Shown here: in pieces, positions 1 through 64,000 of the stretch
Layout of the letters: each line of letters opens with the position of its first letter
How positions within the stretch are numbered: the first letter of the stretch is position 1
From: Candidatus Omnitrophota bacterium
GTDB taxonomy: Bacteria > Omnitrophota > Gorgyraeia > Zapsychrales > Zapsychraceae
Reading direction: 5' to 3'
NCBI GenBank assembly: GCA_029261055.1
Contig: JAJDCA010000071.1
Span: forward strand, 89,778-153,777
Length of the DNA: 64,000 nucleotides
Translations under genes and position numbers: made by a program
The notes under the pieces: model-generated
Database searches by the model: none
What the model saw: the letters and a program-made list of their open reading frames with translations, nothing else
What the model was told of the DNA's origin: nothing

Positions 1-1
1 A

Positions 2-1663
2 AAAATTAAAGCAGATGCAGAAAAATATTTAGGTGAGACCGTGGATGAAGCGGTTATTACCGTTCCAGCTTATTTTAATGATAGCCAACGTCAAGCTACC
101 AAAGATGCCGGGGAAATTGCCGGATTAAAGGTTTTGCGAATCATCAATGAACCGACCGCAGCTTGTTTGGCCTATGGTTTAGATAAAGCCGGTAAAGAAC
201 AGCAAATTATGGTTTTTGATTTTGGGGGTGGAACGCTGGATGTTACGATTTTAGAAATGGGTTGGGATGAAGAGCATAAAGCTGCCACATTTGAAGTATT
301 ATCTACGAACGGGGATAATCATCTCGGTGGGACCGATATGGATAATATTCTTATAGAATATATTACAGAAGAATTTAAGAAAGAATCTGGTGTCGATCTT
401 AAAAATGATAAAATGGCTTTTCAGCGTTTACGTGAAGCAGCTGAAAAAGCTAAGGTAGAGCTTTCCAGTACTATTTCTACAGATATTAACCTTCCTTTTA
501 TTACAGCCGATTCTTCTGGACCAAAACATTTGAACTTGACGGTTGAACGAGCTAAATTGGAAAGTTTAGTGGCAGATGTTGTTGAAAAATGTAAAGGGCC
601 TATTATTCAGTCTCTTAAAGATGCTAAGTCTAAATTAGGGGAAGATGTTGCTATTGCCAAGGTTATCCTTGTCGGTGGTCCTACACGGATGCCCATTGTA
701 CAAGATTTTGTCGAAAAAGAAGTCGGTCAAAAAATTGAACGTGGTATTGATCCAATGGAATGTGTAGCCTTAGGCGCTGCTATTCAATCAGGAATTATCA
801 AAGGAGACGCCAAAGAAGTTCTTCTTTTGGATGTTACGCCATTAACGCTTGGAATCGAAACAATGGGTGGGGTATGTACAAAACTTATTGAACGTAATAC
901 GACCATTCCAGCCAAGAAGAGTCAAATCTTTTCTACGGCTGAAAATAATCAATCTGCCGTGACTATTCGCGTGCTTCAAGGTGAACGTCAAATGGCTAAT
1001 GATAATACGGAATTAGGGCGTTTTGATTTAGTAGGAATTCCACCAGCCTCAAGAGGCGTGCCTCAGATTGAGGTGACATTTGATATCGACACAGATGGTA
1101 TTGTGCATGTTTCGGCGAAAGATAAGGGAACAGGTAAAGAGCAGTCTATTCGTATCACAGCACCAACTAAGCTTTCAGATGAAGATATTGATAAAATGGT
1201 AAAGGAAGCTGAAAAATATGCTGAAGAAGATAAAAAGAAGAAGGAAGAAGTAGAAACTATCAATCAAGCTAATGCTTTATTTTATTCCACAGAAAAAGCT
1301 GTGAAGGATTATGGGGATAAAGTTTCGGCAGATGAAAAAGCAGCCATTGAAAAAGAGCTTAAAAATCTTCAGGAATCTATCAAAGCCAAAGATCTAGAAA
1401 AGATTAAACAGAATATGGAGTCTTTGGAAAAAGTAGGGCATAAATTAGCCGAAGAGGTTTATAAAGCCTCTGCATCTCAGCAAGCCGCTGGTCAAGGCCC
1501 TGAAGGCGCTACAGCCGGTGCAGGTGCAGGAGCTGATGCAGGAGCCCAGCAGGCCAATGCTGGATCAGCTGATCAAAGTCAGTCTTCGCAAAAAGGGGCG
1601 GCTGATAAAAATGAAGATGTCATAGATGCCGACTTTAAAGCGGAAGATGATACTAAAAAATGA
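2..1663 (+). CDS. dnaK: Molecular chaperone DnaK (Hsp70), 5'-truncated by window start
   Basis: Translation from position 2 reads [27 protein letters not shown]..., continuing into the listed ORF. Hsp70 substrate-binding and lid regions are present, with an acidic/GA-rich C-terminus. The stop overlaps the dnaJ start (ATGA). Confidence 0.97.
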
Positions 1664-2805
1664 AAAAAGACTATTATGAAATTTTAGGTGTTCAGAAGGA
1701 TGTTGAGGTTCCAAAAATTAAAAAAGCCTACCGGTCTATGGCTTTGAAGTATCATCCAGACCGTGTTCCGGAGCATGAAAAGAAAGAGGCGGAAGCCAAA
1801 TTCAAAGAAATATCTGAGGCTTACGGTGTTTTATCTGACCCTAAAAAGAAATCCCTCTACGATCAGTATGGGCATGCCGGGATAGATCAAAATTATACTT
1901 CGGATGACATTTTCCGTGGGGCTGATTTTAGTAGCATATTCGGTGAGTCAAATATGGGGGATGTATTTAGTCAATTTTTTGGAGATTCCGGTTTTGATAT
2001 TTTTGGTGGTGGCGGCGGGGGGCAGTCAAGACGAGCTCAACGCGGTCGCGATATTCAATATGAAGTGGATATCACCATTGAAGAAGCTTATTCAGGCGTA
2101 AAGAAAAATATTAAAATTCCTCGTAATGAGCATTGTTCACATTGTGAGGGAAAAGGTGCCAAGCCAGGAAGCAAATTAAAAAAATGCGGTACATGTAATG
2201 GCTTGGGGCGTGTGACCGTAGCCAGTGGTTTTTTTCGTATGCAGCAAACGTGTTCCGATTGTGGAGGTGCAGGACAAATTATTACAGAATATTGTCCGAA
2301 ATGTAATGGTAAAGGTGTAAACCGTGTAACACGAAGTATTGAGGTGAATATACCGGCTGGTGTAGACAATAGTTCACGCCTGCGTGTACAAAATGAAGGG
2401 GAAGTCGGAAGCGCTGGACCTGGAGATTTGTATTTATATATTCATGTCTTGCCTCACGAAATTTTTCAGCGGGAAGGAAATGATCTTTACCTTCAGTTTC
2501 CTTTGAGTTTTGTCATTGCTGCTTTGGGCGGTGAAGTTTCTGTTCCTACGCTTAATGGTAATGTTTCAATGAAAGTCCCTCCAGCAACCCAAAGTGGAAA
2601 AATGTTTCGTCTTCGTGGTAAAGGCATGCCTGATTTACGTGGAGCCGGACAGGGTGATTTGTATGTAAGGGTGATGTTGAATGTTCCGAAGAAATTAACG
2701 CAGGAACAAAGAGACCTTTTGGAGGAGTATGCTAAAATCAGTGGCGAAAAAGTCCAGCCAAAGGGAAAAACATTTAAAGAAAAAATTAAAAAGGTATTTC
2801 AGTAA
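1660..2805 (+). CDS. dnaJ: Co-chaperone DnaJ
   Basis: J domain with HPD motif (YHPDR), a G/F-rich linker, four CxxCxGxG zinc-finger repeats and a C-terminal domain. Canonical dnaK-dnaJ operon order. Confidence 0.95.
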
Positions 2806-2853
2806 GGAACTCGTACAAATTATTTATACGCAGTCTCTAAGGGGTGATAAACA

Positions 2854-3102
2854 ATGCCAACGTATCAATACGAATGTTCTGCCTGTGGTCATGAGTTTGA
2901 AGCTCTTCAATCGATGCTGGACGAAAAATTAAAAACGTGTCCGGAATGTAAAAAAGATAATCTTCACCGATTAATCGGCGGAGGAAGTGGGATTATTTTT
3001 AAAGGATCGGGTTTTTATGAAACCGATTATAAGAAAAAAACACCCACAGATAAGGCCCCAGAAAGTTGTGGAGAAAAGTCAGCTTCTTGTAAGAGTTCTT
3101 AA
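2854..3102 (+). CDS. FmdB-family zinc-ribbon putative regulatory protein
   Basis: N-terminus MPTYQYECSACGHEFE...CPECK with two CxxC pairs, typical of the FmdB family of small zinc-ribbon proteins. Confidence 0.65.
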   Translation: MPTYQYECSACGHEFEALQSMLDEKLKTCPECKKDNLHRLIGGGSGIIFKGSGFYETDYKKKTPTDKAPESCGEKSASCKSS

Positions 3103-3119
3103 TAGAGGAAATAGGTAAT

Positions 3120-3488
3120 TTGAGTTTTTTTAAATTCTGGTTTCCAGTTATTCTATATTCTGCTATTATTTTTTACGTATCTTCTCTTCAAAGAGTGGAA
3201 ACACCATTGAGTGGTATCCATTTTGATAAGATTTTACATGTTTTTGAATATGCGCCTTTTGGTTTTTTGCTTACCAGAGCATTATTTAAAACAAACAGAA
3301 CATTAACTGGAAAAAGTCTTTTTGGGTTTGTTGTTCTAGGTGCATTTTTGTATGGATTGAGTGATGAGTATCACCAGTCTTTTGTAGTAGGGCGAAGTGC
3401 AACAATCATTGATAGTTTTGCCGACACCATAGGGGGTGCGGTGGGAAGTTTAATATACTTAGGAGTTGTAAAAAAATCTTTAGTTTAG
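3120..3488 (+). CDS. VanZ-like family membrane protein
   Basis: TTG start. Three to four predicted TM helices and the VanZ-like motif DEYHQSFVVGRSATIIDSFADTIGG. Confidence 0.55.
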   Translation: MSFFKFWFPVILYSAIIFYVSSLQRVETPLSGIHFDKILHVFEYAPFGFLLTRALFKTNRTLTGKSLFGFVVLGAFLYGLSDEYHQSFVVGRSATIIDSFADTIGGAVGSLIYLGVVKKSLV

Positions 3489-3498
3489 AAAGTTAAAT

Positions 3499-4764
3499 AT
3501 GTCAAAATTAAAACCATTTAAAGCAGTCTATTACAATACGGAAAAAATTAATGATATGGCTAAGGTGGTATGTCCTCCTTATGACGTTATATCAGAAGAA
3601 GAGCAAGCGGATTTGGAAAATTTAAGTCCAAATAATTTTATTCATATCCTCTTGGGGAAAGATAAACCCAAAGACGATAAGGAAAATAATAAATATACGC
3701 GCTCTAAAAAAACTTATGAAGATTGGCTGAAAAAAGAAATCCTGCTTCAGGATGAAAAACCGGGTGTATATTTTTATAAACAAGAATATAAAATACAAGG
3801 GCAAAAACATAGCCGTTTAGGTTTTATTTCTCTTATGGAATTGCAGGATGAGGAGGATTCTCGTGTGATTCCTCATGAAAATACACACGCTCATGCTGTG
3901 GAAGATCGGTTGAATTTATGGAGGTCTTTAAATTCAAATTTGAGTTGTATTTTTGTCTGTTTTTCGGATCAACAAAGGAAAGTAGAAAAGATTTTTACAA
4001 AACATGTGGTGATGAGTCAACCTATGATTGATGTTGAAGATAATGATAAGGTTAAACACCGGGTGTGGCGGCTTAATGATCCAGTATTAATTGAGGAAAT
4101 CAACGGCTCTTTATCGAATCAACATCTGTTTATTGCGGATGGCCATCATCGTTATAAAGTGGCCATGGAATATCGCCGATCCCGATTAGGACGAAAAACG
4201 AATAGCAATGGAACAGAAGATTTCAATTATGTTATGACATATTTTACAAATATTGATTCGAGAGATTTGCAGATTTTTCCAATGCATAGAATTATTAAAA
4301 ATTTGCCGCAAGACCTAGATTTTCTTGAAGATTTTTTTCGAATCGATAGAGTTAAGAGTAAAGATGAACTTTTGATTTATCTTGCCCGTGCAGGGCGTAA
4401 TGAACATGCTTTTGGCCTTTATACAAAAGAAGGTGTAAAACTTTTGAGGTTGAAAAATAAGCTCCTTATTGAAGAACATATTAAAGAGGGTTCTAAAGAA
4501 TATAAAAGTTTGGATGCCTCTATTTTAAAATACTTAGTGTTGGATAGGGTAGGTATAAAATCAGATGATATTGTTTACACTAAAGACCTTAGTGAAGCTA
4601 TTGATAAAGTTGATAATGATGAAGCTGATGCCAGCTTTATTATGAATCCCGTTAAAATTCCTCAATTGAAAGCTATAGCTCTCAACGGTGAGAAAATGCC
4701 TCCCAAGACAACGTATTTCTATCCAAAGGTATTATCCGGTTTGACTGTTTATAAAATGGATTAA
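3499..4764 (+). CDS. DUF1015-family protein
   Basis: N-terminal pattern (F-KA-YYN ... VVCPPYDVIS) and ~420-aa length match the DUF1015 family. Function unknown. Confidence 0.55.
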   Translation: MSKLKPFKAVYYNTEKINDMAKVVCPPYDVISEEEQADLENLSPNNFIHILLGKDKPKDDKENNKYTRSKKTYEDWLKKEILLQDEKPGVYFYKQEYKIQGQKHSRLGFISLMELQDEEDSRVIPHENTHAHAVEDRLNLWRSLNSNLSCIFVCFSDQQRKVEKIFTKHVVMSQPMIDVEDNDKVKHRVWRLNDPVLIEEINGSLSNQHLFIADGHHRYKVAMEYRRSRLGRKTNSNGTEDFNYVMTYFTNIDSRDLQIFPMHRIIKNLPQDLDFLEDFFRIDRVKSKDELLIYLARAGRNEHAFGLYTKEGVKLLRLKNKLLIEEHIKEGSKEYKSLDASILKYLVLDRVGIKSDDIVYTKDLSEAIDKVDNDEADASFIMNPVKIPQLKAIALNGEKMPPKTTYFYPKVLSGLTVYKMD

Positions 4765-4772
4765 GGTAAGTT

Positions 4773-5633
4773 ATGCCTCTGTTTGGTCGAAAACGAAATA
4801 ATCTTATCAATGTCAAAAAGAAAGAAATTCCGGCGGGATTGTGGTCGAAATGTCCTGACTGCGGAGCTCCAACCTATCGAAAAGAATTAGAAAATAACCT
4901 CAATGTTTGTCCTAAATGTGGGTATCACTTTTTCTTAACAGCTCAGCAGAGGGTCGATCTTCTCATCACAAAAGGGACTTTTCAAGAAATGGATACGAAT
5001 ATGTTTTCGACAGATCCGCTTAAATTTCGAGGTCCAAAGACATATCAAGAAAAATTAAAGGGCGACCAAAAAAGGACAGGGATACGGTGCGCCGTTGTAA
5101 CAGGCACGGGCGAAATTCATGGAAAAAAGATAGGGATTGCCGTAACCGATTCAAGGTTTATTATGGGGTCGATGGGTTCTGTGGTTGGGGAGAAGATAAC
5201 AAGGGTTATTGAATTTGCAACAGAACATAAGCTTCCTATGATTATTGTTTCCGGTTCCGGGGGTGGTGCCAGAATGTATGAAGGCGCTATTTCTTTAATG
5301 CAGATGGCCAAGACGTGTGCTGCGCTTTCTCGACATAATAATGCAGGGTTGTTGCATATATCCATTTTGACTAATCCTACTATGGCTGGGATTATGGCTT
5401 CTTTTGCAGGAATTGGTGATATTATTATGGCTGAACCAAAGGCTCTTATTGGATTTACCGGGCCGAGAGTTATTGAACAAACGATCCGGCAAAAACTTCC
5501 AGAAGGGTTTCAGAAATCTGAATTTCTTTTGGCACATGGATTAATTGATATGATTGTTGAACGAAAAGATATGGCGGATAGGTTAAGTAATATTATTAAT
5601 TATTCTTCTAAGTTAGAAAATAAGAAGGAATAA
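4773..5633 (+). CDS. accD: Acetyl-CoA carboxylase carboxyltransferase beta subunit
   Basis: N-terminal zinc ribbon CPDCG...CPKCG, followed by the carboxyltransferase domain (GGARMYEG, GFTGPRVIEQT). Confidence 0.9.
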   Translation: MPLFGRKRNNLINVKKKEIPAGLWSKCPDCGAPTYRKELENNLNVCPKCGYHFFLTAQQRVDLLITKGTFQEMDTNMFSTDPLKFRGPKTYQEKLKGDQKRTGIRCAVVTGTGEIHGKKIGIAVTDSRFIMGSMGSVVGEKITRVIEFATEHKLPMIIVSGSGGGARMYEGAISLMQMAKTCAALSRHNNAGLLHISILTNPTMAGIMASFAGIGDIIMAEPKALIGFTGPRVIEQTIRQKLPEGFQKSEFLLAHGLIDMIVERKDMADRLSNIINYSSKLENKKE

Positions 5634-5725
5634 TTTTCATTGCATTTTAAAAGCTTTATAGATAGAATACGCACTTAAATTTATTTCTAAGTAAATAATT
5701 TACCAAACGTAGCGAGGCTCATTAA

Positions 5726-6829
5726 ATGGCTCAAATTCAAATACAAAATCTTTCAAAAGTTTATAAAGGCGGCGTTAAAGCTGTTGATAATGTTAATGTA
5801 GAAGTCAAAGATAAAGAATTTATGGTTCTTGTTGGGCCTTCCGGTTGTGGAAAATCAACCACATTGCGGATGGTCGCTGGTCTGGAAGATATCAGTGAAG
5901 GTAAGATTATGATCAACGATCGTCTGGTTAATGATGTTCCAGCCAAAGATCGTGATATCGCTATGGTCTTTCAGAATTATGCCTTGTATCCGCATATGAC
6001 GGTTTTTGAAAATATGGCGTTTGGCCTTAAGTTAAAAAAATATCCTAAGCAGGAAATTGAGCGTCGTGTTCATGAAGCCACAGAAATTTTAGGGATTAAT
6101 CGTTTAATAGGCAGACGTCCTCGACAACTTTCTGGTGGTGAGCGACAAAGGGTGGCTTTGGGGCGTGCGATTGTTCGCAAGCCAAAAGTTTTTTTATTTG
6201 ATGAGCCTTTGAGTAATTTAGATGCCAAGATGCGTGTGCAGATGCGTACAGAAATCCATAAGTTACGGTTGCGTCTTCAAACGACATTTATTTATGTAAC
6301 ACATGATCAGACGGAAGCTTTGACTTTAGGTGATCGCGTTATGGTGATGAAAGATGGTAAAGTACAGCAGTGTGCGGATCCTATGACCATTTATGATAAA
6401 CCGGCAAATAAATTTGTCGCTGGTTTTATCGGATCTCCACCGATCAATTTGATGGAAGGTCGTATTATTAAAAAAGAACGAAAATATTATTTCGATGAAG
6501 GGAAGTTTAAAGTAAGAATCGTTGATGAGATGCGTAAAGTCGTTGCGCCTTATGCCGGTAAAGAAGTTACTTTTGGTATTCGTGCTGAAGATATTTATGA
6601 CAAATTATTTGTTTCCGAAGCATCCCCGGATAATACTATTCGTGCTGTATGTGAAGTTGTTGAGCCATTAGGGTCTGAAGTGTATCTCTATTTGAATACA
6701 GGAAAAAATTCATTTATCGCCCGTGTTGGCGCTCATAATAGGCCGGATGTTAATAGAGATATGGATCTCGTGTTCGATATGAGTAAGGTGCATTTCTTTG
6801 ATCGCGACACAGAAAAAACAATTATCTAA
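5726..6829 (+). CDS. ABC transporter ATP-binding protein, MalK/UgpC-type carbohydrate importer ATPase
   Basis: Walker A GPSGCGKST, ABC signature LSGGERQR, Walker B FLFDEPLSNLD, and a C-terminal TOBE-like regulatory domain. No cognate permease or binding-protein genes are adjacent. Confidence 0.85.
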   Translation: MAQIQIQNLSKVYKGGVKAVDNVNVEVKDKEFMVLVGPSGCGKSTTLRMVAGLEDISEGKIMINDRLVNDVPAKDRDIAMVFQNYALYPHMTVFENMAFGLKLKKYPKQEIERRVHEATEILGINRLIGRRPRQLSGGERQRVALGRAIVRKPKVFLFDEPLSNLDAKMRVQMRTEIHKLRLRLQTTFIYVTHDQTEALTLGDRVMVMKDGKVQQCADPMTIYDKPANKFVAGFIGSPPINLMEGRIIKKERKYYFDEGKFKVRIVDEMRKVVAPYAGKEVTFGIRAEDIYDKLFVSEASPDNTIRAVCEVVEPLGSEVYLYLNTGKNSFIARVGAHNRPDVNRDMDLVFDMSKVHFFDRDTEKTII

Positions 6830-8156
6830 AAAATTGTCTGAAAGTCATACTCTCGGACAACCTCTTAGTAATTCAACTTGCCGAAGGGGTCAACCTCCTT
6901 TTATACAGTTAACCCTCCTTTTTATTACCCTAATAGTTTTTTTTATCTACGCTACGTTTTTTAACCAGCCTTTTTTTGTTTTCATCACAATAGGTATGTT
7001 AGGATGTCTTTTTTATTTGGTGCCGTTGCGATATCACCTTGTTATGAAGGGTGCGGAAGCTCAACTTCAGGTGCAGGATTGTCACGAGAGGACAAATTTA
7101 ACGCATTCTGAGACGCATCAGGAAGGTGAAGTTATAGAGGCATTTCGAAAAAAAATTGTGAGTTATTCTAAACTTAAGGTATTAACGGAAGAGTTGAGCC
7201 TATGCCTTACTTTAGATGACACGTCTAAAACACTTTCTTCTGAGGCAAATAAACTTTTAGGTGGTCGAGAAACAACGATTATTTTGTATCTTTTTCATTC
7301 CAAAACAGGGGTGCTAGGTATTTCTTCGTCGCGTAAGGGGCAGTTACGTGTGAATATTAAATCGAAAAAAGGAGACCTCTTTGACCAATGGTTGGTTAAA
7401 AGTATGCAGCCGTTATTAGTTGAGGACACAAAAAGTGATTATCGTTTTGATATTGATAAAATTGTGACAGAAGATGCCAGGGGAATTCGATCTCTTATTA
7501 GTGCGCCGTTGATGGTGGGTAATAAAGCTTTAGGAATATTGCGCATCGACAGCCCGAAAGAAGATTATTTTACAACAGAAGATTTGCGTTTTTTAGCCAC
7601 GATAGGTGATCTCGGTGCTGTGGCTATCGAAAATGCACAGTTGTATGAGCGTGTCGAACAGTTAGCGATTAAAGATGGATTAACTCATTTGTATTTACGT
7701 CGGTATCTCATGGAGCGCATGCCAAAGGAAATGAGTCGACAGTTACGATGTAATAGTCAAATGTCTTTTTTTATGATGGATATTGATAAATTTAAACGGT
7801 ACAACGACACCTTTGGTCATATGGCAGGCGACATTGTGTTGAGAACAGTGGGTATCCTTTTGATGGATTTTTTTAAACAGCCGGGAAGTTTAGTTTGCCG
7901 TTATGGTGGAGAAGAGTTTGCTGTTATGATCCCGGATTGTCCGAAGGATAAAGCCGTTGAATTGGCAGAAAAAATACGGCAAAAGATTTCTAAACAGACT
8001 GTTTTGCTTCGACGAGAAAAAACACAGGTCACTATTTCTGTCGGGATTGCAACTTTCCCTAAAGATGCCCAGATGAAAGAAGATCTTATCCATAAAGCTG
8101 ACATGGCGCTTTATAAAGCCAAAAATGAAGGAAGAAATCGTGTGTGTGTAGCGTAA
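6798..8156 (+). CDS. Diguanylate cyclase: N-terminal TM region, GAF-like domain, GGDEF domain
   Basis: RYNDTFGHMAGD ... RYGGEEFAVMIPD (GGEEF active site) and inhibitory-site-like RxxD. Hydrophobic N-terminus. The listed start overlaps the upstream ORF by 32 nt; the true start may be downstream. Confidence 0.85.
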   Translation: MIATQKKQLSKKLSESHTLGQPLSNSTCRRGQPPFIQLTLLFITLIVFFIYATFFNQPFFVFITIGMLGCLFYLVPLRYHLVMKGAEAQLQVQDCHERTNLTHSETHQEGEVIEAFRKKIVSYSKLKVLTEELSLCLTLDDTSKTLSSEANKLLGGRETTIILYLFHSKTGVLGISSSRKGQLRVNIKSKKGDLFDQWLVKSMQPLLVEDTKSDYRFDIDKIVTEDARGIRSLISAPLMVGNKALGILRIDSPKEDYFTTEDLRFLATIGDLGAVAIENAQLYERVEQLAIKDGLTHLYLRRYLMERMPKEMSRQLRCNSQMSFFMMDIDKFKRYNDTFGHMAGDIVLRTVGILLMDFFKQPGSLVCRYGGEEFAVMIPDCPKDKAVELAEKIRQKISKQTVLLRREKTQVTISVGIATFPKDAQMKEDLIHKADMALYKAKNEGRNRVCVA

Positions 8157-8175
8157 GGGAAAGAATTTCAATGTT

Positions 8176-8278
8176 AGTCATCAGTCATCAGCTATCAGAC
8201 GTCAGTGAAAAATAAACTGCTGACGACTGCAAGCCTGACGTCTGATGGCTAAAAGTCGCCGCCGAAGGCGGTTTAACG
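8176..8278. repeat. Heptamer direct repeats plus a 16-bp inverted repeat between the two GGDEF genes
   Basis: Four tandem heptamers AGTCATC AGTCATC AGCTATC AGACGTC. Inverted repeat AGCTATCAGACGTCAG (8190-8205) / CTGACGTCTGATGGCT (8235-8250). Small hairpin CCGCCGAAGGCGG at 8256-8270. Confidence 0.6.
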
Positions 8279-8287
8279 TGTAAGAAT

Positions 8288-9304
8288 ATGACTTTTTTAT
8301 TATCATTAATCATAGTTATTTTTGTTTTTCTGGTTATTCAGTGTGCTAAAAGAATAGCAAGGCAAATAGAGTTGACTGGTCGGGAAGAAATAAAGAATGC
8401 TAAAGAAGCGCATAATCAATTAATTCGGAAAAAAGAAAGTTTAAGTAAAGAAAAGTATGCTTTGGAAGGTCAAGCTTTAGAAATTTTTACTTTATATGAA
8501 ATTACAAAAGAAATTACGAAGAGTTTAAACGAGCAAGATGCCTTTGATATTTTTAAACAAAAATTAAGCTTACATACAGTCTTTGAAGAATGTCTTTTTT
8601 TGGCCCCTTCTTCGCCTTCCATTAATGAATTAAAAAAATCAGAAGAGTATTTTATTTTTACTCTCCAGGAAAAACGGAAAAAAATTGGGTATTTGGCTAT
8701 TAAAGGGGTTCCTGAACAAGACAAAGAAAAAATAATGATTTTGGGTCATCAATTTGCTTTGGCCATTAGAAGGGTTAAGCTTTATCAAGAAATAGAGAAA
8801 GTGGCTATTACAGATAGTCTAACAGAGGTTCAGACACGTCATTATGCCTTAGTCCGTTTTACTGAAGAGATCAATCGTTCAAAAGAACGTAAAATTAAAA
8901 TGTCATTTCTTATGATTGATGCAGATTTTTTTAAGAGTATTAATGATGAATATGGGCATTTAACGGGGGATCAAGTTTTAAAAGAAATAGCCGCTATTAT
9001 TAAAGAAAATATTCGGGAGATTGATATTGCCGGCCGGTACGGTGGTGAAGAGTTTTGTGTTGTCCTTCCAGATACAGATCGTGAAGGGGCTCAGTATGCA
9101 GCTGAACGTATCCGTTCTGCCACAGAGCAAGCCTTGATTAAGGCCTACGACACACAGATTAAAACAACCGTGAGTGTCGGTATAGCCACATTTCCGGAAG
9201 ATGGAAAAAGTATGGAAGAGTTGATCGATAAGGCCGATTGGGCCCTTTATCGCGCCAAAAAACAAGGACGAAACAGGATTTGTTCATTTGGGGTGTATGA
9301 GTGA
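8288..9304 (+). CDS. Diguanylate cyclase (TM / coiled-coil / GGDEF)
   Basis: N-terminal TM helix, then NDEYGHLTGD ... RYGGEEFCVVLPD (GGEEF). A tandem paralog of the upstream gene. Confidence 0.85.
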   Translation: MTFLLSLIIVIFVFLVIQCAKRIARQIELTGREEIKNAKEAHNQLIRKKESLSKEKYALEGQALEIFTLYEITKEITKSLNEQDAFDIFKQKLSLHTVFEECLFLAPSSPSINELKKSEEYFIFTLQEKRKKIGYLAIKGVPEQDKEKIMILGHQFALAIRRVKLYQEIEKVAITDSLTEVQTRHYALVRFTEEINRSKERKIKMSFLMIDADFFKSINDEYGHLTGDQVLKEIAAIIKENIREIDIAGRYGGEEFCVVLPDTDREGAQYAAERIRSATEQALIKAYDTQIKTTVSVGIATFPEDGKSMEELIDKADWALYRAKKQGRNRICSFGVYE

Positions 9305-9306
9305 GA

Positions 9307-9335
9307 TTGACAACGCATAATGTATGGTGTATACT
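9307..9335 (+). promoter_or_regulatory. Sigma70-like promoter for the VapBC-like pair
   Basis: TTGACA, 17-nt spacer, TATACT, about 20 nt upstream of the RBS GGAGGTGA. Confidence 0.55.
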
Positions 9336-9354
9336 TTAAATGGAGGTGATAAAA

Positions 9355-9600
9355 ATGGTGAGAACACAAATATACTTAGAAGATGAACAAATATTAAAAT
9401 TAAATTTGGCATCTGAAAAGCTTAATGTGAAGAAATCAGAGTTGATTAGGTTAGCTATTGATGAATATTTCTCAAAAAAAGATAAGGACGTTAAGTGGGA
9501 AGATGACCCATTGGATAAATCTATTGGCTCGATTGAGTTAAATGTAGAAGATGCTTCAGTTAATCATGATAAGTATTTGTACGGTAATCACAATGAATAA
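9355..9600 (+). CDS. Ribbon-helix-helix (CopG/VapB-like) antitoxin
   Basis: 81-aa protein; MVRTQIYLEDEQILKL fits an RHH beta-strand/helix pattern. The strong RBS GGAGGTGA precedes the second ATG at 9355. Its stop overlaps the PIN gene start. Confidence 0.6.
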   Translation: MVRTQIYLEDEQILKLNLASEKLNVKKSELIRLAIDEYFSKKDKDVKWEDDPLDKSIGSIELNVEDASVNHDKYLYGNHNE

Positions 9601-10000
9601 AATATTTATAGATACGGGAGGATGGGTTGGTTTATTTAATAAAAGAGATAAATTCCATCAAGGTGCCAGTCAAATATATAAGAAAATTAAAGCAAATAAA
9701 TTAGAAATATATACAAGTGATTATATTATTGATGAAACAGTTACGTTAATAAAAAGCCACAGCAATTCAGATGCGGCGATAAATGCAGGTAATGCACTAA
9801 TGCGTAGCCAGCTTGTGAATATTATCAATGTAGATGCGAATATATTTAATAAAACCTGGCTAAATTTTCAGAAATATAAAGATAAAGATTATAGTTTTAC
9901 AGATGTTTCAACAATTTCCATTATGCATGAATTAAAAATAATACATTTGTTCGCCTTTGATGATAACTTGATTAATTTTGGTTTTGTAAAGTATGCATAG
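9593..10000 (+). CDS. PIN-domain toxin (VapC-like)
   Basis: MNKIFIDTGGWVGLFNKRD has the PIN D-T/S-G acidic motif. A further acidic residue lies in IDETV, and the length is ~135 aa. The start overlaps the upstream antitoxin stop. Confidence 0.7.
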   Translation: MNKIFIDTGGWVGLFNKRDKFHQGASQIYKKIKANKLEIYTSDYIIDETVTLIKSHSNSDAAINAGNALMRSQLVNIINVDANIFNKTWLNFQKYKDKDYSFTDVSTISIMHELKIIHLFAFDDNLINFGFVKYA

Positions 10001-10239
10001 AATTTAAGGAAAGATATTCGTAACAAATTTCTTCGTAATTTTTCCTCCCCTTGCGCAAAATTAAGAGAAAAATTAAATATTTTTTTTTATTTTTTTGTAA
10101 CTATATGAAATAATTATAGGTACATTTCGTTGAAAAATCATCTGCGTGGTAATTTGTCCTTTGAATATGTTATACTTTTTGTACAAGTAAGCGTAGCAAT
10201 AATCCAACCAAGAATTTGTTAATATCGGATAAACAATAG

Positions 10240-13200
10240 ATGAACATCGCTATTCAAAAACAACGTACAAATTTATTTTATCGCCTCTTGTCCGCCTTTG
10301 TGGCTATGGCATTCTTAGTCACAACCATTGTGCCGACTGGTTTTGCCCAGGGCGTTATTCCATCCAGCCCTGCAACCACCCTGAACTTACCTATTCCCGG
10401 AACTATGGTAGGCATGAGTGAAGGGTTTACACCAGCGATGGTCAAGGGGCTGACAATCCACCCTGAAAATCCACTTTTGTTTGACTTTATTGTGGGAACA
10501 GGAGATACAAACTTAGATGGGGAGGCATTAAAGGAAGAATCGCGAAAATTAATTAAATATTTCCTTGCTTCTTTAACCGTGCCGGAGCAGGAAATGTGGG
10601 TTAACCTCAGCCCCTATGAAGCCGACCGCATTATTCCGGGAGGCTTGGGAGATACGGAGATGGGTCGGGATATGTTGGCTCAGGATTACCTGCTCAAACA
10701 ACTCACATCATCGCTGATGTATCCGGAGGACGAACTTGGCGAAGCATTTTGGGAACGGGTGCATGAAAGGGCTTACGAAGAATTTGGGACGACCGATATC
10801 CCGATGAATACGTTTAACAAAATCTGGATCGTGCCGGAAAAGGCTGTTGTTTACGAACATGAAGAAGATGCCAGCGCCTATGTGGTGGAGAGTCATCTGA
10901 AAGTGATGTTAGAGGAAGATTACGAAGCGTTGAACAAAAATAAAATCAACGCTGAGTCCCGAGCGACCCTCGATAATGATTCGTTGCGAGGGATTTCCAC
11001 GGAAATCATCCGTCAAATCCTTATCCCCGAAATCGAGCGTGAAGTCAATCAAGGCAAGACATTCGCCAATCTCCGCCAAATTTTCAACTCTATGATCCTG
11101 GCCACGTGGTACAAACAGAATTTAAAGCAAAGCCTTTTAGGGCAGGTGTATGTCGATCAAAACAAGACTAAGGGGGTCGACACGCAAGACAAAGCGGTCA
11201 CACAGAAAATTTATGATCAGTATATCGAAGCCTTTCGCAAAGGTGTTTATGATTACATTCGGGAAGATTACGATCCTGCCACCCAACAGATTATCCCACG
11301 CAAATATTTCTCAGGTGGGATTAAGGCCAATTTGGCTATGCTGGTTAAGCTTCAGACCATTAAGCCCGGGAATGATGTTTCCGTAGGAAATTTAGAAAAT
11401 TTGTTTTATGGGAACGAAGATACTTACAAACTTAGAACTGAGGTAACAGATTTAGGAATGGCATCAGAACCAATGGAGGTCATTAATAAAGCGGTTAAAA
11501 AAATCTCAGAATTGACAATTGAAAGTACGAAAAAAAGTGCTGGCCGTTTTAAAAGAAAGTTTGGAAAATTTAAAAAACAGGTTGTCTTTGCGTCAATCAT
11601 GACTGTCTTGTTTTTAGGATACATTCCCCTTTCATTGTACGCAAAAACATTTACTCAAGAAGAAGTGACGTCAAAATTTGCGCAGGGCATTTTAAGTCTT
11701 TCAGATCCTAATACGCGTATTCCTCCAAGTCATTTCGGCCATCCTGGATACGAAAATTTATCTTTTCTTTATGACCAAAGTATTAATCCTATGCTTCTGA
11801 AGGTCGCTGGTGATCAAGAAGAGGCAGAATATATAATTGATTATTTTACGCAAAGATTACATATCCCTTTAAGCGAAGTGATCAAGAATGCCAATTTAGA
11901 TGGAATATATGGGATATTAAAAACTTTAGAAGGGAATAAGGGCAGGAGTGAATTTGTTGTCAGTTTAATCAATGCTGTCGACCGTACGTCAACAAAACGT
12001 CAGGGACAGGGGTTGTTGGAATATTTGACAACCCCAGGGCCTATGTCTTTTATGATTCTTTCCATGATCAACGTTAATCCGGCAAAATATTTGACGGACG
12101 CTGTAACATTAGGTGAAGTTTTATTGTCTATGCGAAGATTTGACGGAGCTGTGATAGATGGTGATCGTTGGCCGAATAGAGTTCATACAGAACCCCATAT
12201 GGATGCCTTCGCTGCGTTTCTACAATTGTATCAGCTGACCCGTCAAAAACGATGGCTAGTGGCAGCTGAGCACGCCTATCAATGGTTTGAAACGAATGTT
12301 TATCATCCAGGCAAAGGTGAAATTTACCAGGGGATATGGGAAACAGGGCCAAGTACCATTTTTGCCACGGATGCGTATTCCTGGACAATGGCGGGACCCG
12401 CCGGAGATAGAATGTTTCTTGGAGATTTAGAAATATTTACAAATACAATGCTCACGAAAAGCCTTACACAGGTGACTTTAGAACTTCCCGATGGACAAAC
12501 AAAAACAATAATACTCGTTGATTTTACAGACCCGGGAAACGTGCACATGAAGATTACGGACCCTGATGCGCCTCAAGGTATGGTCGAGCGCGGAGGTTTT
12601 CATCCGATGGGCTCCATGGAATGGACCGGCGGGGTGATTCTGGCCTTACAAAAGAATGCCGTCCGGTTTTGGAATTCTGGCAAAGCGCATCATCAAGAAA
12701 CAGCCCAATTTTATAAAGGCTTGGCCGAACTTCTTATCAAAGAGTCCCTTCAGGGATTTTATGAGTTGGAAGGATTAGAAGGTTTGCTAACCTTTTATGC
12801 GACGGGACAGGGTGTGCCTGTAGGTCATGGCTGGGACACTCCTTTTTATAATGTTAATGGTAAATCCGGTCAAACTATCCGAGGAGGGAGCCCTGTTGGG
12901 GGTTGGCCGATATTACCTATGAACGGAGTGAATCCTTTCATTTTTAATGACAATTACAAAAAAGATTACGATAAGATTTCCATGAATACAGAGGCAAAGC
13001 AAAAGGCCCAAAAATATGTAAATAAAATAGTGGCGAATCGTTTTTTTCGAGAGAGTGTTCCCACAGAGACCCCGGAAGCAGCGACTCAAATTGTGGAACC
13101 GGGAAATTTTAATCTTCAAATGTGGGGGGCATTTAATAGAGGAGATTATCGAGAGGCCATTCGTTGGGCGGAAAAAGTGGTGGGTGATCCTGAATGGGTT

Positions 13201-16200
13201 CGTTTGGCGCAAAGGGATCAAAAACACAAAGCACAGAATATTGGAGGACTTGTGCGTTATAGATGGGGGGTATCACCAAGCCTAGTTCCCCAAGCAGAAT
13301 CCGCTATTTGGCGGTATCCACTCTTAAACGAGATGGGGGCGGCGATGTGGGGTCTGGCCGCTTCGCATTATGAATTAGGGAATACAAAAGAAGTTAAGAA
13401 ATGGATGCGCCGTATTATTGAGGAAATTCCATATCATCAGATTTACGCCCCCAGTGGCCCTGGGTATTGGAACGCCCTGATTTCCTGGCAATATAATCCG
13501 GGAGGACATCATCGAGATAGGAAGATGGGTGTTATTTATAAACAGGTTTTAAGCGAGATGGGCCTACGTTCTGCAGCCCCCAAAGAAGTTTCGGTTCGGG
13601 GAAAGGCATTTACTTCATCATCGAAAGATACGCAAAGGGAATCAGGTATTGAAGAAAGAGTTACGCCGCCTCATCCAAAGCTTTCTTCAGATGGATCTAA
13701 AATAGATCGAGAAATTATTTCTTATCTCCAACAGCTCACGATTGCTGATCCTCATGCAGCTAAAAATAGCCGTTCATTTAAAAGAATTGAAAATATGGGA
13801 GAGGAGGCCGTTCCTTCATTGATCAGGATTGTCCAAAAGCATGAAGTCGAAGGTGACCCGCTTAAATGGGCAGCATATCTATTGGGCGTTATTGGTGATG
13901 AAAAGGTTAGGCCGGTTATTGAAAGCATTATTAATGATTCTTCTTATCCTTGGTATGTCCACACAGAAGCAAGAAATGGGCTTAATATTTTGAAACAAAA
14001 ATATCAAGGTCAAAAGGGAGGAGACCTTGATTCTGTTGAGCCCGGAGTTGATCAAAAGGTTGTTTCTTATCTTGAACAACTGACAATTCCCGATCCTAAC
14101 GCGGCTAAGTATAGTCAGCCATTTCGGGCCATTGTAAATATGGGAGAAAAGGCTGTTCCTACGTTGATCAGGGTTGTCCAAAATCGTGAAATTGTAGGTG
14201 ACCCGCTTAAGTGGGCGGCATATTTGTTGGGGGTTATAGGAGATGAAGAAGTTGAGCCAGTTCTTCAGAGGGTTATTAATGATTCTTCTTATCCTTGGTA
14301 TGTCCAAACAGAAGCAAAGAATGGATTACGGGTATTAAACCGCAGGCTTGATAATTCCATGATGGGTATGTCCCTTCGACAGAAACTAACTTTTGTCATT
14401 GCATGGTTTCTGGTTCTATTCTCTCCGGATAATGTATCGTCTTCAAATTTGTTTGAGTCTTTACACGCAAAGAGAGCTAAGGATATTCGTGAAGAATTTC
14501 CTTACACAAAAAAGGAGTTTGAGGCAATTGTGCAGGAGGTGATGAAAGCTATTGAGAGAAAATATGTTACAGGCGCAGGGAGTAATGTAGGCATATCGAG
14601 AGTTGAAGAGAAAAGAGGGGACTTTAAATCATGGGTCATCAAACAAATTCTTTTGGTATCGGAAGGGGAAGGTGGAAAGGGGGTGGATGGAGAAAAAGAG
14701 AGTGAATCGGAAGGATATAAATCTATGTCCGATAAAGTAGAACGTATTCGTACACTGATTAAAGATGGAGAATATCAAGATGTGATTAATATTTTTGATA
14801 ATCGCTCCTCGTCCCGGTATTCTAAAAAAGGTGATGATCCTAGTATTGATGAATTATTAGAATTTGCTCCGGATCTTGTTTTAGAGTTACTGAGAAATTA
14901 TTTTGATCAAACCGTCGAATTAATTTTACGTAAAGCAGATCATGGGAATGCGATAAGTGAATTTATTAGTAGTCTGATAGAAAAGCCTGAAGGAATTCCT
15001 TTTGCCATAGATATTATACAATATCTTAAGAACAAATTTAAATTGCTGAAGAAGGTAAATGGAAGTTATCCTGTACCCGATAAGGAACCAGTTATAGTTA
15101 TGCAGAAAGGTGAGCAATTATATTCTGAGACGATTCAAAATATATTGAAGAATTTATTTTATAAAAGTAAAATAATGGGAAGTTTACAGGGAGCAAGCCA
15201 GGAATTTTATAATGCCTTGGGCAAGGAATTTGGAACAGATTGGGTGTCTTTGTGGGAGGCAAAGGTTTTGCAACCTCAGTTGAACCGTGACATTGAACAA
15301 ATGAAATTAGCGATTGCAGATACCAATTCGCAAATCTCAACTAAATTATCAACGATCGCGAAAGAATTGATTGTAGTTCCAACGGAGGTTGGGAGTAAGT
15401 TTGATAATCGGAAAGAGATGCTGGATAAGAATTTGGGAGAAATAAAACAAAATTTAAATTCTTTAAGTACGGCCTTACGCAATCAGAGCGATAAAATATT
15501 CGAAGTAACTGAGTTGAATAAGTTTGCTAACCGTGCTGATTTGCTTATTCCGTGGTTGCATGCTTATAGAGTTAATTATTATTTAAGTGGACCTATTTTT
15601 TTGGACACTTATATGAGTAATTTTTCGGAAATACGCGGGAAATTCATGCACAGGGCTTTTGAATTGAGAGAATTTGCAAGGCAAAGAGGCATTCTTGCAG
15701 ATATCGCATCATATTATATTTTTATAGAAAAGGAGATTTCTGAGTTAATAGAATTATCAAGGGATGGGAAAGATTTTGATAAAAATTCCATAACACACAG
15801 TGAGTTCTTGAAAAAAATCGGTTTAGCATATTATGAGTTTTGGGAAATAAAGGGGGAGAATAATTATTTAGGTCTTGCCGAGGATTATAAAAATCAGTTT
15901 TATGATAGGCTAGAAGAAGAAACAGGAAAGCATTATGAGAGGTTGGATGTGATTGAATTTTATGCATCTTTACAAGAAGGTTCAGATGAGCTGGGAATCC
16001 TGGCAGGGAGATTGAAAGATGATCGTGTGCAAAGTATTAAAAAAGTTTTTACTTCGGGACTTCCTCCTGTTTTTGCTGCATCGCTTGAGATCGTTAGTTA
16101 TGACCCAGAGAAAACATTGAAAGAAATAAAAGCTATTGCTGAAAAAATATTAAAAAATTACGCAATGGTGAGTAAGAAAAGTATTAAAAATTATTTGGAA

Positions 16201-16905
16201 ACAGAGGGATATGATAATCTTTTAATGTGGTTAAGGAATATCAAGAATGATAGACAACGCCCAAGGTTTATTCATGGTAGCAATACGAAAAATGTAACAA
16301 AATTATTAGAATGGTATTTTGCGCGTGAAGAATGGGAGCTCAGTAAAGAACATAAAGATGGAAACAAGGAAAAGATTTTTGAGAAGTATAAAGATATCAT
16401 TAATGATTTGGATCCTTTTAGTAAGCTGAGAATGGAGATAGTTGGGGTGTTAAAGAAAATGGGGATTAATGATTCTAATTTTATGGAACATAGAGAGTAT
16501 ATATTAGAAGTGGCGAAATCTATTCATGATGCGAGAAATGCATCGCAAGATACTGATGAGGCCATGATGGTCAATAAAGAAAATTTTGGCGGTATCAACC
16601 TTGACCCTGCCATGTTGGACTTACAAATTAAACGCGATGGCAAGGGGGTGCCGTTGCCGGTGGGGGATCAGGATTTTTCCATGATGCACATTCAAGGATT
16701 TTTGCCGATTATTATTAATGTGACGCCAGTTTCGCTGCCGGCCCTGCTTGGCTTTGTGGATACTTTACCTGGCGAACAGACGGGTTTGCCTGTGGCGAGC
16801 TCTGGTGGATTAGTGGGTGATGTTAGCTTGTGGCTTGAGGATTGGAATAGGTTCTTGCTGCGGCAGGATGACGACATTTCTGTATTAAGCCTTCGATATG
16901 GTTAA
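10240..16905 (+). CDS. Giant multidomain protein (2221 aa) of unknown function
   Basis: Uninterrupted 6.6-kb ORF. Predicted signal peptide or anchor (LLSAFVAMAFLVTTIVPTGFAQG), a TM helix near aa 445-465, two ~115-aa tandem HEAT-like repeats, and a long K/E-rich C-terminal half. The N-terminal ~320 aa and C-terminal ~100 aa are paralogous to ORF 24209-27634. Confidence 0.9.
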   Translation: MNIAIQKQRTNLFYRLLSAFVAMAFLVTTIVPTGFAQGVIPSSPATTLNLPIPGTMVGMSEGFTPAMVKGLTIHPENPLLFDFIVGTGDTNLDGEALKEESRKLIKYFLASLTVPEQEMWVNLSPYEADRIIPGGLGDTEMGRDMLAQDYLLKQLTSSLMYPEDELGEAFWERVHERAYEEFGTTDIPMNTFNKIWIVPEKAVVYEHEEDASAYVVESHLKVMLEEDYEALNKNKINAESRATLDNDSLRGISTEIIRQILIPEIEREVNQGKTFANLRQIFNSMILATWYKQNLKQSLLGQVYVDQNKTKGVDTQDKAVTQKIYDQYIEAFRKGVYDYIREDYDPATQQIIPRKYFSGGIKANLAMLVKLQTIKPGNDVSVGNLENLFYGNEDTYKLRTEVTDLGMASEPMEVINKAVKKISELTIESTKKSAGRFKRKFGKFKKQVVFASIMTVLFLGYIPLSLYAKTFTQEEVTSKFAQGILSLSDPNTRIPPSHFGHPGYENLSFLYDQSINPMLLKVAGDQEEAEYIIDYFTQRLHIPLSEVIKNANLDGIYGILKTLEGNKGRSEFVVSLINAVDRTSTKRQGQGLLEYLTTPGPMSFMILSMINVNPAKYLTDAVTLGEVLLSMRRFDGAVIDGDRWPNRVHTEPHMDAFAAFLQLYQLTRQKRWLVAAEHAYQWFETNVYHPGKGEIYQGIWETGPSTIFATDAYSWTMAGPAGDRMFLGDLEIFTNTMLTKSLTQVTLELPDGQTKTIILVDFTDPGNVHMKITDPDAPQGMVERGGFHPMGSMEWTGGVILALQKNAVRFWNSGKAHHQETAQFYKGLAELLIKESLQGFYELEGLEGLLTFYATGQGVPVGHGWDTPFYNVNGKSGQTIRGGSPVGGWPILPMNGVNPFIFNDNYKKDYDKISMNTEAKQKAQKYVNKIVANRFFRESVPTETPEAATQIVEPGNFNLQMWGAFNRGDYREAIRWAEKVVGDPEWVRLAQRDQKHKAQNIGGLVRYRWGVSPSLVPQAESAIWRYPLLNEMGAAMWGLAASHYELGNTKEVKKWMRRIIEEIPYHQIYAPSGPGYWNALISWQYNPGGHHRDRKMGVIYKQVLSEMGLRSAAPKEVSVRGKAFTSSSKDTQRESGIEERVTPPHPKLSSDGSKIDREIISYLQQLTIADPHAAKNSRSFKRIENMGEEAVPSLIRIVQKHEVEGDPLKWAAYLLGVIGDEKVRPVIESIINDSSYPWYVHTEARNGLNILKQKYQGQKGGDLDSVEPGVDQKVVSYLEQLTIPDPNAAKYSQPFRAIVNMGEKAVPTLIRVVQNREIVGDPLKWAAYLLGVIGDEEVEPVLQRVINDSSYPWYVQTEAKNGLRVLNRRLDNSMMGMSLRQKLTFVIAWFLVLFSPDNVSSSNLFESLHAKRAKDIREEFPYTKKEFEAIVQEVMKAIERKYVTGAGSNVGISRVEEKRGDFKSWVIKQILLVSEGEGGKGVDGEKESESEGYKSMSDKVERIRTLIKDGEYQDVINIFDNRSSSRYSKKGDDPSIDELLEFAPDLVLELLRNYFDQTVELILRKADHGNAISEFISSLIEKPEGIPFAIDIIQYLKNKFKLLKKVNGSYPVPDKEPVIVMQKGEQLYSETIQNILKNLFYKSKIMGSLQGASQEFYNALGKEFGTDWVSLWEAKVLQPQLNRDIEQMKLAIADTNSQISTKLSTIAKELIVVPTEVGSKFDNRKEMLDKNLGEIKQNLNSLSTALRNQSDKIFEVTELNKFANRADLLIPWLHAYRVNYYLSGPIFLDTYMSNFSEIRGKFMHRAFELREFARQRGILADIASYYIFIEKEISELIELSRDGKDFDKNSITHSEFLKKIGLAYYEFWEIKGENNYLGLAEDYKNQFYDRLEEETGKHYERLDVIEFYASLQEGSDELGILAGRLKDDRVQSIKKVFTSGLPPVFAASLEIVSYDPEKTLKEIKAIAEKILKNYAMVSKKSIKNYLETEGYDNLLMWLRNIKNDRQRPRFIHGSNTKNVTKLLEWYFAREEWELSKEHKDGNKEKIFEKYKDIINDLDPFSKLRMEIVGVLKKMGINDSNFMEHREYILEVAKSIHDARNASQDTDEAMMVNKENFGGINLDPAMLDLQIKRDGKGVPLPVGDQDFSMMHIQGFLPIIINVTPVSLPALLGFVDTLPGEQTGLPVASSGGLVGDVSLWLEDWNRFLLRQDDDISVLSLRYG
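13720..14345 (+). repeat. 345-bp (115-aa) tandem repeat inside the giant ORF encoding HEAT-like units
   Basis: SYLQQLTIADPHAAKNSRSFKRIENMGEEAVPSLIRIVQ...GDPLKWAAYLLGVIGDEKV...SSYPWYVHTEARNGL is repeated as SYLEQLTIPDPNAAKYSQPFRAIVNMGEKAVPTLIRVVQ...WYVQTEAKNGL. The second copy is partial. Confidence 0.85.
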
Positions 16906-17062
16906 TAAAAGTCGCGTAAGCGTATATCATTGAGCCTGTTCCAAGCGTTGATGTTTTACAGACAATATTTCTATTTTATTTTTTACAAATTTTTTTTCAC
17001 GTTGGCAAAAATAACGGCAGAATAGGTCCCGCCGCATTAAATCATTTTTTACGTTAATATAT

Positions 17063-17092
17063 CTTGAACCTTAAGGTTTTTAAGGTACAATA
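17063..17092 (+). promoter_or_regulatory. Sigma70-like promoter upstream of the ROK kinase gene
   Basis: TTGAAC, 16-17-nt spacer, TACAAT; ends about 10 nt before the ATG region. Confidence 0.4.
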
Positions 17093-17098
17093 TCAGTT

Positions 17099-18025
17099 AT
17101 GAAAAAATATACTTTAGGTATTGATGTGGGGGGGACTAATATCAAGCTGGGATTGGTTAGTTCTGTTGGAAAGGTTGTTTCCAGAACTTGTTTAGATACA
17201 AGCAGTTTTAAGTCTAATAAGAATAAATTTATCCAGGGGATTGCTTTAGCTGCAGATGAATTAATGGAAGAAACCAAAATAAATCGGAAGGATATTTTGG
17301 GAGTGGGGGTTGGATTGCCAGGGCTTGTTGATCCAGTTAAAGGTGTGGTTAATTTTTTACCGAATATTTCAGGTTGGAAGAATATTCCATTCAAGAAACT
17401 TCTCCAAGATGAGCTCAAAATTCCTACCGTTATTGATAATGACGTTAACCTTGTTACTTTAGGCGAATGGCAATTCGGCGCCGGAAAAGGGTACAAAAAT
17501 TTTGTCTGTATAACATTAGGTACAGGAGTAGGAAGTGGTTTGGTATTAAATAATGATTTATACCGAGGAGAAGGAAACGTGGCTGGCGAATTAGGGCATA
17601 TACCCATTAATGAAAAAGGGCCTAAGTGTTCATGCGGAGGATGGGGTTGTTTTGAAAGTTATGTGGGTAATCAATATCTTATAGAAAAGGGATCAAAGAT
17701 ATTCAAAAATAAAAACATACAGTTGGAAGATGTTTTTAATTTGGCGAATCATGACAATGTGCGGGCTGTTCAATTTTGGGATGAAGTGGCTACGCATACA
17801 GGCAATGTTTTGGTTGGCATTATAAATTTGCTAAATCCAAGGTTGATTATCATTGGAGGCGGTGTTTCCAATAGTTATAAATATTTGGGTGCTACGATTA
17901 ATAAAATTGTCAAACAACGTGCTATGAAAATTCCAGCTTCTATGGTCAAAATTGTTAAGGCTAAATTAGGTGATGATGCCGGTCTTATTGGGGCTCATGT
18001 CTTGGTTAAGGAACGTAGTCGTTGA
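17099..18025 (+). CDS. ROK-family sugar kinase (glucokinase-like)
   Basis: N-terminal LGIDVGGTNIKLGLV ATPase motif and the ROK zinc motif CSCGGWGCFE. Confidence 0.85.
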   Translation: MKKYTLGIDVGGTNIKLGLVSSVGKVVSRTCLDTSSFKSNKNKFIQGIALAADELMEETKINRKDILGVGVGLPGLVDPVKGVVNFLPNISGWKNIPFKKLLQDELKIPTVIDNDVNLVTLGEWQFGAGKGYKNFVCITLGTGVGSGLVLNNDLYRGEGNVAGELGHIPINEKGPKCSCGGWGCFESYVGNQYLIEKGSKIFKNKNIQLEDVFNLANHDNVRAVQFWDEVATHTGNVLVGIINLLNPRLIIIGGGVSNSYKYLGATINKIVKQRAMKIPASMVKIVKAKLGDDAGLIGAHVLVKERSR

Positions 18026-20160
18026 ATATTAAATTTTCCCATAAAATATTAATTCTTAGTATTTTTTTAATGTCTTTTACTCTTCTTTGGCCTTTAACGA
18101 TTAAGGCTGAAGAGGAGCAAGGGCCAAAGACTTCGGTTGAACTTAACGGAGATGTCATTGAATATTCCGTTGAGGGCAATAAGATGATAGCCTCAGGAAA
18201 TGTGATTATTGTCCATAAAGGGACAACACTTACGTGCGATAAAGTGGAGTTCTTTCAAGATTCTCAAATGGCTAATGCTTTCGGGAATGTCCGTTTAAAG
18301 ACAGCGACAGGTGAAATAAGCGGAGACCAGTTAAGTTATAATTTTGGGTCGATGACAGGGGATTTTTCCGGCGCAAGGATTGTGGCCAAGCCTTATTATG
18401 GTGAAGGAAAAACAGTTTCCAAAGTTGACGAAAATAAGCTTGCGATAGATGTCAGTTCCGTGACAACCTGTGATTTAGATAAGCCGCATTATAAATTAGC
18501 CTCAAAGAAAATGGATGTTTACCCGGGGGATAAGATGGTTGCCCGGAATGTACGTTTACTCATCGGAAAAATCCCTTTTTTGTATCTCCCTCGTTTTACA
18601 CATAGCTTAAAGAAGAAAAAGCCTATTTTTCTTTTTACACCGGGGCATGATAAAGAATGGGGAAATTTCCTTCTTACGGCCTGGAATCATCAATTCAATG
18701 AATATATCGATTTAACCCTTCATTTAGATTATCGAACACAATTAGACCTGGCGTCAGGGTTTGATGTGGCGTATAAAACACCTAAAAACGGTAGCGGAAT
18801 TTTGCGCACCTATTACACTAACGAACGACGGCTTCAAAATAAAGATAACCTCATTGGAGAGCGCACAGCGCCTACCAAGGAGCGGGAACGATTTAAAATT
18901 GAATGGCGGCATAAGTGGAATATTGATAAAAAAACCAGCGCCATTATGCAGTATTATAAGTTGAGTGATAGTGAGTTTTTGAGAGATTTCTTTGAACGAG
19001 AAAATGAGGAGGATGTTTCCCCCAACACTTTTTTTCTATTAACACGCGCATTACCCAAAGCCACGTTAAGTTTTCGTACGGACGTACGTGTCAATCGGTT
19101 TGAATCGGCTGTAGAACGTTTGCCAGAGGTTCGTTTTGATTTAGCTAATCAACAATTGTGGAATACGGGGTTGTATCTTAAGAATACAACAACGTATTCG
19201 AATTTAACGAAAAAGACACCATCGCCGAGTGAAATTAGACAAAACACAATGCGTTTGCATATTAATAGTGAACTATCTTATCCCAAAAAAGTTGGGATTA
19301 TCGAATTTAAGCCTTTTGTCGGAGGCAGTCACACCTATTACAGTAAAACCAAGGAAATAGATAAGTATGATTCTATCCGGGGGGCATTTAGGACAGGAGC
19401 TAGTTTAAGTACAAAGTTTTTTAGAGTGTTTGATGTCAAATCAAATGTGTGGGGCTTGGATATTGATCGTTTAAGGCATATTATTACGCCAAGCATTGAT
19501 TATGGTTTTTCGGCTGACCCAACGATTCCAAATTCCGTTTTAGATTCTTTTGACAGTATTGATTCGATAACTAAAAGTCACAAAATTATATTTTCTTTGG
19601 AAAATAAATTGCAGACAAAGAGAAATGATAAAAGTGTGGATCTTTTACGGGCAATCATTAGTACACCCTTTAATTTAAAAGAAGATGCTGCTAAGGGTGG
19701 TTTTGGCGCTATTAGTACAGATATTGATTTTCGTCCCACCGAGTGGTTAACCTTGTATTTTGATTCAAGTTATGATACAAAGGCTGATCATTTAAGCACG
19801 GCTAATTTTGATTTGTACATCAATGGGGGGGAGAAATGGTCATGGCAGTTAGGAAAGCGATATAATCGGGATGCAGACGATCAAGTTACTTCTTTAGTGA
19901 AGTACAAATTAAATCAGAAATGGGCGTTGAGTATGTATGACCGTTTTGACATTGATGTTGCGACCCTCAAAGAGCAGGAATACATTATTACGCGTGATTT
20001 GCATGCTTGGGAGATGGATATAAGTTTTAATCAAACGCGAGGGCGAGGCAATGAGCTTTTATTGGTATTTAGGCTTAAGGCGTTTCCAGATATAGGTTTT
20101 GATGTAGGGTCAAGTTTTAATAAGCGAAAAGCAGGATCACAAAGTGTGATTGGAAAATAA
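18022..20160 (+). CDS. lptD: LPS-assembly outer membrane protein LptD (OstA family)
   Basis: Signal peptide, an OstA/LptA-like N-terminal beta-jellyroll (GNVIIVHKGTTLTCDKVEF...ANAFGNVRL) and a ~550-aa C-terminal beta-barrel region rich in alternating aromatic residues. TTG start overlaps the ROK gene stop. Confidence 0.75.
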   Translation: MNIKFSHKILILSIFLMSFTLLWPLTIKAEEEQGPKTSVELNGDVIEYSVEGNKMIASGNVIIVHKGTTLTCDKVEFFQDSQMANAFGNVRLKTATGEISGDQLSYNFGSMTGDFSGARIVAKPYYGEGKTVSKVDENKLAIDVSSVTTCDLDKPHYKLASKKMDVYPGDKMVARNVRLLIGKIPFLYLPRFTHSLKKKKPIFLFTPGHDKEWGNFLLTAWNHQFNEYIDLTLHLDYRTQLDLASGFDVAYKTPKNGSGILRTYYTNERRLQNKDNLIGERTAPTKERERFKIEWRHKWNIDKKTSAIMQYYKLSDSEFLRDFFERENEEDVSPNTFFLLTRALPKATLSFRTDVRVNRFESAVERLPEVRFDLANQQLWNTGLYLKNTTTYSNLTKKTPSPSEIRQNTMRLHINSELSYPKKVGIIEFKPFVGGSHTYYSKTKEIDKYDSIRGAFRTGASLSTKFFRVFDVKSNVWGLDIDRLRHIITPSIDYGFSADPTIPNSVLDSFDSIDSITKSHKIIFSLENKLQTKRNDKSVDLLRAIISTPFNLKEDAAKGGFGAISTDIDFRPTEWLTLYFDSSYDTKADHLSTANFDLYINGGEKWSWQLGKRYNRDADDQVTSLVKYKLNQKWALSMYDRFDIDVATLKEQEYIITRDLHAWEMDISFNQTRGRGNELLLVFRLKAFPDIGFDVGSSFNKRKAGSQSVIGK

Positions 20161-20181
20161 GAGAGAAAGGATTATTCTAAA

Positions 20182-21492
20182 ATGAACATAGCTATAGTAG
20201 GTTCTGGATATGTAGGGCTAGTCACAGGAGTATGTTTGGCCCATATCGGACATAAAGTTGTTTGTGTTGATGTTGACCGTGAGAAAATAAGAAAACTTCG
20301 TTTAGGTAAGGTTCCTATTTATGAGCCGGGGCTGGAAGAATTATTAAAAAAATATTTAAAAAATAAAAAACTTTCTTTTACTTGGGCGATAAAAGAGGCG
20401 GCTAAGAAATCTGATGCAATTTTTATTGCCGTTGGTACACCTTCGAAAAAGAATGGCGATGCCGATTTAACTTATGTTGAAAATGTTGCGCGGGAAATTG
20501 CTTTGAGTATGGATTCGTATAAACTTATTATTGAAAAATCAACGGTGCCGGCAGAAACAGGTAAGCGTATCGCGCGAACTATCCGGATGAATTTACCCAA
20601 GAATAAAAAATCTATTCCGGATTTTGATGTGGCTTCTAACCCTGAATTTTTACGAGAGGGCTCGGCGATTAAAGATTTTATGAACCCGGACAGAGTGGTT
20701 ATTGGGGTGGAATCTAAAAAAGCTGAACGGATTTTGCGGGAAATTTATAAACCGTTAAAACCACATATGGTTGTTACTAACATTAATTCTGCTGAGTTGA
20801 TTAAACATGCCTCAAATTCTTTTCTGGCAACGAAAATATCTTTTATCAATGCAATTGCGCAAATTTGTGATCATCTCGGAGCTGATGTTCTTAAAGTCGC
20901 TGAAGGAATGGGCTTTGATAAGCGAATTGGTCGGAGTTTTTTAGACGCGGGGATTGGTTACGGAGGCAGCTGTTTCCCGAAAGACGTTGACGCCTTTGTT
21001 CGTTTGAGTGAAAAAAGTGGCTACAATTTTAAACTTTTAAATGAAGTCAGGAGCGTGAACGAAGAACAGAAGGCATTTTTTGTTAGACTTATCGAGGATA
21101 AATTGTGGATCGTAAAAAATAAAGTGATTGGCGTATTAGGTTTGGCGTTTAAACCAAATACGGATGATATGCGTAATGCCCCATCTTTAGATATTATTAA
21201 AATGTTACAGCATGAAGGCGCTAAAATTAAAGCCTATGATCCTGTATCGATGGAAAATGCAAAGAAAATGATGAAGAAAATAACATACAGTAAGGATCCT
21301 TATGCCTTGGCAAAGGGATGTGATTGTTTGTTGCTCTTGACGGAGTGGGATGAATTTAAGCATTTGGATTTTAAAAAACTTGGAAAAGTGATGAGCCAGC
21401 CTATTTTGTTTGATGGGCGTAATATGTATCGTAAACAGGATTTTGAGAAATTAGGTTTTGAATATTATGGAATTGGCAGGGGAATGGTTTAG
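20182..21492 (+). CDS. ugd: UDP-glucose 6-dehydrogenase
   Basis: N-terminal Rossmann motif IVGSGYVGLVTG, the catalytic Cys region GGSCFPKD, and a C-terminal UDP-binding domain. Confidence 0.85.
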   Translation: MNIAIVGSGYVGLVTGVCLAHIGHKVVCVDVDREKIRKLRLGKVPIYEPGLEELLKKYLKNKKLSFTWAIKEAAKKSDAIFIAVGTPSKKNGDADLTYVENVAREIALSMDSYKLIIEKSTVPAETGKRIARTIRMNLPKNKKSIPDFDVASNPEFLREGSAIKDFMNPDRVVIGVESKKAERILREIYKPLKPHMVVTNINSAELIKHASNSFLATKISFINAIAQICDHLGADVLKVAEGMGFDKRIGRSFLDAGIGYGGSCFPKDVDAFVRLSEKSGYNFKLLNEVRSVNEEQKAFFVRLIEDKLWIVKNKVIGVLGLAFKPNTDDMRNAPSLDIIKMLQHEGAKIKAYDPVSMENAKKMMKKITYSKDPYALAKGCDCLLLLTEWDEFKHLDFKKLGKVMSQPILFDGRNMYRKQDFEKLGFEYYGIGRGMV

Positions 21493-21509
21493 GAGTATCA
21501 AAAAATATA

Positions 21510-21607
21510 AAAGAGGTAAGAAGTAAGAAATAAAGAGGCAGAGAAGCAAAAAATAAAAATTTTTTAGTTTTTTCTCTGCAACTTACTTCTTGCATCTTTA
21601 CCTCTTA
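21510..21607. repeat. Long imperfect inverted repeat (~35-bp arms) between ugd and the next dehydrogenase gene
   Basis: 5' arm AAGAGGTAAGAAGTAAG...GGCAGAGAAG is complementary to CTTCTCTGCAACTTACTTCTTGCATCTTTACCTCTT, with an A/T-rich loop AAAAAATAAAAATTTTTT. No T-tract follows the 3' arm. Confidence 0.55.
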
Positions 21608-21642
21608 GTTCGTTAAAGATTATTAAAAACAAGGAGCAGTCA

Positions 21643-22935
21643 GTGTCTCAAAAACTTAAACAGAAAATCGTAACAAAAAAAGCTAAAATTGCCGTTATCG
21701 GCTTGGGATATGTGGGGCTTCCTTTGGCTGTAAATTTTGCCAAGGCTGGGTTTAAGGTATTTGGTTTAGATAAAGATCAAGACCGTGTTGATCAAATTAA
21801 TGCGAAGAAAAGTTATATTCTCGATATATCTTCACGTGAGTTAGCCAATGTTGTGAATAAGGGGTTCTTTTCTGCGTTGACAGAGTTTGAGATCCTTAAA
21901 GATATGGATGCCATTCTTATTTGTGTACCCACACCGCTTAAGCGTAAATACACACCGGATATTACCTATATCGTTAGTGCCGTCAGGACGATTAGAAAGT
22001 ACATGAAAAAAGATACGTTGATTATCTTGGAAAGTACGACTTATCCAGGGACAACCGAGGAGTTGATTAAGCCTGAGTTGGAAAAGGGGGGTATGAAGGC
22101 GGGTAAAGATTTCTTTCTTTCTTTTTCACCTGAACGTATTGATCCCGGTAATAAAAAATATGATGTTACCCGCATACCTAAAGTGGTAGGTGGTTTTTCT
22201 GAGAAAAGCGGCGAATTAACCAAGGTTCTTTATGAAAAAATTATTAATCAAGTGCATTTGGTGAGTTCCGCCAAAGCCGCCGAAATGACCAAGCTTTTGG
22301 AAAATACGTTCCGCATTATCAACATTGGATGGGTGAATGAGGTAGCGATGATGTGCCACAAAATGGGTATTAATGTCCGTGAAGTTATTGAAGCCGCTAA
22401 AACGAAGCCGTTTGGTTATATGCCGTTTTATCCGGGACTTGGTGTTGGTGGGCATTGTATTCCGGATGATCCTTTGTATCTTTATTGGAAGGCCAAGCAT
22501 GAGGGATTCAGTTCTAAGTTTATTAAGTTGTCGGCAGATATTAATTCGCATATGCCGCAATATGCTTTAGATCATCTTCAGAAGGTTTTAAAGGGGTCGT
22601 TTAAGCGTAAGAAGTTGCTTATTGTTGGTGTGACTTATAAAAAAGATGTCAAGGATTTACGAAAATCACCTCCTTTAAAATTGATTGAGCTTTTGAAAAA
22701 TCAAGGATGTCAGGTGGATTATTATGATCCGATTATTCCCTTTTTGAATATCGGCAAGGTTCATCAAGATTCGATTGAGTTTAACAAGAAAAATCTGTCT
22801 TCTTATGATTGTGCTATTATTGCCGCAGATCACACAGACGTCGATTACACTGCACTTTTAAAACACTCCAAGCGTGTTTATGATGTTCTTGATGTGTATG
22901 CAGGAAATAAAAATAAAAAGATTATTAAGTTTTAA
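21643..22935 (+). CDS. UDP-N-acetyl-D-hexosamine dehydrogenase (WbpA/WecC/TviB family)
   Basis: GTG start with an AAGGAG RBS. Rossmann motif IAVIGLGYVGLPLA, catalytic Cys region GGHCIPDD, and a C-terminal UDP-binding domain. Confidence 0.8.
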   Translation: MSQKLKQKIVTKKAKIAVIGLGYVGLPLAVNFAKAGFKVFGLDKDQDRVDQINAKKSYILDISSRELANVVNKGFFSALTEFEILKDMDAILICVPTPLKRKYTPDITYIVSAVRTIRKYMKKDTLIILESTTYPGTTEELIKPELEKGGMKAGKDFFLSFSPERIDPGNKKYDVTRIPKVVGGFSEKSGELTKVLYEKIINQVHLVSSAKAAEMTKLLENTFRIINIGWVNEVAMMCHKMGINVREVIEAAKTKPFGYMPFYPGLGVGGHCIPDDPLYLYWKAKHEGFSSKFIKLSADINSHMPQYALDHLQKVLKGSFKRKKLLIVGVTYKKDVKDLRKSPPLKLIELLKNQGCQVDYYDPIIPFLNIGKVHQDSIEFNKKNLSSYDCAIIAADHTDVDYTALLKHSKRVYDVLDVYAGNKNKKIIKF

Positions 22936-22954
22936 TTCTAGGGAAGGGTAAGAA

Positions 22955-23902
22955 ATGGCTAAGCGAAAAAAAATAGTGGTGATTACGGGCGGGGCAGGAT
23001 TTTTAGGAAGTCATCTTTGCGATCGGTTTATTGGTGATGGGTTAAAGGTTTTTTGTGTGGATAATTTGATCACCGGAAGCATGAAAAATATCAAGCATTT
23101 AAAAAATGATAAGAATTTTGAATTTATTAAACATAATATTTCGCAAGAATTGTTTATTAAGGGGCCTATAGATTATGTGATGCATTTTGCCTCACCTGCC
23201 AGTCCGGTAGATTATTTAAAGCATCCAATCCCGACATTAAAGGTGGGTTCTTTAGGGAGTCACAATATGTTAGGGTTAGCCAAGTTGAAAAAGGCGCGAT
23301 ATTTGGTGGCGTCGACTTCGGAAGTTTACGGTGACCCTGAAGTTCATCCGCAAAAAGAAACTTATTGGGGAAACGTGAACCCGGTGGGGCCCCGCGGAGT
23401 TTATGACGAAGCAAAACGTTTTGCTGAAGCGATTACAATGGCGTACCGGACGTATCATAAAGTGGACACAAAGATTTTACGCATTTTTAATACCTACGGT
23501 CCGCGTATGCGGATTAATGATGGCCGTGTGGTGCCAAATTTTATTTATCAAGCTATGCACAATAAGTCTCTCACCATTTATGGTACAGGCAAACAAACGC
23601 GTTCTTTCTGTTATTATTCAGATTTAGTTGAAGGCATTGTGCGTTTGTTGCATTCTAATATTTCGGGTCCGGTTAATATCGGCAACCCGGATGAATTTAC
23701 CATTATGCAATTTGCTAAAATGGTCATCAAAATGTCAGATACCAAGAGCAAAATTATCTACAAATCTCTCCCCGTAGACGACCCAAAGCAGCGCAAGCCA
23801 GATATTACGCTAGCCAAAAAACACCTTAAATGGACCCCAAAAGTCAAGTTGGAACAAGGTCTTCGTGATACCATCGACTGGTTTGAAGAAAATATTTCTT
23901 AG
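22955..23902 (+). CDS. UDP-glucuronate decarboxylase (UDP-xylose synthase-like SDR)
   Basis: [14 protein letters not shown]-binding motif, a YDEAKR catalytic motif, and overall UXS/ArnA-C-like layout. Located downstream of ugd. Confidence 0.75.
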
Positions 23903-24208
23903 GATTTTGTTTTAAATCATCCTTTGTGGGAAAATTAAGAAATTACTTTTAGAAAAAGTTGTAACTTGTTGCTATATAACGAATTAAATTTCTGCTGTGC
24001 TCTTGCCGATTGCAAAGAATATGTTATCCTTCCTGTATAAACGTTAAGAAACCGTTTTTATCATTTAAATCCACCAATATTCGCCTGTTTTTCAGCAAGT
24101 GATCCAGCCACGGATTGGTACTTCAACAACATTAAAACTGTAGATTGTAATTTTATTGGCTCAGTACAAGTTACTCATAAATTACACATCTCAAATGGGA
24201 GTATCGCT

Positions 24209-27200
24209 ATGTTTTTTTTAGAAAATAACCGCAAAAATGGTTTGTATCGTGTATTTTCAGTATTTTTAGTATTTGCATTCATATTTACCAGTATTATTCC
24301 TCCTAGTTATGGGCAAAATGCTCCACAAACTATATTAAATTTACCTATTCCAGGGGCATTTGTGTCATCTACCGATGTATTTTATCCGGCGATGGTTAAA
24401 GGTATAACCCTCCACCCTGAAAATCCGTTGCGGTTTGATTTTGTGGTGGATACTGGTGCAACTGGCATGAAACGAGCGGATGTATTAAACGCAGAAATTA
24501 CCAAGCTAGTGAAATATTTTTTGGCTTCGTTGACAGTTCCCGAGAAAGAAATGTGGGTCAACTTGAGTCCCGATGAGCCGGACCGAATTATTGCCGAAGG
24601 GCTTGGTAGAACGGATATGGGGCGGGATATGTTGGGGCAGGATTATATGCTCAAGCAGCTTACCGCAAGTTTGATGCATCCGGAAGAAGATTTAGGTCAA
24701 GAGTTTTGGAATCGTGTTTACGCCCGTGCGCAAGCCGAATACGGAACGACCGATATTCCGATGGATACCTTTCACAAAGTCTGGATTGTACCCGAGAAGG
24801 CCGTCGTGTACGAGCATGAAGAGACGGCCACGACGTATGTGTTAGAGAGTAGGTTGAAGGTTATGTTGGAGGAAGATTATCTCGCCGCGTCCAATAACGT
24901 AGGGGCGAATCCACGTATTCGCCCAAATCAAGGGCGAAAACAGGGTTTCGCCCCTACGACATCCATCATCCGTGAAATCCTCATCCCCGAAATCCAACGC
25001 GAAGTCAACGAAGGATCAACTTTCGCCAATCTCCGCCAGATCTACCATTCAATGATCCTCGCCGCGTGGTACAAACGAAGCCTGAAACAGTCTCTGCTTG
25101 GCCAAGTCTACGTCGACCAAAACAAAACCAAAGGCATCACCACCGAAGACGAACACGTTACGCAAAAAATTTACGATCAATATATTGAATCCTTCAAAAA
25201 AGGCGTTTACGACTACATCAAAGAAGATTACGACCCAACGACAAATCAAATCATCCCCCGCAAATACTTCTCCGGTGGGTTTGCCGCGGATTTCTCGATA
25301 TTGCGCGCATTAAAATCATCAATTACCAGGATAGCCCCCACTCAAATATTTTCAGACGAAGACAACGCCATCCTAAGCGCCCAATTCGATTTAGCAAGTT
25401 TGGGAAAAAAGACTGATCTATCCTTTTTGGACTCAGCCATGAAGACGGAGCGAGAAGCGTTGAAGAAAGCTCTACGGAAAAAAGTTGTGCAGAATTTTAA
25501 AGGGTTACAGGGTAAAGGTCATATTAATATTTTGTGGGTCGAAGATGACGAAGAATTGACTGATGCATATAAAAAAGAGCTAGAAAATGATAAATATAAA
25601 ATAGAGTGGATTAAAAGTGGAGAAGACGCTTGGCAATATGTCCGGAATAATTATGCAGAAATTGACCTTATTATTACGGATTTAGACTTAGATGGAGAAA
25701 TGTCAGGATCAGATTTAATTGATGAGTTAAACAATGAAAAAAATAACGAAGTGTCTATCATTCCTATCCTTATACTAACAGCAGGGCAAGCTGTAGGGGC
25801 CTTAAGGGGGCCTTTAAAAAGAGCTACGAATAATTTTATCGAAATTTTTCGAAAGGTTGGAAGAATTAGCGAATATATAGCAAAAGTCAAAAATTTCATC
25901 GAAAATCCTCCGGATGATTTGTCGATGATGGTTAGGGGGGGTAATAAGGGGGGTGGAATAGATTTTTTTAAGGTGAGCGGAGAGGTAAGAAAAAAAATAT
26001 ATCAATTAAAAAATCAATATGCGGATACGACGGATTATACGATTACACAAGGCACTTTTGGGTATTCAAGAAAAGAGAATAGTAATAAAAGTTTTGTGGC
26101 GATTACCCCTGATGATTCAGGAAATAGTTTGATTTATGTTCAGCAGGAAAGAGGGAGGAAAGTTTTTGTGTTTCAGGGGCGTGTGCCTAGTGAGTCTGGT
26201 CTTTCAGCGTGGGAACCTGAAGGAAGGCAGATACAAAGCGTGAAAGAGGTGGAGATTGCCTTAGAGGATTTTATTCGAGGACGAAAATCTAAATTAGCAG
26301 AGGAAAAACTTAAGACGGAGGCGCGTGAAAAAGAATTGGATGCTCTTGCGAGAGAAGAACGTATACAAGACAAGCAAGACAATCCTCTTGCTTCGGTTGC
26401 AGAGATTTTTACAGAAATGAATCCCACAAAAAAAGAACATAAATATACCGTTATAACGGTAAAAGGAGAAGTTTCTTATGAAGGATTTGTGTATGAAAAA
26501 AAACCTTATCCAGGCGCCGATGAGATGTATTACGGCTTAGTTGCCTACCAGTATTACGATGAGATTTATATCAAGAAGGGATATATTAAAAAAAGATTTT
26601 TTAATGAATTGGGTCCTGAAGCAGATCCTTATTATTCACTTTTTCCGCATGAAAATTTGACGGAAAAAGTATATTGGGCTCTTGATAATATAGATCAACA
26701 AAAGGTTCAGGGCATCATTAAAGAATTTATTGAAGAGCAAGATGTTCTACGTAATCAGCCTGAAAAGGAAATAGAGTTTGTGAAAATTCAGCCTTCAAAT
26801 GAAAAGAGGGAAAAAAAGGTTCGAAATGTTAAAGGTGATGTTCCGAAGAAAAAGATTGTGAATATGAATAAAATTAAAAAGGATCTCGAGGCAGGCCGTA
26901 TCGCAGAGGTATTACAAGATTTTAAGGAGGATGAGTTTTACGCTATAAAAGGTTTTTTTATAGACGAAAAAGACCGAGACGAAAATGCTTCTTCTGTCGG
27001 TAATTCTATTGGTTGGCTATTTGTTTATTTTCTGGAATACCTTCGCAATGAATATGCCGGTTTTGAGTATCCAAAGTATATAAAAATAGGATACAACCTA
27101 AATAAAGTAAGTGGTGATGATGAAAGTAGCTTTATGAGTGAGTTTTATGAGGGGGTTGAAGAGTACTTAGAAAAATATAAGGCTCCTTTACAAAAATCTA

Positions 27201-27634
27201 ATTTTTTAGATAAAAATCCTTTAGGAGATAGGAAAAAGTATGCTCTTGCAGATAATCATCCATATATAAATATTAGAAAGTATTTTCAATTTGTAGACGA
27301 GGCAATGTTAAATATAGACGATAAGAAAAGCCTTGGCGGGATTAACTTGGACGCGGCGATGTTGGATTTGCAGGTGAGACGTGATGGTAACGGAGTGCCG
27401 TTGCCGTTTTCATTGCAGCCGGCGGATTTGGGGATGCGGGTTCAGGGGTTTTATCCGATTCTCAACAGTGTGACGCCAGTCACTTTGCTGCAGCTTGGAT
27501 TGAATAGTCCAGTTGGTGCGCCTCCACCGGAAGATGCTTCCTCTGCGAAAGATGCGTCTACCTTTCTGGATTTAAGCTATTCCTTCACCACCAAAACCCG
27601 CGATCCGTGGGATAGGGTTATATTTTATGTATAA
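24209..27634 (+). CDS. Giant-protein paralog (1141 aa) with an embedded CheY-like receiver domain
   Basis: Signal peptide or anchor, then a ~320-aa module about 65-70% identical to the N-terminus of ORF 10240-16905. A receiver-like segment (ILWVEDDEELTD...LIITDLDLDGEMSG...IPILILTA) spans about 25525-25870. A coiled-coil K/E-rich region follows, then a C-terminal module shared with the first giant ORF (GGINLDAAMLDLQVRRDGNGVPLP...). Confidence 0.9.
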   Translation: MFFLENNRKNGLYRVFSVFLVFAFIFTSIIPPSYGQNAPQTILNLPIPGAFVSSTDVFYPAMVKGITLHPENPLRFDFVVDTGATGMKRADVLNAEITKLVKYFLASLTVPEKEMWVNLSPDEPDRIIAEGLGRTDMGRDMLGQDYMLKQLTASLMHPEEDLGQEFWNRVYARAQAEYGTTDIPMDTFHKVWIVPEKAVVYEHEETATTYVLESRLKVMLEEDYLAASNNVGANPRIRPNQGRKQGFAPTTSIIREILIPEIQREVNEGSTFANLRQIYHSMILAAWYKRSLKQSLLGQVYVDQNKTKGITTEDEHVTQKIYDQYIESFKKGVYDYIKEDYDPTTNQIIPRKYFSGGFAADFSILRALKSSITRIAPTQIFSDEDNAILSAQFDLASLGKKTDLSFLDSAMKTEREALKKALRKKVVQNFKGLQGKGHINILWVEDDEELTDAYKKELENDKYKIEWIKSGEDAWQYVRNNYAEIDLIITDLDLDGEMSGSDLIDELNNEKNNEVSIIPILILTAGQAVGALRGPLKRATNNFIEIFRKVGRISEYIAKVKNFIENPPDDLSMMVRGGNKGGGIDFFKVSGEVRKKIYQLKNQYADTTDYTITQGTFGYSRKENSNKSFVAITPDDSGNSLIYVQQERGRKVFVFQGRVPSESGLSAWEPEGRQIQSVKEVEIALEDFIRGRKSKLAEEKLKTEAREKELDALAREERIQDKQDNPLASVAEIFTEMNPTKKEHKYTVITVKGEVSYEGFVYEKKPYPGADEMYYGLVAYQYYDEIYIKKGYIKKRFFNELGPEADPYYSLFPHENLTEKVYWALDNIDQQKVQGIIKEFIEEQDVLRNQPEKEIEFVKIQPSNEKREKKVRNVKGDVPKKKIVNMNKIKKDLEAGRIAEVLQDFKEDEFYAIKGFFIDEKDRDENASSVGNSIGWLFVYFLEYLRNEYAGFEYPKYIKIGYNLNKVSGDDESSFMSEFYEGVEEYLEKYKAPLQKSNFLDKNPLGDRKKYALADNHPYINIRKYFQFVDEAMLNIDDKKSLGGINLDAAMLDLQVRRDGNGVPLPFSLQPADLGMRVQGFYPILNSVTPVTLLQLGLNSPVGAPPPEDASSAKDASTFLDLSYSFTTKTRDPWDRVIFYV

Positions 27635-27655
27635 ATAATGCTCATATTCGTACAC

Positions 27656-27684
27656 ATTGACAGTGTGTATTTTGTGATGTATTA
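27656..27684 (+). promoter_or_regulatory. Sigma70-like promoter for the MazEF-like pair
   Basis: TTGACA, 17-nt spacer, TATTAT, upstream of the RBS AGGAGGTGG. Confidence 0.5.
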
Positions 27685-27706
27685 TTGAAGTAGGAGGTGG
27701 GAAGAT

Positions 27707-27934
27707 ATGGTTCGATTAAATATTACTATGCCGGAAGATTTGGATCAGCGGTTAAGGAGGGTCAAAAATAAGAGTCGTTTTATTGCCTTAGCCGTGAGGG
27801 AGAAGTTTCAAAAAGAAGAAAAAGCAAAGTTGCAGGCTTTGATGATTGAAGGGTATAAAGCGATGGCAGCAGAAGATCAGGACATTAATCAAGAATGGGA
27901 AGAAACAATGCTGGAAGATGGGTTGGATTTATGA
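27707..27934 (+). CDS. RHH/MazE-like antitoxin
   Basis: 75-aa protein with a strong RBS. MVRLNITMPEDLDQRLRRV fits the ribbon-helix-helix pattern. Its stop overlaps the downstream toxin start (ATGA). Confidence 0.55.
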   Translation: MVRLNITMPEDLDQRLRRVKNKSRFIALAVREKFQKEEKAKLQALMIEGYKAMAAEDQDINQEWEETMLEDGLDL

Positions 27935-28278
27935 AAGTTCCCTCCCGTGGTGAAATTTGGTTGGTTAATTTTAATCCAACAATTGGGGCGGAAATAAAGA
28001 AAACACGCCCGGCTGTTATTGCCTCTAATGATTTGAATAATCAGTACGCGCAGACAGTGACCGTTTTACCTATTACAGATAAAGGAAAAAAAGTTTATCC
28101 TTTTGAAGTCTCTTTATCCTCTCAGACAAAAGGTCTTGTTAAAGATTCCAAAATTAAATGCCAACAAATCCGAACGATCGATAAGAGACGATTAGTCAAA
28201 TTTATCGGCGTTGTAAATGAAAAAAGTTTGCAGGATATAGATAAGGCCTTGAGTATTCATTTGGGAATGTTGCGTTAA
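27931..28278 (+). CDS. MazF/PemK-family endoribonuclease toxin
   Basis: RGEIWLVNFNPTIGAEIKKTRPAVIAS...TVLPITDK matches the MazF/PemK fold signature. The start at 27931 overlaps the antitoxin stop. Confidence 0.75.
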   Translation: MKVPSRGEIWLVNFNPTIGAEIKKTRPAVIASNDLNNQYAQTVTVLPITDKGKKVYPFEVSLSSQTKGLVKDSKIKCQQIRTIDKRRLVKFIGVVNEKSLQDIDKALSIHLGMLR

Positions 28279-28397
28279 TAGGTTAAGAAATACGCTTGAC
28301 AATTCACACCGGACGATATATTTTATACCTTCCTTTCAGGCGGTAAATTAAAAAAACCAATCAATTAGGAATTACGCAATAATTAATTTTTACGTAA

Positions 28398-29444
<1,047 letters not shown>

Positions 29445-29466
29445 AATTGTAGGGTGTTGATAAAAA

Positions 29467-29496
29467 GGGCAGCTCTTTAAAGAGCTGTCCTTTTTT
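29467..29496 (+). terminator. Rho-independent terminator after gap
   Basis: GGGCAGCTCTTT / AAAGAGCTGTCC hairpin (~11 bp, one G-U pair) followed by TTTTTT. Confidence 0.8.
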
Positions 29497-29512
29497 ATTA
29501 GGAATAATAAAA

Positions 29513-30013
29513 GTGAAAATATATTGGATAGCCGTATTATTTCTTTTTATCTTTATTGCCTGTGGGAGGAGTGAAGGGATGTCTTGGAAATCTGTTGAGA
29601 TAATTATAGAACAAGATTTTCCAGATACATCTTCTGTGAGTACGGCGCAATTAAGCCATATGCTCGACAATCAAGAACCTGTGGTGGTGATTGATGTTCG
29701 CGCTGGCGAAGAGTATCACGTGAGTCACATTCTAGGTGCTGAGCATATTGAATCCGCTCAGGAGGTTGAGAAATTAGTGGTGGGTAAAAATACAAAGATT
29801 GTTTTTTACTGTTCAGTTGGTTATCGTTCGGCGAAAATTACATCTGAATTGAGAAAACAAGGTTTTACCAATGCCTTCAATCTCACCGGTGGTATTTTCG
29901 AGTGGGCCAATCGTGGTTTGGATGTGTATCAGAATGGCGAAAAAGTTGATACGGTGCACCCTTTTAATAAGCATTGGGGTATGCTATTGAATAAAAAATA
30001 TTGGTCTAGGTAA
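29513..30013 (+). CDS. Rhodanese-domain sulfurtransferase-like secreted/lipoprotein
   Basis: GTG start. Signal peptide with a lipobox-like FIACG. Single rhodanese domain with an active-site cysteine loop CSVGYRS. Confidence 0.75.
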   Translation: MKIYWIAVLFLFIFIACGRSEGMSWKSVEIIIEQDFPDTSSVSTAQLSHMLDNQEPVVVIDVRAGEEYHVSHILGAEHIESAQEVEKLVVGKNTKIVFYCSVGYRSAKITSELRKQGFTNAFNLTGGIFEWANRGLDVYQNGEKVDTVHPFNKHWGMLLNKKYWSR

Positions 30014-30030
30014 GAGTGTTCATTTTATTA

Positions 30031-30129
30031 CCAATTGCGAGCGCGCGCTCGTAATTTGATTTTCTCCAATCCCAATCCCGAACACGTGTTCGGAATTCAT
30101 ATGTCAGAGATTGCGAACGCAAGTTCCGA
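30031..30129. repeat. Cluster of perfect palindromes in the convergent intergenic region
   Basis: CGAGCGCGCGCTCG (30038-30051); CCGAACACGTGTTCGG (30078-30093, extended imperfectly to 24 bp); GAATTC, CATATG and TTGCGAACGCAA within a CGGAA...TTCCG outer inverted repeat (30091-30129). Confidence 0.7.
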
Positions 30130-30134
30130 AGTTT

Positions 30135-31325
30135 TCACTGTTTCTTATTAAGAATCATCACCAGCACATCTGGTCGGGATACAATAAGGGTGTTGGGGCA
30201 GGTGTTTTGGACGAGGGTTTTTAGTTCAGGGTCTTCGGTCACGAATACAGCCCAGGTATCTTGAGAGTGAGCCATCGCAGCGGGCACCATCGGGACGTCA
30301 GATTTGGTGTCGCCGCAAATCAAATTTGGGCCTTGGGCCAATTGAAGATGTAAGTCTTTATTAAGAAAATCCACAGCATCGCCTTTGTCAAAATCTTTCA
30401 ACTCGCCGGATTCATCCGCATTTTCGATCGTTAAAATAACTTCAATATCCTTACCGGTATCTTCAATACGGAAATATTTCTTTTGAGGATCAATTTTTTG
30501 AACAATGTTCGTAATAAGGTTAAGAAAGTCTTCAGACTCTTGGGCAGGAATGGTTTTAGAAATATCCTGGCGCGCAATCGTAGTTTGGCCAAATTTAAAT
30601 TGCAGGCCGGAGCCGATTAAGGTGAACATTTCATATTCCGGCTGCTTAACTAAATCGGTCAGTTGTTGATTAAAAATATCCAGTTTGCTTTGTTTGTCCG
30701 GTTCAACCGGGAATTGGTGTCGCTGGCCTTGTTTATCAAAATACTCGCGGCCTTTGGATCCGGCATAAATAAAAATATTGTCTGGTGAAACGCTGATATC
30801 GACCAGTCCGATATTATCCAGTGGGGCAGAAGTCAATATCACGGCATTGTTTACTTTTTGCGCAAAGCGTGTGAGGAATACGGCATTATAAATAGATTGA
30901 ATGGAAGAAGCATAACGACCGCAATAATTATTAACAGTACCGTCACGGTCGGTAATGAAATTTCTAAAAGAGATATCTTTTAGTCTTTCTAACCCTGCAT
31001 TAACTTCAGCAGAAAAGTCTGGATGAAGACTTTCAAGGTAAGCATAAAATTCTTCGGGTGAATGTGTGAGAAAAAAAATATCTTTTTCCAGTTCATTCAT
31101 TTCATAGCTCAGGTCTAAAGCGATTGTTTTATCTTCGGTGAGTTCGAGGTGATATTGATTATCGCGGGTATTAATATTTTTGAGGGCTGTTAATGCTTTT
31201 TCAAGAGGTTGGATATCCTCAGGGGCGATATGTTCCTTATTAAAGTGCATGTTAGTGAGCTGCTGTCGATCATTTCTTGACTGGCGCATTAGTGTGTAAA
31301 ATTCAGCAAGTGTTTGGATTTTCAT
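30135..31325 (-). CDS. HAD-superfamily hydrolase (IIB/trehalose-phosphatase-like) with an N-terminal extension
   Basis: Motif I ITDRDGTVNNY (DxDGT), a late GDTKSDVPM (GDxxxD) motif IV, and a ~130-aa N-terminal region of unknown function. Confidence 0.5.
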   Translation of the reverse strand: MKIQTLAEFYTLMRQSRNDRQQLTNMHFNKEHIAPEDIQPLEKALTALKNINTRDNQYHLELTEDKTIALDLSYEMNELEKDIFFLTHSPEEFYAYLESLHPDFSAEVNAGLERLKDISFRNFITDRDGTVNNYCGRYASSIQSIYNAVFLTRFAQKVNNAVILTSAPLDNIGLVDISVSPDNIFIYAGSKGREYFDKQGQRHQFPVEPDKQSKLDIFNQQLTDLVKQPEYEMFTLIGSGLQFKFGQTTIARQDISKTIPAQESEDFLNLITNIVQKIDPQKKYFRIEDTGKDIEVILTIENADESGELKDFDKGDAVDFLNKDLHLQLAQGPNLICGDTKSDVPMVPAAMAHSQDTWAVFVTEDPELKTLVQNTCPNTLIVSRPDVLVMILNKKQ

Positions 31326-31449
31326 TATAAAATAGTATATATGATTTGCAGGCGTAAATAAAGCCTGCGGTGTATTATTTTTTTAGAGTTGTAATTCATT
31401 TATTTTCAGGTAGTTACAAGCTTGCCGTTCGCTTGCAAATATGTTAACC

Positions 31450-31780
31450 TTTAAGTAAGCCGATAAAGGTAAACCTGGGGAAACCCGGGGGCCCCGTGTA
31501 CCGCGTTGGACGCATGACCTAGAATCTTTCGGGGTTTTAGGCTGCATCACGAAGGGTACGGGCAACCAGAATCCTGAGAGATTTTGGCCCCAAAGTACCA
31601 CGTAGGGCATGGGCGCGAGTCTAATAGGGCTCGTTGACAAAACCACAGACCTAAAATGTCTAAGACCGGGAAGGCCCGAAGGAATGGGCACTAACAGATC
31701 AGAATGGGTTGAGGGGCAAAATGGTGGCTGGGTTGCCGAAGAGCGGTGGGGAGACATCCCATCTTTATCGGCTTTTTTTC
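31450..31780 (+). ncRNA. Candidate ~330-nt GC-rich structured RNA of unknown class
   Basis: Local GC about 55% against about 38% in flanks. Only proline-rich low-complexity ORFs on both strands. A 10-bp closing helix GCCGATAAAG (31459-31468) / CTTTATCGGC (31763-31772) is followed by TTTTTTT. Many internal G-C-rich complementary segments. Strand assignment is tentative; the U-tract favours +. Confidence 0.5.
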
Positions 31781-31852
31781 CTTTAATTTTGTGAACTTAT
31801 CTTGTATAGTACCAACTTCCCAAATAATAAACACGTTTAAAAATCGATAATT

Positions 31853-32881
31853 ATGAGTTTTTCTTATATTCAAAAAATACCTACAGTCGCCGAACTTATC
31901 GAAGAAATTCCGATGAGTGAGGATCTTAAGAAAGTTAAACAAGAACACGATAAAGCTATTCAGGATATTATCAGTGGGCGAAGCGATAGATTTTTAATTA
32001 TTGTCGGTCCTTGTTCTGCTGATAATGAGGATGCGGTGTGTGAGTATGTGGCCCGATTAGCCAAACTTCAGGATAAGGTCAAAGAGCGTTTGGTGCTTGT
32101 GCCACGCGTTTATACCAATAAACCCCGCACAACAGGAGAAGGCTACAAAGGAATGGCACATCAGCCTGACCCCAACGAAGATCCCAACATTGTGGAAGGT
32201 TTAAAGGCCATTCGAAACATGCATGTCCGTATTTTAAAAGATTCGGGCTTGTCTGCGGCGGATGAAATGCTTTATCCCGGCAATTATCCTTTGCTGGCCG
32301 ATGTATTAAGTTATGTCGCTGTTGGGGCGCGTTCTGTTGAAAATCAGCAGCATCGTTTGACCGTCAGTGGTCTTGATGTACCTGTGGGCTTAAAGAATCC
32401 TACGAGTGGTGATTTGACTGTTTTATTAAATTCTCTTCAAGCGGCCCTGGTCCCGCATGTATTTATCTACAACGGCTGGGAAGTTAAGACATCGGGAAAT
32501 CCATTGGCCCATTTGATTTTACGCGGCGCCACTGATCATTTTGGAAAAAATATTCCTAATTATCATTATGAAGATTTGATGCAGCTTTTAGATATGTCCG
32601 CCAAACGAAATTTTGTGGAGCCAGCCATTGTGGTTGATGTAAATCATGCCAATTCTAATAAGACATTCAGCGAGCAGCCCCGGATTGCTTTGGAAGTGAT
32701 GCAGAGTCGACAAAAATCTGATCGATTGAGAAAAAGTGTGCGTGGCCTTATGATCGAAAGTTATTTAGTAGAAGGCGCTCAAAAAGTCGGTGGAACAATA
32801 TGTGGCCAGTCCATCACCGATGGTTGTTTGGGCTGGGAAGACTCCGAAAAATTACTCCTCGAATTAGCGGATCAAGCCTAA
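31853..32881 (+). CDS. aroG: 3-deoxy-7-phosphoheptulonate (DAHP) synthase, class I
   Basis: IVGPCSADNED, RVYTNKPRTTGEGYKG, and an overall AroF/G/H-like alignment. Confidence 0.9.
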   Translation: MSFSYIQKIPTVAELIEEIPMSEDLKKVKQEHDKAIQDIISGRSDRFLIIVGPCSADNEDAVCEYVARLAKLQDKVKERLVLVPRVYTNKPRTTGEGYKGMAHQPDPNEDPNIVEGLKAIRNMHVRILKDSGLSAADEMLYPGNYPLLADVLSYVAVGARSVENQQHRLTVSGLDVPVGLKNPTSGDLTVLLNSLQAALVPHVFIYNGWEVKTSGNPLAHLILRGATDHFGKNIPNYHYEDLMQLLDMSAKRNFVEPAIVVDVNHANSNKTFSEQPRIALEVMQSRQKSDRLRKSVRGLMIESYLVEGAQKVGGTICGQSITDGCLGWEDSEKLLLELADQA

Positions 32882-32897
32882 TCGTCAATTCACAAAA

Positions 32898-33203
32898 ATG
32901 TCCTTCGATGAACAACGATATCAATCCTTACAAGAGAAGAAATTAAGAGAGTGGGAAGCCTTGTGCGGACGCTGCGGAGCCTGCTGCGGTAGTGTTGAAG
33001 GCGATCCTTGCGAACATCTTATTGCCTTAGGGCAAGGCCAGTATGCCTGTGCCATTTATAAAAATCGCTTCGGCCTGCACAAAACCCTGAGCGGAAAACT
33101 TTTCAACTGTGTCCCCATCCGCAACATCCTTTTCAAATCCTGGCCCGGCGACGACTGCTGCGGGTATAAACAGCCTTCTAGTTATACTAAATCCATTAAA
33201 TAA
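32898..33203 (+). CDS. YkgJ/UPF0153-like cysteine-cluster protein
   Basis: CGRCGACCGS plus additional Cys (CEH...C..C), the pattern of the CxxCxxCC putative Fe-S/Zn-binding family. Confidence 0.45.
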   Translation: MSFDEQRYQSLQEKKLREWEALCGRCGACCGSVEGDPCEHLIALGQGQYACAIYKNRFGLHKTLSGKLFNCVPIRNILFKSWPGDDCCGYKQPSSYTKSIK

Positions 33204-33601
33204 TTTCCTAGAATTAATTCAACTTTTCTCGAATGCTTCTACAAGAATAGTTGAATTAAATTAGAGGAGTTATTTAATGGAATTAGTATTAGTAGAAATT
33301 TCTTCGATAGTGCGAAAGAATTTGTTGCGGTATTTATCGACAAGGCTCACATCATCAATAGGCTGTAATCCACCTTCGATAAAAATATTTTTAGTATGAA
33401 GTATACCCGATGGATATAGTTGATGCCAAAATTTTTTAGTCGTGCATTGGTTTGCGGCTGGAAGTTGTGGTATGTTATACTTTGTAATGTATATAGGGGG
33501 AATAAGAAGTAGAGGTGTAGAGAGGTAAGATAAAAGAAAGTATGTTTTTTCTTTATTTTTTGCTTCTTATTCCTTTGCTTCTCTTAAAAAAGGGGGTTGA
33601 T

Positions 33602-34156
33602 ATGATCGTTGTTTGGGTAATTTTAGGAGTGATCCTTTTGACAGCTTTTTGGGGGATTGGGATTTATAATGGTTTGGTGCAGTTGAGGGAGAATGTTAAG
33701 AATGGGTGGTCGCAGATCGATGTGCAGTTAAAGCGGCGGCATGATTTGATTCCGAATTTGGTGGAGACTGCCAAAGGGTATATGAAACATGAAAATAGTA
33801 CTCTGGAAGGCGTGATTAAGGCCCGGCAGCAGGCAGTGGATGCTAGTGGGTTTAAGGATAAACAAGAGGCAGAGAATTTTTTGTCCGGTACGTTACGGAG
33901 TTTATTTGCCGTTACAGAGAATTATCCGGATCTTAAAGCTGACCGGCAGATGATGCAAGTGCACGAAGAACTAACCAGCACGGAAAATAAGATTACGTTT
34001 GCCCGGCAGTATTATAATGATGAAGTCAATCGGTTGAATACTGCGGTTCAATCTTTTCCGGATAATGTGATTGCCGGTAACTTTAACTTTAAAAAGGAAG
34101 AGTTTTTTGAAATAGAAGATCCAGCTGAAAAATCTGTTCCTAAGGTTAAATTTTAG
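33602..34156 (+). CDS. LemA-family membrane protein
   Basis: Strong RBS AAGGGGGTTGATATG. N-terminal TM helix, then the LemA signature (GWSQIDVQLKRRHDLIPNLVETAKGY ... YPDLKA). Confidence 0.8.
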   Translation: MIVVWVILGVILLTAFWGIGIYNGLVQLRENVKNGWSQIDVQLKRRHDLIPNLVETAKGYMKHENSTLEGVIKARQQAVDASGFKDKQEAENFLSGTLRSLFAVTENYPDLKADRQMMQVHEELTSTENKITFARQYYNDEVNRLNTAVQSFPDNVIAGNFNFKKEEFFEIEDPAEKSVPKVKF

Positions 34157-34164
34157 GCCGTCTT

Positions 34165-35868
34165 ATGGCTTATTCATTCACGCAAATAGAAAAAGACAAA
34201 ACTAGAACGATCGGTTTTGTCTTTTCTTTTTTGGTGGGATTTTATTTCCTGTCTATTTTATTTATTGTTCTTTTAGTCAGCAATTTTGTCCAATTTCAGG
34301 TAGCCGCAAACAGTCATTCTTCGTCTTTTCATTTCATATTTTTAGATTTTGCCAAGACCGGTATGGTTTTTGGTGCAGCCTTGATCATCGGATTTTGTCA
34401 CTGGCAATATACGACAACGACATTAATTTCTAAAATTATTAAAGTGCTGCAAGCTGAGCCTTTGGATCCAAAGGATACTTATCACCAAGTGTTTCAGAAT
34501 ATTATTGAGGAAGTGTCTGTGGCTACAGGCGGACAAAAAATGCAGGGAGTTGTGCTTCCCACGATGGCAATGAATGCCTTTGCGATCGCAGATTTTAAAG
34601 GGCAGGCGATTATCGGAGTTACCGAAGGTATGCTGGCAAGGTTATCACGGGCACAGTTAGAAGCTGTTGTCGGACATGAGGCAGCGCATATTGTCTCCGG
34701 AGATAGTTTGATTACGAGTGTCACTACGTCCTTGTTTGAAATGTACAGTGGTATGTTAGAAGGTATTGCACACGTATTGAAAAGCACGACGCAAGCCTCT
34801 TCGCGGGGACGTGGACGCGGCAGTGGCGGTATTTTAGTATTGCTCGTTTTGATTTATTGTTTGTTGTCGATCACAAAATTGATGAGTCAGCTTTTGCGCA
34901 TGTTTCTTTCTAGAGAAAAACATTATCGTGCTGACGCGGTCGCAGTGCGTCTAACGCGCGATCCTTTAAGCCTGGCCGAAGCCTTGTATGCGATAGTGCA
35001 TCATTGGCGAGGTGCCGGTCTTCCTGCCGAGGAATTAGAAGCGATTTTTATTGTGAATCCTGCATTTCTTGATAGAGATGAAAAGACTGGTTTATTAGCA
35101 GATTTATTTTCCACACACCCTCCGTTACAACGCCGGTTACAGATTTTATTAAATATGGCGCATAGCGATATTCAGATCGTTGTGAATAAAGTCAAAAATA
35201 TGAAACAGAAGCCGAGGGTAGCTGTACCCGAGGCTAAAGTAAATTCTACACAATGGATGGTGAATAAAGAAGGACAGTGGCAAGGCCCGTTTGATATTGT
35301 TCAGATGATGTCTTTTGGCTGGGTTCAGCCGGAGACGTGGATACAGCGTGTTGGCGGCGGTGAAGCGAGTGTCCAAATGGCATATCAAGATAAAGATGTC
35401 GGTGTTCAGATTGCAAAAGGAAAAGTTGACGGAGGGGGAGTAGGAAGAGATCAATGTCCTAAATGTCGTACGACACTAAATACGGTGATCTACGAAGGTT
35501 TAGAAATTCAAAAATGTCATTGTTGCCAAGGCGTGCTTCTTTATGAAAAAGATGTGCAGAAAATTATCGTGCGGCAAGAAGTTGGATTTTCGCCAAGGAT
35601 CGTCAAAATAGCGGAAGGTGTGAAAAAAGAAAGTAACATGATTAGAAAAGGAGCGGCGCGAGGTCAACCCCGAATGGATGCAAAGAGTTTATATGATTGC
35701 CCAGAATGCACTGACTTTAAACGAAAAATGCTGAGGGTATTTTATAGTGACCTTTATCGTATTGAAATTGATAAATGTCTCTATTGTAAACGCATGTGGT
35801 TTGATAAAGATGAATTAGAAATTCTTCAATGCCTTATTGAAGATAAGGTTAATCAGCAGAGAAAATAA
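34165..35868 (+). CDS. M48-family zinc metalloprotease with C-terminal GYF-like (DUF4339) and two zinc-ribbon domains
   Basis: Multiple TM helices. HEAAH zinc motif (VGHEAAHIVSGD). A WMVNKEGQWQGPFDIVQM GYF-like segment. CPKCRT...CHCC and CPECTD...CLYCKRMWFD ribbons. Classic LemA-M48 neighbourhood. Confidence 0.75.
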   Translation: MAYSFTQIEKDKTRTIGFVFSFLVGFYFLSILFIVLLVSNFVQFQVAANSHSSSFHFIFLDFAKTGMVFGAALIIGFCHWQYTTTTLISKIIKVLQAEPLDPKDTYHQVFQNIIEEVSVATGGQKMQGVVLPTMAMNAFAIADFKGQAIIGVTEGMLARLSRAQLEAVVGHEAAHIVSGDSLITSVTTSLFEMYSGMLEGIAHVLKSTTQASSRGRGRGSGGILVLLVLIYCLLSITKLMSQLLRMFLSREKHYRADAVAVRLTRDPLSLAEALYAIVHHWRGAGLPAEELEAIFIVNPAFLDRDEKTGLLADLFSTHPPLQRRLQILLNMAHSDIQIVVNKVKNMKQKPRVAVPEAKVNSTQWMVNKEGQWQGPFDIVQMMSFGWVQPETWIQRVGGGEASVQMAYQDKDVGVQIAKGKVDGGGVGRDQCPKCRTTLNTVIYEGLEIQKCHCCQGVLLYEKDVQKIIVRQEVGFSPRIVKIAEGVKKESNMIRKGAARGQPRMDAKSLYDCPECTDFKRKMLRVFYSDLYRIEIDKCLYCKRMWFDKDELEILQCLIEDKVNQQRK

Positions 35869-35904
35869 TGGCGTATTCATGGTTATCTTATTTTTTGAAT
35901 CGCC

Positions 35905-35934
35905 AAGTTTGACGAGTTTACAATCGTCAAACTT
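35905..35934. repeat. 11-bp perfect inverted repeat AAGTTTGACGA / TCGTCAAACTT
   Basis: Arms separated by 8 nt. A third partial copy, CTTGACGA, follows immediately. Lies 37 nt after the M48 peptidase stop, with no T-tract. Confidence 0.6.
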
Positions 35935-36218
35935 GACGATTATTCATAAATATATTAAATATAAATGGTTATGTTAAATATTTATAGCTTGAGGTTTAGG
36001 TTATATTTTTTACCGCATAGGAAATTATAAAATTTTCTATCGGTAGCAAGAATGTGACTTAGGGTATCTCCGTAGGCGATTTTCTTGAATAAAAGACGAG
36101 AATATACACCTCAAAGAAATGACCAGATAATGGATTTTTTTGATTTGGATAGCGCTTTACTTTTGGTTTTGCTATAATCTTAGAAATTTAATTTATAAAT
36201 AATAAACGGATAGTATGA

Positions 36219-37358
36219 ATGAGGGTAACAATACAACCTAAAATGTTACGCTGGGCTGTTGAACGTTCTGGCAAAACAAGTGAAAATATTTCAAAAAAAT
36301 TCCCAAAGTACGATTTTTGGTGCCGTGGTGAAGTAAATCCAACGTTTAAACAATTAGAGAATTTTGCTAAAAGTACTTATACTTCAATAGGCTTCTTTTT
36401 TCTTCAGAATCCACCTGTTGAAAATGTTCCTATACCTGATTTTCGCACCGTTGGTAATAATTCCATTGGTCAACCAAGTCCAGATTTGCTTGATACTATT
36501 TACATGTGTCAACAACGACAAGAGTGGTACCGAAATTATCTACGTTCAATTGGGGGGCAGGTTTGTCTTTTTGTTGGCTCTGCTAAGAAAACAAATAAAG
36601 TCAAAAAGATTGCTGCTGACATAAGGGATGCACTTGGATTTAATATCGAAGAACGTCGACAAATGAAAACATGGACTGATGCCTTACGAGGTTTTATCGA
36701 ACAAGCGGATAATCTTGGTATTTTAGTAATGGTTAACGGTGTGGTTGGTAATAACAATACACGTAAGCTTGACCCACAAGAATTTCGAGGTTTTGCTTTA
36801 GCTGACCATATGGCACCGCTTGTTTTTATTAATGGCGCTGATACTAAAGCTGCTCAAATGTTTACACTTGCTCATGAATTAGCACATATTTGGCTTGGGC
36901 AATCTGGAGTTTCTGATGCTCAGGCTGTGCAAATACCAGAAAACAGCATTGAACAATGGTGTAATCTTGTGGCCGCTGAATTGTTGGTGCCGCTTGATAT
37001 GGTAAAGAAGGAATATCAAAAAAATAATCTGTTAAAGGATGAGTCTAGCCGTCTTGCTCGATATTTTAAAGTTAGCACCTTAGTTGTTCTTCGTCGGATT
37101 TATGATTCCGGTGGACTCACAAAAGATCAATTTTGGCAGGCTTATCATGAAGAAATAGAGAGGTTGACAACTCTTAAATCTGGAACTGGTGGAAACTTTT
37201 ATTTGACACAAGCCGCTCGTGTCAGTAAACGTTTTGCGCGTGCTCTTGTTGTTAGCACGCTTGAAGGGCAAACTTTGCATCGTGATGCTTTTCGTATGCT
37301 TGGATTTTCAAAACTTGAAACTTTTAAAGACCTTGGACGAAGTTTGGGGGTTAATTGA
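36219..37358 (+). CDS. HTH (XRE-like) / ImmA-IrrE family zinc metallopeptidase fusion (COG2856-like)
   Basis: An N-terminal HTH-like region (MLRWAVERSGKTSENISKK), then a HEXXH motif LAHELAHIWLGQSG, typical of the ImmA/IrrE peptidase domain. Confidence 0.7.
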   Translation: MRVTIQPKMLRWAVERSGKTSENISKKFPKYDFWCRGEVNPTFKQLENFAKSTYTSIGFFFLQNPPVENVPIPDFRTVGNNSIGQPSPDLLDTIYMCQQRQEWYRNYLRSIGGQVCLFVGSAKKTNKVKKIAADIRDALGFNIEERRQMKTWTDALRGFIEQADNLGILVMVNGVVGNNNTRKLDPQEFRGFALADHMAPLVFINGADTKAAQMFTLAHELAHIWLGQSGVSDAQAVQIPENSIEQWCNLVAAELLVPLDMVKKEYQKNNLLKDESSRLARYFKVSTLVVLRRIYDSGGLTKDQFWQAYHEEIERLTTLKSGTGGNFYLTQAARVSKRFARALVVSTLEGQTLHRDAFRMLGFSKLETFKDLGRSLGVN

Positions 37359-37861
37359 TGGTATATTTGCTTGATGCTAATGTTTTTATACAGGCAAAAA
37401 ATCTCCATTATGGACTTGATTTTTGTCCAGCATTTTGGGAGTGGTTGATACAGAGAAATCAAGAAAAGAAAATATTCAGCATTGAGAAAGTCGGAGATGA
37501 GATTGATGCTGGAGGGGATGAGCTTTCTGACTGGGCTATCAAGCGTGGGCCAGGTTTTTTTCTTTATCCAGATGAAAGGATTCTTTCCGTGCTTGGGCAG
37601 GTTAGTGCTTGGGTTACAAATCAAAACTATGAACCTGCTGCTATCAATACATTTCTTCAAAATGCAGATTATTATATTGTGGCCCACGCTCTTGCGCATG
37701 GATATGCGGTTGTAACTCATGAGGTTGCTGCTGCCAGCACAAAAATAATAAAAATTCCAAATGCCTGTATTGGTCTTGGGGTTAAATGTATGACACCGTT
37801 TGAAATGCTGCGTCATGAAAAAGCACGTTTTGTGTTAGCAGGGCGTTTGCATAGTCGATAA
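37358..37861 (+). CDS. DUF4411-family (PIN-like) protein
   Basis: MVYLLDANVFIQAKNLHYGLDFCPAFWEWL matches the DUF4411 N-terminal signature. Translationally coupled (ATGATGG) to the upstream ImmA/IrrE gene. Confidence 0.55.
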   Translation: MVYLLDANVFIQAKNLHYGLDFCPAFWEWLIQRNQEKKIFSIEKVGDEIDAGGDELSDWAIKRGPGFFLYPDERILSVLGQVSAWVTNQNYEPAAINTFLQNADYYIVAHALAHGYAVVTHEVAAASTKIIKIPNACIGLGVKCMTPFEMLRHEKARFVLAGRLHSR

Positions 37862-37884
37862 TAAATATATTACAATATTCCACT

Positions 37885-38184
37885 ATGAGTGAAAAATTTA
37901 TTCGGGTTTATAAAAAATATGATGTGAGCAAGATTAAGCCGCATTTGATGATTTATGGGGATTTATCGGCTAGTTGTGCCAATTGCAATCATATGGGGGT
38001 TAAGCTTGAGAATGTGCATTGTCCGGAGTGCAATACAGAGTTTAAGTATATTTCTTTCCGTAATATTCGAGTCCACATGCCAAAATTACAAAAACTCATC
38101 GAACAGCGTCCTGTGGCCATCGTTGATTATGATGACTATCAGAAAAATGTCGGCGCTTCCAAAGCAGAGGATTTCTTTAAATGA
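37885..38184 (+). CDS. Small zinc-ribbon protein, hypothetical
   Basis: CANCNH...CPECN, four Cys in a ribbon arrangement. Overlaps the downstream start. No family recognised. Confidence 0.3.
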   Translation: MSEKFIRVYKKYDVSKIKPHLMIYGDLSASCANCNHMGVKLENVHCPECNTEFKYISFRNIRVHMPKLQKLIEQRPVAIVDYDDYQKNVGASKAEDFFK

Positions 38185-39323
38185 TTGATAAAAAACGTTT
38201 GATCACTTTAACTCAAAAAGTGATTGGGATTAATTCTGAAAACCCGCCGGGCAATGAATTAGCTTTGGCCAAATTTATTGAGCGCGATATGAAGGCGCTT
38301 GGCCTTGAGGTGAAGACGTATACGTATGCGAAAAATCGTCCGAATATTGTAGCCACGCTTAGAGGGACTCTTTCAAGGCGAGAGGCGGCCAAACAAGCCA
38401 TTCTTATTACGCCGCATTTTGATACTGTCCCTATCGGACAAGGATGGAAATATGATCCGCTTGGCGGTGAAGTCGTCAACGGCAAGCTGTACGGTCGTGG
38501 TGCTACAGATGATAAGGGGAACTTGGCGAGTTGTATGGAAGTGATGCGGAGTTTGGTTGAGGATAAGGTTCAGTTAAAAAAAGATGTGGTGATGGCAGCG
38601 ACCGTGGATGAAGAGACGGGAAGCCACGAGGGTATTATCCCTTTATTGGATAAAAAGGTGTTGAAGCCAGGGTTTGCCTTGGTGATGGATTCAACGGAAT
38701 TTGACGCGGTGACGGCCCAAAAAGGATTGATTCACGGGCGTATTCAAATTTTTGGTAAGAAGGCGCACGGTGCGTACAATTGGCGTGGTGTGAGTGCGAT
38801 TGAACTTGCCGCCAAGGTGATTACAAAACTTAAGCAGATAAAGTTCCCCCACAAAAAACACAGTTTATTGCACGGGCCGACGATGAATATCGGCGTCATT
38901 CAGGGGGGCGATAAGGTGAATATGGTGTGCGACCTTTGTGAGTTTGCCTTTGATATGCGCTTTATGCCGGGAATGAATTCAGCCAGTGTTTTAAAGAAGA
39001 TGAAAGAGGTTATAAAAAGTGTGACGCCAAAATTTAAGTTAGAACTCGATGATGTACAATTGCCTTATGAAATCAATCGGGATGATTCACGCGTTAAATT
39101 GTATTTAGAAATTGCACGTCAAATGGGAAATCAGGCGGTTGTCAAAGGGAGTGAAGGCGCGACCGTGATTACTTTATTTAAGAAACATAAAATTCCGGCC
39201 TTTGCCACAGGATTTGGGGCACACGGCACAGCGCACACGAATGATGAATATATTTTCGTCAAATCTCTTTATCGGGGAACACAAGTATTGGAAGAGTTTA
39301 TTAAACAATACGATCTTTTATGA
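38181..39323 (+). CDS. M20-family metallopeptidase (ArgE/DapE-like deacylase)
   Basis: ITPHFDTVP metal-ligand His/Asp, GRGATDDKG, and a dimerisation domain; about 380 aa. Confidence 0.8.
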   Translation: MIDKKRLITLTQKVIGINSENPPGNELALAKFIERDMKALGLEVKTYTYAKNRPNIVATLRGTLSRREAAKQAILITPHFDTVPIGQGWKYDPLGGEVVNGKLYGRGATDDKGNLASCMEVMRSLVEDKVQLKKDVVMAATVDEETGSHEGIIPLLDKKVLKPGFALVMDSTEFDAVTAQKGLIHGRIQIFGKKAHGAYNWRGVSAIELAAKVITKLKQIKFPHKKHSLLHGPTMNIGVIQGGDKVNMVCDLCEFAFDMRFMPGMNSASVLKKMKEVIKSVTPKFKLELDDVQLPYEINRDDSRVKLYLEIARQMGNQAVVKGSEGATVITLFKKHKIPAFATGFGAHGTAHTNDEYIFVKSLYRGTQVLEEFIKQYDLL

Positions 39324-40015
39324 AACGATTAATTTTACTATTTTTTATGTTATGTATTGGAGGACATTGTTTTGCTCAGGATGTTTTTTCTGATGGGGAG
39401 GCGATCAAATATGATATTAAAAAATTTGGCCTTACGGTAGGCCAGGCTGAATTAGTGTTTGGCGGCGCTACGCAGATTAATAATCGGGATGCTTTGCTGG
39501 TTACATTTAGAGCGAAGGGGCCTAAATTTTTTGATGAAGAAAAAATTTATTTGGATCCTGAGACATTTTACCCTATGATGGTTGTTCGTGATTTGGATAT
39601 TTTTGGAAAAAAAGAAAAAATTGTAGAAGAATATGCGGCGGACAAGAGTTTGGTCAAAATTACTAAGACCGTTGGCAATAAAATCAGCCACGACATGATT
39701 ACCAAAAAAGGAAATCGTCTGGACAATATTTATGGTTTTATTTATCGGTATCGTAAGCACGGCCGGTTTCAAGTAGGCGATACGTTAGACCTTTCTTTGC
39801 CGACAAAGGATGTGCGTATCACATTAGCTTCCCTAAAAAAGATTAAGGTTGCGAATAAAATATTTGAAACTCATTTTATGAAAAGCACACCGAAGAAATA
39901 TAAGATATGGTTTGATAGTAGCGATAAGAAAATTCCTCTCAAAATTGATGGTGCTGTTGGGATGGCTAATGCGTCTATGGTGATGAAAGAATATTATGAA
40001 AAATATACCCGATAA
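39320..40015 (+). CDS. Secreted DUF3108-like protein
   Basis: Signal peptide [20 protein letters not shown]. Length and sequence pattern are consistent with DUF3108. Unknown function. Confidence 0.4.
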
Positions 40016-41177
40016 AACAGGACATTTTGGTGAATTCGGTGGGCGGTATGTGCCGGAGACTTTGATGTCACTTTTAGAAGACTTGGAAAAAATTTTTAAG
40101 TCTTTGAAATCCGATAAAGCCTTTCAGAAAGAGTTTAATTATTATCTCAAAGAATATGCCGGCCGGCCGACGAATCTTTATTTGGCTGAGCGTTTGAGTG
40201 CGCATTTGAAAACGTTGAAGGTCTATTTGAAACGCGAGGATCTTTTGCATACCGGTGCGCACAAGATTAATAATACTTTGGGACAAGTGCTTGTCGCTAA
40301 ACGGATGGGCAAGACGCGCATTATTGCCGAGACAGGTGCTGGTCAGCACGGGGTTGCAACTGCCACAGCGGCGGCCTTAATGGGATTGGAATGTGTCGTT
40401 TATATGGGGGCGGAAGATGTGGAACGACAGTCTTTGAATGTGTATCGTATGCGTTTATTAGGTACAGAAGTCATTCCGGTGACGAGTGGTTCACAGACTT
40501 TAAAGGATGCGATGAATGAAGCGATACGGGATTGGGTGACGAATGTTCGTAATACGTTTTATATTATCGGATCTGTAGCCGGCCCGCATCCGTATCCTGT
40601 GATGGTGCGTGAGTTTCAAGCGATGATTGGCCAAGAAGCCCGACGTCAATTTCTTGCTAAAGAGAAACATTTGCCGAATTATTTATTAGCTTGTGTTGGT
40701 GGCGGCAGCAATGCGATGGGATTATTTCATGCATTTTTTGAGGATAAAAATGTGAAGATGATTGGAGTGGAAGCCGCTGGGACAGGGTTAAATACGGAAC
40801 ATCACGCGGCACCTTTGTCGAAAGCCCCTATTGGTGTTTTGCACGGCAGTAAAAGTCGGTTAATGCAAACAAAAGATGGCCAGATACAAATTGCTCATTC
40901 TATTGCTGCTGGATTAGATTACCCCGGAGTCGGCCCAGAACATGCGTATTATCAAAAAATTGGACGTGCTGAGTATGTAGCGGTAACAGATAAAGAGGCG
41001 ATTAAAGGATTGAAATTATTGTCTGAAAAAGAAGGCATTATTCCAGCGATGGAGACTTCGCATGCGATTGCTTATTTAGAAAAATTGGCTCGCCGAGTGA
41101 AGCGCAAGAGCAGTGTGATCGTTTGTCTTTCAGGACGAGGGGATAAAGATATGGGGCAGATTAAGGATTTTATTTAA
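39996..41177 (+). CDS. trpB: Tryptophan synthase beta chain
   Basis: [15 protein letters not shown]-binding HTGAHKINN, and GGGSNA motifs. Confidence 0.95.
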
Positions 41178-41968
41178 TGAATAGAATTGATGAAAAATTT
41201 CAGGCATTAAAAACACAGAAAAAGAAAGCTTTCATTGCTTTTGTAACGGCTGGGGATCCTAATCTTAAGACAACGGAAGAACTAGTCTTAGCCTTTGAAC
41301 AGAGTGGGGTGGATATTGTTGAATTAGGGGTTCCTTTTTCTGATCCTTTGGCAGACGGTTCGACTATTCAAGCATCTTCGCAAAGAGCGTTGAAAAAAGG
41401 TGTTAATTTAGAAAAAATTTTTCATGTCGTTGGCCGTATCCGCAAGAAATCTCAAATTCCGATCGCTCTTATGACGTATTATAATCCTGTGTTTCATTAT
41501 GGAGAAACTAAATTTATTAAGGCGGCGTACGATAACGGTGTGGATGGCGTTATTGTGCCAGACTTGCCACCGGAAGAAGCGGATAGTTTGATGGCCGCTG
41601 CCCGCAAAAGAGATATTGCCACGACATTTTTTTTATCTCCGACAACGACACCTAAAAGAATGAAACACGTGATCGCCGTCACAACAGGTTTTGTGTATTA
41701 TGTTTCTTTAACTGGTGTGACAGGGGCTCGTAAGCAAGCGCCAATATCCTCAACTCAGCATATTAAATCTGTGGTGCGTGTAAGTTCAAAACCTGTATGC
41801 ATTGGATTTGGGATTTCTAATGCAGCACAAGTAAAATCTATGTCTAAAATTTCCGATGGTGTAATTGTGGGAAGTGCGATTGTTAATGAAATTTTGAAAA
41901 ATAAAGGTAATAAAAATTTAATAAAGAATGTAGCCGCATTTGTAAAAACATTATCGAAAGGTTTGTAA
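41177..41968 (+). CDS. trpA: Tryptophan synthase alpha chain
   Basis: ELGVPFSDPLADG, YYNP and GFGIS motifs. Start overlaps the trpB stop. Confidence 0.9.
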   Translation: MNRIDEKFQALKTQKKKAFIAFVTAGDPNLKTTEELVLAFEQSGVDIVELGVPFSDPLADGSTIQASSQRALKKGVNLEKIFHVVGRIRKKSQIPIALMTYYNPVFHYGETKFIKAAYDNGVDGVIVPDLPPEEADSLMAAARKRDIATTFFLSPTTTPKRMKHVIAVTTGFVYYVSLTGVTGARKQAPISSTQHIKSVVRVSSKPVCIGFGISNAAQVKSMSKISDGVIVGSAIVNEILKNKGNKNLIKNVAAFVKTLSKGL

Positions 41969-41972
41969 ATTT

Positions 41973-43241
41973 ATGTACAAAGAATCTACGCTTCCAAACG
42001 GTCTTCGGATCATTACACATGAAATTCAACAGAGAGACAGTATTTCTCTCGGTTTTTGGGTTGGCGTTGGCGGTCGTTATGAAGAAGACCGCATTAAAGG
42101 TGCTGCGCATTTTCTGGAGCATATTGTATTTAAAGGAAGTAAGAAGTATTCCTGCGAGCAGATCAAAGAGAAAATCGAAGGCGTCGGCGGGGCATTAAAT
42201 GCATTCACTTCTGAGGAACAGACGTGCTTTTACGCTAAAATTCCAGCGAAACATTTGACACAAACTTTTGATGTCTTGGCAGATATGATTTTGTATCCGA
42301 AAATTACCCCTAGTGATACAACCAAAGAAAAAACCGTGATTATAGAAGAGATCAAAATGTATCATGATCTTCCGCAGTATTATGTTTTAGAGCTGCTGGA
42401 CGAATTAATGTGGCCGGGGCATCCTTTGGGGAGAGGTTTGGCTGGGACACATCAGAGTGTAGGCAATATGACCGTAAAGGATTTAAAAAAATTTCATCGG
42501 GACAATTATGTCCCGGGTAATATTGTAGTGGCCGCCTCCGGCAGGCTCAGTCATCAAGCTGTTTTGAATTTGACCAAGAAGAAATTTAAGGGCTTTGAAG
42601 GAGATCATAGAGGTTCGTTTATTCCAGCAGAGCATTTGCAGGCAAAACCGCGCATGCGGTTCTTTAAAAAAGATATCGAACAAATGCACGTGGCCTTAGG
42701 TATGCCGGGTTTAGATGAAAAGCATAAAGATAAATATGCTTTAAGTCTTTTAACGACAATTTTAGGTGGAAATATGTCCAGTCGGCTTTTTGTGGAGGTA
42801 AGAGAGAAAAAAGGATTGGCGTATTCAATTGGCTGCAGTGCAAAATCATTGCACGATACAGGCGCTGTTTTGATTAGGGCAGGTGTTGATAATAAAAAAA
42901 TTATTCAGGCGATGCAGTTAATTCTGAAAGAGTTGGCAAAAATTAAGAAAAATGGTGTCGGTCAGAGAGAGTTTGAACGGGCCAGAGACTATCTTTTAGG
43001 TCAACTTTTGTTAGGATTGGAAGATACAATGGAGCATATGCTCTGGATCGGCGATTCACTTATTTCCCGGGATAAAGTCAAGACATTGAAGCATGTTGTG
43101 AAAGAGTTTAAGAAAATTAAAAAAGAAGATATGAAGCGTGTGGCTAAGGATATTCTGGACCCCAAGCAGTTTAATCTCGCCTTGGTAGGCCCTATCACAA
43201 ATCAGCAGGAAAAGGAGTTGCAAAGCTTATTTGACAATTAA
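41973..43241 (+). CDS. M16-family (pitrilysin-like) zinc peptidase
   Basis: Inverted zinc motif HFLEHIVFKGS (HxxEH) with a downstream E; about 420 aa. Confidence 0.8.
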   Translation: MYKESTLPNGLRIITHEIQQRDSISLGFWVGVGGRYEEDRIKGAAHFLEHIVFKGSKKYSCEQIKEKIEGVGGALNAFTSEEQTCFYAKIPAKHLTQTFDVLADMILYPKITPSDTTKEKTVIIEEIKMYHDLPQYYVLELLDELMWPGHPLGRGLAGTHQSVGNMTVKDLKKFHRDNYVPGNIVVAASGRLSHQAVLNLTKKKFKGFEGDHRGSFIPAEHLQAKPRMRFFKKDIEQMHVALGMPGLDEKHKDKYALSLLTTILGGNMSSRLFVEVREKKGLAYSIGCSAKSLHDTGAVLIRAGVDNKKIIQAMQLILKELAKIKKNGVGQREFERARDYLLGQLLLGLEDTMEHMLWIGDSLISRDKVKTLKHVVKEFKKIKKEDMKRVAKDILDPKQFNLALVGPITNQQEKELQSLFDN

Positions 43242-43303
43242 AAAAATACAAAGTACACTTTAGTAAGGGCAGTAAATGAAGCTTAACGAACCGGGGACTG
43301 TTT

Positions 43304-44938
43304 ATGAATGATAAATCAATCAAAATTGGACAAGAGTTGCTGGAGAGAAGGCTCATATCTCAAGAACAGCTACTTGAGGCGCTCAGTATTCAGAAAGAAG
43401 ATAAGAGAATGCTGGGTCAAATTTTACTTGCGCAAGGGTTTCTTTCCGATGAAGCATTAACAGAAGCTTTGGCTGATATTTATCAAATACCTTTTATCAA
43501 TTTAAACCAAGCTAAGATTGATCAATCCGTCATCGATTTAATTCCTATTGACATTTTAAGACGCCACAATGTTTTACCAGTTCGGTTAGAAAATCAAAAC
43601 CTTTTTATTGCCATCCATGATCCTCTTGACCTTTCCGCTATTCAAGAAATTCAATATATCACAGGACATCAGCCCCAGCTTTATCTTGCAACATTAAAAG
43701 ATATTTGCACGCATTTGGATAAGTTTGTCGATACTGTGCATACCCTCCACGGGAGCAGGGAGCAAGCTCACACGGACGATGATGATGTTCCGGTTATTAA
43801 TTTGGTGGATTCTATTATCAGTTCGGCGATCACAGAGCGAGCTTCCGATATTCACCTGGAACCTCAAAAGGATAATATGCGTGTCAGGTTTCGGATAGAC
43901 GGGACGCTTTATGAAAAGAATTTAGTTACAAAGACTTTACAAAGGCAAGTTATCTCGCGTCTTAAAATTATTTCAGGTATGGATGTGACGGATACCAGGC
44001 GACCTCAGGATGGGCGTTTTACACCAGAAAAATATCCTCAGTATAATTGTAGGGTGTCTACTCTTCCGGATATACTTGGTGAAAATATGGTTATTCGTCT
44101 TTTAAACCGTAATACCACGGCTTTGTCCTTTGAAGAATTAGGGATGAGCCCTGAGGAAACGCATAAGATAAAAACTTTATCTGCATCTCCTCACGGCATT
44201 ATTCTTCTCACAGGGCCAACCGGAGCCGGTAAGACCACGACACTCTATTCTATCCTTAATTTTCTTAATCAAATCGAAAAATGCATTATCACGGTTGAAG
44301 ATCCTGTCGAATACCAGTTACCCGGAATTAATCAAACAAATATTAATAATCTTGCCGGATATAGCTTTGCTTCAGCCATTAGAAATATTTTACGCCATGA
44401 TCCGGATATTATTATGATAGGTGAAATTCGTGACACAGAAACAGCTGAAATTGCGATACGCGCAGCACTGACAGGCCATCTTGTTTTGTCAACATTGCAT
44501 ACGAATTCGGCGGCTGGTGCCATTATGCGTTTGTTGGACATGAATATTGCTCCTTTTCTTTTAAGAGCCTCTTTGATCGGCGTCATTGCACAGAGGTTAG
44601 TGAGAAGGCTTTGTCCTCATTGTCATACAGAATATGAAGCGAGTGATGACATTTGCCATTCTATTGAGGGTTCAATTTCTCCTGGGGCCACGCTTGCCTC
44701 TGCAGGGCAGTGCGAAAAATGCTTTCAGACCGGATTCCACGGGCGCGTGGGGCTTTATGAAATTCTTCAGATTAATGACCCTATTCGGGAACTTATTTTG
44801 GAGTCGCCCAACAAAGAGGCCATTACAAAATTGGCTGTTTCTCAAGGAATGAAAACATTAAGGACAGCTGGATATAATAAAGCTTTAGCCAAATTGACCA
44901 CGCTGGAAGAAGTGCTGAGCATCACGGGTACAGAATAA
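43304..44938 (+). CDS. Type II secretion / type IV pilus assembly ATPase (GspE/PilB family)
   Basis: N-terminal GSPII_E_N-like domain, Walker A GPTGAGKTTT, Asp box, Walker B, His box, and the tetracysteine CPHC...C..C motif. Confidence 0.9.
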   Translation: MNDKSIKIGQELLERRLISQEQLLEALSIQKEDKRMLGQILLAQGFLSDEALTEALADIYQIPFINLNQAKIDQSVIDLIPIDILRRHNVLPVRLENQNLFIAIHDPLDLSAIQEIQYITGHQPQLYLATLKDICTHLDKFVDTVHTLHGSREQAHTDDDDVPVINLVDSIISSAITERASDIHLEPQKDNMRVRFRIDGTLYEKNLVTKTLQRQVISRLKIISGMDVTDTRRPQDGRFTPEKYPQYNCRVSTLPDILGENMVIRLLNRNTTALSFEELGMSPEETHKIKTLSASPHGIILLTGPTGAGKTTTLYSILNFLNQIEKCIITVEDPVEYQLPGINQTNINNLAGYSFASAIRNILRHDPDIIMIGEIRDTETAEIAIRAALTGHLVLSTLHTNSAAGAIMRLLDMNIAPFLLRASLIGVIAQRLVRRLCPHCHTEYEASDDICHSIEGSISPGATLASAGQCEKCFQTGFHGRVGLYEILQINDPIRELILESPNKEAITKLAVSQGMKTLRTAGYNKALAKLTTLEEVLSITGTE

Positions 44939-44957
44939 ATTATGAGGAAAGGGGCTT

Positions 44958-46157
44958 ATGATTAGTTATATTTACCAATTAAAAGACAATTTAGGGCGTA
45001 ATATATACGGCCTGACGGAAGCTAATGATAAAAAAGAAGTTAAGGTGAAGCTTCGGGAATCGGGTTTTTATTTTGTTTCCGCCAAACCTTACAATAAGAA
45101 AAAATTAGACAATATTAGATTTAAACCCAAAGAGTTAATTTTGTTTACGCAGAGGCTGTCTTCTCTAATAGCGGCCGGAATTCCTATGTTATCCGTGATG
45201 ACCATTCTTTGGCGGCAATCGGAAGATAAAAATATACAGTTAGTTATTAGTTGTATTAAAAATAAGTTAGCGGAAGGGAATAAAATATCGGACAGTATTA
45301 AGCTTTTTCCAAAGATTTTTCCACCTATTTATCATTCCCTTATTAGTGTAGGGGAGACAAGCGGGACGCTTGTGCTCGTTTTGGACAAATTGTTAAGCTA
45401 TTTGGAGTTTAAATTTAATCTTAAAACAAAGATAAAAAAAGCCACGCTTTACCCCTTGGCGGTTATTGTTTTTTCTTTTGTTGTTCTTTATGCTATGTAT
45501 GCTTATGTTGTTCCAACATTTCAAAGAGTGCTATTTAAAATGAAGGTAGAGTTACCTATGTTGACACGGATTATTTTAAAAATGTCAGAATTTGCACGTT
45601 CGCCGGTGTTCGTTTTGATTAGTTTGGTTACTCTAATAAGTATGGTTTTTATTTTTCGATATTTACGGAAAAATAAAAATACGGCATATTATCTCGATGC
45701 TTTTATTATTAAATTACCTGCTGTCGGGCCTCTTTTTATGGCCTTTTCGTTGAGTCAATTTATTCGTTCTTTAAGTATTTTGTTGGGAACTGGAGTTGGC
45801 GCCTTATTAAGTTTAGATAAGGCCAATTCAACGATTAACAATCATAAGCTTAGAAAAGAAATAGGCGCCATTAAAAAAGATGTTGAAGTAGGCGTCCCGA
45901 TGTACGAAGCCTTTAAAAAAGTGCGAGAATTTCCGGTTATGCTGGTTGAAATGATCGGTGTCGGTGAATCTTCCGGGACAATGGTGGCTCTTTTGGAAAA
46001 GACAGCGGATACCTTCGATAATGAAATAGATTATCAGCTTAACAAAATTTTGACCTTACTAGAACCTGCCCTGATCATTTTTGTAGGATTTGTGGTATTT
46101 ATTACGCTTTTGGCGATATATTTACCGATGATTTCTCTCTGGCAAAATATTAGATAA
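44958..46157 (+). CDS. Type II secretion / type IV pilus platform protein (GspF/PilC family)
   Basis: Two repeated T2SSF domains and three TM segments; about 400 aa; immediately downstream of the ATPase. Confidence 0.85.
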   Translation: MISYIYQLKDNLGRNIYGLTEANDKKEVKVKLRESGFYFVSAKPYNKKKLDNIRFKPKELILFTQRLSSLIAAGIPMLSVMTILWRQSEDKNIQLVISCIKNKLAEGNKISDSIKLFPKIFPPIYHSLISVGETSGTLVLVLDKLLSYLEFKFNLKTKIKKATLYPLAVIVFSFVVLYAMYAYVVPTFQRVLFKMKVELPMLTRIILKMSEFARSPVFVLISLVTLISMVFIFRYLRKNKNTAYYLDAFIIKLPAVGPLFMAFSLSQFIRSLSILLGTGVGALLSLDKANSTINNHKLRKEIGAIKKDVEVGVPMYEAFKKVREFPVMLVEMIGVGESSGTMVALLEKTADTFDNEIDYQLNKILTLLEPALIIFVGFVVFITLLAIYLPMISLWQNIR

Positions 46158-46324
46158 CCTCTTAGCAATACGGTAAAATTGTATAATGAAGGTCAAAAAT
46201 GGTTTTTTTAATTTTTTTTAAATTTATTTTTTTGCTTAATTATTCATAACTATTTGAAACTAATATAGTTGAAACAAATTTAAAAGTCTAAAAGAATGCG
46301 TTTTCTTGGATAGTTCTCAGGCAC

Positions 46325-46352
46325 TTGACAATGGAAACTTAAATGTTATACT
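46325..46352 (+). promoter_or_regulatory. Sigma70 promoter with extended -10 driving the riboswitch-pilin transcript
   Basis: TTGACA (46325-46330), 16-nt spacer, TG-n-TATACT (46344-46352). Confidence 0.6.
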
Positions 46353-46371
46353 TCAATCGACTGATAAAGAA

Positions 46372-46456
46372 ATTTGATAAAGGTAAACCATTTGAGAGAA
46401 TGGGACACAAAGCCAAGGACCCTGAGCGCTAGATTCAGGGCAGCCGGTTGCCAAAG
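46372..46456 (+). ncRNA. c-di-GMP-I (GEMM) riboswitch aptamer
   Basis: GGTAAACCATTTGAGAGAATGGGACACAAAGCC... aligns almost base-for-base with the Vc2 GEMM core GGCAAACCATTCGAAAGAGTGGGACGCAAAGCC. P2 hairpin CCATT-GAGA-AATGG has a GNRA loop. P3 hairpin is CCCTGA...TCAGGG. Confidence 0.75.
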
Positions 46457-46466
46457 TTTTTAAAAA

Positions 46467-46505
46467 GGCCTATTCTCAAAAATGGAGAATAGGTCTTTTT
46501 TTTGT
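46467..46505 (+). terminator. Intrinsic terminator / riboswitch expression platform
   Basis: GGCCTATTCTC / GAGAATAGGTC hairpin followed by nine T. The 5' arm can alternatively pair with aptamer segment TTGAGAGAATGG. Confidence 0.7.
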
Positions 46506-46547
46506 GGGTAAATTATTTTTAACCAACCAATAATAAGGGGAGATAAA

Positions 46548-46967
46548 ATGAACACACAACACAAAAAACGTAAATTCGTTACAAAAATGCAACAAGGGTT
46601 CAGTTTGATAGAACTTTTGGTCGTTTTGGTCATTATTGGGGCTATTTTGGCTTTAATTTTACCGAATACCTTTAGAGCTATCCGAGAAGCAAATGAAAAA
46701 ACATGTCAATCGCATCATCGTTCAGTAATATCGGCCGTAGCGTTGTGTTATTCAGATACGAGGGATTATGGAGAGTGTAGTACCGTGGCAGCTCTTTTGA
46801 CCGGAAACTATTTAGATGCTGATCCCATATGCCCGATTGTTGATAGCCAAATAACTGGTGTTAACAGTAGTGATGCAGGGATTTCACCAACTGTCTCTAC
46901 TGATCATTGGCCTAATTGGCCAGTATTAGCAAATGACGATCACATTGATGGTGGTGGCGATGAGTAA
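46548..46967 (+). CDS. Type IV pilin/pseudopilin with prepilin-type N-terminal methylation domain
   Basis: Leader ...KMQQG|FSLIELLVVLVIIGAILALI (class III signal peptide, G/F cleavage site, Glu+5). Cys-rich C-terminal domain. Confidence 0.8.
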   Translation: MNTQHKKRKFVTKMQQGFSLIELLVVLVIIGAILALILPNTFRAIREANEKTCQSHHRSVISAVALCYSDTRDYGECSTVAALLTGNYLDADPICPIVDSQITGVNSSDAGISPTVSTDHWPNWPVLANDDHIDGGGDE

Positions 46968-47073
46968 TTGATTTAATAATTTGAAGTTTGGCTGACCGTT
47001 CTTTCCTTATAGTAGATATACAACCGGAAAGAACGGTCAGAGTAAACAAATTTATATTAAGCATGTACAGCCT

Positions 47074-48600
47074 TTGGGCTGGATAAGGCAAAAGAAAATG
47101 AATAAAGGATACTTAACAATCGGATTAACATCAACCCAAATACGCTATGCTTATGTGGCAAAGGAAAAGGGAAAGCATCAGCTTCAGAAGGCAGGCAGCG
47201 TTGATTTTAAGCTGGATGTGCTGGCTGAAGGGGCTTTGAGTCAGGCTATATTAGAGGTAATCGCCAATGAAGGGATTCATCCACAGAAGCTTTTCTTTAC
47301 GATTGCGCACAAAGATACCCTAATCCGGGAGGCTATTTTACCGGAAGTCAAAAATAAGGAATTAAATGAAATTATTCCTTCAGAAATAGAAAAAAACCCT
47401 CACTTTGCCAATCAGGATTTTGAGTTCATTTTTCATAAATATAAAAGTCAGAAAGACAAACAACGTATTATTTTTGCGGCTCTTGCTGAAAGAATTTTAC
47501 AGTACCTTATAAAAGAAATTGAAAATATTAAAATAGATTGCCAGCATTTAGAAATTGCGCCTTTAAATTTAAAAGATTTGATTTCAACCAAGGATTCTGA
47601 AAATGAAACACAAATTTTGCTTGTCATTCATGATCAGGTAAGTCACGTCATCATTTTTCATCAGGAGCAGTATAGGTTATATTATCAAATGGTGACGGGC
47701 ATAAAAAATCTTTTCCCTCAAGAGAAACAAGGTTTAAATGAACAGGCTTTACTTGGGTTATCAGGGGAATTGCGCCGTGTGATTAAATCGTATCTTGCAG
47801 AATATAAGGAAGAGAGTATTTCTCGTGTTTGGCTGGTTTGGGATAATGCACAAGGCCAGGGATTGCAGCAAGGGCTTCAGGAAAAATTAGAATTAGATGT
47901 GAAAAATTTATCCGTAGATCAATTGGATGGCCAGCCCATTCAATATGACGAACAGGATTTGGAAATGGATAATTCTATTTTTACATTGCAATTAACGCCG
48001 TTAGTTTATCATCTTAAAAAACAATGCGAACAATTCTCGTTTATCCATTTCTTGTCCAAAACATTTAGCAGGAAGCATTGCAAAGAAGTGGTGGCTATGT
48101 CTGCGGTATGTTTAATTATTATATCTTCCGTTTTCATTTTATTGGGAGCCAAGTTTCATCAGGTAAAAACCCGTGTGCTTGCGCAAACGACTGAGGTTTT
48201 AAGTGAAATTCAACGTGTCGAGGGTGAGTCCCAACAATTATTTGATCAAAGGCAATCTTATGTGCGGTCACGTAACCGTTTGTTAAAACAGGCGGCTTAT
48301 GTCAAAGAAATTAATAGTGTCAGTTGGTCTGAGGTGTTGGCCGTGGTTGCCCAGGAAATTCCGGATAACCTAGCCTTAACATCATTTGACCTGAATCAGT
48401 CCGGGAGCACAAAATTTAAAGGAGAAGCCCTCGCCATAGAGTCGGTTTCGGAAATGATCCGTCAGGTCGATGATTCGGCCATACTCCATAATGGGCAATT
48501 TGATTTTCTTAGGGAAGATCAGATAAAGGGTAATAAAATATTTCAATTTGGTATTTCTGCGAACCTATCCAAGCAGGAAGGAGCAACAGATGACAAATAA
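47074..48600 (+). CDS. PilM-like actin-fold ATPase fused to a PilN-like TM/coiled-coil region
   Basis: N-terminal ~330 aa with the PilM-like pattern (IGLTSTQIRYAYV...). A TM helix VVAMSAVCLIIISSVFILLGA, then a coiled-coil periplasmic part. TTG start; an ATG alternative at 47098. Confidence 0.55.
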   Translation: MGWIRQKKMNKGYLTIGLTSTQIRYAYVAKEKGKHQLQKAGSVDFKLDVLAEGALSQAILEVIANEGIHPQKLFFTIAHKDTLIREAILPEVKNKELNEIIPSEIEKNPHFANQDFEFIFHKYKSQKDKQRIIFAALAERILQYLIKEIENIKIDCQHLEIAPLNLKDLISTKDSENETQILLVIHDQVSHVIIFHQEQYRLYYQMVTGIKNLFPQEKQGLNEQALLGLSGELRRVIKSYLAEYKEESISRVWLVWDNAQGQGLQQGLQEKLELDVKNLSVDQLDGQPIQYDEQDLEMDNSIFTLQLTPLVYHLKKQCEQFSFIHFLSKTFSRKHCKEVVAMSAVCLIIISSVFILLGAKFHQVKTRVLAQTTEVLSEIQRVEGESQQLFDQRQSYVRSRNRLLKQAAYVKEINSVSWSEVLAVVAQEIPDNLALTSFDLNQSGSTKFKGEALAIESVSEMIRQVDDSAILHNGQFDFLREDQIKGNKIFQFGISANLSKQEGATDDK

Positions 48601-49177
48601 AGGGATCAATGAAACAGCTTATATATCCTGCGGGGTCATAGTCATATTACTCATGCTGATACCTTTTGCCAATTTATATGGGTTGATGAAAGTGGAAAAG
48701 ACGTTAAAAAATGAAGAGGCGCGTCTGGAAGTGCTTCAGAAAAATGTGCGTATGTTGACCACTTCGAAAAAAAGGCTCATAAAAGAAAAAGAAGAATTTT
48801 CCGAGTTGTTGTTTCAAGACCGCGATATTCCGGATTTTCTGGATGATATTTCTCAAATGTCCCGTAATCTTAATTTGAATATTCTCGACATGAAAACAAA
48901 AGATTTTTATATCATCACGCCTGAAGAGGAAGATGATGGATCACAGAACAAAACGGAAGAGACGGTTCAAGAGGTTTTATCAGCCTTACCTATTGATATT
49001 AAGGTAACAGGACCTTTTACATCAATCGTTCAATTGTTTGATGAAATCGAAAATTATCGGCAAATAACGAATATTAAAAATATCAGGATCAGGAATATCA
49101 AGAAATATCCGACCCTGGAATGTTTTTTTACAATCGTTATTTATAGTCTAAAACAACAACAAATGGTGCAAAAATGA
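48590..49177 (+). CDS. PilO-like pilus assembly protein
   Basis: RBS GGAAGGAG. One TM helix followed by a coiled-coil and an alpha/beta region, PilO-like architecture at the expected position. Confidence 0.45.
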   Translation: MTNKGINETAYISCGVIVILLMLIPFANLYGLMKVEKTLKNEEARLEVLQKNVRMLTTSKKRLIKEKEEFSELLFQDRDIPDFLDDISQMSRNLNLNILDMKTKDFYIITPEEEDDGSQNKTEETVQEVLSALPIDIKVTGPFTSIVQLFDEIENYRQITNIKNIRIRNIKKYPTLECFFTIVIYSLKQQQMVQK

Positions 49178-49650
49178 AAAAAATTATCTTATTTTTTATA
49201 ATTTTACAGTTTGCTTTAACCGGTTGTGAATTTTTTCCAAGCAAGGACACAGATAAAAAAGTTCCTGAAAATCAAGCGTTGATTATGAGCGATGACCTGG
49301 ACATTTCACAGGAAGAAAAAGATCAATTGGTCAGTCTTTTTAAAAAGGCAAGGCCGCAACAGCGTATTATTGAAAAAGATCCTTTTAAGCCGATTATTAC
49401 AAAGCATAAATTAGAGCAAAAAGACAACGTTTTGTCAGGAGATTCCAAAAAAGACTTCCTTATAAATATCGAATATCTTGGTGTGGTTCAGATAGGCGAT
49501 AGTTATTCGGCATTGATTTTAGTAGGACAGAAAAAAGGAGTTTATAGTCTCAAAGATAAGATAAAACAATTAACCATTACGGATATTAAGAATGACCACA
49601 TCATGCTGGTTGATGGGTCGGAACAATATCAAATACAAAGGAAAAGATAA
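49174..49650 (+). CDS. PilP-like lipoprotein
   Basis: Lipobox LTGC; about 160 aa; positioned between the PilO-like and secretin genes. Confidence 0.35.
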   Translation: MKKIILFFIILQFALTGCEFFPSKDTDKKVPENQALIMSDDLDISQEEKDQLVSLFKKARPQQRIIEKDPFKPIITKHKLEQKDNVLSGDSKKDFLINIEYLGVVQIGDSYSALILVGQKKGVYSLKDKIKQLTITDIKNDHIMLVDGSEQYQIQRKR

Positions 49651-51050
49651 TGAAATTAAATATTCTAAAATTATTGTTCATTATGTTGTTTCTGTCATTG
49701 GTGTCATTTAACAATGATGTTGTTTGGGCTGAAGATGAAGACATCAGGCAGCAGAGTATGGACGGCCTGGTAGAAAAATTGGTCATTGACGATGAGTACC
49801 TTAAGGTAAAGATGCTTGAACGGGTAGAGCTTCCGGCACCTTTACCGTCGCAACCGGAGGGGCCTTCAACCGTTTTAACAGATAAAGCTATTATCCATAG
49901 TGCTCTTGGTGCGGATAATTTGGAGAAACGGATCAATCTTGACTTTGATGAAGTCACTTTAAAGGATATTTTTATGACGCTTGGAAAAGCGGCGGATATC
50001 AATGTCTTGATCGCTCCGGATTTGAGAGGGCAAATATTGGATTTGCATTTAAAGCAAGTTACGTTGATTGAAGCGTTTTTGTTGGTTTCCAATGCCTATG
50101 ATTTAGGGTTCAAACAGGTTGAAAATTCTCTATATATCGACAGCAGAGAAAAACTGCGGGATGAAAACCTGGTGTCAAAAGTAATCAAACTGCGAAATAT
50201 TAATGTCGTCGAAGCGCAATCTATGGTTGACGAAATTGTAGATAAGCTTACTATAAGTGAAGACATCAATACTATGACGGTTGTTGGTACGCCTCAGGAA
50301 ATCGTTAAGGTGGAAGATATTATTAAAAGAATTGACAAGCCTCAGCCTCAAGTAATTATTGAAGCCAAGGTGATTGAAGTCAACCGGGATGCTTTAAAAG
50401 ATCTTGGTGTTGATTGGCAAGACCAAATATCCATTGATACACAAGAAAATGGACGGAACAGTACTTTGAGCACCGATGGTTCAGGACTGGATTCGATTTT
50501 TAAATTCAACAATTTTCAGCGTCAGCCGTTTCTTTTTAACACAACGTTAAAGATGCTGGAGAACCAAAATAAGGCGAAAATTTTATCTTCTCCTAGGGTT
50601 TCGACACTCAATGACCGTGAGGCCGTTATTTTTATCGGTGACCGTATTCCTTATACGATTACATCCGTAACCGGGGGTGTTGCCACGACCGAAGTTGAGT
50701 GGGCCGAGCCCGGCATCCGATTGACGATAACGCCTTCTATTATTGAGGATGACTTTGTAGTTATGAAGGTGGAACCGGAAGTTAGTTTTATCTTTGCTTT
50801 TCGCGGGCCTAATGACGAGTTTCCTCATATTAAAACAAGAGAGGCCACCGCTTTTGTGCGGGTGAAAAATAATCAACCTTTTATCATCGGTGGATTATTG
50901 AGTCAGGAAGATAAAAATAATTTATTTAAGGTTCCGTTCCTGGGTGACGTGCCTCTTTTAGGTAACCTTTTTTCATATGAGAAGCATACGATTGTCGATA
51001 CGGAACTTATTATTACCGTTATTCCAAAAATTATCAGTAGCGATAATTAA
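49650..51050 (+). CDS. Secretin (PilQ/GspD family)
   Basis: Signal peptide, N0/N1-like domains, and the secretin C-domain with VPFLGDVPLLGNLF and VIPKII motifs. Confidence 0.85.
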   Translation: MKLNILKLLFIMLFLSLVSFNNDVVWAEDEDIRQQSMDGLVEKLVIDDEYLKVKMLERVELPAPLPSQPEGPSTVLTDKAIIHSALGADNLEKRINLDFDEVTLKDIFMTLGKAADINVLIAPDLRGQILDLHLKQVTLIEAFLLVSNAYDLGFKQVENSLYIDSREKLRDENLVSKVIKLRNINVVEAQSMVDEIVDKLTISEDINTMTVVGTPQEIVKVEDIIKRIDKPQPQVIIEAKVIEVNRDALKDLGVDWQDQISIDTQENGRNSTLSTDGSGLDSIFKFNNFQRQPFLFNTTLKMLENQNKAKILSSPRVSTLNDREAVIFIGDRIPYTITSVTGGVATTEVEWAEPGIRLTITPSIIEDDFVVMKVEPEVSFIFAFRGPNDEFPHIKTREATAFVRVKNNQPFIIGGLLSQEDKNNLFKVPFLGDVPLLGNLFSYEKHTIVDTELIITVIPKIISSDN

Positions 51051-51060
51051 GGCGGGACAG

Positions 51061-53319
51061 ATGAGACGATTAAATACACAAAAAGGTTTTTCTCTGACGG
51101 AAATGATTGTGGGGAGCATTATAGTCGCGATTGTAAGTGCGATAGGTTATTCTGCCGTCAGGGGGTTGTCACGTGCCGATGAAATCACAGAAAACAGAAT
51201 CGCGGCGGTGAATCTTCTTCAAAAAAGTCAGGAAGCAATTCGGGCCGTAGCGCAGACAAATTACGATAATTTGGGCCCCAATGGCGCTGTGTGTGACTTT
51301 ACTCCCAATGATACATGTGGTTTTGATAATGATCTTACAGCAGACTATCCGATTTTTACAAGGACATTAACCGTTCAAGATGCCACCGGAACCACAGAGC
51401 TAAAAAATGTTTTTGTGAGTGTGTCCTGGACAGAATTTAATCCCCAAACAGGAGCTGCGGTTAATAAAAGTTTGGATTCCGTAACTTACATATCCCGCCC
51501 TCCTGATCCGCTGCCCGGGAACATTGCGGGAAGGGTGCTTGGTCCCGATGGTCCTATCAGCGGTGTTACGATTACAGCCACAAGGATCAACCCTAGTACA
51601 GGTGAAAAGCTCGAAAGTGAATTGAGAACATCCGAAACCCCCGGCGTTACTTCAGGCGGGGGTAATAATAATGTCAATTATGATTTTTCTTCCCCGGAGC
51701 GTAACAGAGCAGGGTTTCGTCTTCAACCGGCCGTAAATTGGCTTGTCCAAGCTACAGATGAAAATTTTACACAAAATCCTTCTGAAGGAATAACAGCACA
51801 AGTTTCTTCAGGTGAGGAAAGACTTGTCCCCATTAATATGATTCCCAATCCGGAAAATGGCACCATCACGGTTAATATCGATAATATTGGTGTGCCAGCA
51901 ACATTTAAGGATTTTTTAAGCTCGAGTTCTGTTGCTCTGTATCAGAATGGTACTCAAATCGAGCGGCAGGGTTCAGGAGGATCTTCCTTTACATTTGAAG
52001 TTGAATTTGAGGATGAGAAAAAACGATGTTTTACGGTGGCGACTCATGATGCCTATAAATCGGGGTTGGCCGGAAGTTTTCCTAATTGTGCAGCTCAAAG
52101 TCAGACAACGAATAATCCTGACGGTTGGTCGTCCGCCGTATTCGTCAATGGTTCTGCTAATTGTGCTAATACCTGGGAGGGAAACAGTGATATTGACACT
52201 GTGTGTGTCAACCCGGGAAAAAATGAGATCGTAGGGGTTCGTCTCGTTGATGTTCCTACAGCTAAACTGGAAGGGGACTTTAAAGACAGCAAGGGGAGAG
52301 TTTTGGATTCTTCTGATTATAATTTTGCACGGGTATACATTCGGCCCTACGCATCTAAAGAGAAACTTAGATGGACAGGTTCTTCGGCATTTACTTATAA
52401 AAAAAGTGGCTATTACTACTCAAAAAAAATAAAAGGTAAAGGTGTTTATTCGATAGATATCCCGGCCAAACACAGCCTTTTCCCCCCTGACTCCAAAGAT
52501 AAGTTTTCAGCAGAGGGAATGATAAATGTGCCTCAAACAGAATGTTGTAATAAGGATGGAAGTCAACCTATTTGGACAGGGTGGAAGACTATTACGACCA
52601 GTATAAAATCGGAAGGAAAATACCAAAAAGATTTTATATTTAAAAATCTTACTGCAAAAAATATTGAGTGCGGAAACATCAAGGGGAAGGTGTACGATGG
52701 AAAGAATAAAACGCCATTGTCAAATGCTACGGTAGTGTTTCAAAAAGGCATAACATCAAAAGGAGATGGAGGGTATAAGTATCTATGCAAAGATCCAAAG
52801 CTTCTTCCGATTGAATTTAAAAAATATTCTTACACAGCGTCTAAAAAAGATAATAAGAAAAAAGATAATAAGAAAAAGGATATTTATTATCCTTTTAAAA
52901 GCGGAGGAAATAACATTTATACCGCACATAAACCAGTAAAGTTAAAAGTTGATTCAATCACAATTAAAACAGCGCCAGACATTTATCTTTGGCCGATAAA
53001 GACAGGTGAGGTAAAGGTGACGGTGAAGGATACAAATGGTAATGATTTAAGTGGAGCTAGTGTAAAGCTTACCGGACCAAAGAATACTTCCGGTTCTACA
53101 GGGAGCAATGGCATTAAAACTTTAAAAAATGTGCAAGAGTCATGGCCGGCACCGGGAGCCGTAGGTAAAAGTCAATATAACCAGAAAAAATCGAATTATA
53201 CGGTGAACGTTAGTTTAGATAATTATAAAAGTTATAAAAAGACAGGTATTGTTGTTAAGGCAGGGAATAGAACAGAGGTGGAGGCAACTTTAATATATAA
53301 TGGCAGCGGCGGTATGTAG
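51061..53319 (+). CDS. Large (~750 aa) prepilin-leader protein, putative minor pilin/tip adhesin with CarboxypepD_reg-like domains
   Basis: MRRLNTQKG|FSLTEMIVGSIIVAIV prepilin signal. Repeated GxxxGxVxxxxGxPxxGVTIT-type beta-sandwich segments. A short KKDNKKKDNKKKD repeat. Confidence 0.6.
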   Translation: MRRLNTQKGFSLTEMIVGSIIVAIVSAIGYSAVRGLSRADEITENRIAAVNLLQKSQEAIRAVAQTNYDNLGPNGAVCDFTPNDTCGFDNDLTADYPIFTRTLTVQDATGTTELKNVFVSVSWTEFNPQTGAAVNKSLDSVTYISRPPDPLPGNIAGRVLGPDGPISGVTITATRINPSTGEKLESELRTSETPGVTSGGGNNNVNYDFSSPERNRAGFRLQPAVNWLVQATDENFTQNPSEGITAQVSSGEERLVPINMIPNPENGTITVNIDNIGVPATFKDFLSSSSVALYQNGTQIERQGSGGSSFTFEVEFEDEKKRCFTVATHDAYKSGLAGSFPNCAAQSQTTNNPDGWSSAVFVNGSANCANTWEGNSDIDTVCVNPGKNEIVGVRLVDVPTAKLEGDFKDSKGRVLDSSDYNFARVYIRPYASKEKLRWTGSSAFTYKKSGYYYSKKIKGKGVYSIDIPAKHSLFPPDSKDKFSAEGMINVPQTECCNKDGSQPIWTGWKTITTSIKSEGKYQKDFIFKNLTAKNIECGNIKGKVYDGKNKTPLSNATVVFQKGITSKGDGGYKYLCKDPKLLPIEFKKYSYTASKKDNKKKDNKKKDIYYPFKSGGNNIYTAHKPVKLKVDSITIKTAPDIYLWPIKTGEVKVTVKDTNGNDLSGASVKLTGPKNTSGSTGSNGIKTLKNVQESWPAPGAVGKSQYNQKKSNYTVNVSLDNYKSYKKTGIVVKAGNRTEVEATLIYNGSGGM

Positions 53320-53329
53320 GGGGCGTAAG

Positions 53330-53824
53330 ATGGCTATACGAAAAAATAACGCTGGGTTTACTCTTATGGAAATGGTGGTGGTGTTGGCTATACTGGGGAC
53401 AGCGATAGCCTCCTTTCACGGTATTTTTATCAACAACTGGACAGCGTTGGACACTTTTTCTGTCAGGGCTAACCTCAGTCAGGAAATGGATGATATTGTG
53501 GATACCATATCCTATGATGCCCGGAATGCTCAGAGGGGCTTGATGGATATTGCCACCGATCAAAAATCCGTCGTTTTTTCAACGCCTAATCTTTCGTTAT
53601 GGACAACGGCCAGTTATACTATGGCACAGGATGGAACATTAACTATGGTGCGCAGTACGGCAGACGGTGATGTGCAAACAAGAATACTATCAAGAAATGT
53701 GGATTATGCTAATTCTACTTTTAATAATAACAGTAATTTTACCATTAACCTGGAGTTAACAAACGATGTTTTCGGTCGACCCATTACAATCGATACGTCC
53801 ACAGAAATCTTTGCGCGTAATTAA
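53330..53824 (+). CDS. Pseudopilin (GspH/PilV-like) with prepilin N-terminal domain
   Basis: MAIRKNNAG|FTLMEMVVVLAILG class III signal. Confidence 0.7.
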   Translation: MAIRKNNAGFTLMEMVVVLAILGTAIASFHGIFINNWTALDTFSVRANLSQEMDDIVDTISYDARNAQRGLMDIATDQKSVVFSTPNLSLWTTASYTMAQDGTLTMVRSTADGDVQTRILSRNVDYANSTFNNNSNFTINLELTNDVFGRPITIDTSTEIFARN

Positions 53825-55109
53825 AGATATTTTTTGTGGGCATAAAGGAAAGAAAAATAATCAAGGCGGGTTCCTTTTAGTAGGTGCTATTTTTCTTATG
53901 TTGTTTTTGGGGTTGATCATCATGTCAACCTTTATCAATTCCGATATGCAATTTGAATCGGCAAGGATGCGCATACCGGCGCAACAGGCGTTCTACATTG
54001 CTGAGGCCGGTATTGAATATTCGATCAATCAACTCCGTCAGGATATTCTTTTTAATCCAGAGGATGCTGATCGTCAACAAACTGTATTGGGTATGCAAAA
54101 TGAGGAAGATGAGGAGGAAGATCGGGAAGTAAAGGGAACGTTCACACTTACATTAACCCCGACATTGGATGATGAAGCTGAAGAGGTCATAAATGATACG
54201 GGCCTTAGAACGGTAAAGATTAGCTCTCTAGGTACAGAGGTTGAAAATAATATTCCGCGTACCGTAACCGTTATTGTTAATGTCATCGATCCAGCCCGAT
54301 TTTTTGTATCAACCCCCGGTGAATTAGGAGTTGCGAGTGGTGCCACTATCGGCAGCAGTATTTTTGGAGGAGATGTTGTATTTAATATTGACGACCCCAG
54401 CCAGAATATTATTATTGGTGGCAAAGTTCAATTTATGAACAATATTACGGCAACCTCTACAGATATTTCTACCATATCCGTCGATGATCAGGATTTTAGG
54501 CAAGATGAATGTGAAAAACCATTTGATTTAAATCAATGTATTGAAAGCCAGCATGGCGTTGAGCGACAACAAAATGTTTCTTATCCTGGACTTGACTTAC
54601 CAAGATATGAAGCCTTAGCAGCGATAGTAGGTGAATCACATAAAGGTGATCTCACAATTACTAGTTTTGATGATGACTTGGGAGGAGAGGAGGGTCTTCT
54701 TTACGTAGATGGCAATGTGACGATTAGCGGTGAGTTTGAAAACACGCTGACGATTGTGGCGACAAAGGACATTATTATTGAGGGCAATATAGGGCCTTCA
54801 GAAGATTCTTTAAAAATTGGTCTGTTTGCTTCGGGGGACGTCCGTATCCCGGCGTCTGTTTCTGATCTCAATATTAAATCCACTTTTATCTGGGCGGATG
54901 GCGGTGTTTTTAAGGCTGAGGGAGGCCAGCGTCCGGCAGATAGTAGTTTGATATTTGATGGCGTTATTGCGGTCCGGGGCCAGGAGGGGCAATCGGGCGT
55001 AGATCTCAATGTTTTTCAAAATAGAACTTATACGTATGATACAGAAATCCGCAACTCCGGTATTTTCTATAGCAATATTGTCAGTCTCTCTTCCTGGATG
55101 GAACAATAA
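53766..55109 (+). CDS. PilX-like minor pilus component (start uncertain)
   Basis: GGFLLVGAIFLMLFLGLIIM hydrophobic N-terminal segment as in PilX N-domains. The listed ATG overlaps the upstream gene by 59 nt. Confidence 0.4.
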   Translation: MFSVDPLQSIRPQKSLRVIKDIFCGHKGKKNNQGGFLLVGAIFLMLFLGLIIMSTFINSDMQFESARMRIPAQQAFYIAEAGIEYSINQLRQDILFNPEDADRQQTVLGMQNEEDEEEDREVKGTFTLTLTPTLDDEAEEVINDTGLRTVKISSLGTEVENNIPRTVTVIVNVIDPARFFVSTPGELGVASGATIGSSIFGGDVVFNIDDPSQNIIIGGKVQFMNNITATSTDISTISVDDQDFRQDECEKPFDLNQCIESQHGVERQQNVSYPGLDLPRYEALAAIVGESHKGDLTITSFDDDLGGEEGLLYVDGNVTISGEFENTLTIVATKDIIIEGNIGPSEDSLKIGLFASGDVRIPASVSDLNIKSTFIWADGGVFKAEGGQRPADSSLIFDGVIAVRGQEGQSGVDLNVFQNRTYTYDTEIRNSGIFYSNIVSLSSWMEQ

Positions 55110-55124
55110 TAGCCTAATTTTAAA

Positions 55125-55153
55125 TTGACAAGCCAGATGTTATCGGGTAGACT
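55125..55153 (+). promoter_or_regulatory. Sigma70-like promoter
   Basis: TTGACA, 17-nt spacer, TAGACT. Followed by a perfect 7-bp hairpin GGCTAAG/CTTAGCC (55171-55190) in the 5' UTR. Confidence 0.5.
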
Positions 55154-55224
55154 CTAGACAAATATTTCGGGGCTAAGGAAAATCTTAGCCATCCTATGAT
55201 CCTTTAAAAGAAAGAGGAGGCACA

Positions 55225-55398
55225 ATGGAAGAATTATCATTTTATGATGTGAAAACAAAAAAGAAATTTACCGCGACCGAATATGAAGTAAGAGAAAAAA
55301 GCGGTCGTTTTTTTGCTGTTACAAAATCTCTCGCCGGAACTCATGAGTGTTGGAGAGTTCTTGGTAAAGATCAAGCCGCAAAGCTGAAGAAATAGGAG
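55225..55398 (+). CDS. Small (57 aa) hypothetical protein
   Basis: Strong RBS AAAGAGGAGG 6 nt upstream of ATG. Sequence MEELSFYDVKTKKKFTATEYEVREKSGRFFAVTKSLAGTHECWRVLGKDQAAKLKK. Below the ORF-track length cutoff. Confidence 0.4.
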
Positions 55399-55501
55399 AG
55401 ATGTTAGCATTAGAAAAGCTTCTTTAACTTCCAAAAAACTCGCCAAAATAATTGCAGAATTCGCAGCTGATAAAAAATCAGAAGAAATTTTAGTTCTAGA
55501 T

Positions 55502-55774
55502 ATGCGCAAAGTTGCCAATTTCTGCGATTATTTTGTCGTTTGCTCTGGAAATACCGACCGGCAAGTCCGCGCAATTAGTGATCACATCGATGAAAGTCTT
55601 AAAGATCTTGGTATAAAGTTAAGCTTTAAAGAAGGTCGCCGAAAGGCTGACTGGATTGTTATGGATTGTGGGGATGTGATTACCCATATTTTTCAAAAAG
55701 ATCTTCGCAAATTTTATAACTTAGAATATCTTTGGCAAGAAGCAAAGGTTATTGATTGGGAAAATGTTAAATGA
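55502..55774 (+). CDS. rsfS: Ribosome silencing factor RsfS (Iojap family)
   Basis: DYFVVCSGNTDRQVRAI...ADWIVMDCGDVITHIF. The in-frame upstream extension (VSIRKASLTSKKLAKIIAEFAADKKSEEILVLD) also looks RsfS-like but has no ATG/GTG/TTG start. Confidence 0.85.
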   Translation: MRKVANFCDYFVVCSGNTDRQVRAISDHIDESLKDLGIKLSFKEGRRKADWIVMDCGDVITHIFQKDLRKFYNLEYLWQEAKVIDWENVK

Positions 55775-57428
55775 ACTTAGAATTCAACTGCAACATCAAC
55801 TAGCCCAGTCTCTTAAGCAGGCCTTCCCTGAGCAGTCTTTACCCTCCGTTGAAATTGAAACTCCTGCTGATAAAAAACATGGTGAATTCTCGTCGAATAT
55901 CGCTTTAAAATCCGCAAAATTATTTAAAAAGTCTCCTCTCGACATCGCCGCAGAGTTTCAAATTATATTTCAGAATGTTATTGGGCAAGCAGATCTAAAA
56001 GAAAAAATTTCTAAAATTGAGATTAAAAAACCGGGATTTATCAATTTTTACCTCACGCATCAGGCATTTTATGGTGTTTTAGAGCAGGTATTTGAGAAAA
56101 GAGATGATTATGGCCGGATTGAACTCAAGGAAAAGAAAAAGTGGCAGATTGAGTTTGTTAGCGCGAATCCTACGGGGCCTCTAAGTGTAGCCCATGCCCG
56201 CCAGGCGGCTGTAGGGGATGCTTTGGCCAATATTTTGAATTTTATCGGGTATGAGGTGCACAAAGAATATTATATTAATGACGGGGGTAATCAGATTCGG
56301 ATTTTAGGGGAGTCAATTCGATGCCGTTCTCGGCAGATTTTAGGAGAAAATGTGCCTTTCCTGGAAGATGGTTATCAAGGAGAATACATTAAAGAGATGG
56401 CTCAGGAATTTTTGAATAAAGAAAATATTCAAGAAGTCGCGCAGCTTCCTGTTGTTGAGGATTTTATGGCTTATGGACGAGATACGCTTTTAGACGTTAT
56501 TAAAAAAGAATTAGATGATTTTGGCGTGCATTTTGATTTTTGGGCGCGTGAATCACAAATCGCTACACCGGAAAAAATCGAAGAAGCCTTAAATTTTTTA
56601 AAAGATAAGGGATACATTGAGGCCAGAGATGGCGCGGTGTGGTTTTTATCAACGAAATTTGGTGACGATAAGGATCGGGTGGTTAAAAAGAGTGATGGGG
56701 CGTATACCTATTTGATGCCGGATATTGTGTATCACAAACATAAGTTGGACCGCGGTTTTGACAAGCTGATTGATATTTTAGGGCCGGATCATCATGGCTA
56801 CATTAATCGAATTACGGCGGCTGTGCAGGCTTTGGGGTGGGAGAAAGATGCCCTGGAAGTCGCTATTGTTCAGTTAGCGACGATTTATCGTAATGGGACT
56901 AAGGTATCCATGTCGACACGCGGTGGACAATACGTGACCTTGCGAGAGGTTATGGATGAGGTTGGTGTAGATGTATCACGGTTTTTCTTTTTGATGCGTC
57001 ACATGGCGGCTCATTTGGATTTTGATTTGGATTTGGCGAAAAAAGAGAGTTCAGAGAATCCTGTATATTACATTCAATATGCTCACGCGCGTGTGCACAG
57101 TATGAATACCAAAGCTCAGGAGGCGGGAATTAAGGCTAAGGAATCTAATTTTGGTGTGTTAAAAGAATCTGAAGAAATAGCTTTAATTAACAAAATAGGG
57201 GAATTTTCCAGTAGTTTAAATAAATGTCATTATGAATTAGACCCCTATTCTTTAGTGACTTATCTTCAAGAGTTAGCCGCCTGTTTTCATAAATTTTATG
57301 ATGTCTGCCGCGTTGTTGATGCCGATAAAGACTTATCCGCCGAACGCCTCGGCCTTGTCAACGCTGCTAAGGTTGTCTTAGCCAACGGCTTACGCCTTTT
57401 AGGTGTTAGTGTTCCAGAAAAAATGTAG
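55764..57428 (+). CDS. argS: Arginine--tRNA ligase
   Basis: Class I HIGH-like SANPTGPLSVAHAR, a C-terminal DALR anticodon-binding domain, and ArgRS N-terminal domain. An alternative start lies at 55752. Confidence 0.93.
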   Translation: MLNELRIQLQHQLAQSLKQAFPEQSLPSVEIETPADKKHGEFSSNIALKSAKLFKKSPLDIAAEFQIIFQNVIGQADLKEKISKIEIKKPGFINFYLTHQAFYGVLEQVFEKRDDYGRIELKEKKKWQIEFVSANPTGPLSVAHARQAAVGDALANILNFIGYEVHKEYYINDGGNQIRILGESIRCRSRQILGENVPFLEDGYQGEYIKEMAQEFLNKENIQEVAQLPVVEDFMAYGRDTLLDVIKKELDDFGVHFDFWARESQIATPEKIEEALNFLKDKGYIEARDGAVWFLSTKFGDDKDRVVKKSDGAYTYLMPDIVYHKHKLDRGFDKLIDILGPDHHGYINRITAAVQALGWEKDALEVAIVQLATIYRNGTKVSMSTRGGQYVTLREVMDEVGVDVSRFFFLMRHMAAHLDFDLDLAKKESSENPVYYIQYAHARVHSMNTKAQEAGIKAKESNFGVLKESEEIALINKIGEFSSSLNKCHYELDPYSLVTYLQELAACFHKFYDVCRVVDADKDLSAERLGLVNAAKVVLANGLRLLGVSVPEKM

Positions 57429-57490
57429 CAGAATTCCCTTGCATATATTGTTCCAAATTATAGATTTCAAAAAATTACTATATTTTCTCT

Positions 57491-57586
57491 TGACAGATTT
57501 GTGAGGTATTGTGTAGTATATTGATTTGGTGCATTCAGCATATGTATTGCTGATTATCATGATATTCAGCAATACACACAGGAAAT
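57491..57586 (+). promoter_or_regulatory. Promoter plus 10-bp inverted repeat upstream of the AAA ATPase gene
   Basis: TTGACA, 18-nt spacer, TAGTAT. Then GTATTGCTGA (57553-57562) / TCAGCAATAC (57577-57586) inverted repeat around a palindromic ATCATGAT. ATTCAGCA is also directly repeated. Confidence 0.45.
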
Positions 57587-57590
57587 TATT

Positions 57591-58751
57591 ATGAAAAAAT
57601 CAATATTTTATATTCGATTTTTAAATTTTAAACATGAAATTCGGCAAAAAAGTCTTTTTCTTTTTGGTCCGAGACAGACAGGAAAAACGTTTTTTTTAAA
57701 GAAAGCTTTTCCAGAATCACCATTTTATAACCTTTTGCTCGCAGATGTGTTTTTACGAATGAGTCAACGTCCGCAGCTTATGCGAGAAGAGCTTTTAAGC
57801 CTAGAAAAGAATTTCCCTCAGCCTATTATTATTGATGAAATTCAAAAGCTTCCTGTTTTATTGGATGAGGTTCATTATTTAATAGAAGAATATGGTTTTC
57901 ATTTTATTTTGACCGGAAGCAGTCCTCGCAAGCTAAAGCGCGGAGGTGGAAATCTGCTTGGAGGGCGGGCAAGAACTAAACAAATGTTTCCCTTAGTGAC
58001 AAAAGAAGTGCCTGGGTATGATTTTATTCGTATTTTAAATTACGGAATGATTCCTTCGATTTATACATCAGCCTCTCCTGAAGAAGATTTGGAGGCTTAT
58101 GTTGGAAATTATTTGCAGGAAGAAATACAGGCGGAAGGTCTTGTCAGAAAGGTGGGGAATTTTTCACGGTTTTTACAGACAGCTGCTCTTTACAATGCAG
58201 AATTGGTGAATTTTGCTAATATTTCCAGCGATGCCGGCGTTCCGGCAAGAACGGTGGCCGAGTATTTTCTGATATTACAGGATACCCTTATAGGGTCTCT
58301 TTTAGAACCCTTCACTAAATCAAAAAAAAGAAAGGCGATTACCACATCTAAGTTTTATTTTTTTGATGTAGGCGTCTGCAATATATTGGCGGGAAGAAAA
58401 GAAATCAAGCCCAAAACAGAACTTTTTGGAAAAGTTTTGGAACATTTTATTTTTACAGAATTAAAAGCTTATTTGTCTTATACAAAGGATGATAGAACTC
58501 TACATTTTTGGAGGTCAAAGTCCGGATATGAAGTTGATTTTCTTGTAGGGGATGAAATTGCAATTGAAGTCAAATCTTCAGAATTAGTTATTGAAAAACA
58601 TTTAACCGGCCTACGTGCTTTGTCTGAAGAAATAAATTTAAAGAAAAAAATAGTTATTTCTATGGATAAAGCCCCTCGAAAAATACAAGATATAGAAATC
58701 CTTCCCGTAAAAATTTTTCTTGAGAAGCTATGGCGTAATGAATTAGGCTAA
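57591..58751 (+). CDS. AAA-family ATPase with DUF4143 domain
   Basis: Walker A GPRQTGKT, a Walker B-like IIIDEIQ, and a C-terminal DUF4143-like region. Confidence 0.75.
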   Translation: MKKSIFYIRFLNFKHEIRQKSLFLFGPRQTGKTFFLKKAFPESPFYNLLLADVFLRMSQRPQLMREELLSLEKNFPQPIIIDEIQKLPVLLDEVHYLIEEYGFHFILTGSSPRKLKRGGGNLLGGRARTKQMFPLVTKEVPGYDFIRILNYGMIPSIYTSASPEEDLEAYVGNYLQEEIQAEGLVRKVGNFSRFLQTAALYNAELVNFANISSDAGVPARTVAEYFLILQDTLIGSLLEPFTKSKKRKAITTSKFYFFDVGVCNILAGRKEIKPKTELFGKVLEHFIFTELKAYLSYTKDDRTLHFWRSKSGYEVDFLVGDEIAIEVKSSELVIEKHLTGLRALSEEINLKKKIVISMDKAPRKIQDIEILPVKIFLEKLWRNELG

Positions 58752-58871
58752 TACGCATTTGGTTACAAATTTTTCATTGAAGGGAAAGTTTCAAGGGGAT
58801 AGCAGGGGACAGAAAAATTCATTAAAAGTGAAGTACTAATAGTCTTAAGAGATGTTATAGAGGAGATCATA

Positions 58872-60560
58872 ATGCAGAAAATTTGGAATATTCAAGAGGC
58901 GAATCCAAAGTTACAAAAAATATTAAGTGATGCTTTAGATGTTCATCCGATTGTGGCGCAGCTTTTGGTGAATCGGCGTATTCATGATGTTGAGGAGGCA
59001 CGGGCTTTTTTAGCGGCAGACCTTGGTGATTTGCATGATCCGTTTATGTTTAAGAATATGGATTTGGCTGTGTCGCGTATTAAGCAGGCGCAGGCGAATA
59101 AAGAACGTGTTTTAATTTTTGGTGATTATGATGTGGATGGGGTGACTTCGTCCGTTATTTTAAATCATGCCTTAGCAAAGATAGGGATTGAGGTTGCTCA
59201 CCGTATCCCACATCGTTTTGAGGATGGATATGGATTAACGAAAAAAAGTGTGGAAAAGATTAATCAAGAGAAGGTTGATTTAGTGATCACTATTGATTGT
59301 GGTATTTCGGCGTGTGAAGAAGTGGATATGCTGAATCAGGCTGGGGTAGATGTTATTATCATTGATCATCATATGCCTGATGAAATTATTCCAAAGGCAT
59401 TAGCCATTATTAATCCTAAGCAAAAAGATTGTGATTATCCTTTTAAACATTTGGCGTCTGTTGGATTAGCCGCTAAATTGTCACAAGCCCTTTTAGGAAA
59501 AGTTGATGAGAGTATTTTAGATTTAGTGGCCATTGGAACGATTGCGGATGTTGTTCCTTTACGTGGTGAAAATCGTTTGTTTGTTAAGTCGGGGTTACCC
59601 AGGATTAATACAACGACGAATAAAGGGTTGTTAGCCTTATTAGAAAAGACAAAAATTCGAGGGAAAAAATTTAGTCCGTATCATGTTGGTTTTGTTTTAG
59701 GTCCACGGATCAATGCAGCTGGACGGATGGATTCGGCGCATACATCGTTAGATTTATTTTTGAGTAAAGATTTGAACGCGGCATATGGCTTGGCGGATGA
59801 GTTAGAGCAATATAATGTAGATCGTCAAAAAATACAGAGGGGGATGGTTAATGAGGCGATAGAACTTGTTGAACAGGAAATGGATTTTAAGAAACATAAG
59901 GTTATTGTTTTAAGCAAGGAAGGGTGGCATAAAGGGATTTTAGGAATCGTTGCCGCACGGCTTGCGGATAAATTTTATCGACCATCGATTGTGATATCTG
60001 TCAAGGATGGGGTAGGAACAGCCTCAGCACGGTCTGTAGGAGATTTTCATCTTTATGAAGCTTTGTCCCGTTGTGCGGAACATTTAGAAAATTTTGGAGG
60101 GCATGCCGGAGCAGCTGGGTTGACCATTAAAGCAGAAAATATTGATCTTTTTCAAGATATGATTAATGATGTTGAGGGTGATATTTTAGAACCAAAGAAA
60201 TTAATCCCGGCTCTTTCGATTGATTGTGATATTCCTTTAAATAATGTGGATATGGATTTAATTGATGTTATTAATGATTTGGAACCATTTGGAGAAGGCA
60301 ATCCAACGCCTTTGTTTTGTTCGCGTAATTTGACTGTACAGGGGTATCCGAAGGTGATGGGAAAAAATACAATAAAGTTTTTAGTCAGTGATGGCGATTT
60401 TAGAATTTCTGCGGTTGGTTTTGGAATGGCTGATTACAAAGATATGATCGCTCCTGGGCGTTTGGTTGATTTGGCGTATACCGTTTCGATTGACGATTGG
60501 AATAAAGCCCCAATAGCGCAGTTGATGTTAAAAGATATTCGGGTGAGCGAAGTAAAATGA
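58872..60560 (+). CDS. recJ: Single-stranded-DNA-specific exonuclease RecJ
   Basis: DHH motifs (IFGDYDVDGVTS, IIIDHH) and a DHHA1 domain (GGHAGAAG); about 560 aa. Confidence 0.9.
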   Translation: MQKIWNIQEANPKLQKILSDALDVHPIVAQLLVNRRIHDVEEARAFLAADLGDLHDPFMFKNMDLAVSRIKQAQANKERVLIFGDYDVDGVTSSVILNHALAKIGIEVAHRIPHRFEDGYGLTKKSVEKINQEKVDLVITIDCGISACEEVDMLNQAGVDVIIIDHHMPDEIIPKALAIINPKQKDCDYPFKHLASVGLAAKLSQALLGKVDESILDLVAIGTIADVVPLRGENRLFVKSGLPRINTTTNKGLLALLEKTKIRGKKFSPYHVGFVLGPRINAAGRMDSAHTSLDLFLSKDLNAAYGLADELEQYNVDRQKIQRGMVNEAIELVEQEMDFKKHKVIVLSKEGWHKGILGIVAARLADKFYRPSIVISVKDGVGTASARSVGDFHLYEALSRCAEHLENFGGHAGAAGLTIKAENIDLFQDMINDVEGDILEPKKLIPALSIDCDIPLNNVDMDLIDVINDLEPFGEGNPTPLFCSRNLTVQGYPKVMGKNTIKFLVSDGDFRISAVGFGMADYKDMIAPGRLVDLAYTVSIDDWNKAPIAQLMLKDIRVSEVK

Positions 60561-60561
60561 A

Positions 60562-60789
60562 TTAGGCTTTAACGATTTTGCCAGCTTGGATACAGCTAGT
60601 ACAAACTTTTACGCGTTGAATAGTGCCTTTGAGGTTAATTTTGACCCGTTGAAGATTAGGAAGAAATCGGCGGAGAGTTTTTCCAACAATCTTAGATCCA
60701 GCGCCACCTTTTCGTTTGATCATGCCGCGTCTTTTATATTTAACGCCGGGTATCGCACCTTTACTACATATTTCACATATTTTTGCCAT
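60562..60789 (-). CDS. rpmB: 50S ribosomal protein L28
   Basis: MAKICEICSKG...RRFLPNLQRVKI...RVKVCTSCI matches bL28. The second Met is the likely start. Confidence 0.8.
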   Translation of the reverse strand: MAKICEICSKGAIPGVKYKRRGMIKRKGGAGSKIVGKTLRRFLPNLQRVKINLKGTIQRVKVCTSCIQAGKIVKA

Positions 60790-60912
60790 AATTTTTCTCC
60801 TAAATAGTGCCACCTGAAAAAATCTCAGATGTCACTTAAATGTTGCACCAGTATACGCAAAAGAAGGTTTTTGTCAAGAATTTTTTGAGTGAAAGAATAA
60901 AGAAAGGATAAA

Positions 60913-62625
60913 ATGGACAAATTAGTCTCTTACACAAAACGTCAGTTTTTGCCGGAAGAAGTAGCCTTTTTGGATGTGAAAAGTGTTCAAAATTTTCATA
61001 ATTTATTGATAGATAAAGAGATCCAATCGTTGGAAGAGTTGGAGCAATGGATTTTAGACAGGTCAGAATTAGAATCAGCTTTGGATCAGGCGGGATCGAT
61101 TTTGTACATTCAAATGACCTGCCAAACGGATGATGCGTCAAAATCTGAGGCTTATAAGAATTTTCTTGAAAATATTATCCCAGCGATAAAGCCATTAGAA
61201 AATCAGCTGGATAAAAAATTGTTAAAAGAGCGTGAACGTTTTTCCCTTGATGAAAAACGCTATGAAATTTATGTGCGCGCTATTCAAACAGATGTAGAGA
61301 TTTTTGAAGAAAAAAATGTTCCTCTTCAGACAAAAATAGATTTATTATCCCAAGAATATCAAACAATATGCGGTGCTATGACGGTTGAATTTGATGGGAA
61401 AGAACGCACCTTGCCAGAAATGGGGAAATTCCTGTTTGAACCAGATCGGGATTTGCGTGAGCGGGCCTGGAGGGCAACAGCACAAAGACGGCTACAGGAT
61501 AAAGATAAGTTGGATCAAATATTCGATAAGATGTTAAGGTTGCGTGATCAAATTGCTAAGAATACAAAAAGTGATAATTTTGCTATTTATAAATTTCGTT
61601 CTTTGCATCGATTTGATTACACACCGGAAGATTGTAAAAATTATCATCAAACAGTGGAACGCTTGGTTGTTCCTTTATGGGCGGAAATATTAGAAAATCG
61701 AAAAAAACAAATGCAGTTAGATAAATTGCGTCCTTGGGACACAGCCGTGGATTCTTTGGGGCGAGCGGCTTTGAAGCCATTTGAGAATGTTGAAAAACTT
61801 ATCAACGGTTGTCGAAATATTTTTCAGAAAGTTGAGCCGCAACTCGGGGATCAATTTGCTCAAATGATTGATGGGGGATTTTTAGATTTAGCCAGCCGTA
61901 AAGGCAAGGCTCCCGGAGGATATCAGTCAACATTAAATGAGGCTAGGAAGCCATTTATTTTTATGAATGCCGTTGGGGTGGACGACGACGTGTGGACACT
62001 GTTACATGAGGCTGGACATGCTTTTCATGCCTTAGCTTGTCGGCATGATTCTTTATTAGACTATCGACACGGTCCTATGGAATTTAACGAAGTAGCCTCT
62101 ATGTCCATGGAGCTTTTGGGGGGAGAGTATTTGTCGGAGTTTTATGCCAATAAGGAGGATGAACAACGTTCAAAAAAAGAACACTTCGAAGATATTATTT
62201 TTATCTTAATATGGGTAGCCGTTATTGATGCCTTTCAATTTTGGATGTATGAAAATCCGGATCATAAGCCCGAGGAGCGTAAGGAAATGTGGGGGAAAAT
62301 TTATAATCGATTTGGTGGTGATTTAATTGATTGGCAAGGGCTGGAAGAAGAACATAATTTTCTTTGGCATCGGCAGTTACATATTTTTGAAGTGCCGTTT
62401 TATTACATTGAGTATGGAATAGCCCAGTTAGGAGCTCTTCAAATTTGGTTAAATAGTCAAAAGGATTGGGAGGGTGCTATTACGCATTATCGTCAAGGAT
62501 TATCACTAGGAGGTTCGACGACATTGCCGGAATTATTCAAATCTGCAGGTATCTGTTTTGATTTTAGCGAAAAAACCATCGCCCCCGTTATGAATGCCGT
62601 TAAATCAGAGTTGAAAAAATTTTGA
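60913..62625 (+). CDS. pepF: Oligoendopeptidase F (M3 family)
   Basis: HEAGHAFH zinc motif with a downstream E; about 570 aa; M3B architecture. Confidence 0.88.
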   Translation: MDKLVSYTKRQFLPEEVAFLDVKSVQNFHNLLIDKEIQSLEELEQWILDRSELESALDQAGSILYIQMTCQTDDASKSEAYKNFLENIIPAIKPLENQLDKKLLKERERFSLDEKRYEIYVRAIQTDVEIFEEKNVPLQTKIDLLSQEYQTICGAMTVEFDGKERTLPEMGKFLFEPDRDLRERAWRATAQRRLQDKDKLDQIFDKMLRLRDQIAKNTKSDNFAIYKFRSLHRFDYTPEDCKNYHQTVERLVVPLWAEILENRKKQMQLDKLRPWDTAVDSLGRAALKPFENVEKLINGCRNIFQKVEPQLGDQFAQMIDGGFLDLASRKGKAPGGYQSTLNEARKPFIFMNAVGVDDDVWTLLHEAGHAFHALACRHDSLLDYRHGPMEFNEVASMSMELLGGEYLSEFYANKEDEQRSKKEHFEDIIFILIWVAVIDAFQFWMYENPDHKPEERKEMWGKIYNRFGGDLIDWQGLEEEHNFLWHRQLHIFEVPFYYIEYGIAQLGALQIWLNSQKDWEGAITHYRQGLSLGGSTTLPELFKSAGICFDFSEKTIAPVMNAVKSELKKF

Positions 62626-62723
62626 TTTTTTATTTAGGAAAATTAAATTCTAATGATACTATCAGATAGTGTTTAGCGTAGAGACATTTATTTTATAAAT
62701 ATTTTTTCGAAAGGTGGGTCAAG

Positions 62724-63305
62724 ATGAATATACGAAAACTAATTTTAGCTTTTTTATTTCTTACATTGAGTATTTCTTCTATTTATGCTCTGCAAGGAGA
62801 CGTAGCAACAAAAGACGATATGAGTCGGTTAAAAAGAGATCTTCGCGTAGGAGAAATTCAGGTTGGACAAACACGTCTTAAGGATATAAGAGAGAAATAT
62901 GGTGAGGCTCCAACGATAACGGCTACAGCAAGACGTTTGGTTTATAATTATGGGGATTTAAAAATCGAATTTGATAAAAAAAGATATTGGAAGGATTGGG
63001 AATATGATACTTTTAAAGATCAAGCGTATTCTGATGATATTGATGATTTACGGTATGATTTAGAAAGTGACGAAATCGTCGGTGACAATATTACATTTTC
63101 CCGAATTCGTAAAGACTACGATGAGCCTACAGAATCCATAGAGACTGATGCTGATGGAGAACTTTCGATTTATTATTACGGGGACATTAAAATGATATTT
63201 GAGAATTTTGTTGTTGTCCGAAGTTGGAAAGGGAGCAATCTAGAAGAATCTGAACCCGAAGGTGTGTTACAAAGTAAACCGAATGTTGTTGAGGACGTAA
63301 AATAG
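62724..63305 (+). CDS. Secreted hypothetical protein
   Basis: Signal peptide MNIRKLILAFLFLTLSISSIYA; an acidic, D/E-rich mature region; no family recognised. Confidence 0.4.
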   Translation: MNIRKLILAFLFLTLSISSIYALQGDVATKDDMSRLKRDLRVGEIQVGQTRLKDIREKYGEAPTITATARRLVYNYGDLKIEFDKKRYWKDWEYDTFKDQAYSDDIDDLRYDLESDEIVGDNITFSRIRKDYDEPTESIETDADGELSIYYYGDIKMIFENFVVVRSWKGSNLEESEPEGVLQSKPNVVEDVK

Positions 63306-63440
63306 GACCACGCATAGTTAGCAGGCCTTTCCGTAGGTTATCAAATAAAATCAAGTAAAACTTTTTCTTGCTTTTAAATTCATTTTTCATACAATGAATT
63401 AAATTTTTTAAACGCACTATGTAATAAGGAGAATAAACAC

Positions 63441-64000
63441 ATGAGCCATATTAGTGATTTATTAGGGGCTGACGCCAAAGATTTATTGGACCACAAATGT
63501 TTAACCATTCCCAAAGAAAATATCACCTTGCCTGGTGAAGATTATGTAGGCCGTGTATTTAGTCATTCAGATAGATCAAATACTGTATTACGTAATTTGC
63601 AATCCATGTATGATCATGGGCGATTAGGGGGCACAGGATATCTTTCTATTTTACCTGTTGATCAAGGCATTGAGCATACCGCAGGGGCATCTTTTGCTCC
63701 GAATCCGATGTATTTTGATCCGGAAAACATTGTGAAGCTTGCCATTGAAGGCGGTTGTAATGCGGTGGCTTCTACTTTAGGTGTTTTAGGGCTTGTTTCA
63801 CGTAAATATGCGCATAAAATTCCTTTTGTTGTTAAGTTTAATCATAATGAACTTATGACGTACCCGAATACGTTTGACCAAAGGCTTTTTGCAGATGTCG
63901 AGCAGGCTGCTGATATGGGCGCTGTTGGCGTTGGGGCTACGATTTATTTTGGGTCTGATGAATCCAACCGACAAATTGAAGAGGTTTCAGAAGCATTTCA
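63441..64000 (+). CDS. fbaB: Class I fructose-bisphosphate aldolase (FbaB/DhnA type), 3'-truncated by window end
   Basis: [26 protein letters not shown]...[26 protein letters not shown]...[13 protein letters not shown] is near-collinear with E. coli FbaB. RBS AAGGAG. Confidence 0.9.

Follow-up and report, generated by a model that had tools for sequence, protein, structure and literature searches.

RNAs of the GEMM class have been linked to pilus genes (pilM, pilO, pilQ, pulF and cpaA) since their discovery, and are composed of a pair of neighbouring hairpins joined by an almost invariant AAA, with a GNRA tetraloop closing the first (PMC1950547). In Cd1 (Cdi-1-3), the riboswitch of the flgB operon in Clostridioides difficile, a GEMM-I aptamer coexists with a non-overlapping downstream terminator and the two compete with an antiterminator (PMC9262584); c-di-GMP brings about premature termination, i.e., an OFF switch (PMC9262584, PMC6366702), and all seven of the functional class I riboswitches of that species are OFF switches (PMC6366702). 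The pilM riboswitch of Geobacter metallireducens (GEMM-Ib) has the same GEMM-I fold and acts through a terminator in a pilus-gene leader, where it regulates pilMNOPQ; it carries an A at G20, senses 3',3'-cGAMP and is an ON switch, its aptamer and terminator being unable to form together (PMC9262584). The best-studied case at a pilin gene is Cdi-2-4, a c-di-GMP-II class riboswitch lying directly upstream of the major pilin gene pilA1 of C. difficile, which it switches ON by way of termination in the leader (PMC6366702).

The window analysed here, a 64 kb stretch of DNA from a Candidatus Omnitrophota bacterium, encodes a major type IV pilin mRNA whose 5' leader holds what is, as judged from its sequence, a c-di-GMP riboswitch of class I (GEMM-I, Rfam RF01051; Table 1). 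Candidatus Omnitrophota is an uncultured phylum whose physiology is known from genomes only, and the element offers a link, direct and open to test, from c-di-GMP signalling to the production of type IV pili in this group. The host was placed in the phylum by means of PilC homologues and the loci that carry them. Since 2007, pilus genes have been known to come under GEMM-I control, and the locus is a sound but ordinary new example that leaves knowledge of the riboswitch class itself unchanged; what it adds is a major pilin gene under a class I switch predicted to be of the OFF type, whereas pilA1 has a class II ON switch. Its predicted platform logic is that of Cd1, although Cd1 controls flagellar genes in a Firmicute while the present element belongs to a diderm candidate phylum and has a type IV pilin as its target. 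Unlike the G. metallireducens switch, it has a G at the G20 position and a terminator that does not overlap the aptamer, and it precedes the pilin gene rather than pilMNOPQ. It shares with Cdi-2-4 the position directly upstream of a major pilin gene, but the c-di-GMP-II model (RF01786) matched nowhere in the window at its gathering score, nor anywhere in 46100-47100 at E <= 1.

Table 1. Positions of the predicted regulatory elements and neighbouring genes in the 64 kb window.
Feature	Position	Strand	Details
GAF-GGDEF gene	6798-8156		intact GGEEF motif
GGDEF gene	8288-9304		intact GGEEF motif
pilB, assembly ATPase	43304-44938	+	MshEN and T2SSE domains
pilC, platform protein	44958-46157	+	T2SSF domain
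Candidate sigma-70-type promoter	46325-46352	+	-35 TTGACA, 46325-46330; 16-nt spacer; extended -10 TG-n-TATACT (TG, 46344-46345; TATACT, 46347-46352)
c-di-GMP-I (GEMM-I) aptamer	46372-46455	+	RF01051, full-length match
P2, first aptamer hairpin (current naming)	46383-46408	+	RF01051 alignment; basal pairs G46383-C46408 and U46384-A46407; 6-bp stem CCAUUU/GAAUGG, 46388-46393 with 46398-46403; GNRA tetraloop GAGA, 46394-46397
P3, second aptamer hairpin	46411-46449	+	AGCC/GGUU, bulged A residues, GG/CC, then CCCUGA/UCAGGG
Predicted switching sequence (whole P2 hairpin)	46388-46404	+	CCAUUUGAGAGAAUGGG; alternative pairing with 46469-46486
Predicted antiterminator partner strand	46469-46486	+	terminator 5' arm CCUAUUCUC, 46469-46477, and loop AAAUGG, 46481-46486
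Intrinsic terminator	46467-46503	+	11-bp stem GGCCUAUUCUC/GAGAAUAGGUC, 46467-46477 with 46485-46495; 7-nt loop; U8 tract, 46496-46503
Shine-Dalgarno sequence and pilin ATG	46535-46550	+	AAGGGGAG, 46535-46542; ATG, 46548
Type IV (pre)pilin gene	46548-46967	+	translation, 139 aa; Pfam N_methyl
Downstream pilus genes	47074-55109	+	pilM-pilN fusion, pilO, ORF, pilQ secretin; also a 780-aa N-methyl protein, and a 174-aa N-methyl protein followed by a 447-aa ORF

Genes and signals of the leader

The gene order around the switch is pilB-pilC-riboswitch-pilin-pilMN-pilO-pilQ, all on the + strand. The order pilC-pilin-pilMN is common to at least 25 relatives, and pilB-pilC-pilin-pilMN synteny is likewise found in relatives. 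The predicted product of the gene 3' of the riboswitch matches Pfam N_methyl (E 1.4e-7) and starts with the leader peptide MNTQHKKRKFVTKMQQG, followed by FSLIELLVVLVIIG, with a processing site at G/FSLIELL (...MQQG/FSLIELLVVLVIIG); it has the attributes of a class III signal peptide, namely G at -1, a hydrophobic N-terminus, E at +5 and the N-methylation motif. By this motif, the processing site and its place between pilB/pilC and pilMN-pilO-pilQ, the gene is that of a type IV pilin, in agreement with the initial annotation. No ORF of at least 60 aa overlaps 46158-46547 on either strand. In the predicted regulated transcript, the downstream pilus genes could be co-transcribed with the pilin gene; no convincing terminator was found downstream of it before about 54.8 kb, and the strong hairpin directly 3' of the pilin gene has no U tract.

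The TTGACA-16-TGnTATACT promoter was found where the initial annotation had placed it; it has 11 of 12 matches and a proper extended -10, and outranks every other site in the 2 kb from 45500 to 47500. Five sites with at least 11/12 matches occur in the 64 kb window, against 3.0 +/- 2.1 in shuffles, and match quality alone is not above chance; because equally good sites are not rare in the window, the promoter is plausible from its position, not proven. If it is used, transcription is predicted to start at about 46359-46361. The -10 hexamer is separated from GGTAAACC, the start of the conserved aptamer string, by 29 nt rather than the roughly 15 nt estimated earlier. At the other end of the leader, the strong Shine-Dalgarno sequence that had been recognised before the pilin ATG is present, and both it and the start codon are unsequestered in every predicted fold.

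Aptamer class and ligand

An Infernal scan with RF01051 bore out the GEMM-I call of the initial annotation, giving 61.3 bits where 35 is the gathering score, an excess of 26 bits, over model positions 1-87 of 87 (E 1.5e-9, computed for the 64-kb window against 4227 families), and this is the sole Rfam match in the 64 kb. The two-hairpin GEMM layout is present with its GNRA loop and AAA linker (46409-46411). The conserved 71-nt string GGTAAACC...GGTTGCC occupies exactly 46382-46452, the highly conserved core positions are all intact in the RF01051 alignment, and G46382, A46409 and C46451 fall on model positions where G, A and C, respectively, are conserved. Mapping Vc2 numbering onto the Rfam model, we take these three residues to be G20, A47 and C92, so that equivalents of the Vc2 ligand contacts are all present. 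Vc2 of Vibrio cholerae is the structural reference for GEMM-I; ligand-contact roles have been described for its G20 and C92, and it has in common with the window the core GG(C/U)AAACC...GNRA...GGGAC(G/A)CAAAGCC...GCC (PMC6140456). The aptamer is predicted to bind c-di-GMP. The probability of a fortuitous resemblance in AT-rich intergenic DNA is negligible, as only a lack of orthologous copies (see below) speaks for this, against the E value given above and a strand and position that are correct relative to promoter, terminator and gene, the whole forming a 5' regulatory unit of promoter, aptamer, terminator, ribosome-binding site and pilin gene, all on the + strand.

Some departures from the reference structure lie in P3, a hairpin that is formed in every fold. 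Vc2 combines a GAAA loop with an 11-nt tetraloop receptor and does not act by termination (PMC6366702), whereas the window has a GAGA loop, an intrinsic terminator and no receptor in P3, where the CUAA and UAUG positions are deleted in the RF01051 alignment. The receptor occurs in only about 50% of GEMM members, usually alongside GAAA loops (PMC1950547), so its absence does not exclude GEMM-I membership. Compared with the model, P3 also shows one deleted pair and one non-canonical pair.

P2 and P3, on whose ability to form the initial annotation had made its assignment depend, both form here and covary across 17 collected GEMM-I sequences, a set without orthologous leaders in which pairs were counted on the Rfam structure. 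Paired cells amount to 90.6% of the alignment, compared with 28-48% when partners are slid by 1-3 columns, and the observed covariation score was reached by none of 500 shuffles; as the search pattern behind 11 of the 17 sequences has the U-A basal pair built in, only the covariation of the P2 stem and of P3 is unbiased. Five of the six P2 stem pairs are changed on both sides across the set, and the window itself keeps P2 and the basal pair by compensatory changes (U-A for C-G, and A-U/U-A in the stem). The default RNAalifold consensus of the 17-sequence alignment mis-drew the junction, and the Rfam structure was used in its place.

GEMM-I is known to hide variants of altered specificity that lie close to the main consensus (PMC7266159), and the Geobacter pilM riboswitch, a sensor of cGAMP (PMC9262584), stands at a pilus locus as well. 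The model of the c-di-GMP-I-GGC variant (RF03167) scores the window at 55.3 bits and, in E-value mode, with a lower E-value than RF01051. That the aptamer senses 3',3'-cGAMP (GEMM-Ib), or the ligand of the GGC variant, is nevertheless very unlikely: cGAMP riboswitches have an A in place of G20 (PMC6140456) where the window has G46382, the RF03167 score falls short of the gathering score of 59, that model cross-scores ordinary GEMM-I sequences having an A at the A47 column, and genes nearby encode GGDEF cyclases that have GGEEF motifs. Membership of RF03167 was rejected on the Rfam cut-off alone, and that of the c-GAMP riboswitches (GEMM-Ib) on the G, not A, at the G20-equivalent position.

Expression platform and direction of control

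[quoted passage not shown] Its core has a predicted energy of -15.0 kcal/mol, or -20.7 kcal/mol with an A/U extension (z = -7.06). A site listing for the region gave the terminator hairpin on the minus strand only.

Aptamer and terminator do not overlap, and when the full-length RNA is folded, its minimum-energy structure has P2, P3 and the terminator side by side. The P2 hairpin by itself is worth only -4.0 kcal/mol, and can alternatively pair with the 5' arm and loop of the terminator. Such a pairing, between the terminator 5' arm and the aptamer segment TTGAGAGAATGG, had been proposed in the initial annotation, and it proves to be real and statistically unusual: the antiterminator duplex has -21.0 kcal/mol, a value that just 1 of 2000 shuffled terminator strands could match. 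It is the minimum-energy fold for RNAs with 3' ends at 46478-46492, and these ends span all of the transcript that has emerged from the polymerase as the U tract is being transcribed. In an unrelated GEMM-I leader (L087), too, the 3' strand of P2 pairs with the 5' arm of a terminator. At equilibrium without ligand, the terminator is favoured in the full-length RNA by about 6 kcal/mol (-42.4 versus -36.4), so an OFF model rests on kinetics, which were approximated only by stepwise minimum-energy folds and by a findpath barrier, estimated at about 17 kcal/mol for refolding from antiterminator to terminator.

Because this architecture is that of the Cd1 OFF switch, c-di-GMP should cause termination. 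The element probably acts (we put the chance at roughly 70%) as a kinetically controlled, Cd1-like transcriptional OFF switch of class I on the pilin gene, one that differs from Cd1 in that the switching sequence is the whole P2 hairpin. The initial annotation had considered the direction undecidable by eye and left it open; in silico folding points to OFF, the sign that would be expected in vivo from this modelling. Transcription would start about 7 nt after the promoter, and about 25 nt would separate completion of the aptamer from synthesis of the competing strand, an interval in which c-di-GMP could bind. Without ligand, the weak P2 (-4 kcal/mol) would be invaded by the terminator 5' arm and loop to give a two-part antiterminator, in which 46388-46404 pairs with 46469-46486; the terminator 3' arm would then find its partner occupied, and polymerase would read through, so that pilin is made, possibly together with the products of pilMNOQ and the minor-pilin genes further downstream. 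Binding of c-di-GMP would lock P2 and P3 around the ligand and leave the terminator 5' arm free, so that the 11-bp hairpin and U8 tract form and transcription stops at about 46500.

Class I riboswitches may also be ON switches (Bc2) or independent of termination (Vc1, Vc2), with a direction that is not transferable between species (PMC6366702). An ON switch would agree with the positive control of piliation by c-di-GMP that the MshEN c-di-GMP motifs of PilB fit, and with pilA1 of C. difficile, which c-di-GMP switches ON (PMC6366702). It is unlikely, however, that the present aptamer, though genuine, works as an ON switch, or acts on translation or RNA stability instead of termination. With no aptamer strand overlapped and both structures coexisting in the minimum-energy fold, a bound aptamer cannot block the terminator, whose only strong competitor uses P2, the hairpin that ligand stabilises; the ribosome-binding site is unpaired in all folds.

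Distribution and signalling context

A contig search with a single PilC protein gave no matches, while a PilC profile search of contigs gave 80 loci, among them 30 Omnitrophota orthologues (L001-L030), to which four further close relatives (L092-L095) were added via exact protein look-up. By Rfam scan, none of these 34 orthologous Omnitrophota pilC-pilin loci (PilC identity 39-52%) carries a c-di-GMP-I aptamer, and the pilC-pilin spacers of the relatives, of about 200 nt, hold only promoter-like boxes. From its absence at all 34 loci the aptamer is lineage-specific, its covariation support coming from non-orthologous sequences, and it illustrates how a single lineage can gain a riboswitch ahead of a gene cluster that is otherwise conserved. 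By the same comparison, the element may be recently acquired or decaying.

An aptamer that is inactive or decaying would leave the hairpin and U8 tract as a constitutive attenuator, or as a plain terminator of the pilBC transcript. Besides the 34 of 34 loci that lack the element, this is in keeping with a P3 that has no tetraloop receptor and two imperfect positions, with an equilibrium at which the terminator wins regardless of ligand, and with C. difficile, where 5 of 16 c-di-GMP riboswitches are non-functional (PMC6366702). We nonetheless consider it quite improbable, given an RF01051 score so far over the gathering score with the conserved core intact, a dedicated near-consensus promoter directly upstream of the aptamer, and an expression platform matched precisely to P2, at the 1/2000 shuffle frequency given above, which is not expected of a decaying element.

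The GGDEF enzymes noted earlier at 38 kb upstream do exist, as two genes that both have an intact GGEEF motif, and for this reason a functional tie between them and the riboswitch is a reasonable, if only inferred, proposal. PilB, encoded at the same locus, carries MshEN-type c-di-GMP motifs, which are tied to pilus biogenesis in other species (PMC11731258). Together with an OFF switch on the pilin, these motifs would give c-di-GMP opposite signs at two levels. More speculatively, and with considerable doubt, the lineage may have recently gained the pilin OFF switch while keeping a presumably c-di-GMP-activated MshEN-type PilB, resulting in an incoherent two-level circuit. If this were true, a rise in c-di-GMP could produce a transient burst of piliation or limit pilus length, and the locus would be, as far as literature searches found, the first riboswitch-controlled pilus described in the host-dependent nanobacterial phylum Omnitrophota.

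A metagenome search with the pattern GGTAAACC-N4-GAGA-N4-GGGACACAAAGCC returned 11 GEMM-I loci, among which no relatives of this particular leader were found; no pilin gene lies downstream in those that were readable, the genes there being unrelated, e.g., for cytochrome-like CxxCH or surface proteins. Matches to the c-di-GMP-I clan (55.7-70.9 bits) were found near pilC/gspF-like genes at five loci from Synergistota and Oscillibacter (L044, L046, L050, L058 and L078). In these the riboswitch precedes the platform gene, whereas in the window it precedes the pilin gene. The distance from the aptamer to the type IV pilus/T2SS platform gene downstream of it is 55-110 nt at the four Synergistota loci and about 1.8 kb at L078. 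At the level of predicted aptamers and genes, and as in the gene list of PMC1950547 (pulF, pilM, pilO and pilQ), these loci show that the association recurs across phyla.

The aptamer and its leader

The sole Rfam 15 match in a scan of the whole window was RF01051 (c-di-GMP-I, or GEMM-I) at 46372-46455 on the forward strand, with 61.3 bits against a gathering score of 35 (E 1.5e-9) and an alignment spanning all 87 model positions. This bears out the c-di-GMP-I assignment of the initial annotation; the observation is confirmed and the riboswitch interpretation supported. In the alignment, the basal pairs of the first hairpin (P2) are G46383-C46408 and U46384-A46407, the latter a compensated form of the consensus C-G pair, and the P2 stem has 6 bp (CCAUUU/GAAUGG) topped by a GAGA (GNRA) loop. 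The GAC and AAA junction nucleotides are present, and the second hairpin (P3) occupies 46411-46449. The ligand-contact positions are G46382, A46409 and C46451, which we take to be G20, A47 and C92 in the numbering of Vc2, the Vibrio cholerae reference, on the Rfam model. In Vc2, the ligand's two guanines are contacted by G20 and C92; relatives that sense cGAMP have A instead at position 20 (PMC6140456). The 11-nt tetraloop receptor is missing from P3; it is found in only about half of GEMM members, usually alongside a GAAA loop (PMC1950547).

Pairs were counted on the Rfam structure in an alignment of 17 GEMM-I sequences (the window and 16 others), 11 of them retrieved with a search pattern in which the U-A basal pair is fixed. 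Paired cells made up 90.6%, against 28-48% with partners slid, eight pairs had changes on both sides, and the covariation score was reached by none of 500 shuffles. The sister model RF03167 (c-di-GMP-I-GGC), run in E-value mode, gave 55.3 bits at 46373-46456, below its cut-off of 59. RF03167 cross-scores ordinary GEMM-I sequences, placing ordinary-looking examples above its cut-off and beating RF01051 on E-value; the sequences concerned are window 46373-46456 (itself below the cut-off), L082, L084, L085, L090, L044 and L046, and all have the same invariant A in the A47 column. Assignment by best E-value inside the c-di-GMP-I clan should be treated with care.

The promoter, aptamer, terminator and RBS previously quoted are all present within the spacer between pilC and the pilin gene (see table), and no ORF of at least 60 aa overlaps this spacer on either strand. 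Two lengths needed correction: the U tract is eight rather than nine, and GGTAAACC lies 29 nt, not about 15 nt, from the -10 hexamer. The promoter-like site is the top-scoring one in 45500-47500, but matches this good are not rare in the AT-rich window (5 sites versus 3.0 +/- 2.1 in shuffles), and the promoter is credible because of its location, not its match score. The TTGACA...TATACT pair occurs at 11/12 matches three times in the window, at 9307, 46325 (+) and 60877 (-). TATACT, also seen as a -10-like box in relatives' pilin spacers, may be a preferred -10 variant of the clade.

Features of the pilin leader, its gene context and compared loci (window positions unless a locus is named)
Feature	Position	Strand	Details
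GAF-GGDEF gene	6798-8156		GGEEF motif
GGDEF gene	8288-9304		GGEEF motif
PilB-type ATPase	43304-44938	+	Pfam MshEN and T2SSE
PilC	44958-46157	+	Pfam T2SSF
pilC-pilin spacer	pilC stop 46157 to pilin ATG 46548	+	390 nt
Promoter-like site	TTGACA 46325-46330; hexamer 46347-46352	+	16-nt spacer, TG-n-TATACT; 11/12 matches, proper extended -10
Aptamer core string	46382-46452	+	GGTAAACC...GGTTGCC, exact position
Terminator hairpin	46467-46495	+	GGCCTATTCTC/GAGAATAGGTC, then eight U (46496-46503)
RBS	46535-46542	+	AAGGGGAG, six nt 5' of ATG
Pilin	46548-46967	+	139 aa; N_methyl motif, ...QQG|FSLIELL processing site
Relatives' pilC-pilin spacers	L092 3707-3903; L093 3707-3899; L095 3707-3907; L001 4707-4918
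Aptamers before pilC/gspF-like genes	L044 2967-3044; L046 3353-3436; L050 3360-3446; L058 3037-3123; L078 1598-1696

Predicted direction of the switch

Since the aptamer stops at 46455 and the terminator stem starts at 46467, the two do not overlap, and both are present in the full-length minimum-energy fold. The whole P2 hairpin (CCAUUUGAGAGAAUGGG, 46388-46404) has its complement in the terminator 5' arm and loop (CCUAUUCUC...AAAUGG, 46469-46486). The resulting antiterminator duplex, at -21.0 kcal/mol, was matched by 1 of 2000 shuffles of the terminator strand, in agreement with the alternative pairing suggested earlier; the P2 hairpin by itself has -4.0 kcal/mol. When the growing transcript was folded in 2-nt steps, P2 persisted to 3' end 46476, the antiterminator was the minimum-energy fold for 3' ends 46478 to 46492, and the terminator was first seen from 46496, with an estimated barrier of about 17 kcal/mol between antiterminator and terminator.

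With the U tract under the polymerase, the emerged transcript would end at about 46490, a length at which the antiterminator is the favoured fold, while binding of c-di-GMP would lock P2 and P3, leaving the 5' arm free to form the terminator. The folding model predicts that c-di-GMP causes termination ahead of the pilin gene (an OFF switch), based on the non-overlap, the order of P2 and antiterminator folding, a layout like that of Cd1, and the parallels in C. difficile class I elements and in L087, an unrelated metagenomic GEMM-I leader where the P2 3' strand likewise pairs with the terminator arm. Even in the absence of ligand, the terminator fold beats the antiterminator fold by about 6 kcal/mol at equilibrium, so the OFF model requires kinetic control, which is only approximated here.

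Of the C. difficile class I riboswitches, the seven that are functional all act as OFF switches (PMC6366702). Cd1, upstream of the C. difficile flgB operon, is of the same class with the same predicted OFF logic, and its aptamer and terminator are compatible and both compete with an antiterminator (PMC9262584), as folding indicates for the window, but its target is flagellar. The Geobacter pilM riboswitch has this fold too and also controls pilus genes, but its ligand is cGAMP and it works as an ON switch, with aptamer and terminator mutually exclusive (PMC9262584). Cdi-2-4, upstream of C. difficile pilA1, is likewise placed before a major pilin gene, but belongs to class II and is ON (PMC6366702).

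Distribution of the element

In a 5.8-billion-protein collection, no PilC homologue exceeds 52% identity; the named ones that come closest (39-50%) all belong to Candidatus Omnitrophota/Omnitrophica, and the best 30 genomic loci come from Omnitrophota MAGs. Nearly all of these 30 loci, and four further close relatives, keep the pilC-pilin-pilMN order, and none of the 34 contains a c-di-GMP-I clan match. In the closest relatives, the pilC-pilin spacer is about 200 nt long, with two promoter-like boxes and a AGGAGGGG RBS, and the aptamer core is absent from it. The conserved boxes (L092, L093, L095, L001) read CTTGTT-N17-TATACT, then TTGATA...TACACT. Eleven other GEMM-I elements were found in a metagenome scan with an aptamer-specific pattern; those downstream genes that were readable are all unrelated and include no pilin. 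Given this absence from all 34 relatives' loci and the unrelated elements of the pattern scan, the riboswitch is, as far as these sequences indicate, lineage-specific. The element might be an inactive copy, a reading that is disfavoured, though not fully, by a platform-P2 match of a precision that decay would not keep. One GC-rich metagenomic contig (L088) carries two tandem c-di-GMP-I aptamers on the same strand (287-361 and 592-670), about 230 nt apart.

GEMM takes its name from environment, membrane and motility genes, and pilM, pilO, pilQ, pulF and cpaA were already among the targets in the first description (PMC1950547). GEMM-I clan aptamers also precede pilC/gspF-like genes in Synergistota/Thermovirgaceae MAGs and an Oscillibacter genome. 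Judged by sequence, these loci are independent evidence that the riboswitch is repeatedly linked to pilus genes, in more than one phylum. Searches of open-access text found neither a c-di-GMP riboswitch described from Omnitrophota nor a class I element described immediately ahead of a major pilin gene.

Pilus genes and c-di-GMP

The N_methyl motif, the processing site and the neighbouring pil genes identify the downstream gene as a type IV pilin, as first annotated, and the GGDEF genes claimed upstream are two in number, both with GGEEF motifs. PilB residues 7-59 (43322-43480) hold two MshEN-type 24-residue c-di-GMP motifs (as defined in PMC11731258), 5 residues apart as in MshE. Copy 1 (KIGQELLERRLISQEQLLEALSIQ) departs from the consensus by I at motif position 2 and R for G at position 10, and copy 2 (MLGQILLAQGFLSDEALTEALADI) by M at position 1, F at position 11 and I for the final Q. 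PilB of the relatives likewise has an MshEN domain. The pilus motor may also be a c-di-GMP sensor, and if so, c-di-GMP would control the supply of pilin as well as the assembly motor, perhaps in opposite directions.

Following the pilin gene are, in order, a PilM-PilN fusion, PilO, an ORF without assignment and the PilQ secretin (Pfam), and then a 780-aa N-methyl protein, a 174-aa N-methyl protein and a 447-aa ORF without assignment. Directly 3' of the pilin stop is a strong stem-loop (46991-47037) with a 15-bp stem (CUGACCGUUCUUUCC/GGAAAGAACGGUCAG) and without a U tract; the spacer around it has a folding energy of -32.4 kcal/mol (z = -5.4). Possibly it stabilises RNA or acts as a partial terminator, setting the ratio of pilin to assembly-machinery transcript. 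The 780-aa protein (50977-53319) is unusually large for a (pseudo)pilin and combines a prepilin-type N_methyl motif at its N-terminus with a CarboxypepD_reg-like domain at its C-terminus; as called, its ORF shares 74 nt with the 3' end of the secretin gene. A 2221-aa ORF (10240-16905), lying shortly downstream of the GGDEF pair, has only a sub-threshold HEAT-repeat match in Pfam, and the sole recognised domain of a 1141-aa protein (24209-27634) is a response-regulator receiver in its middle (residues 441-529).
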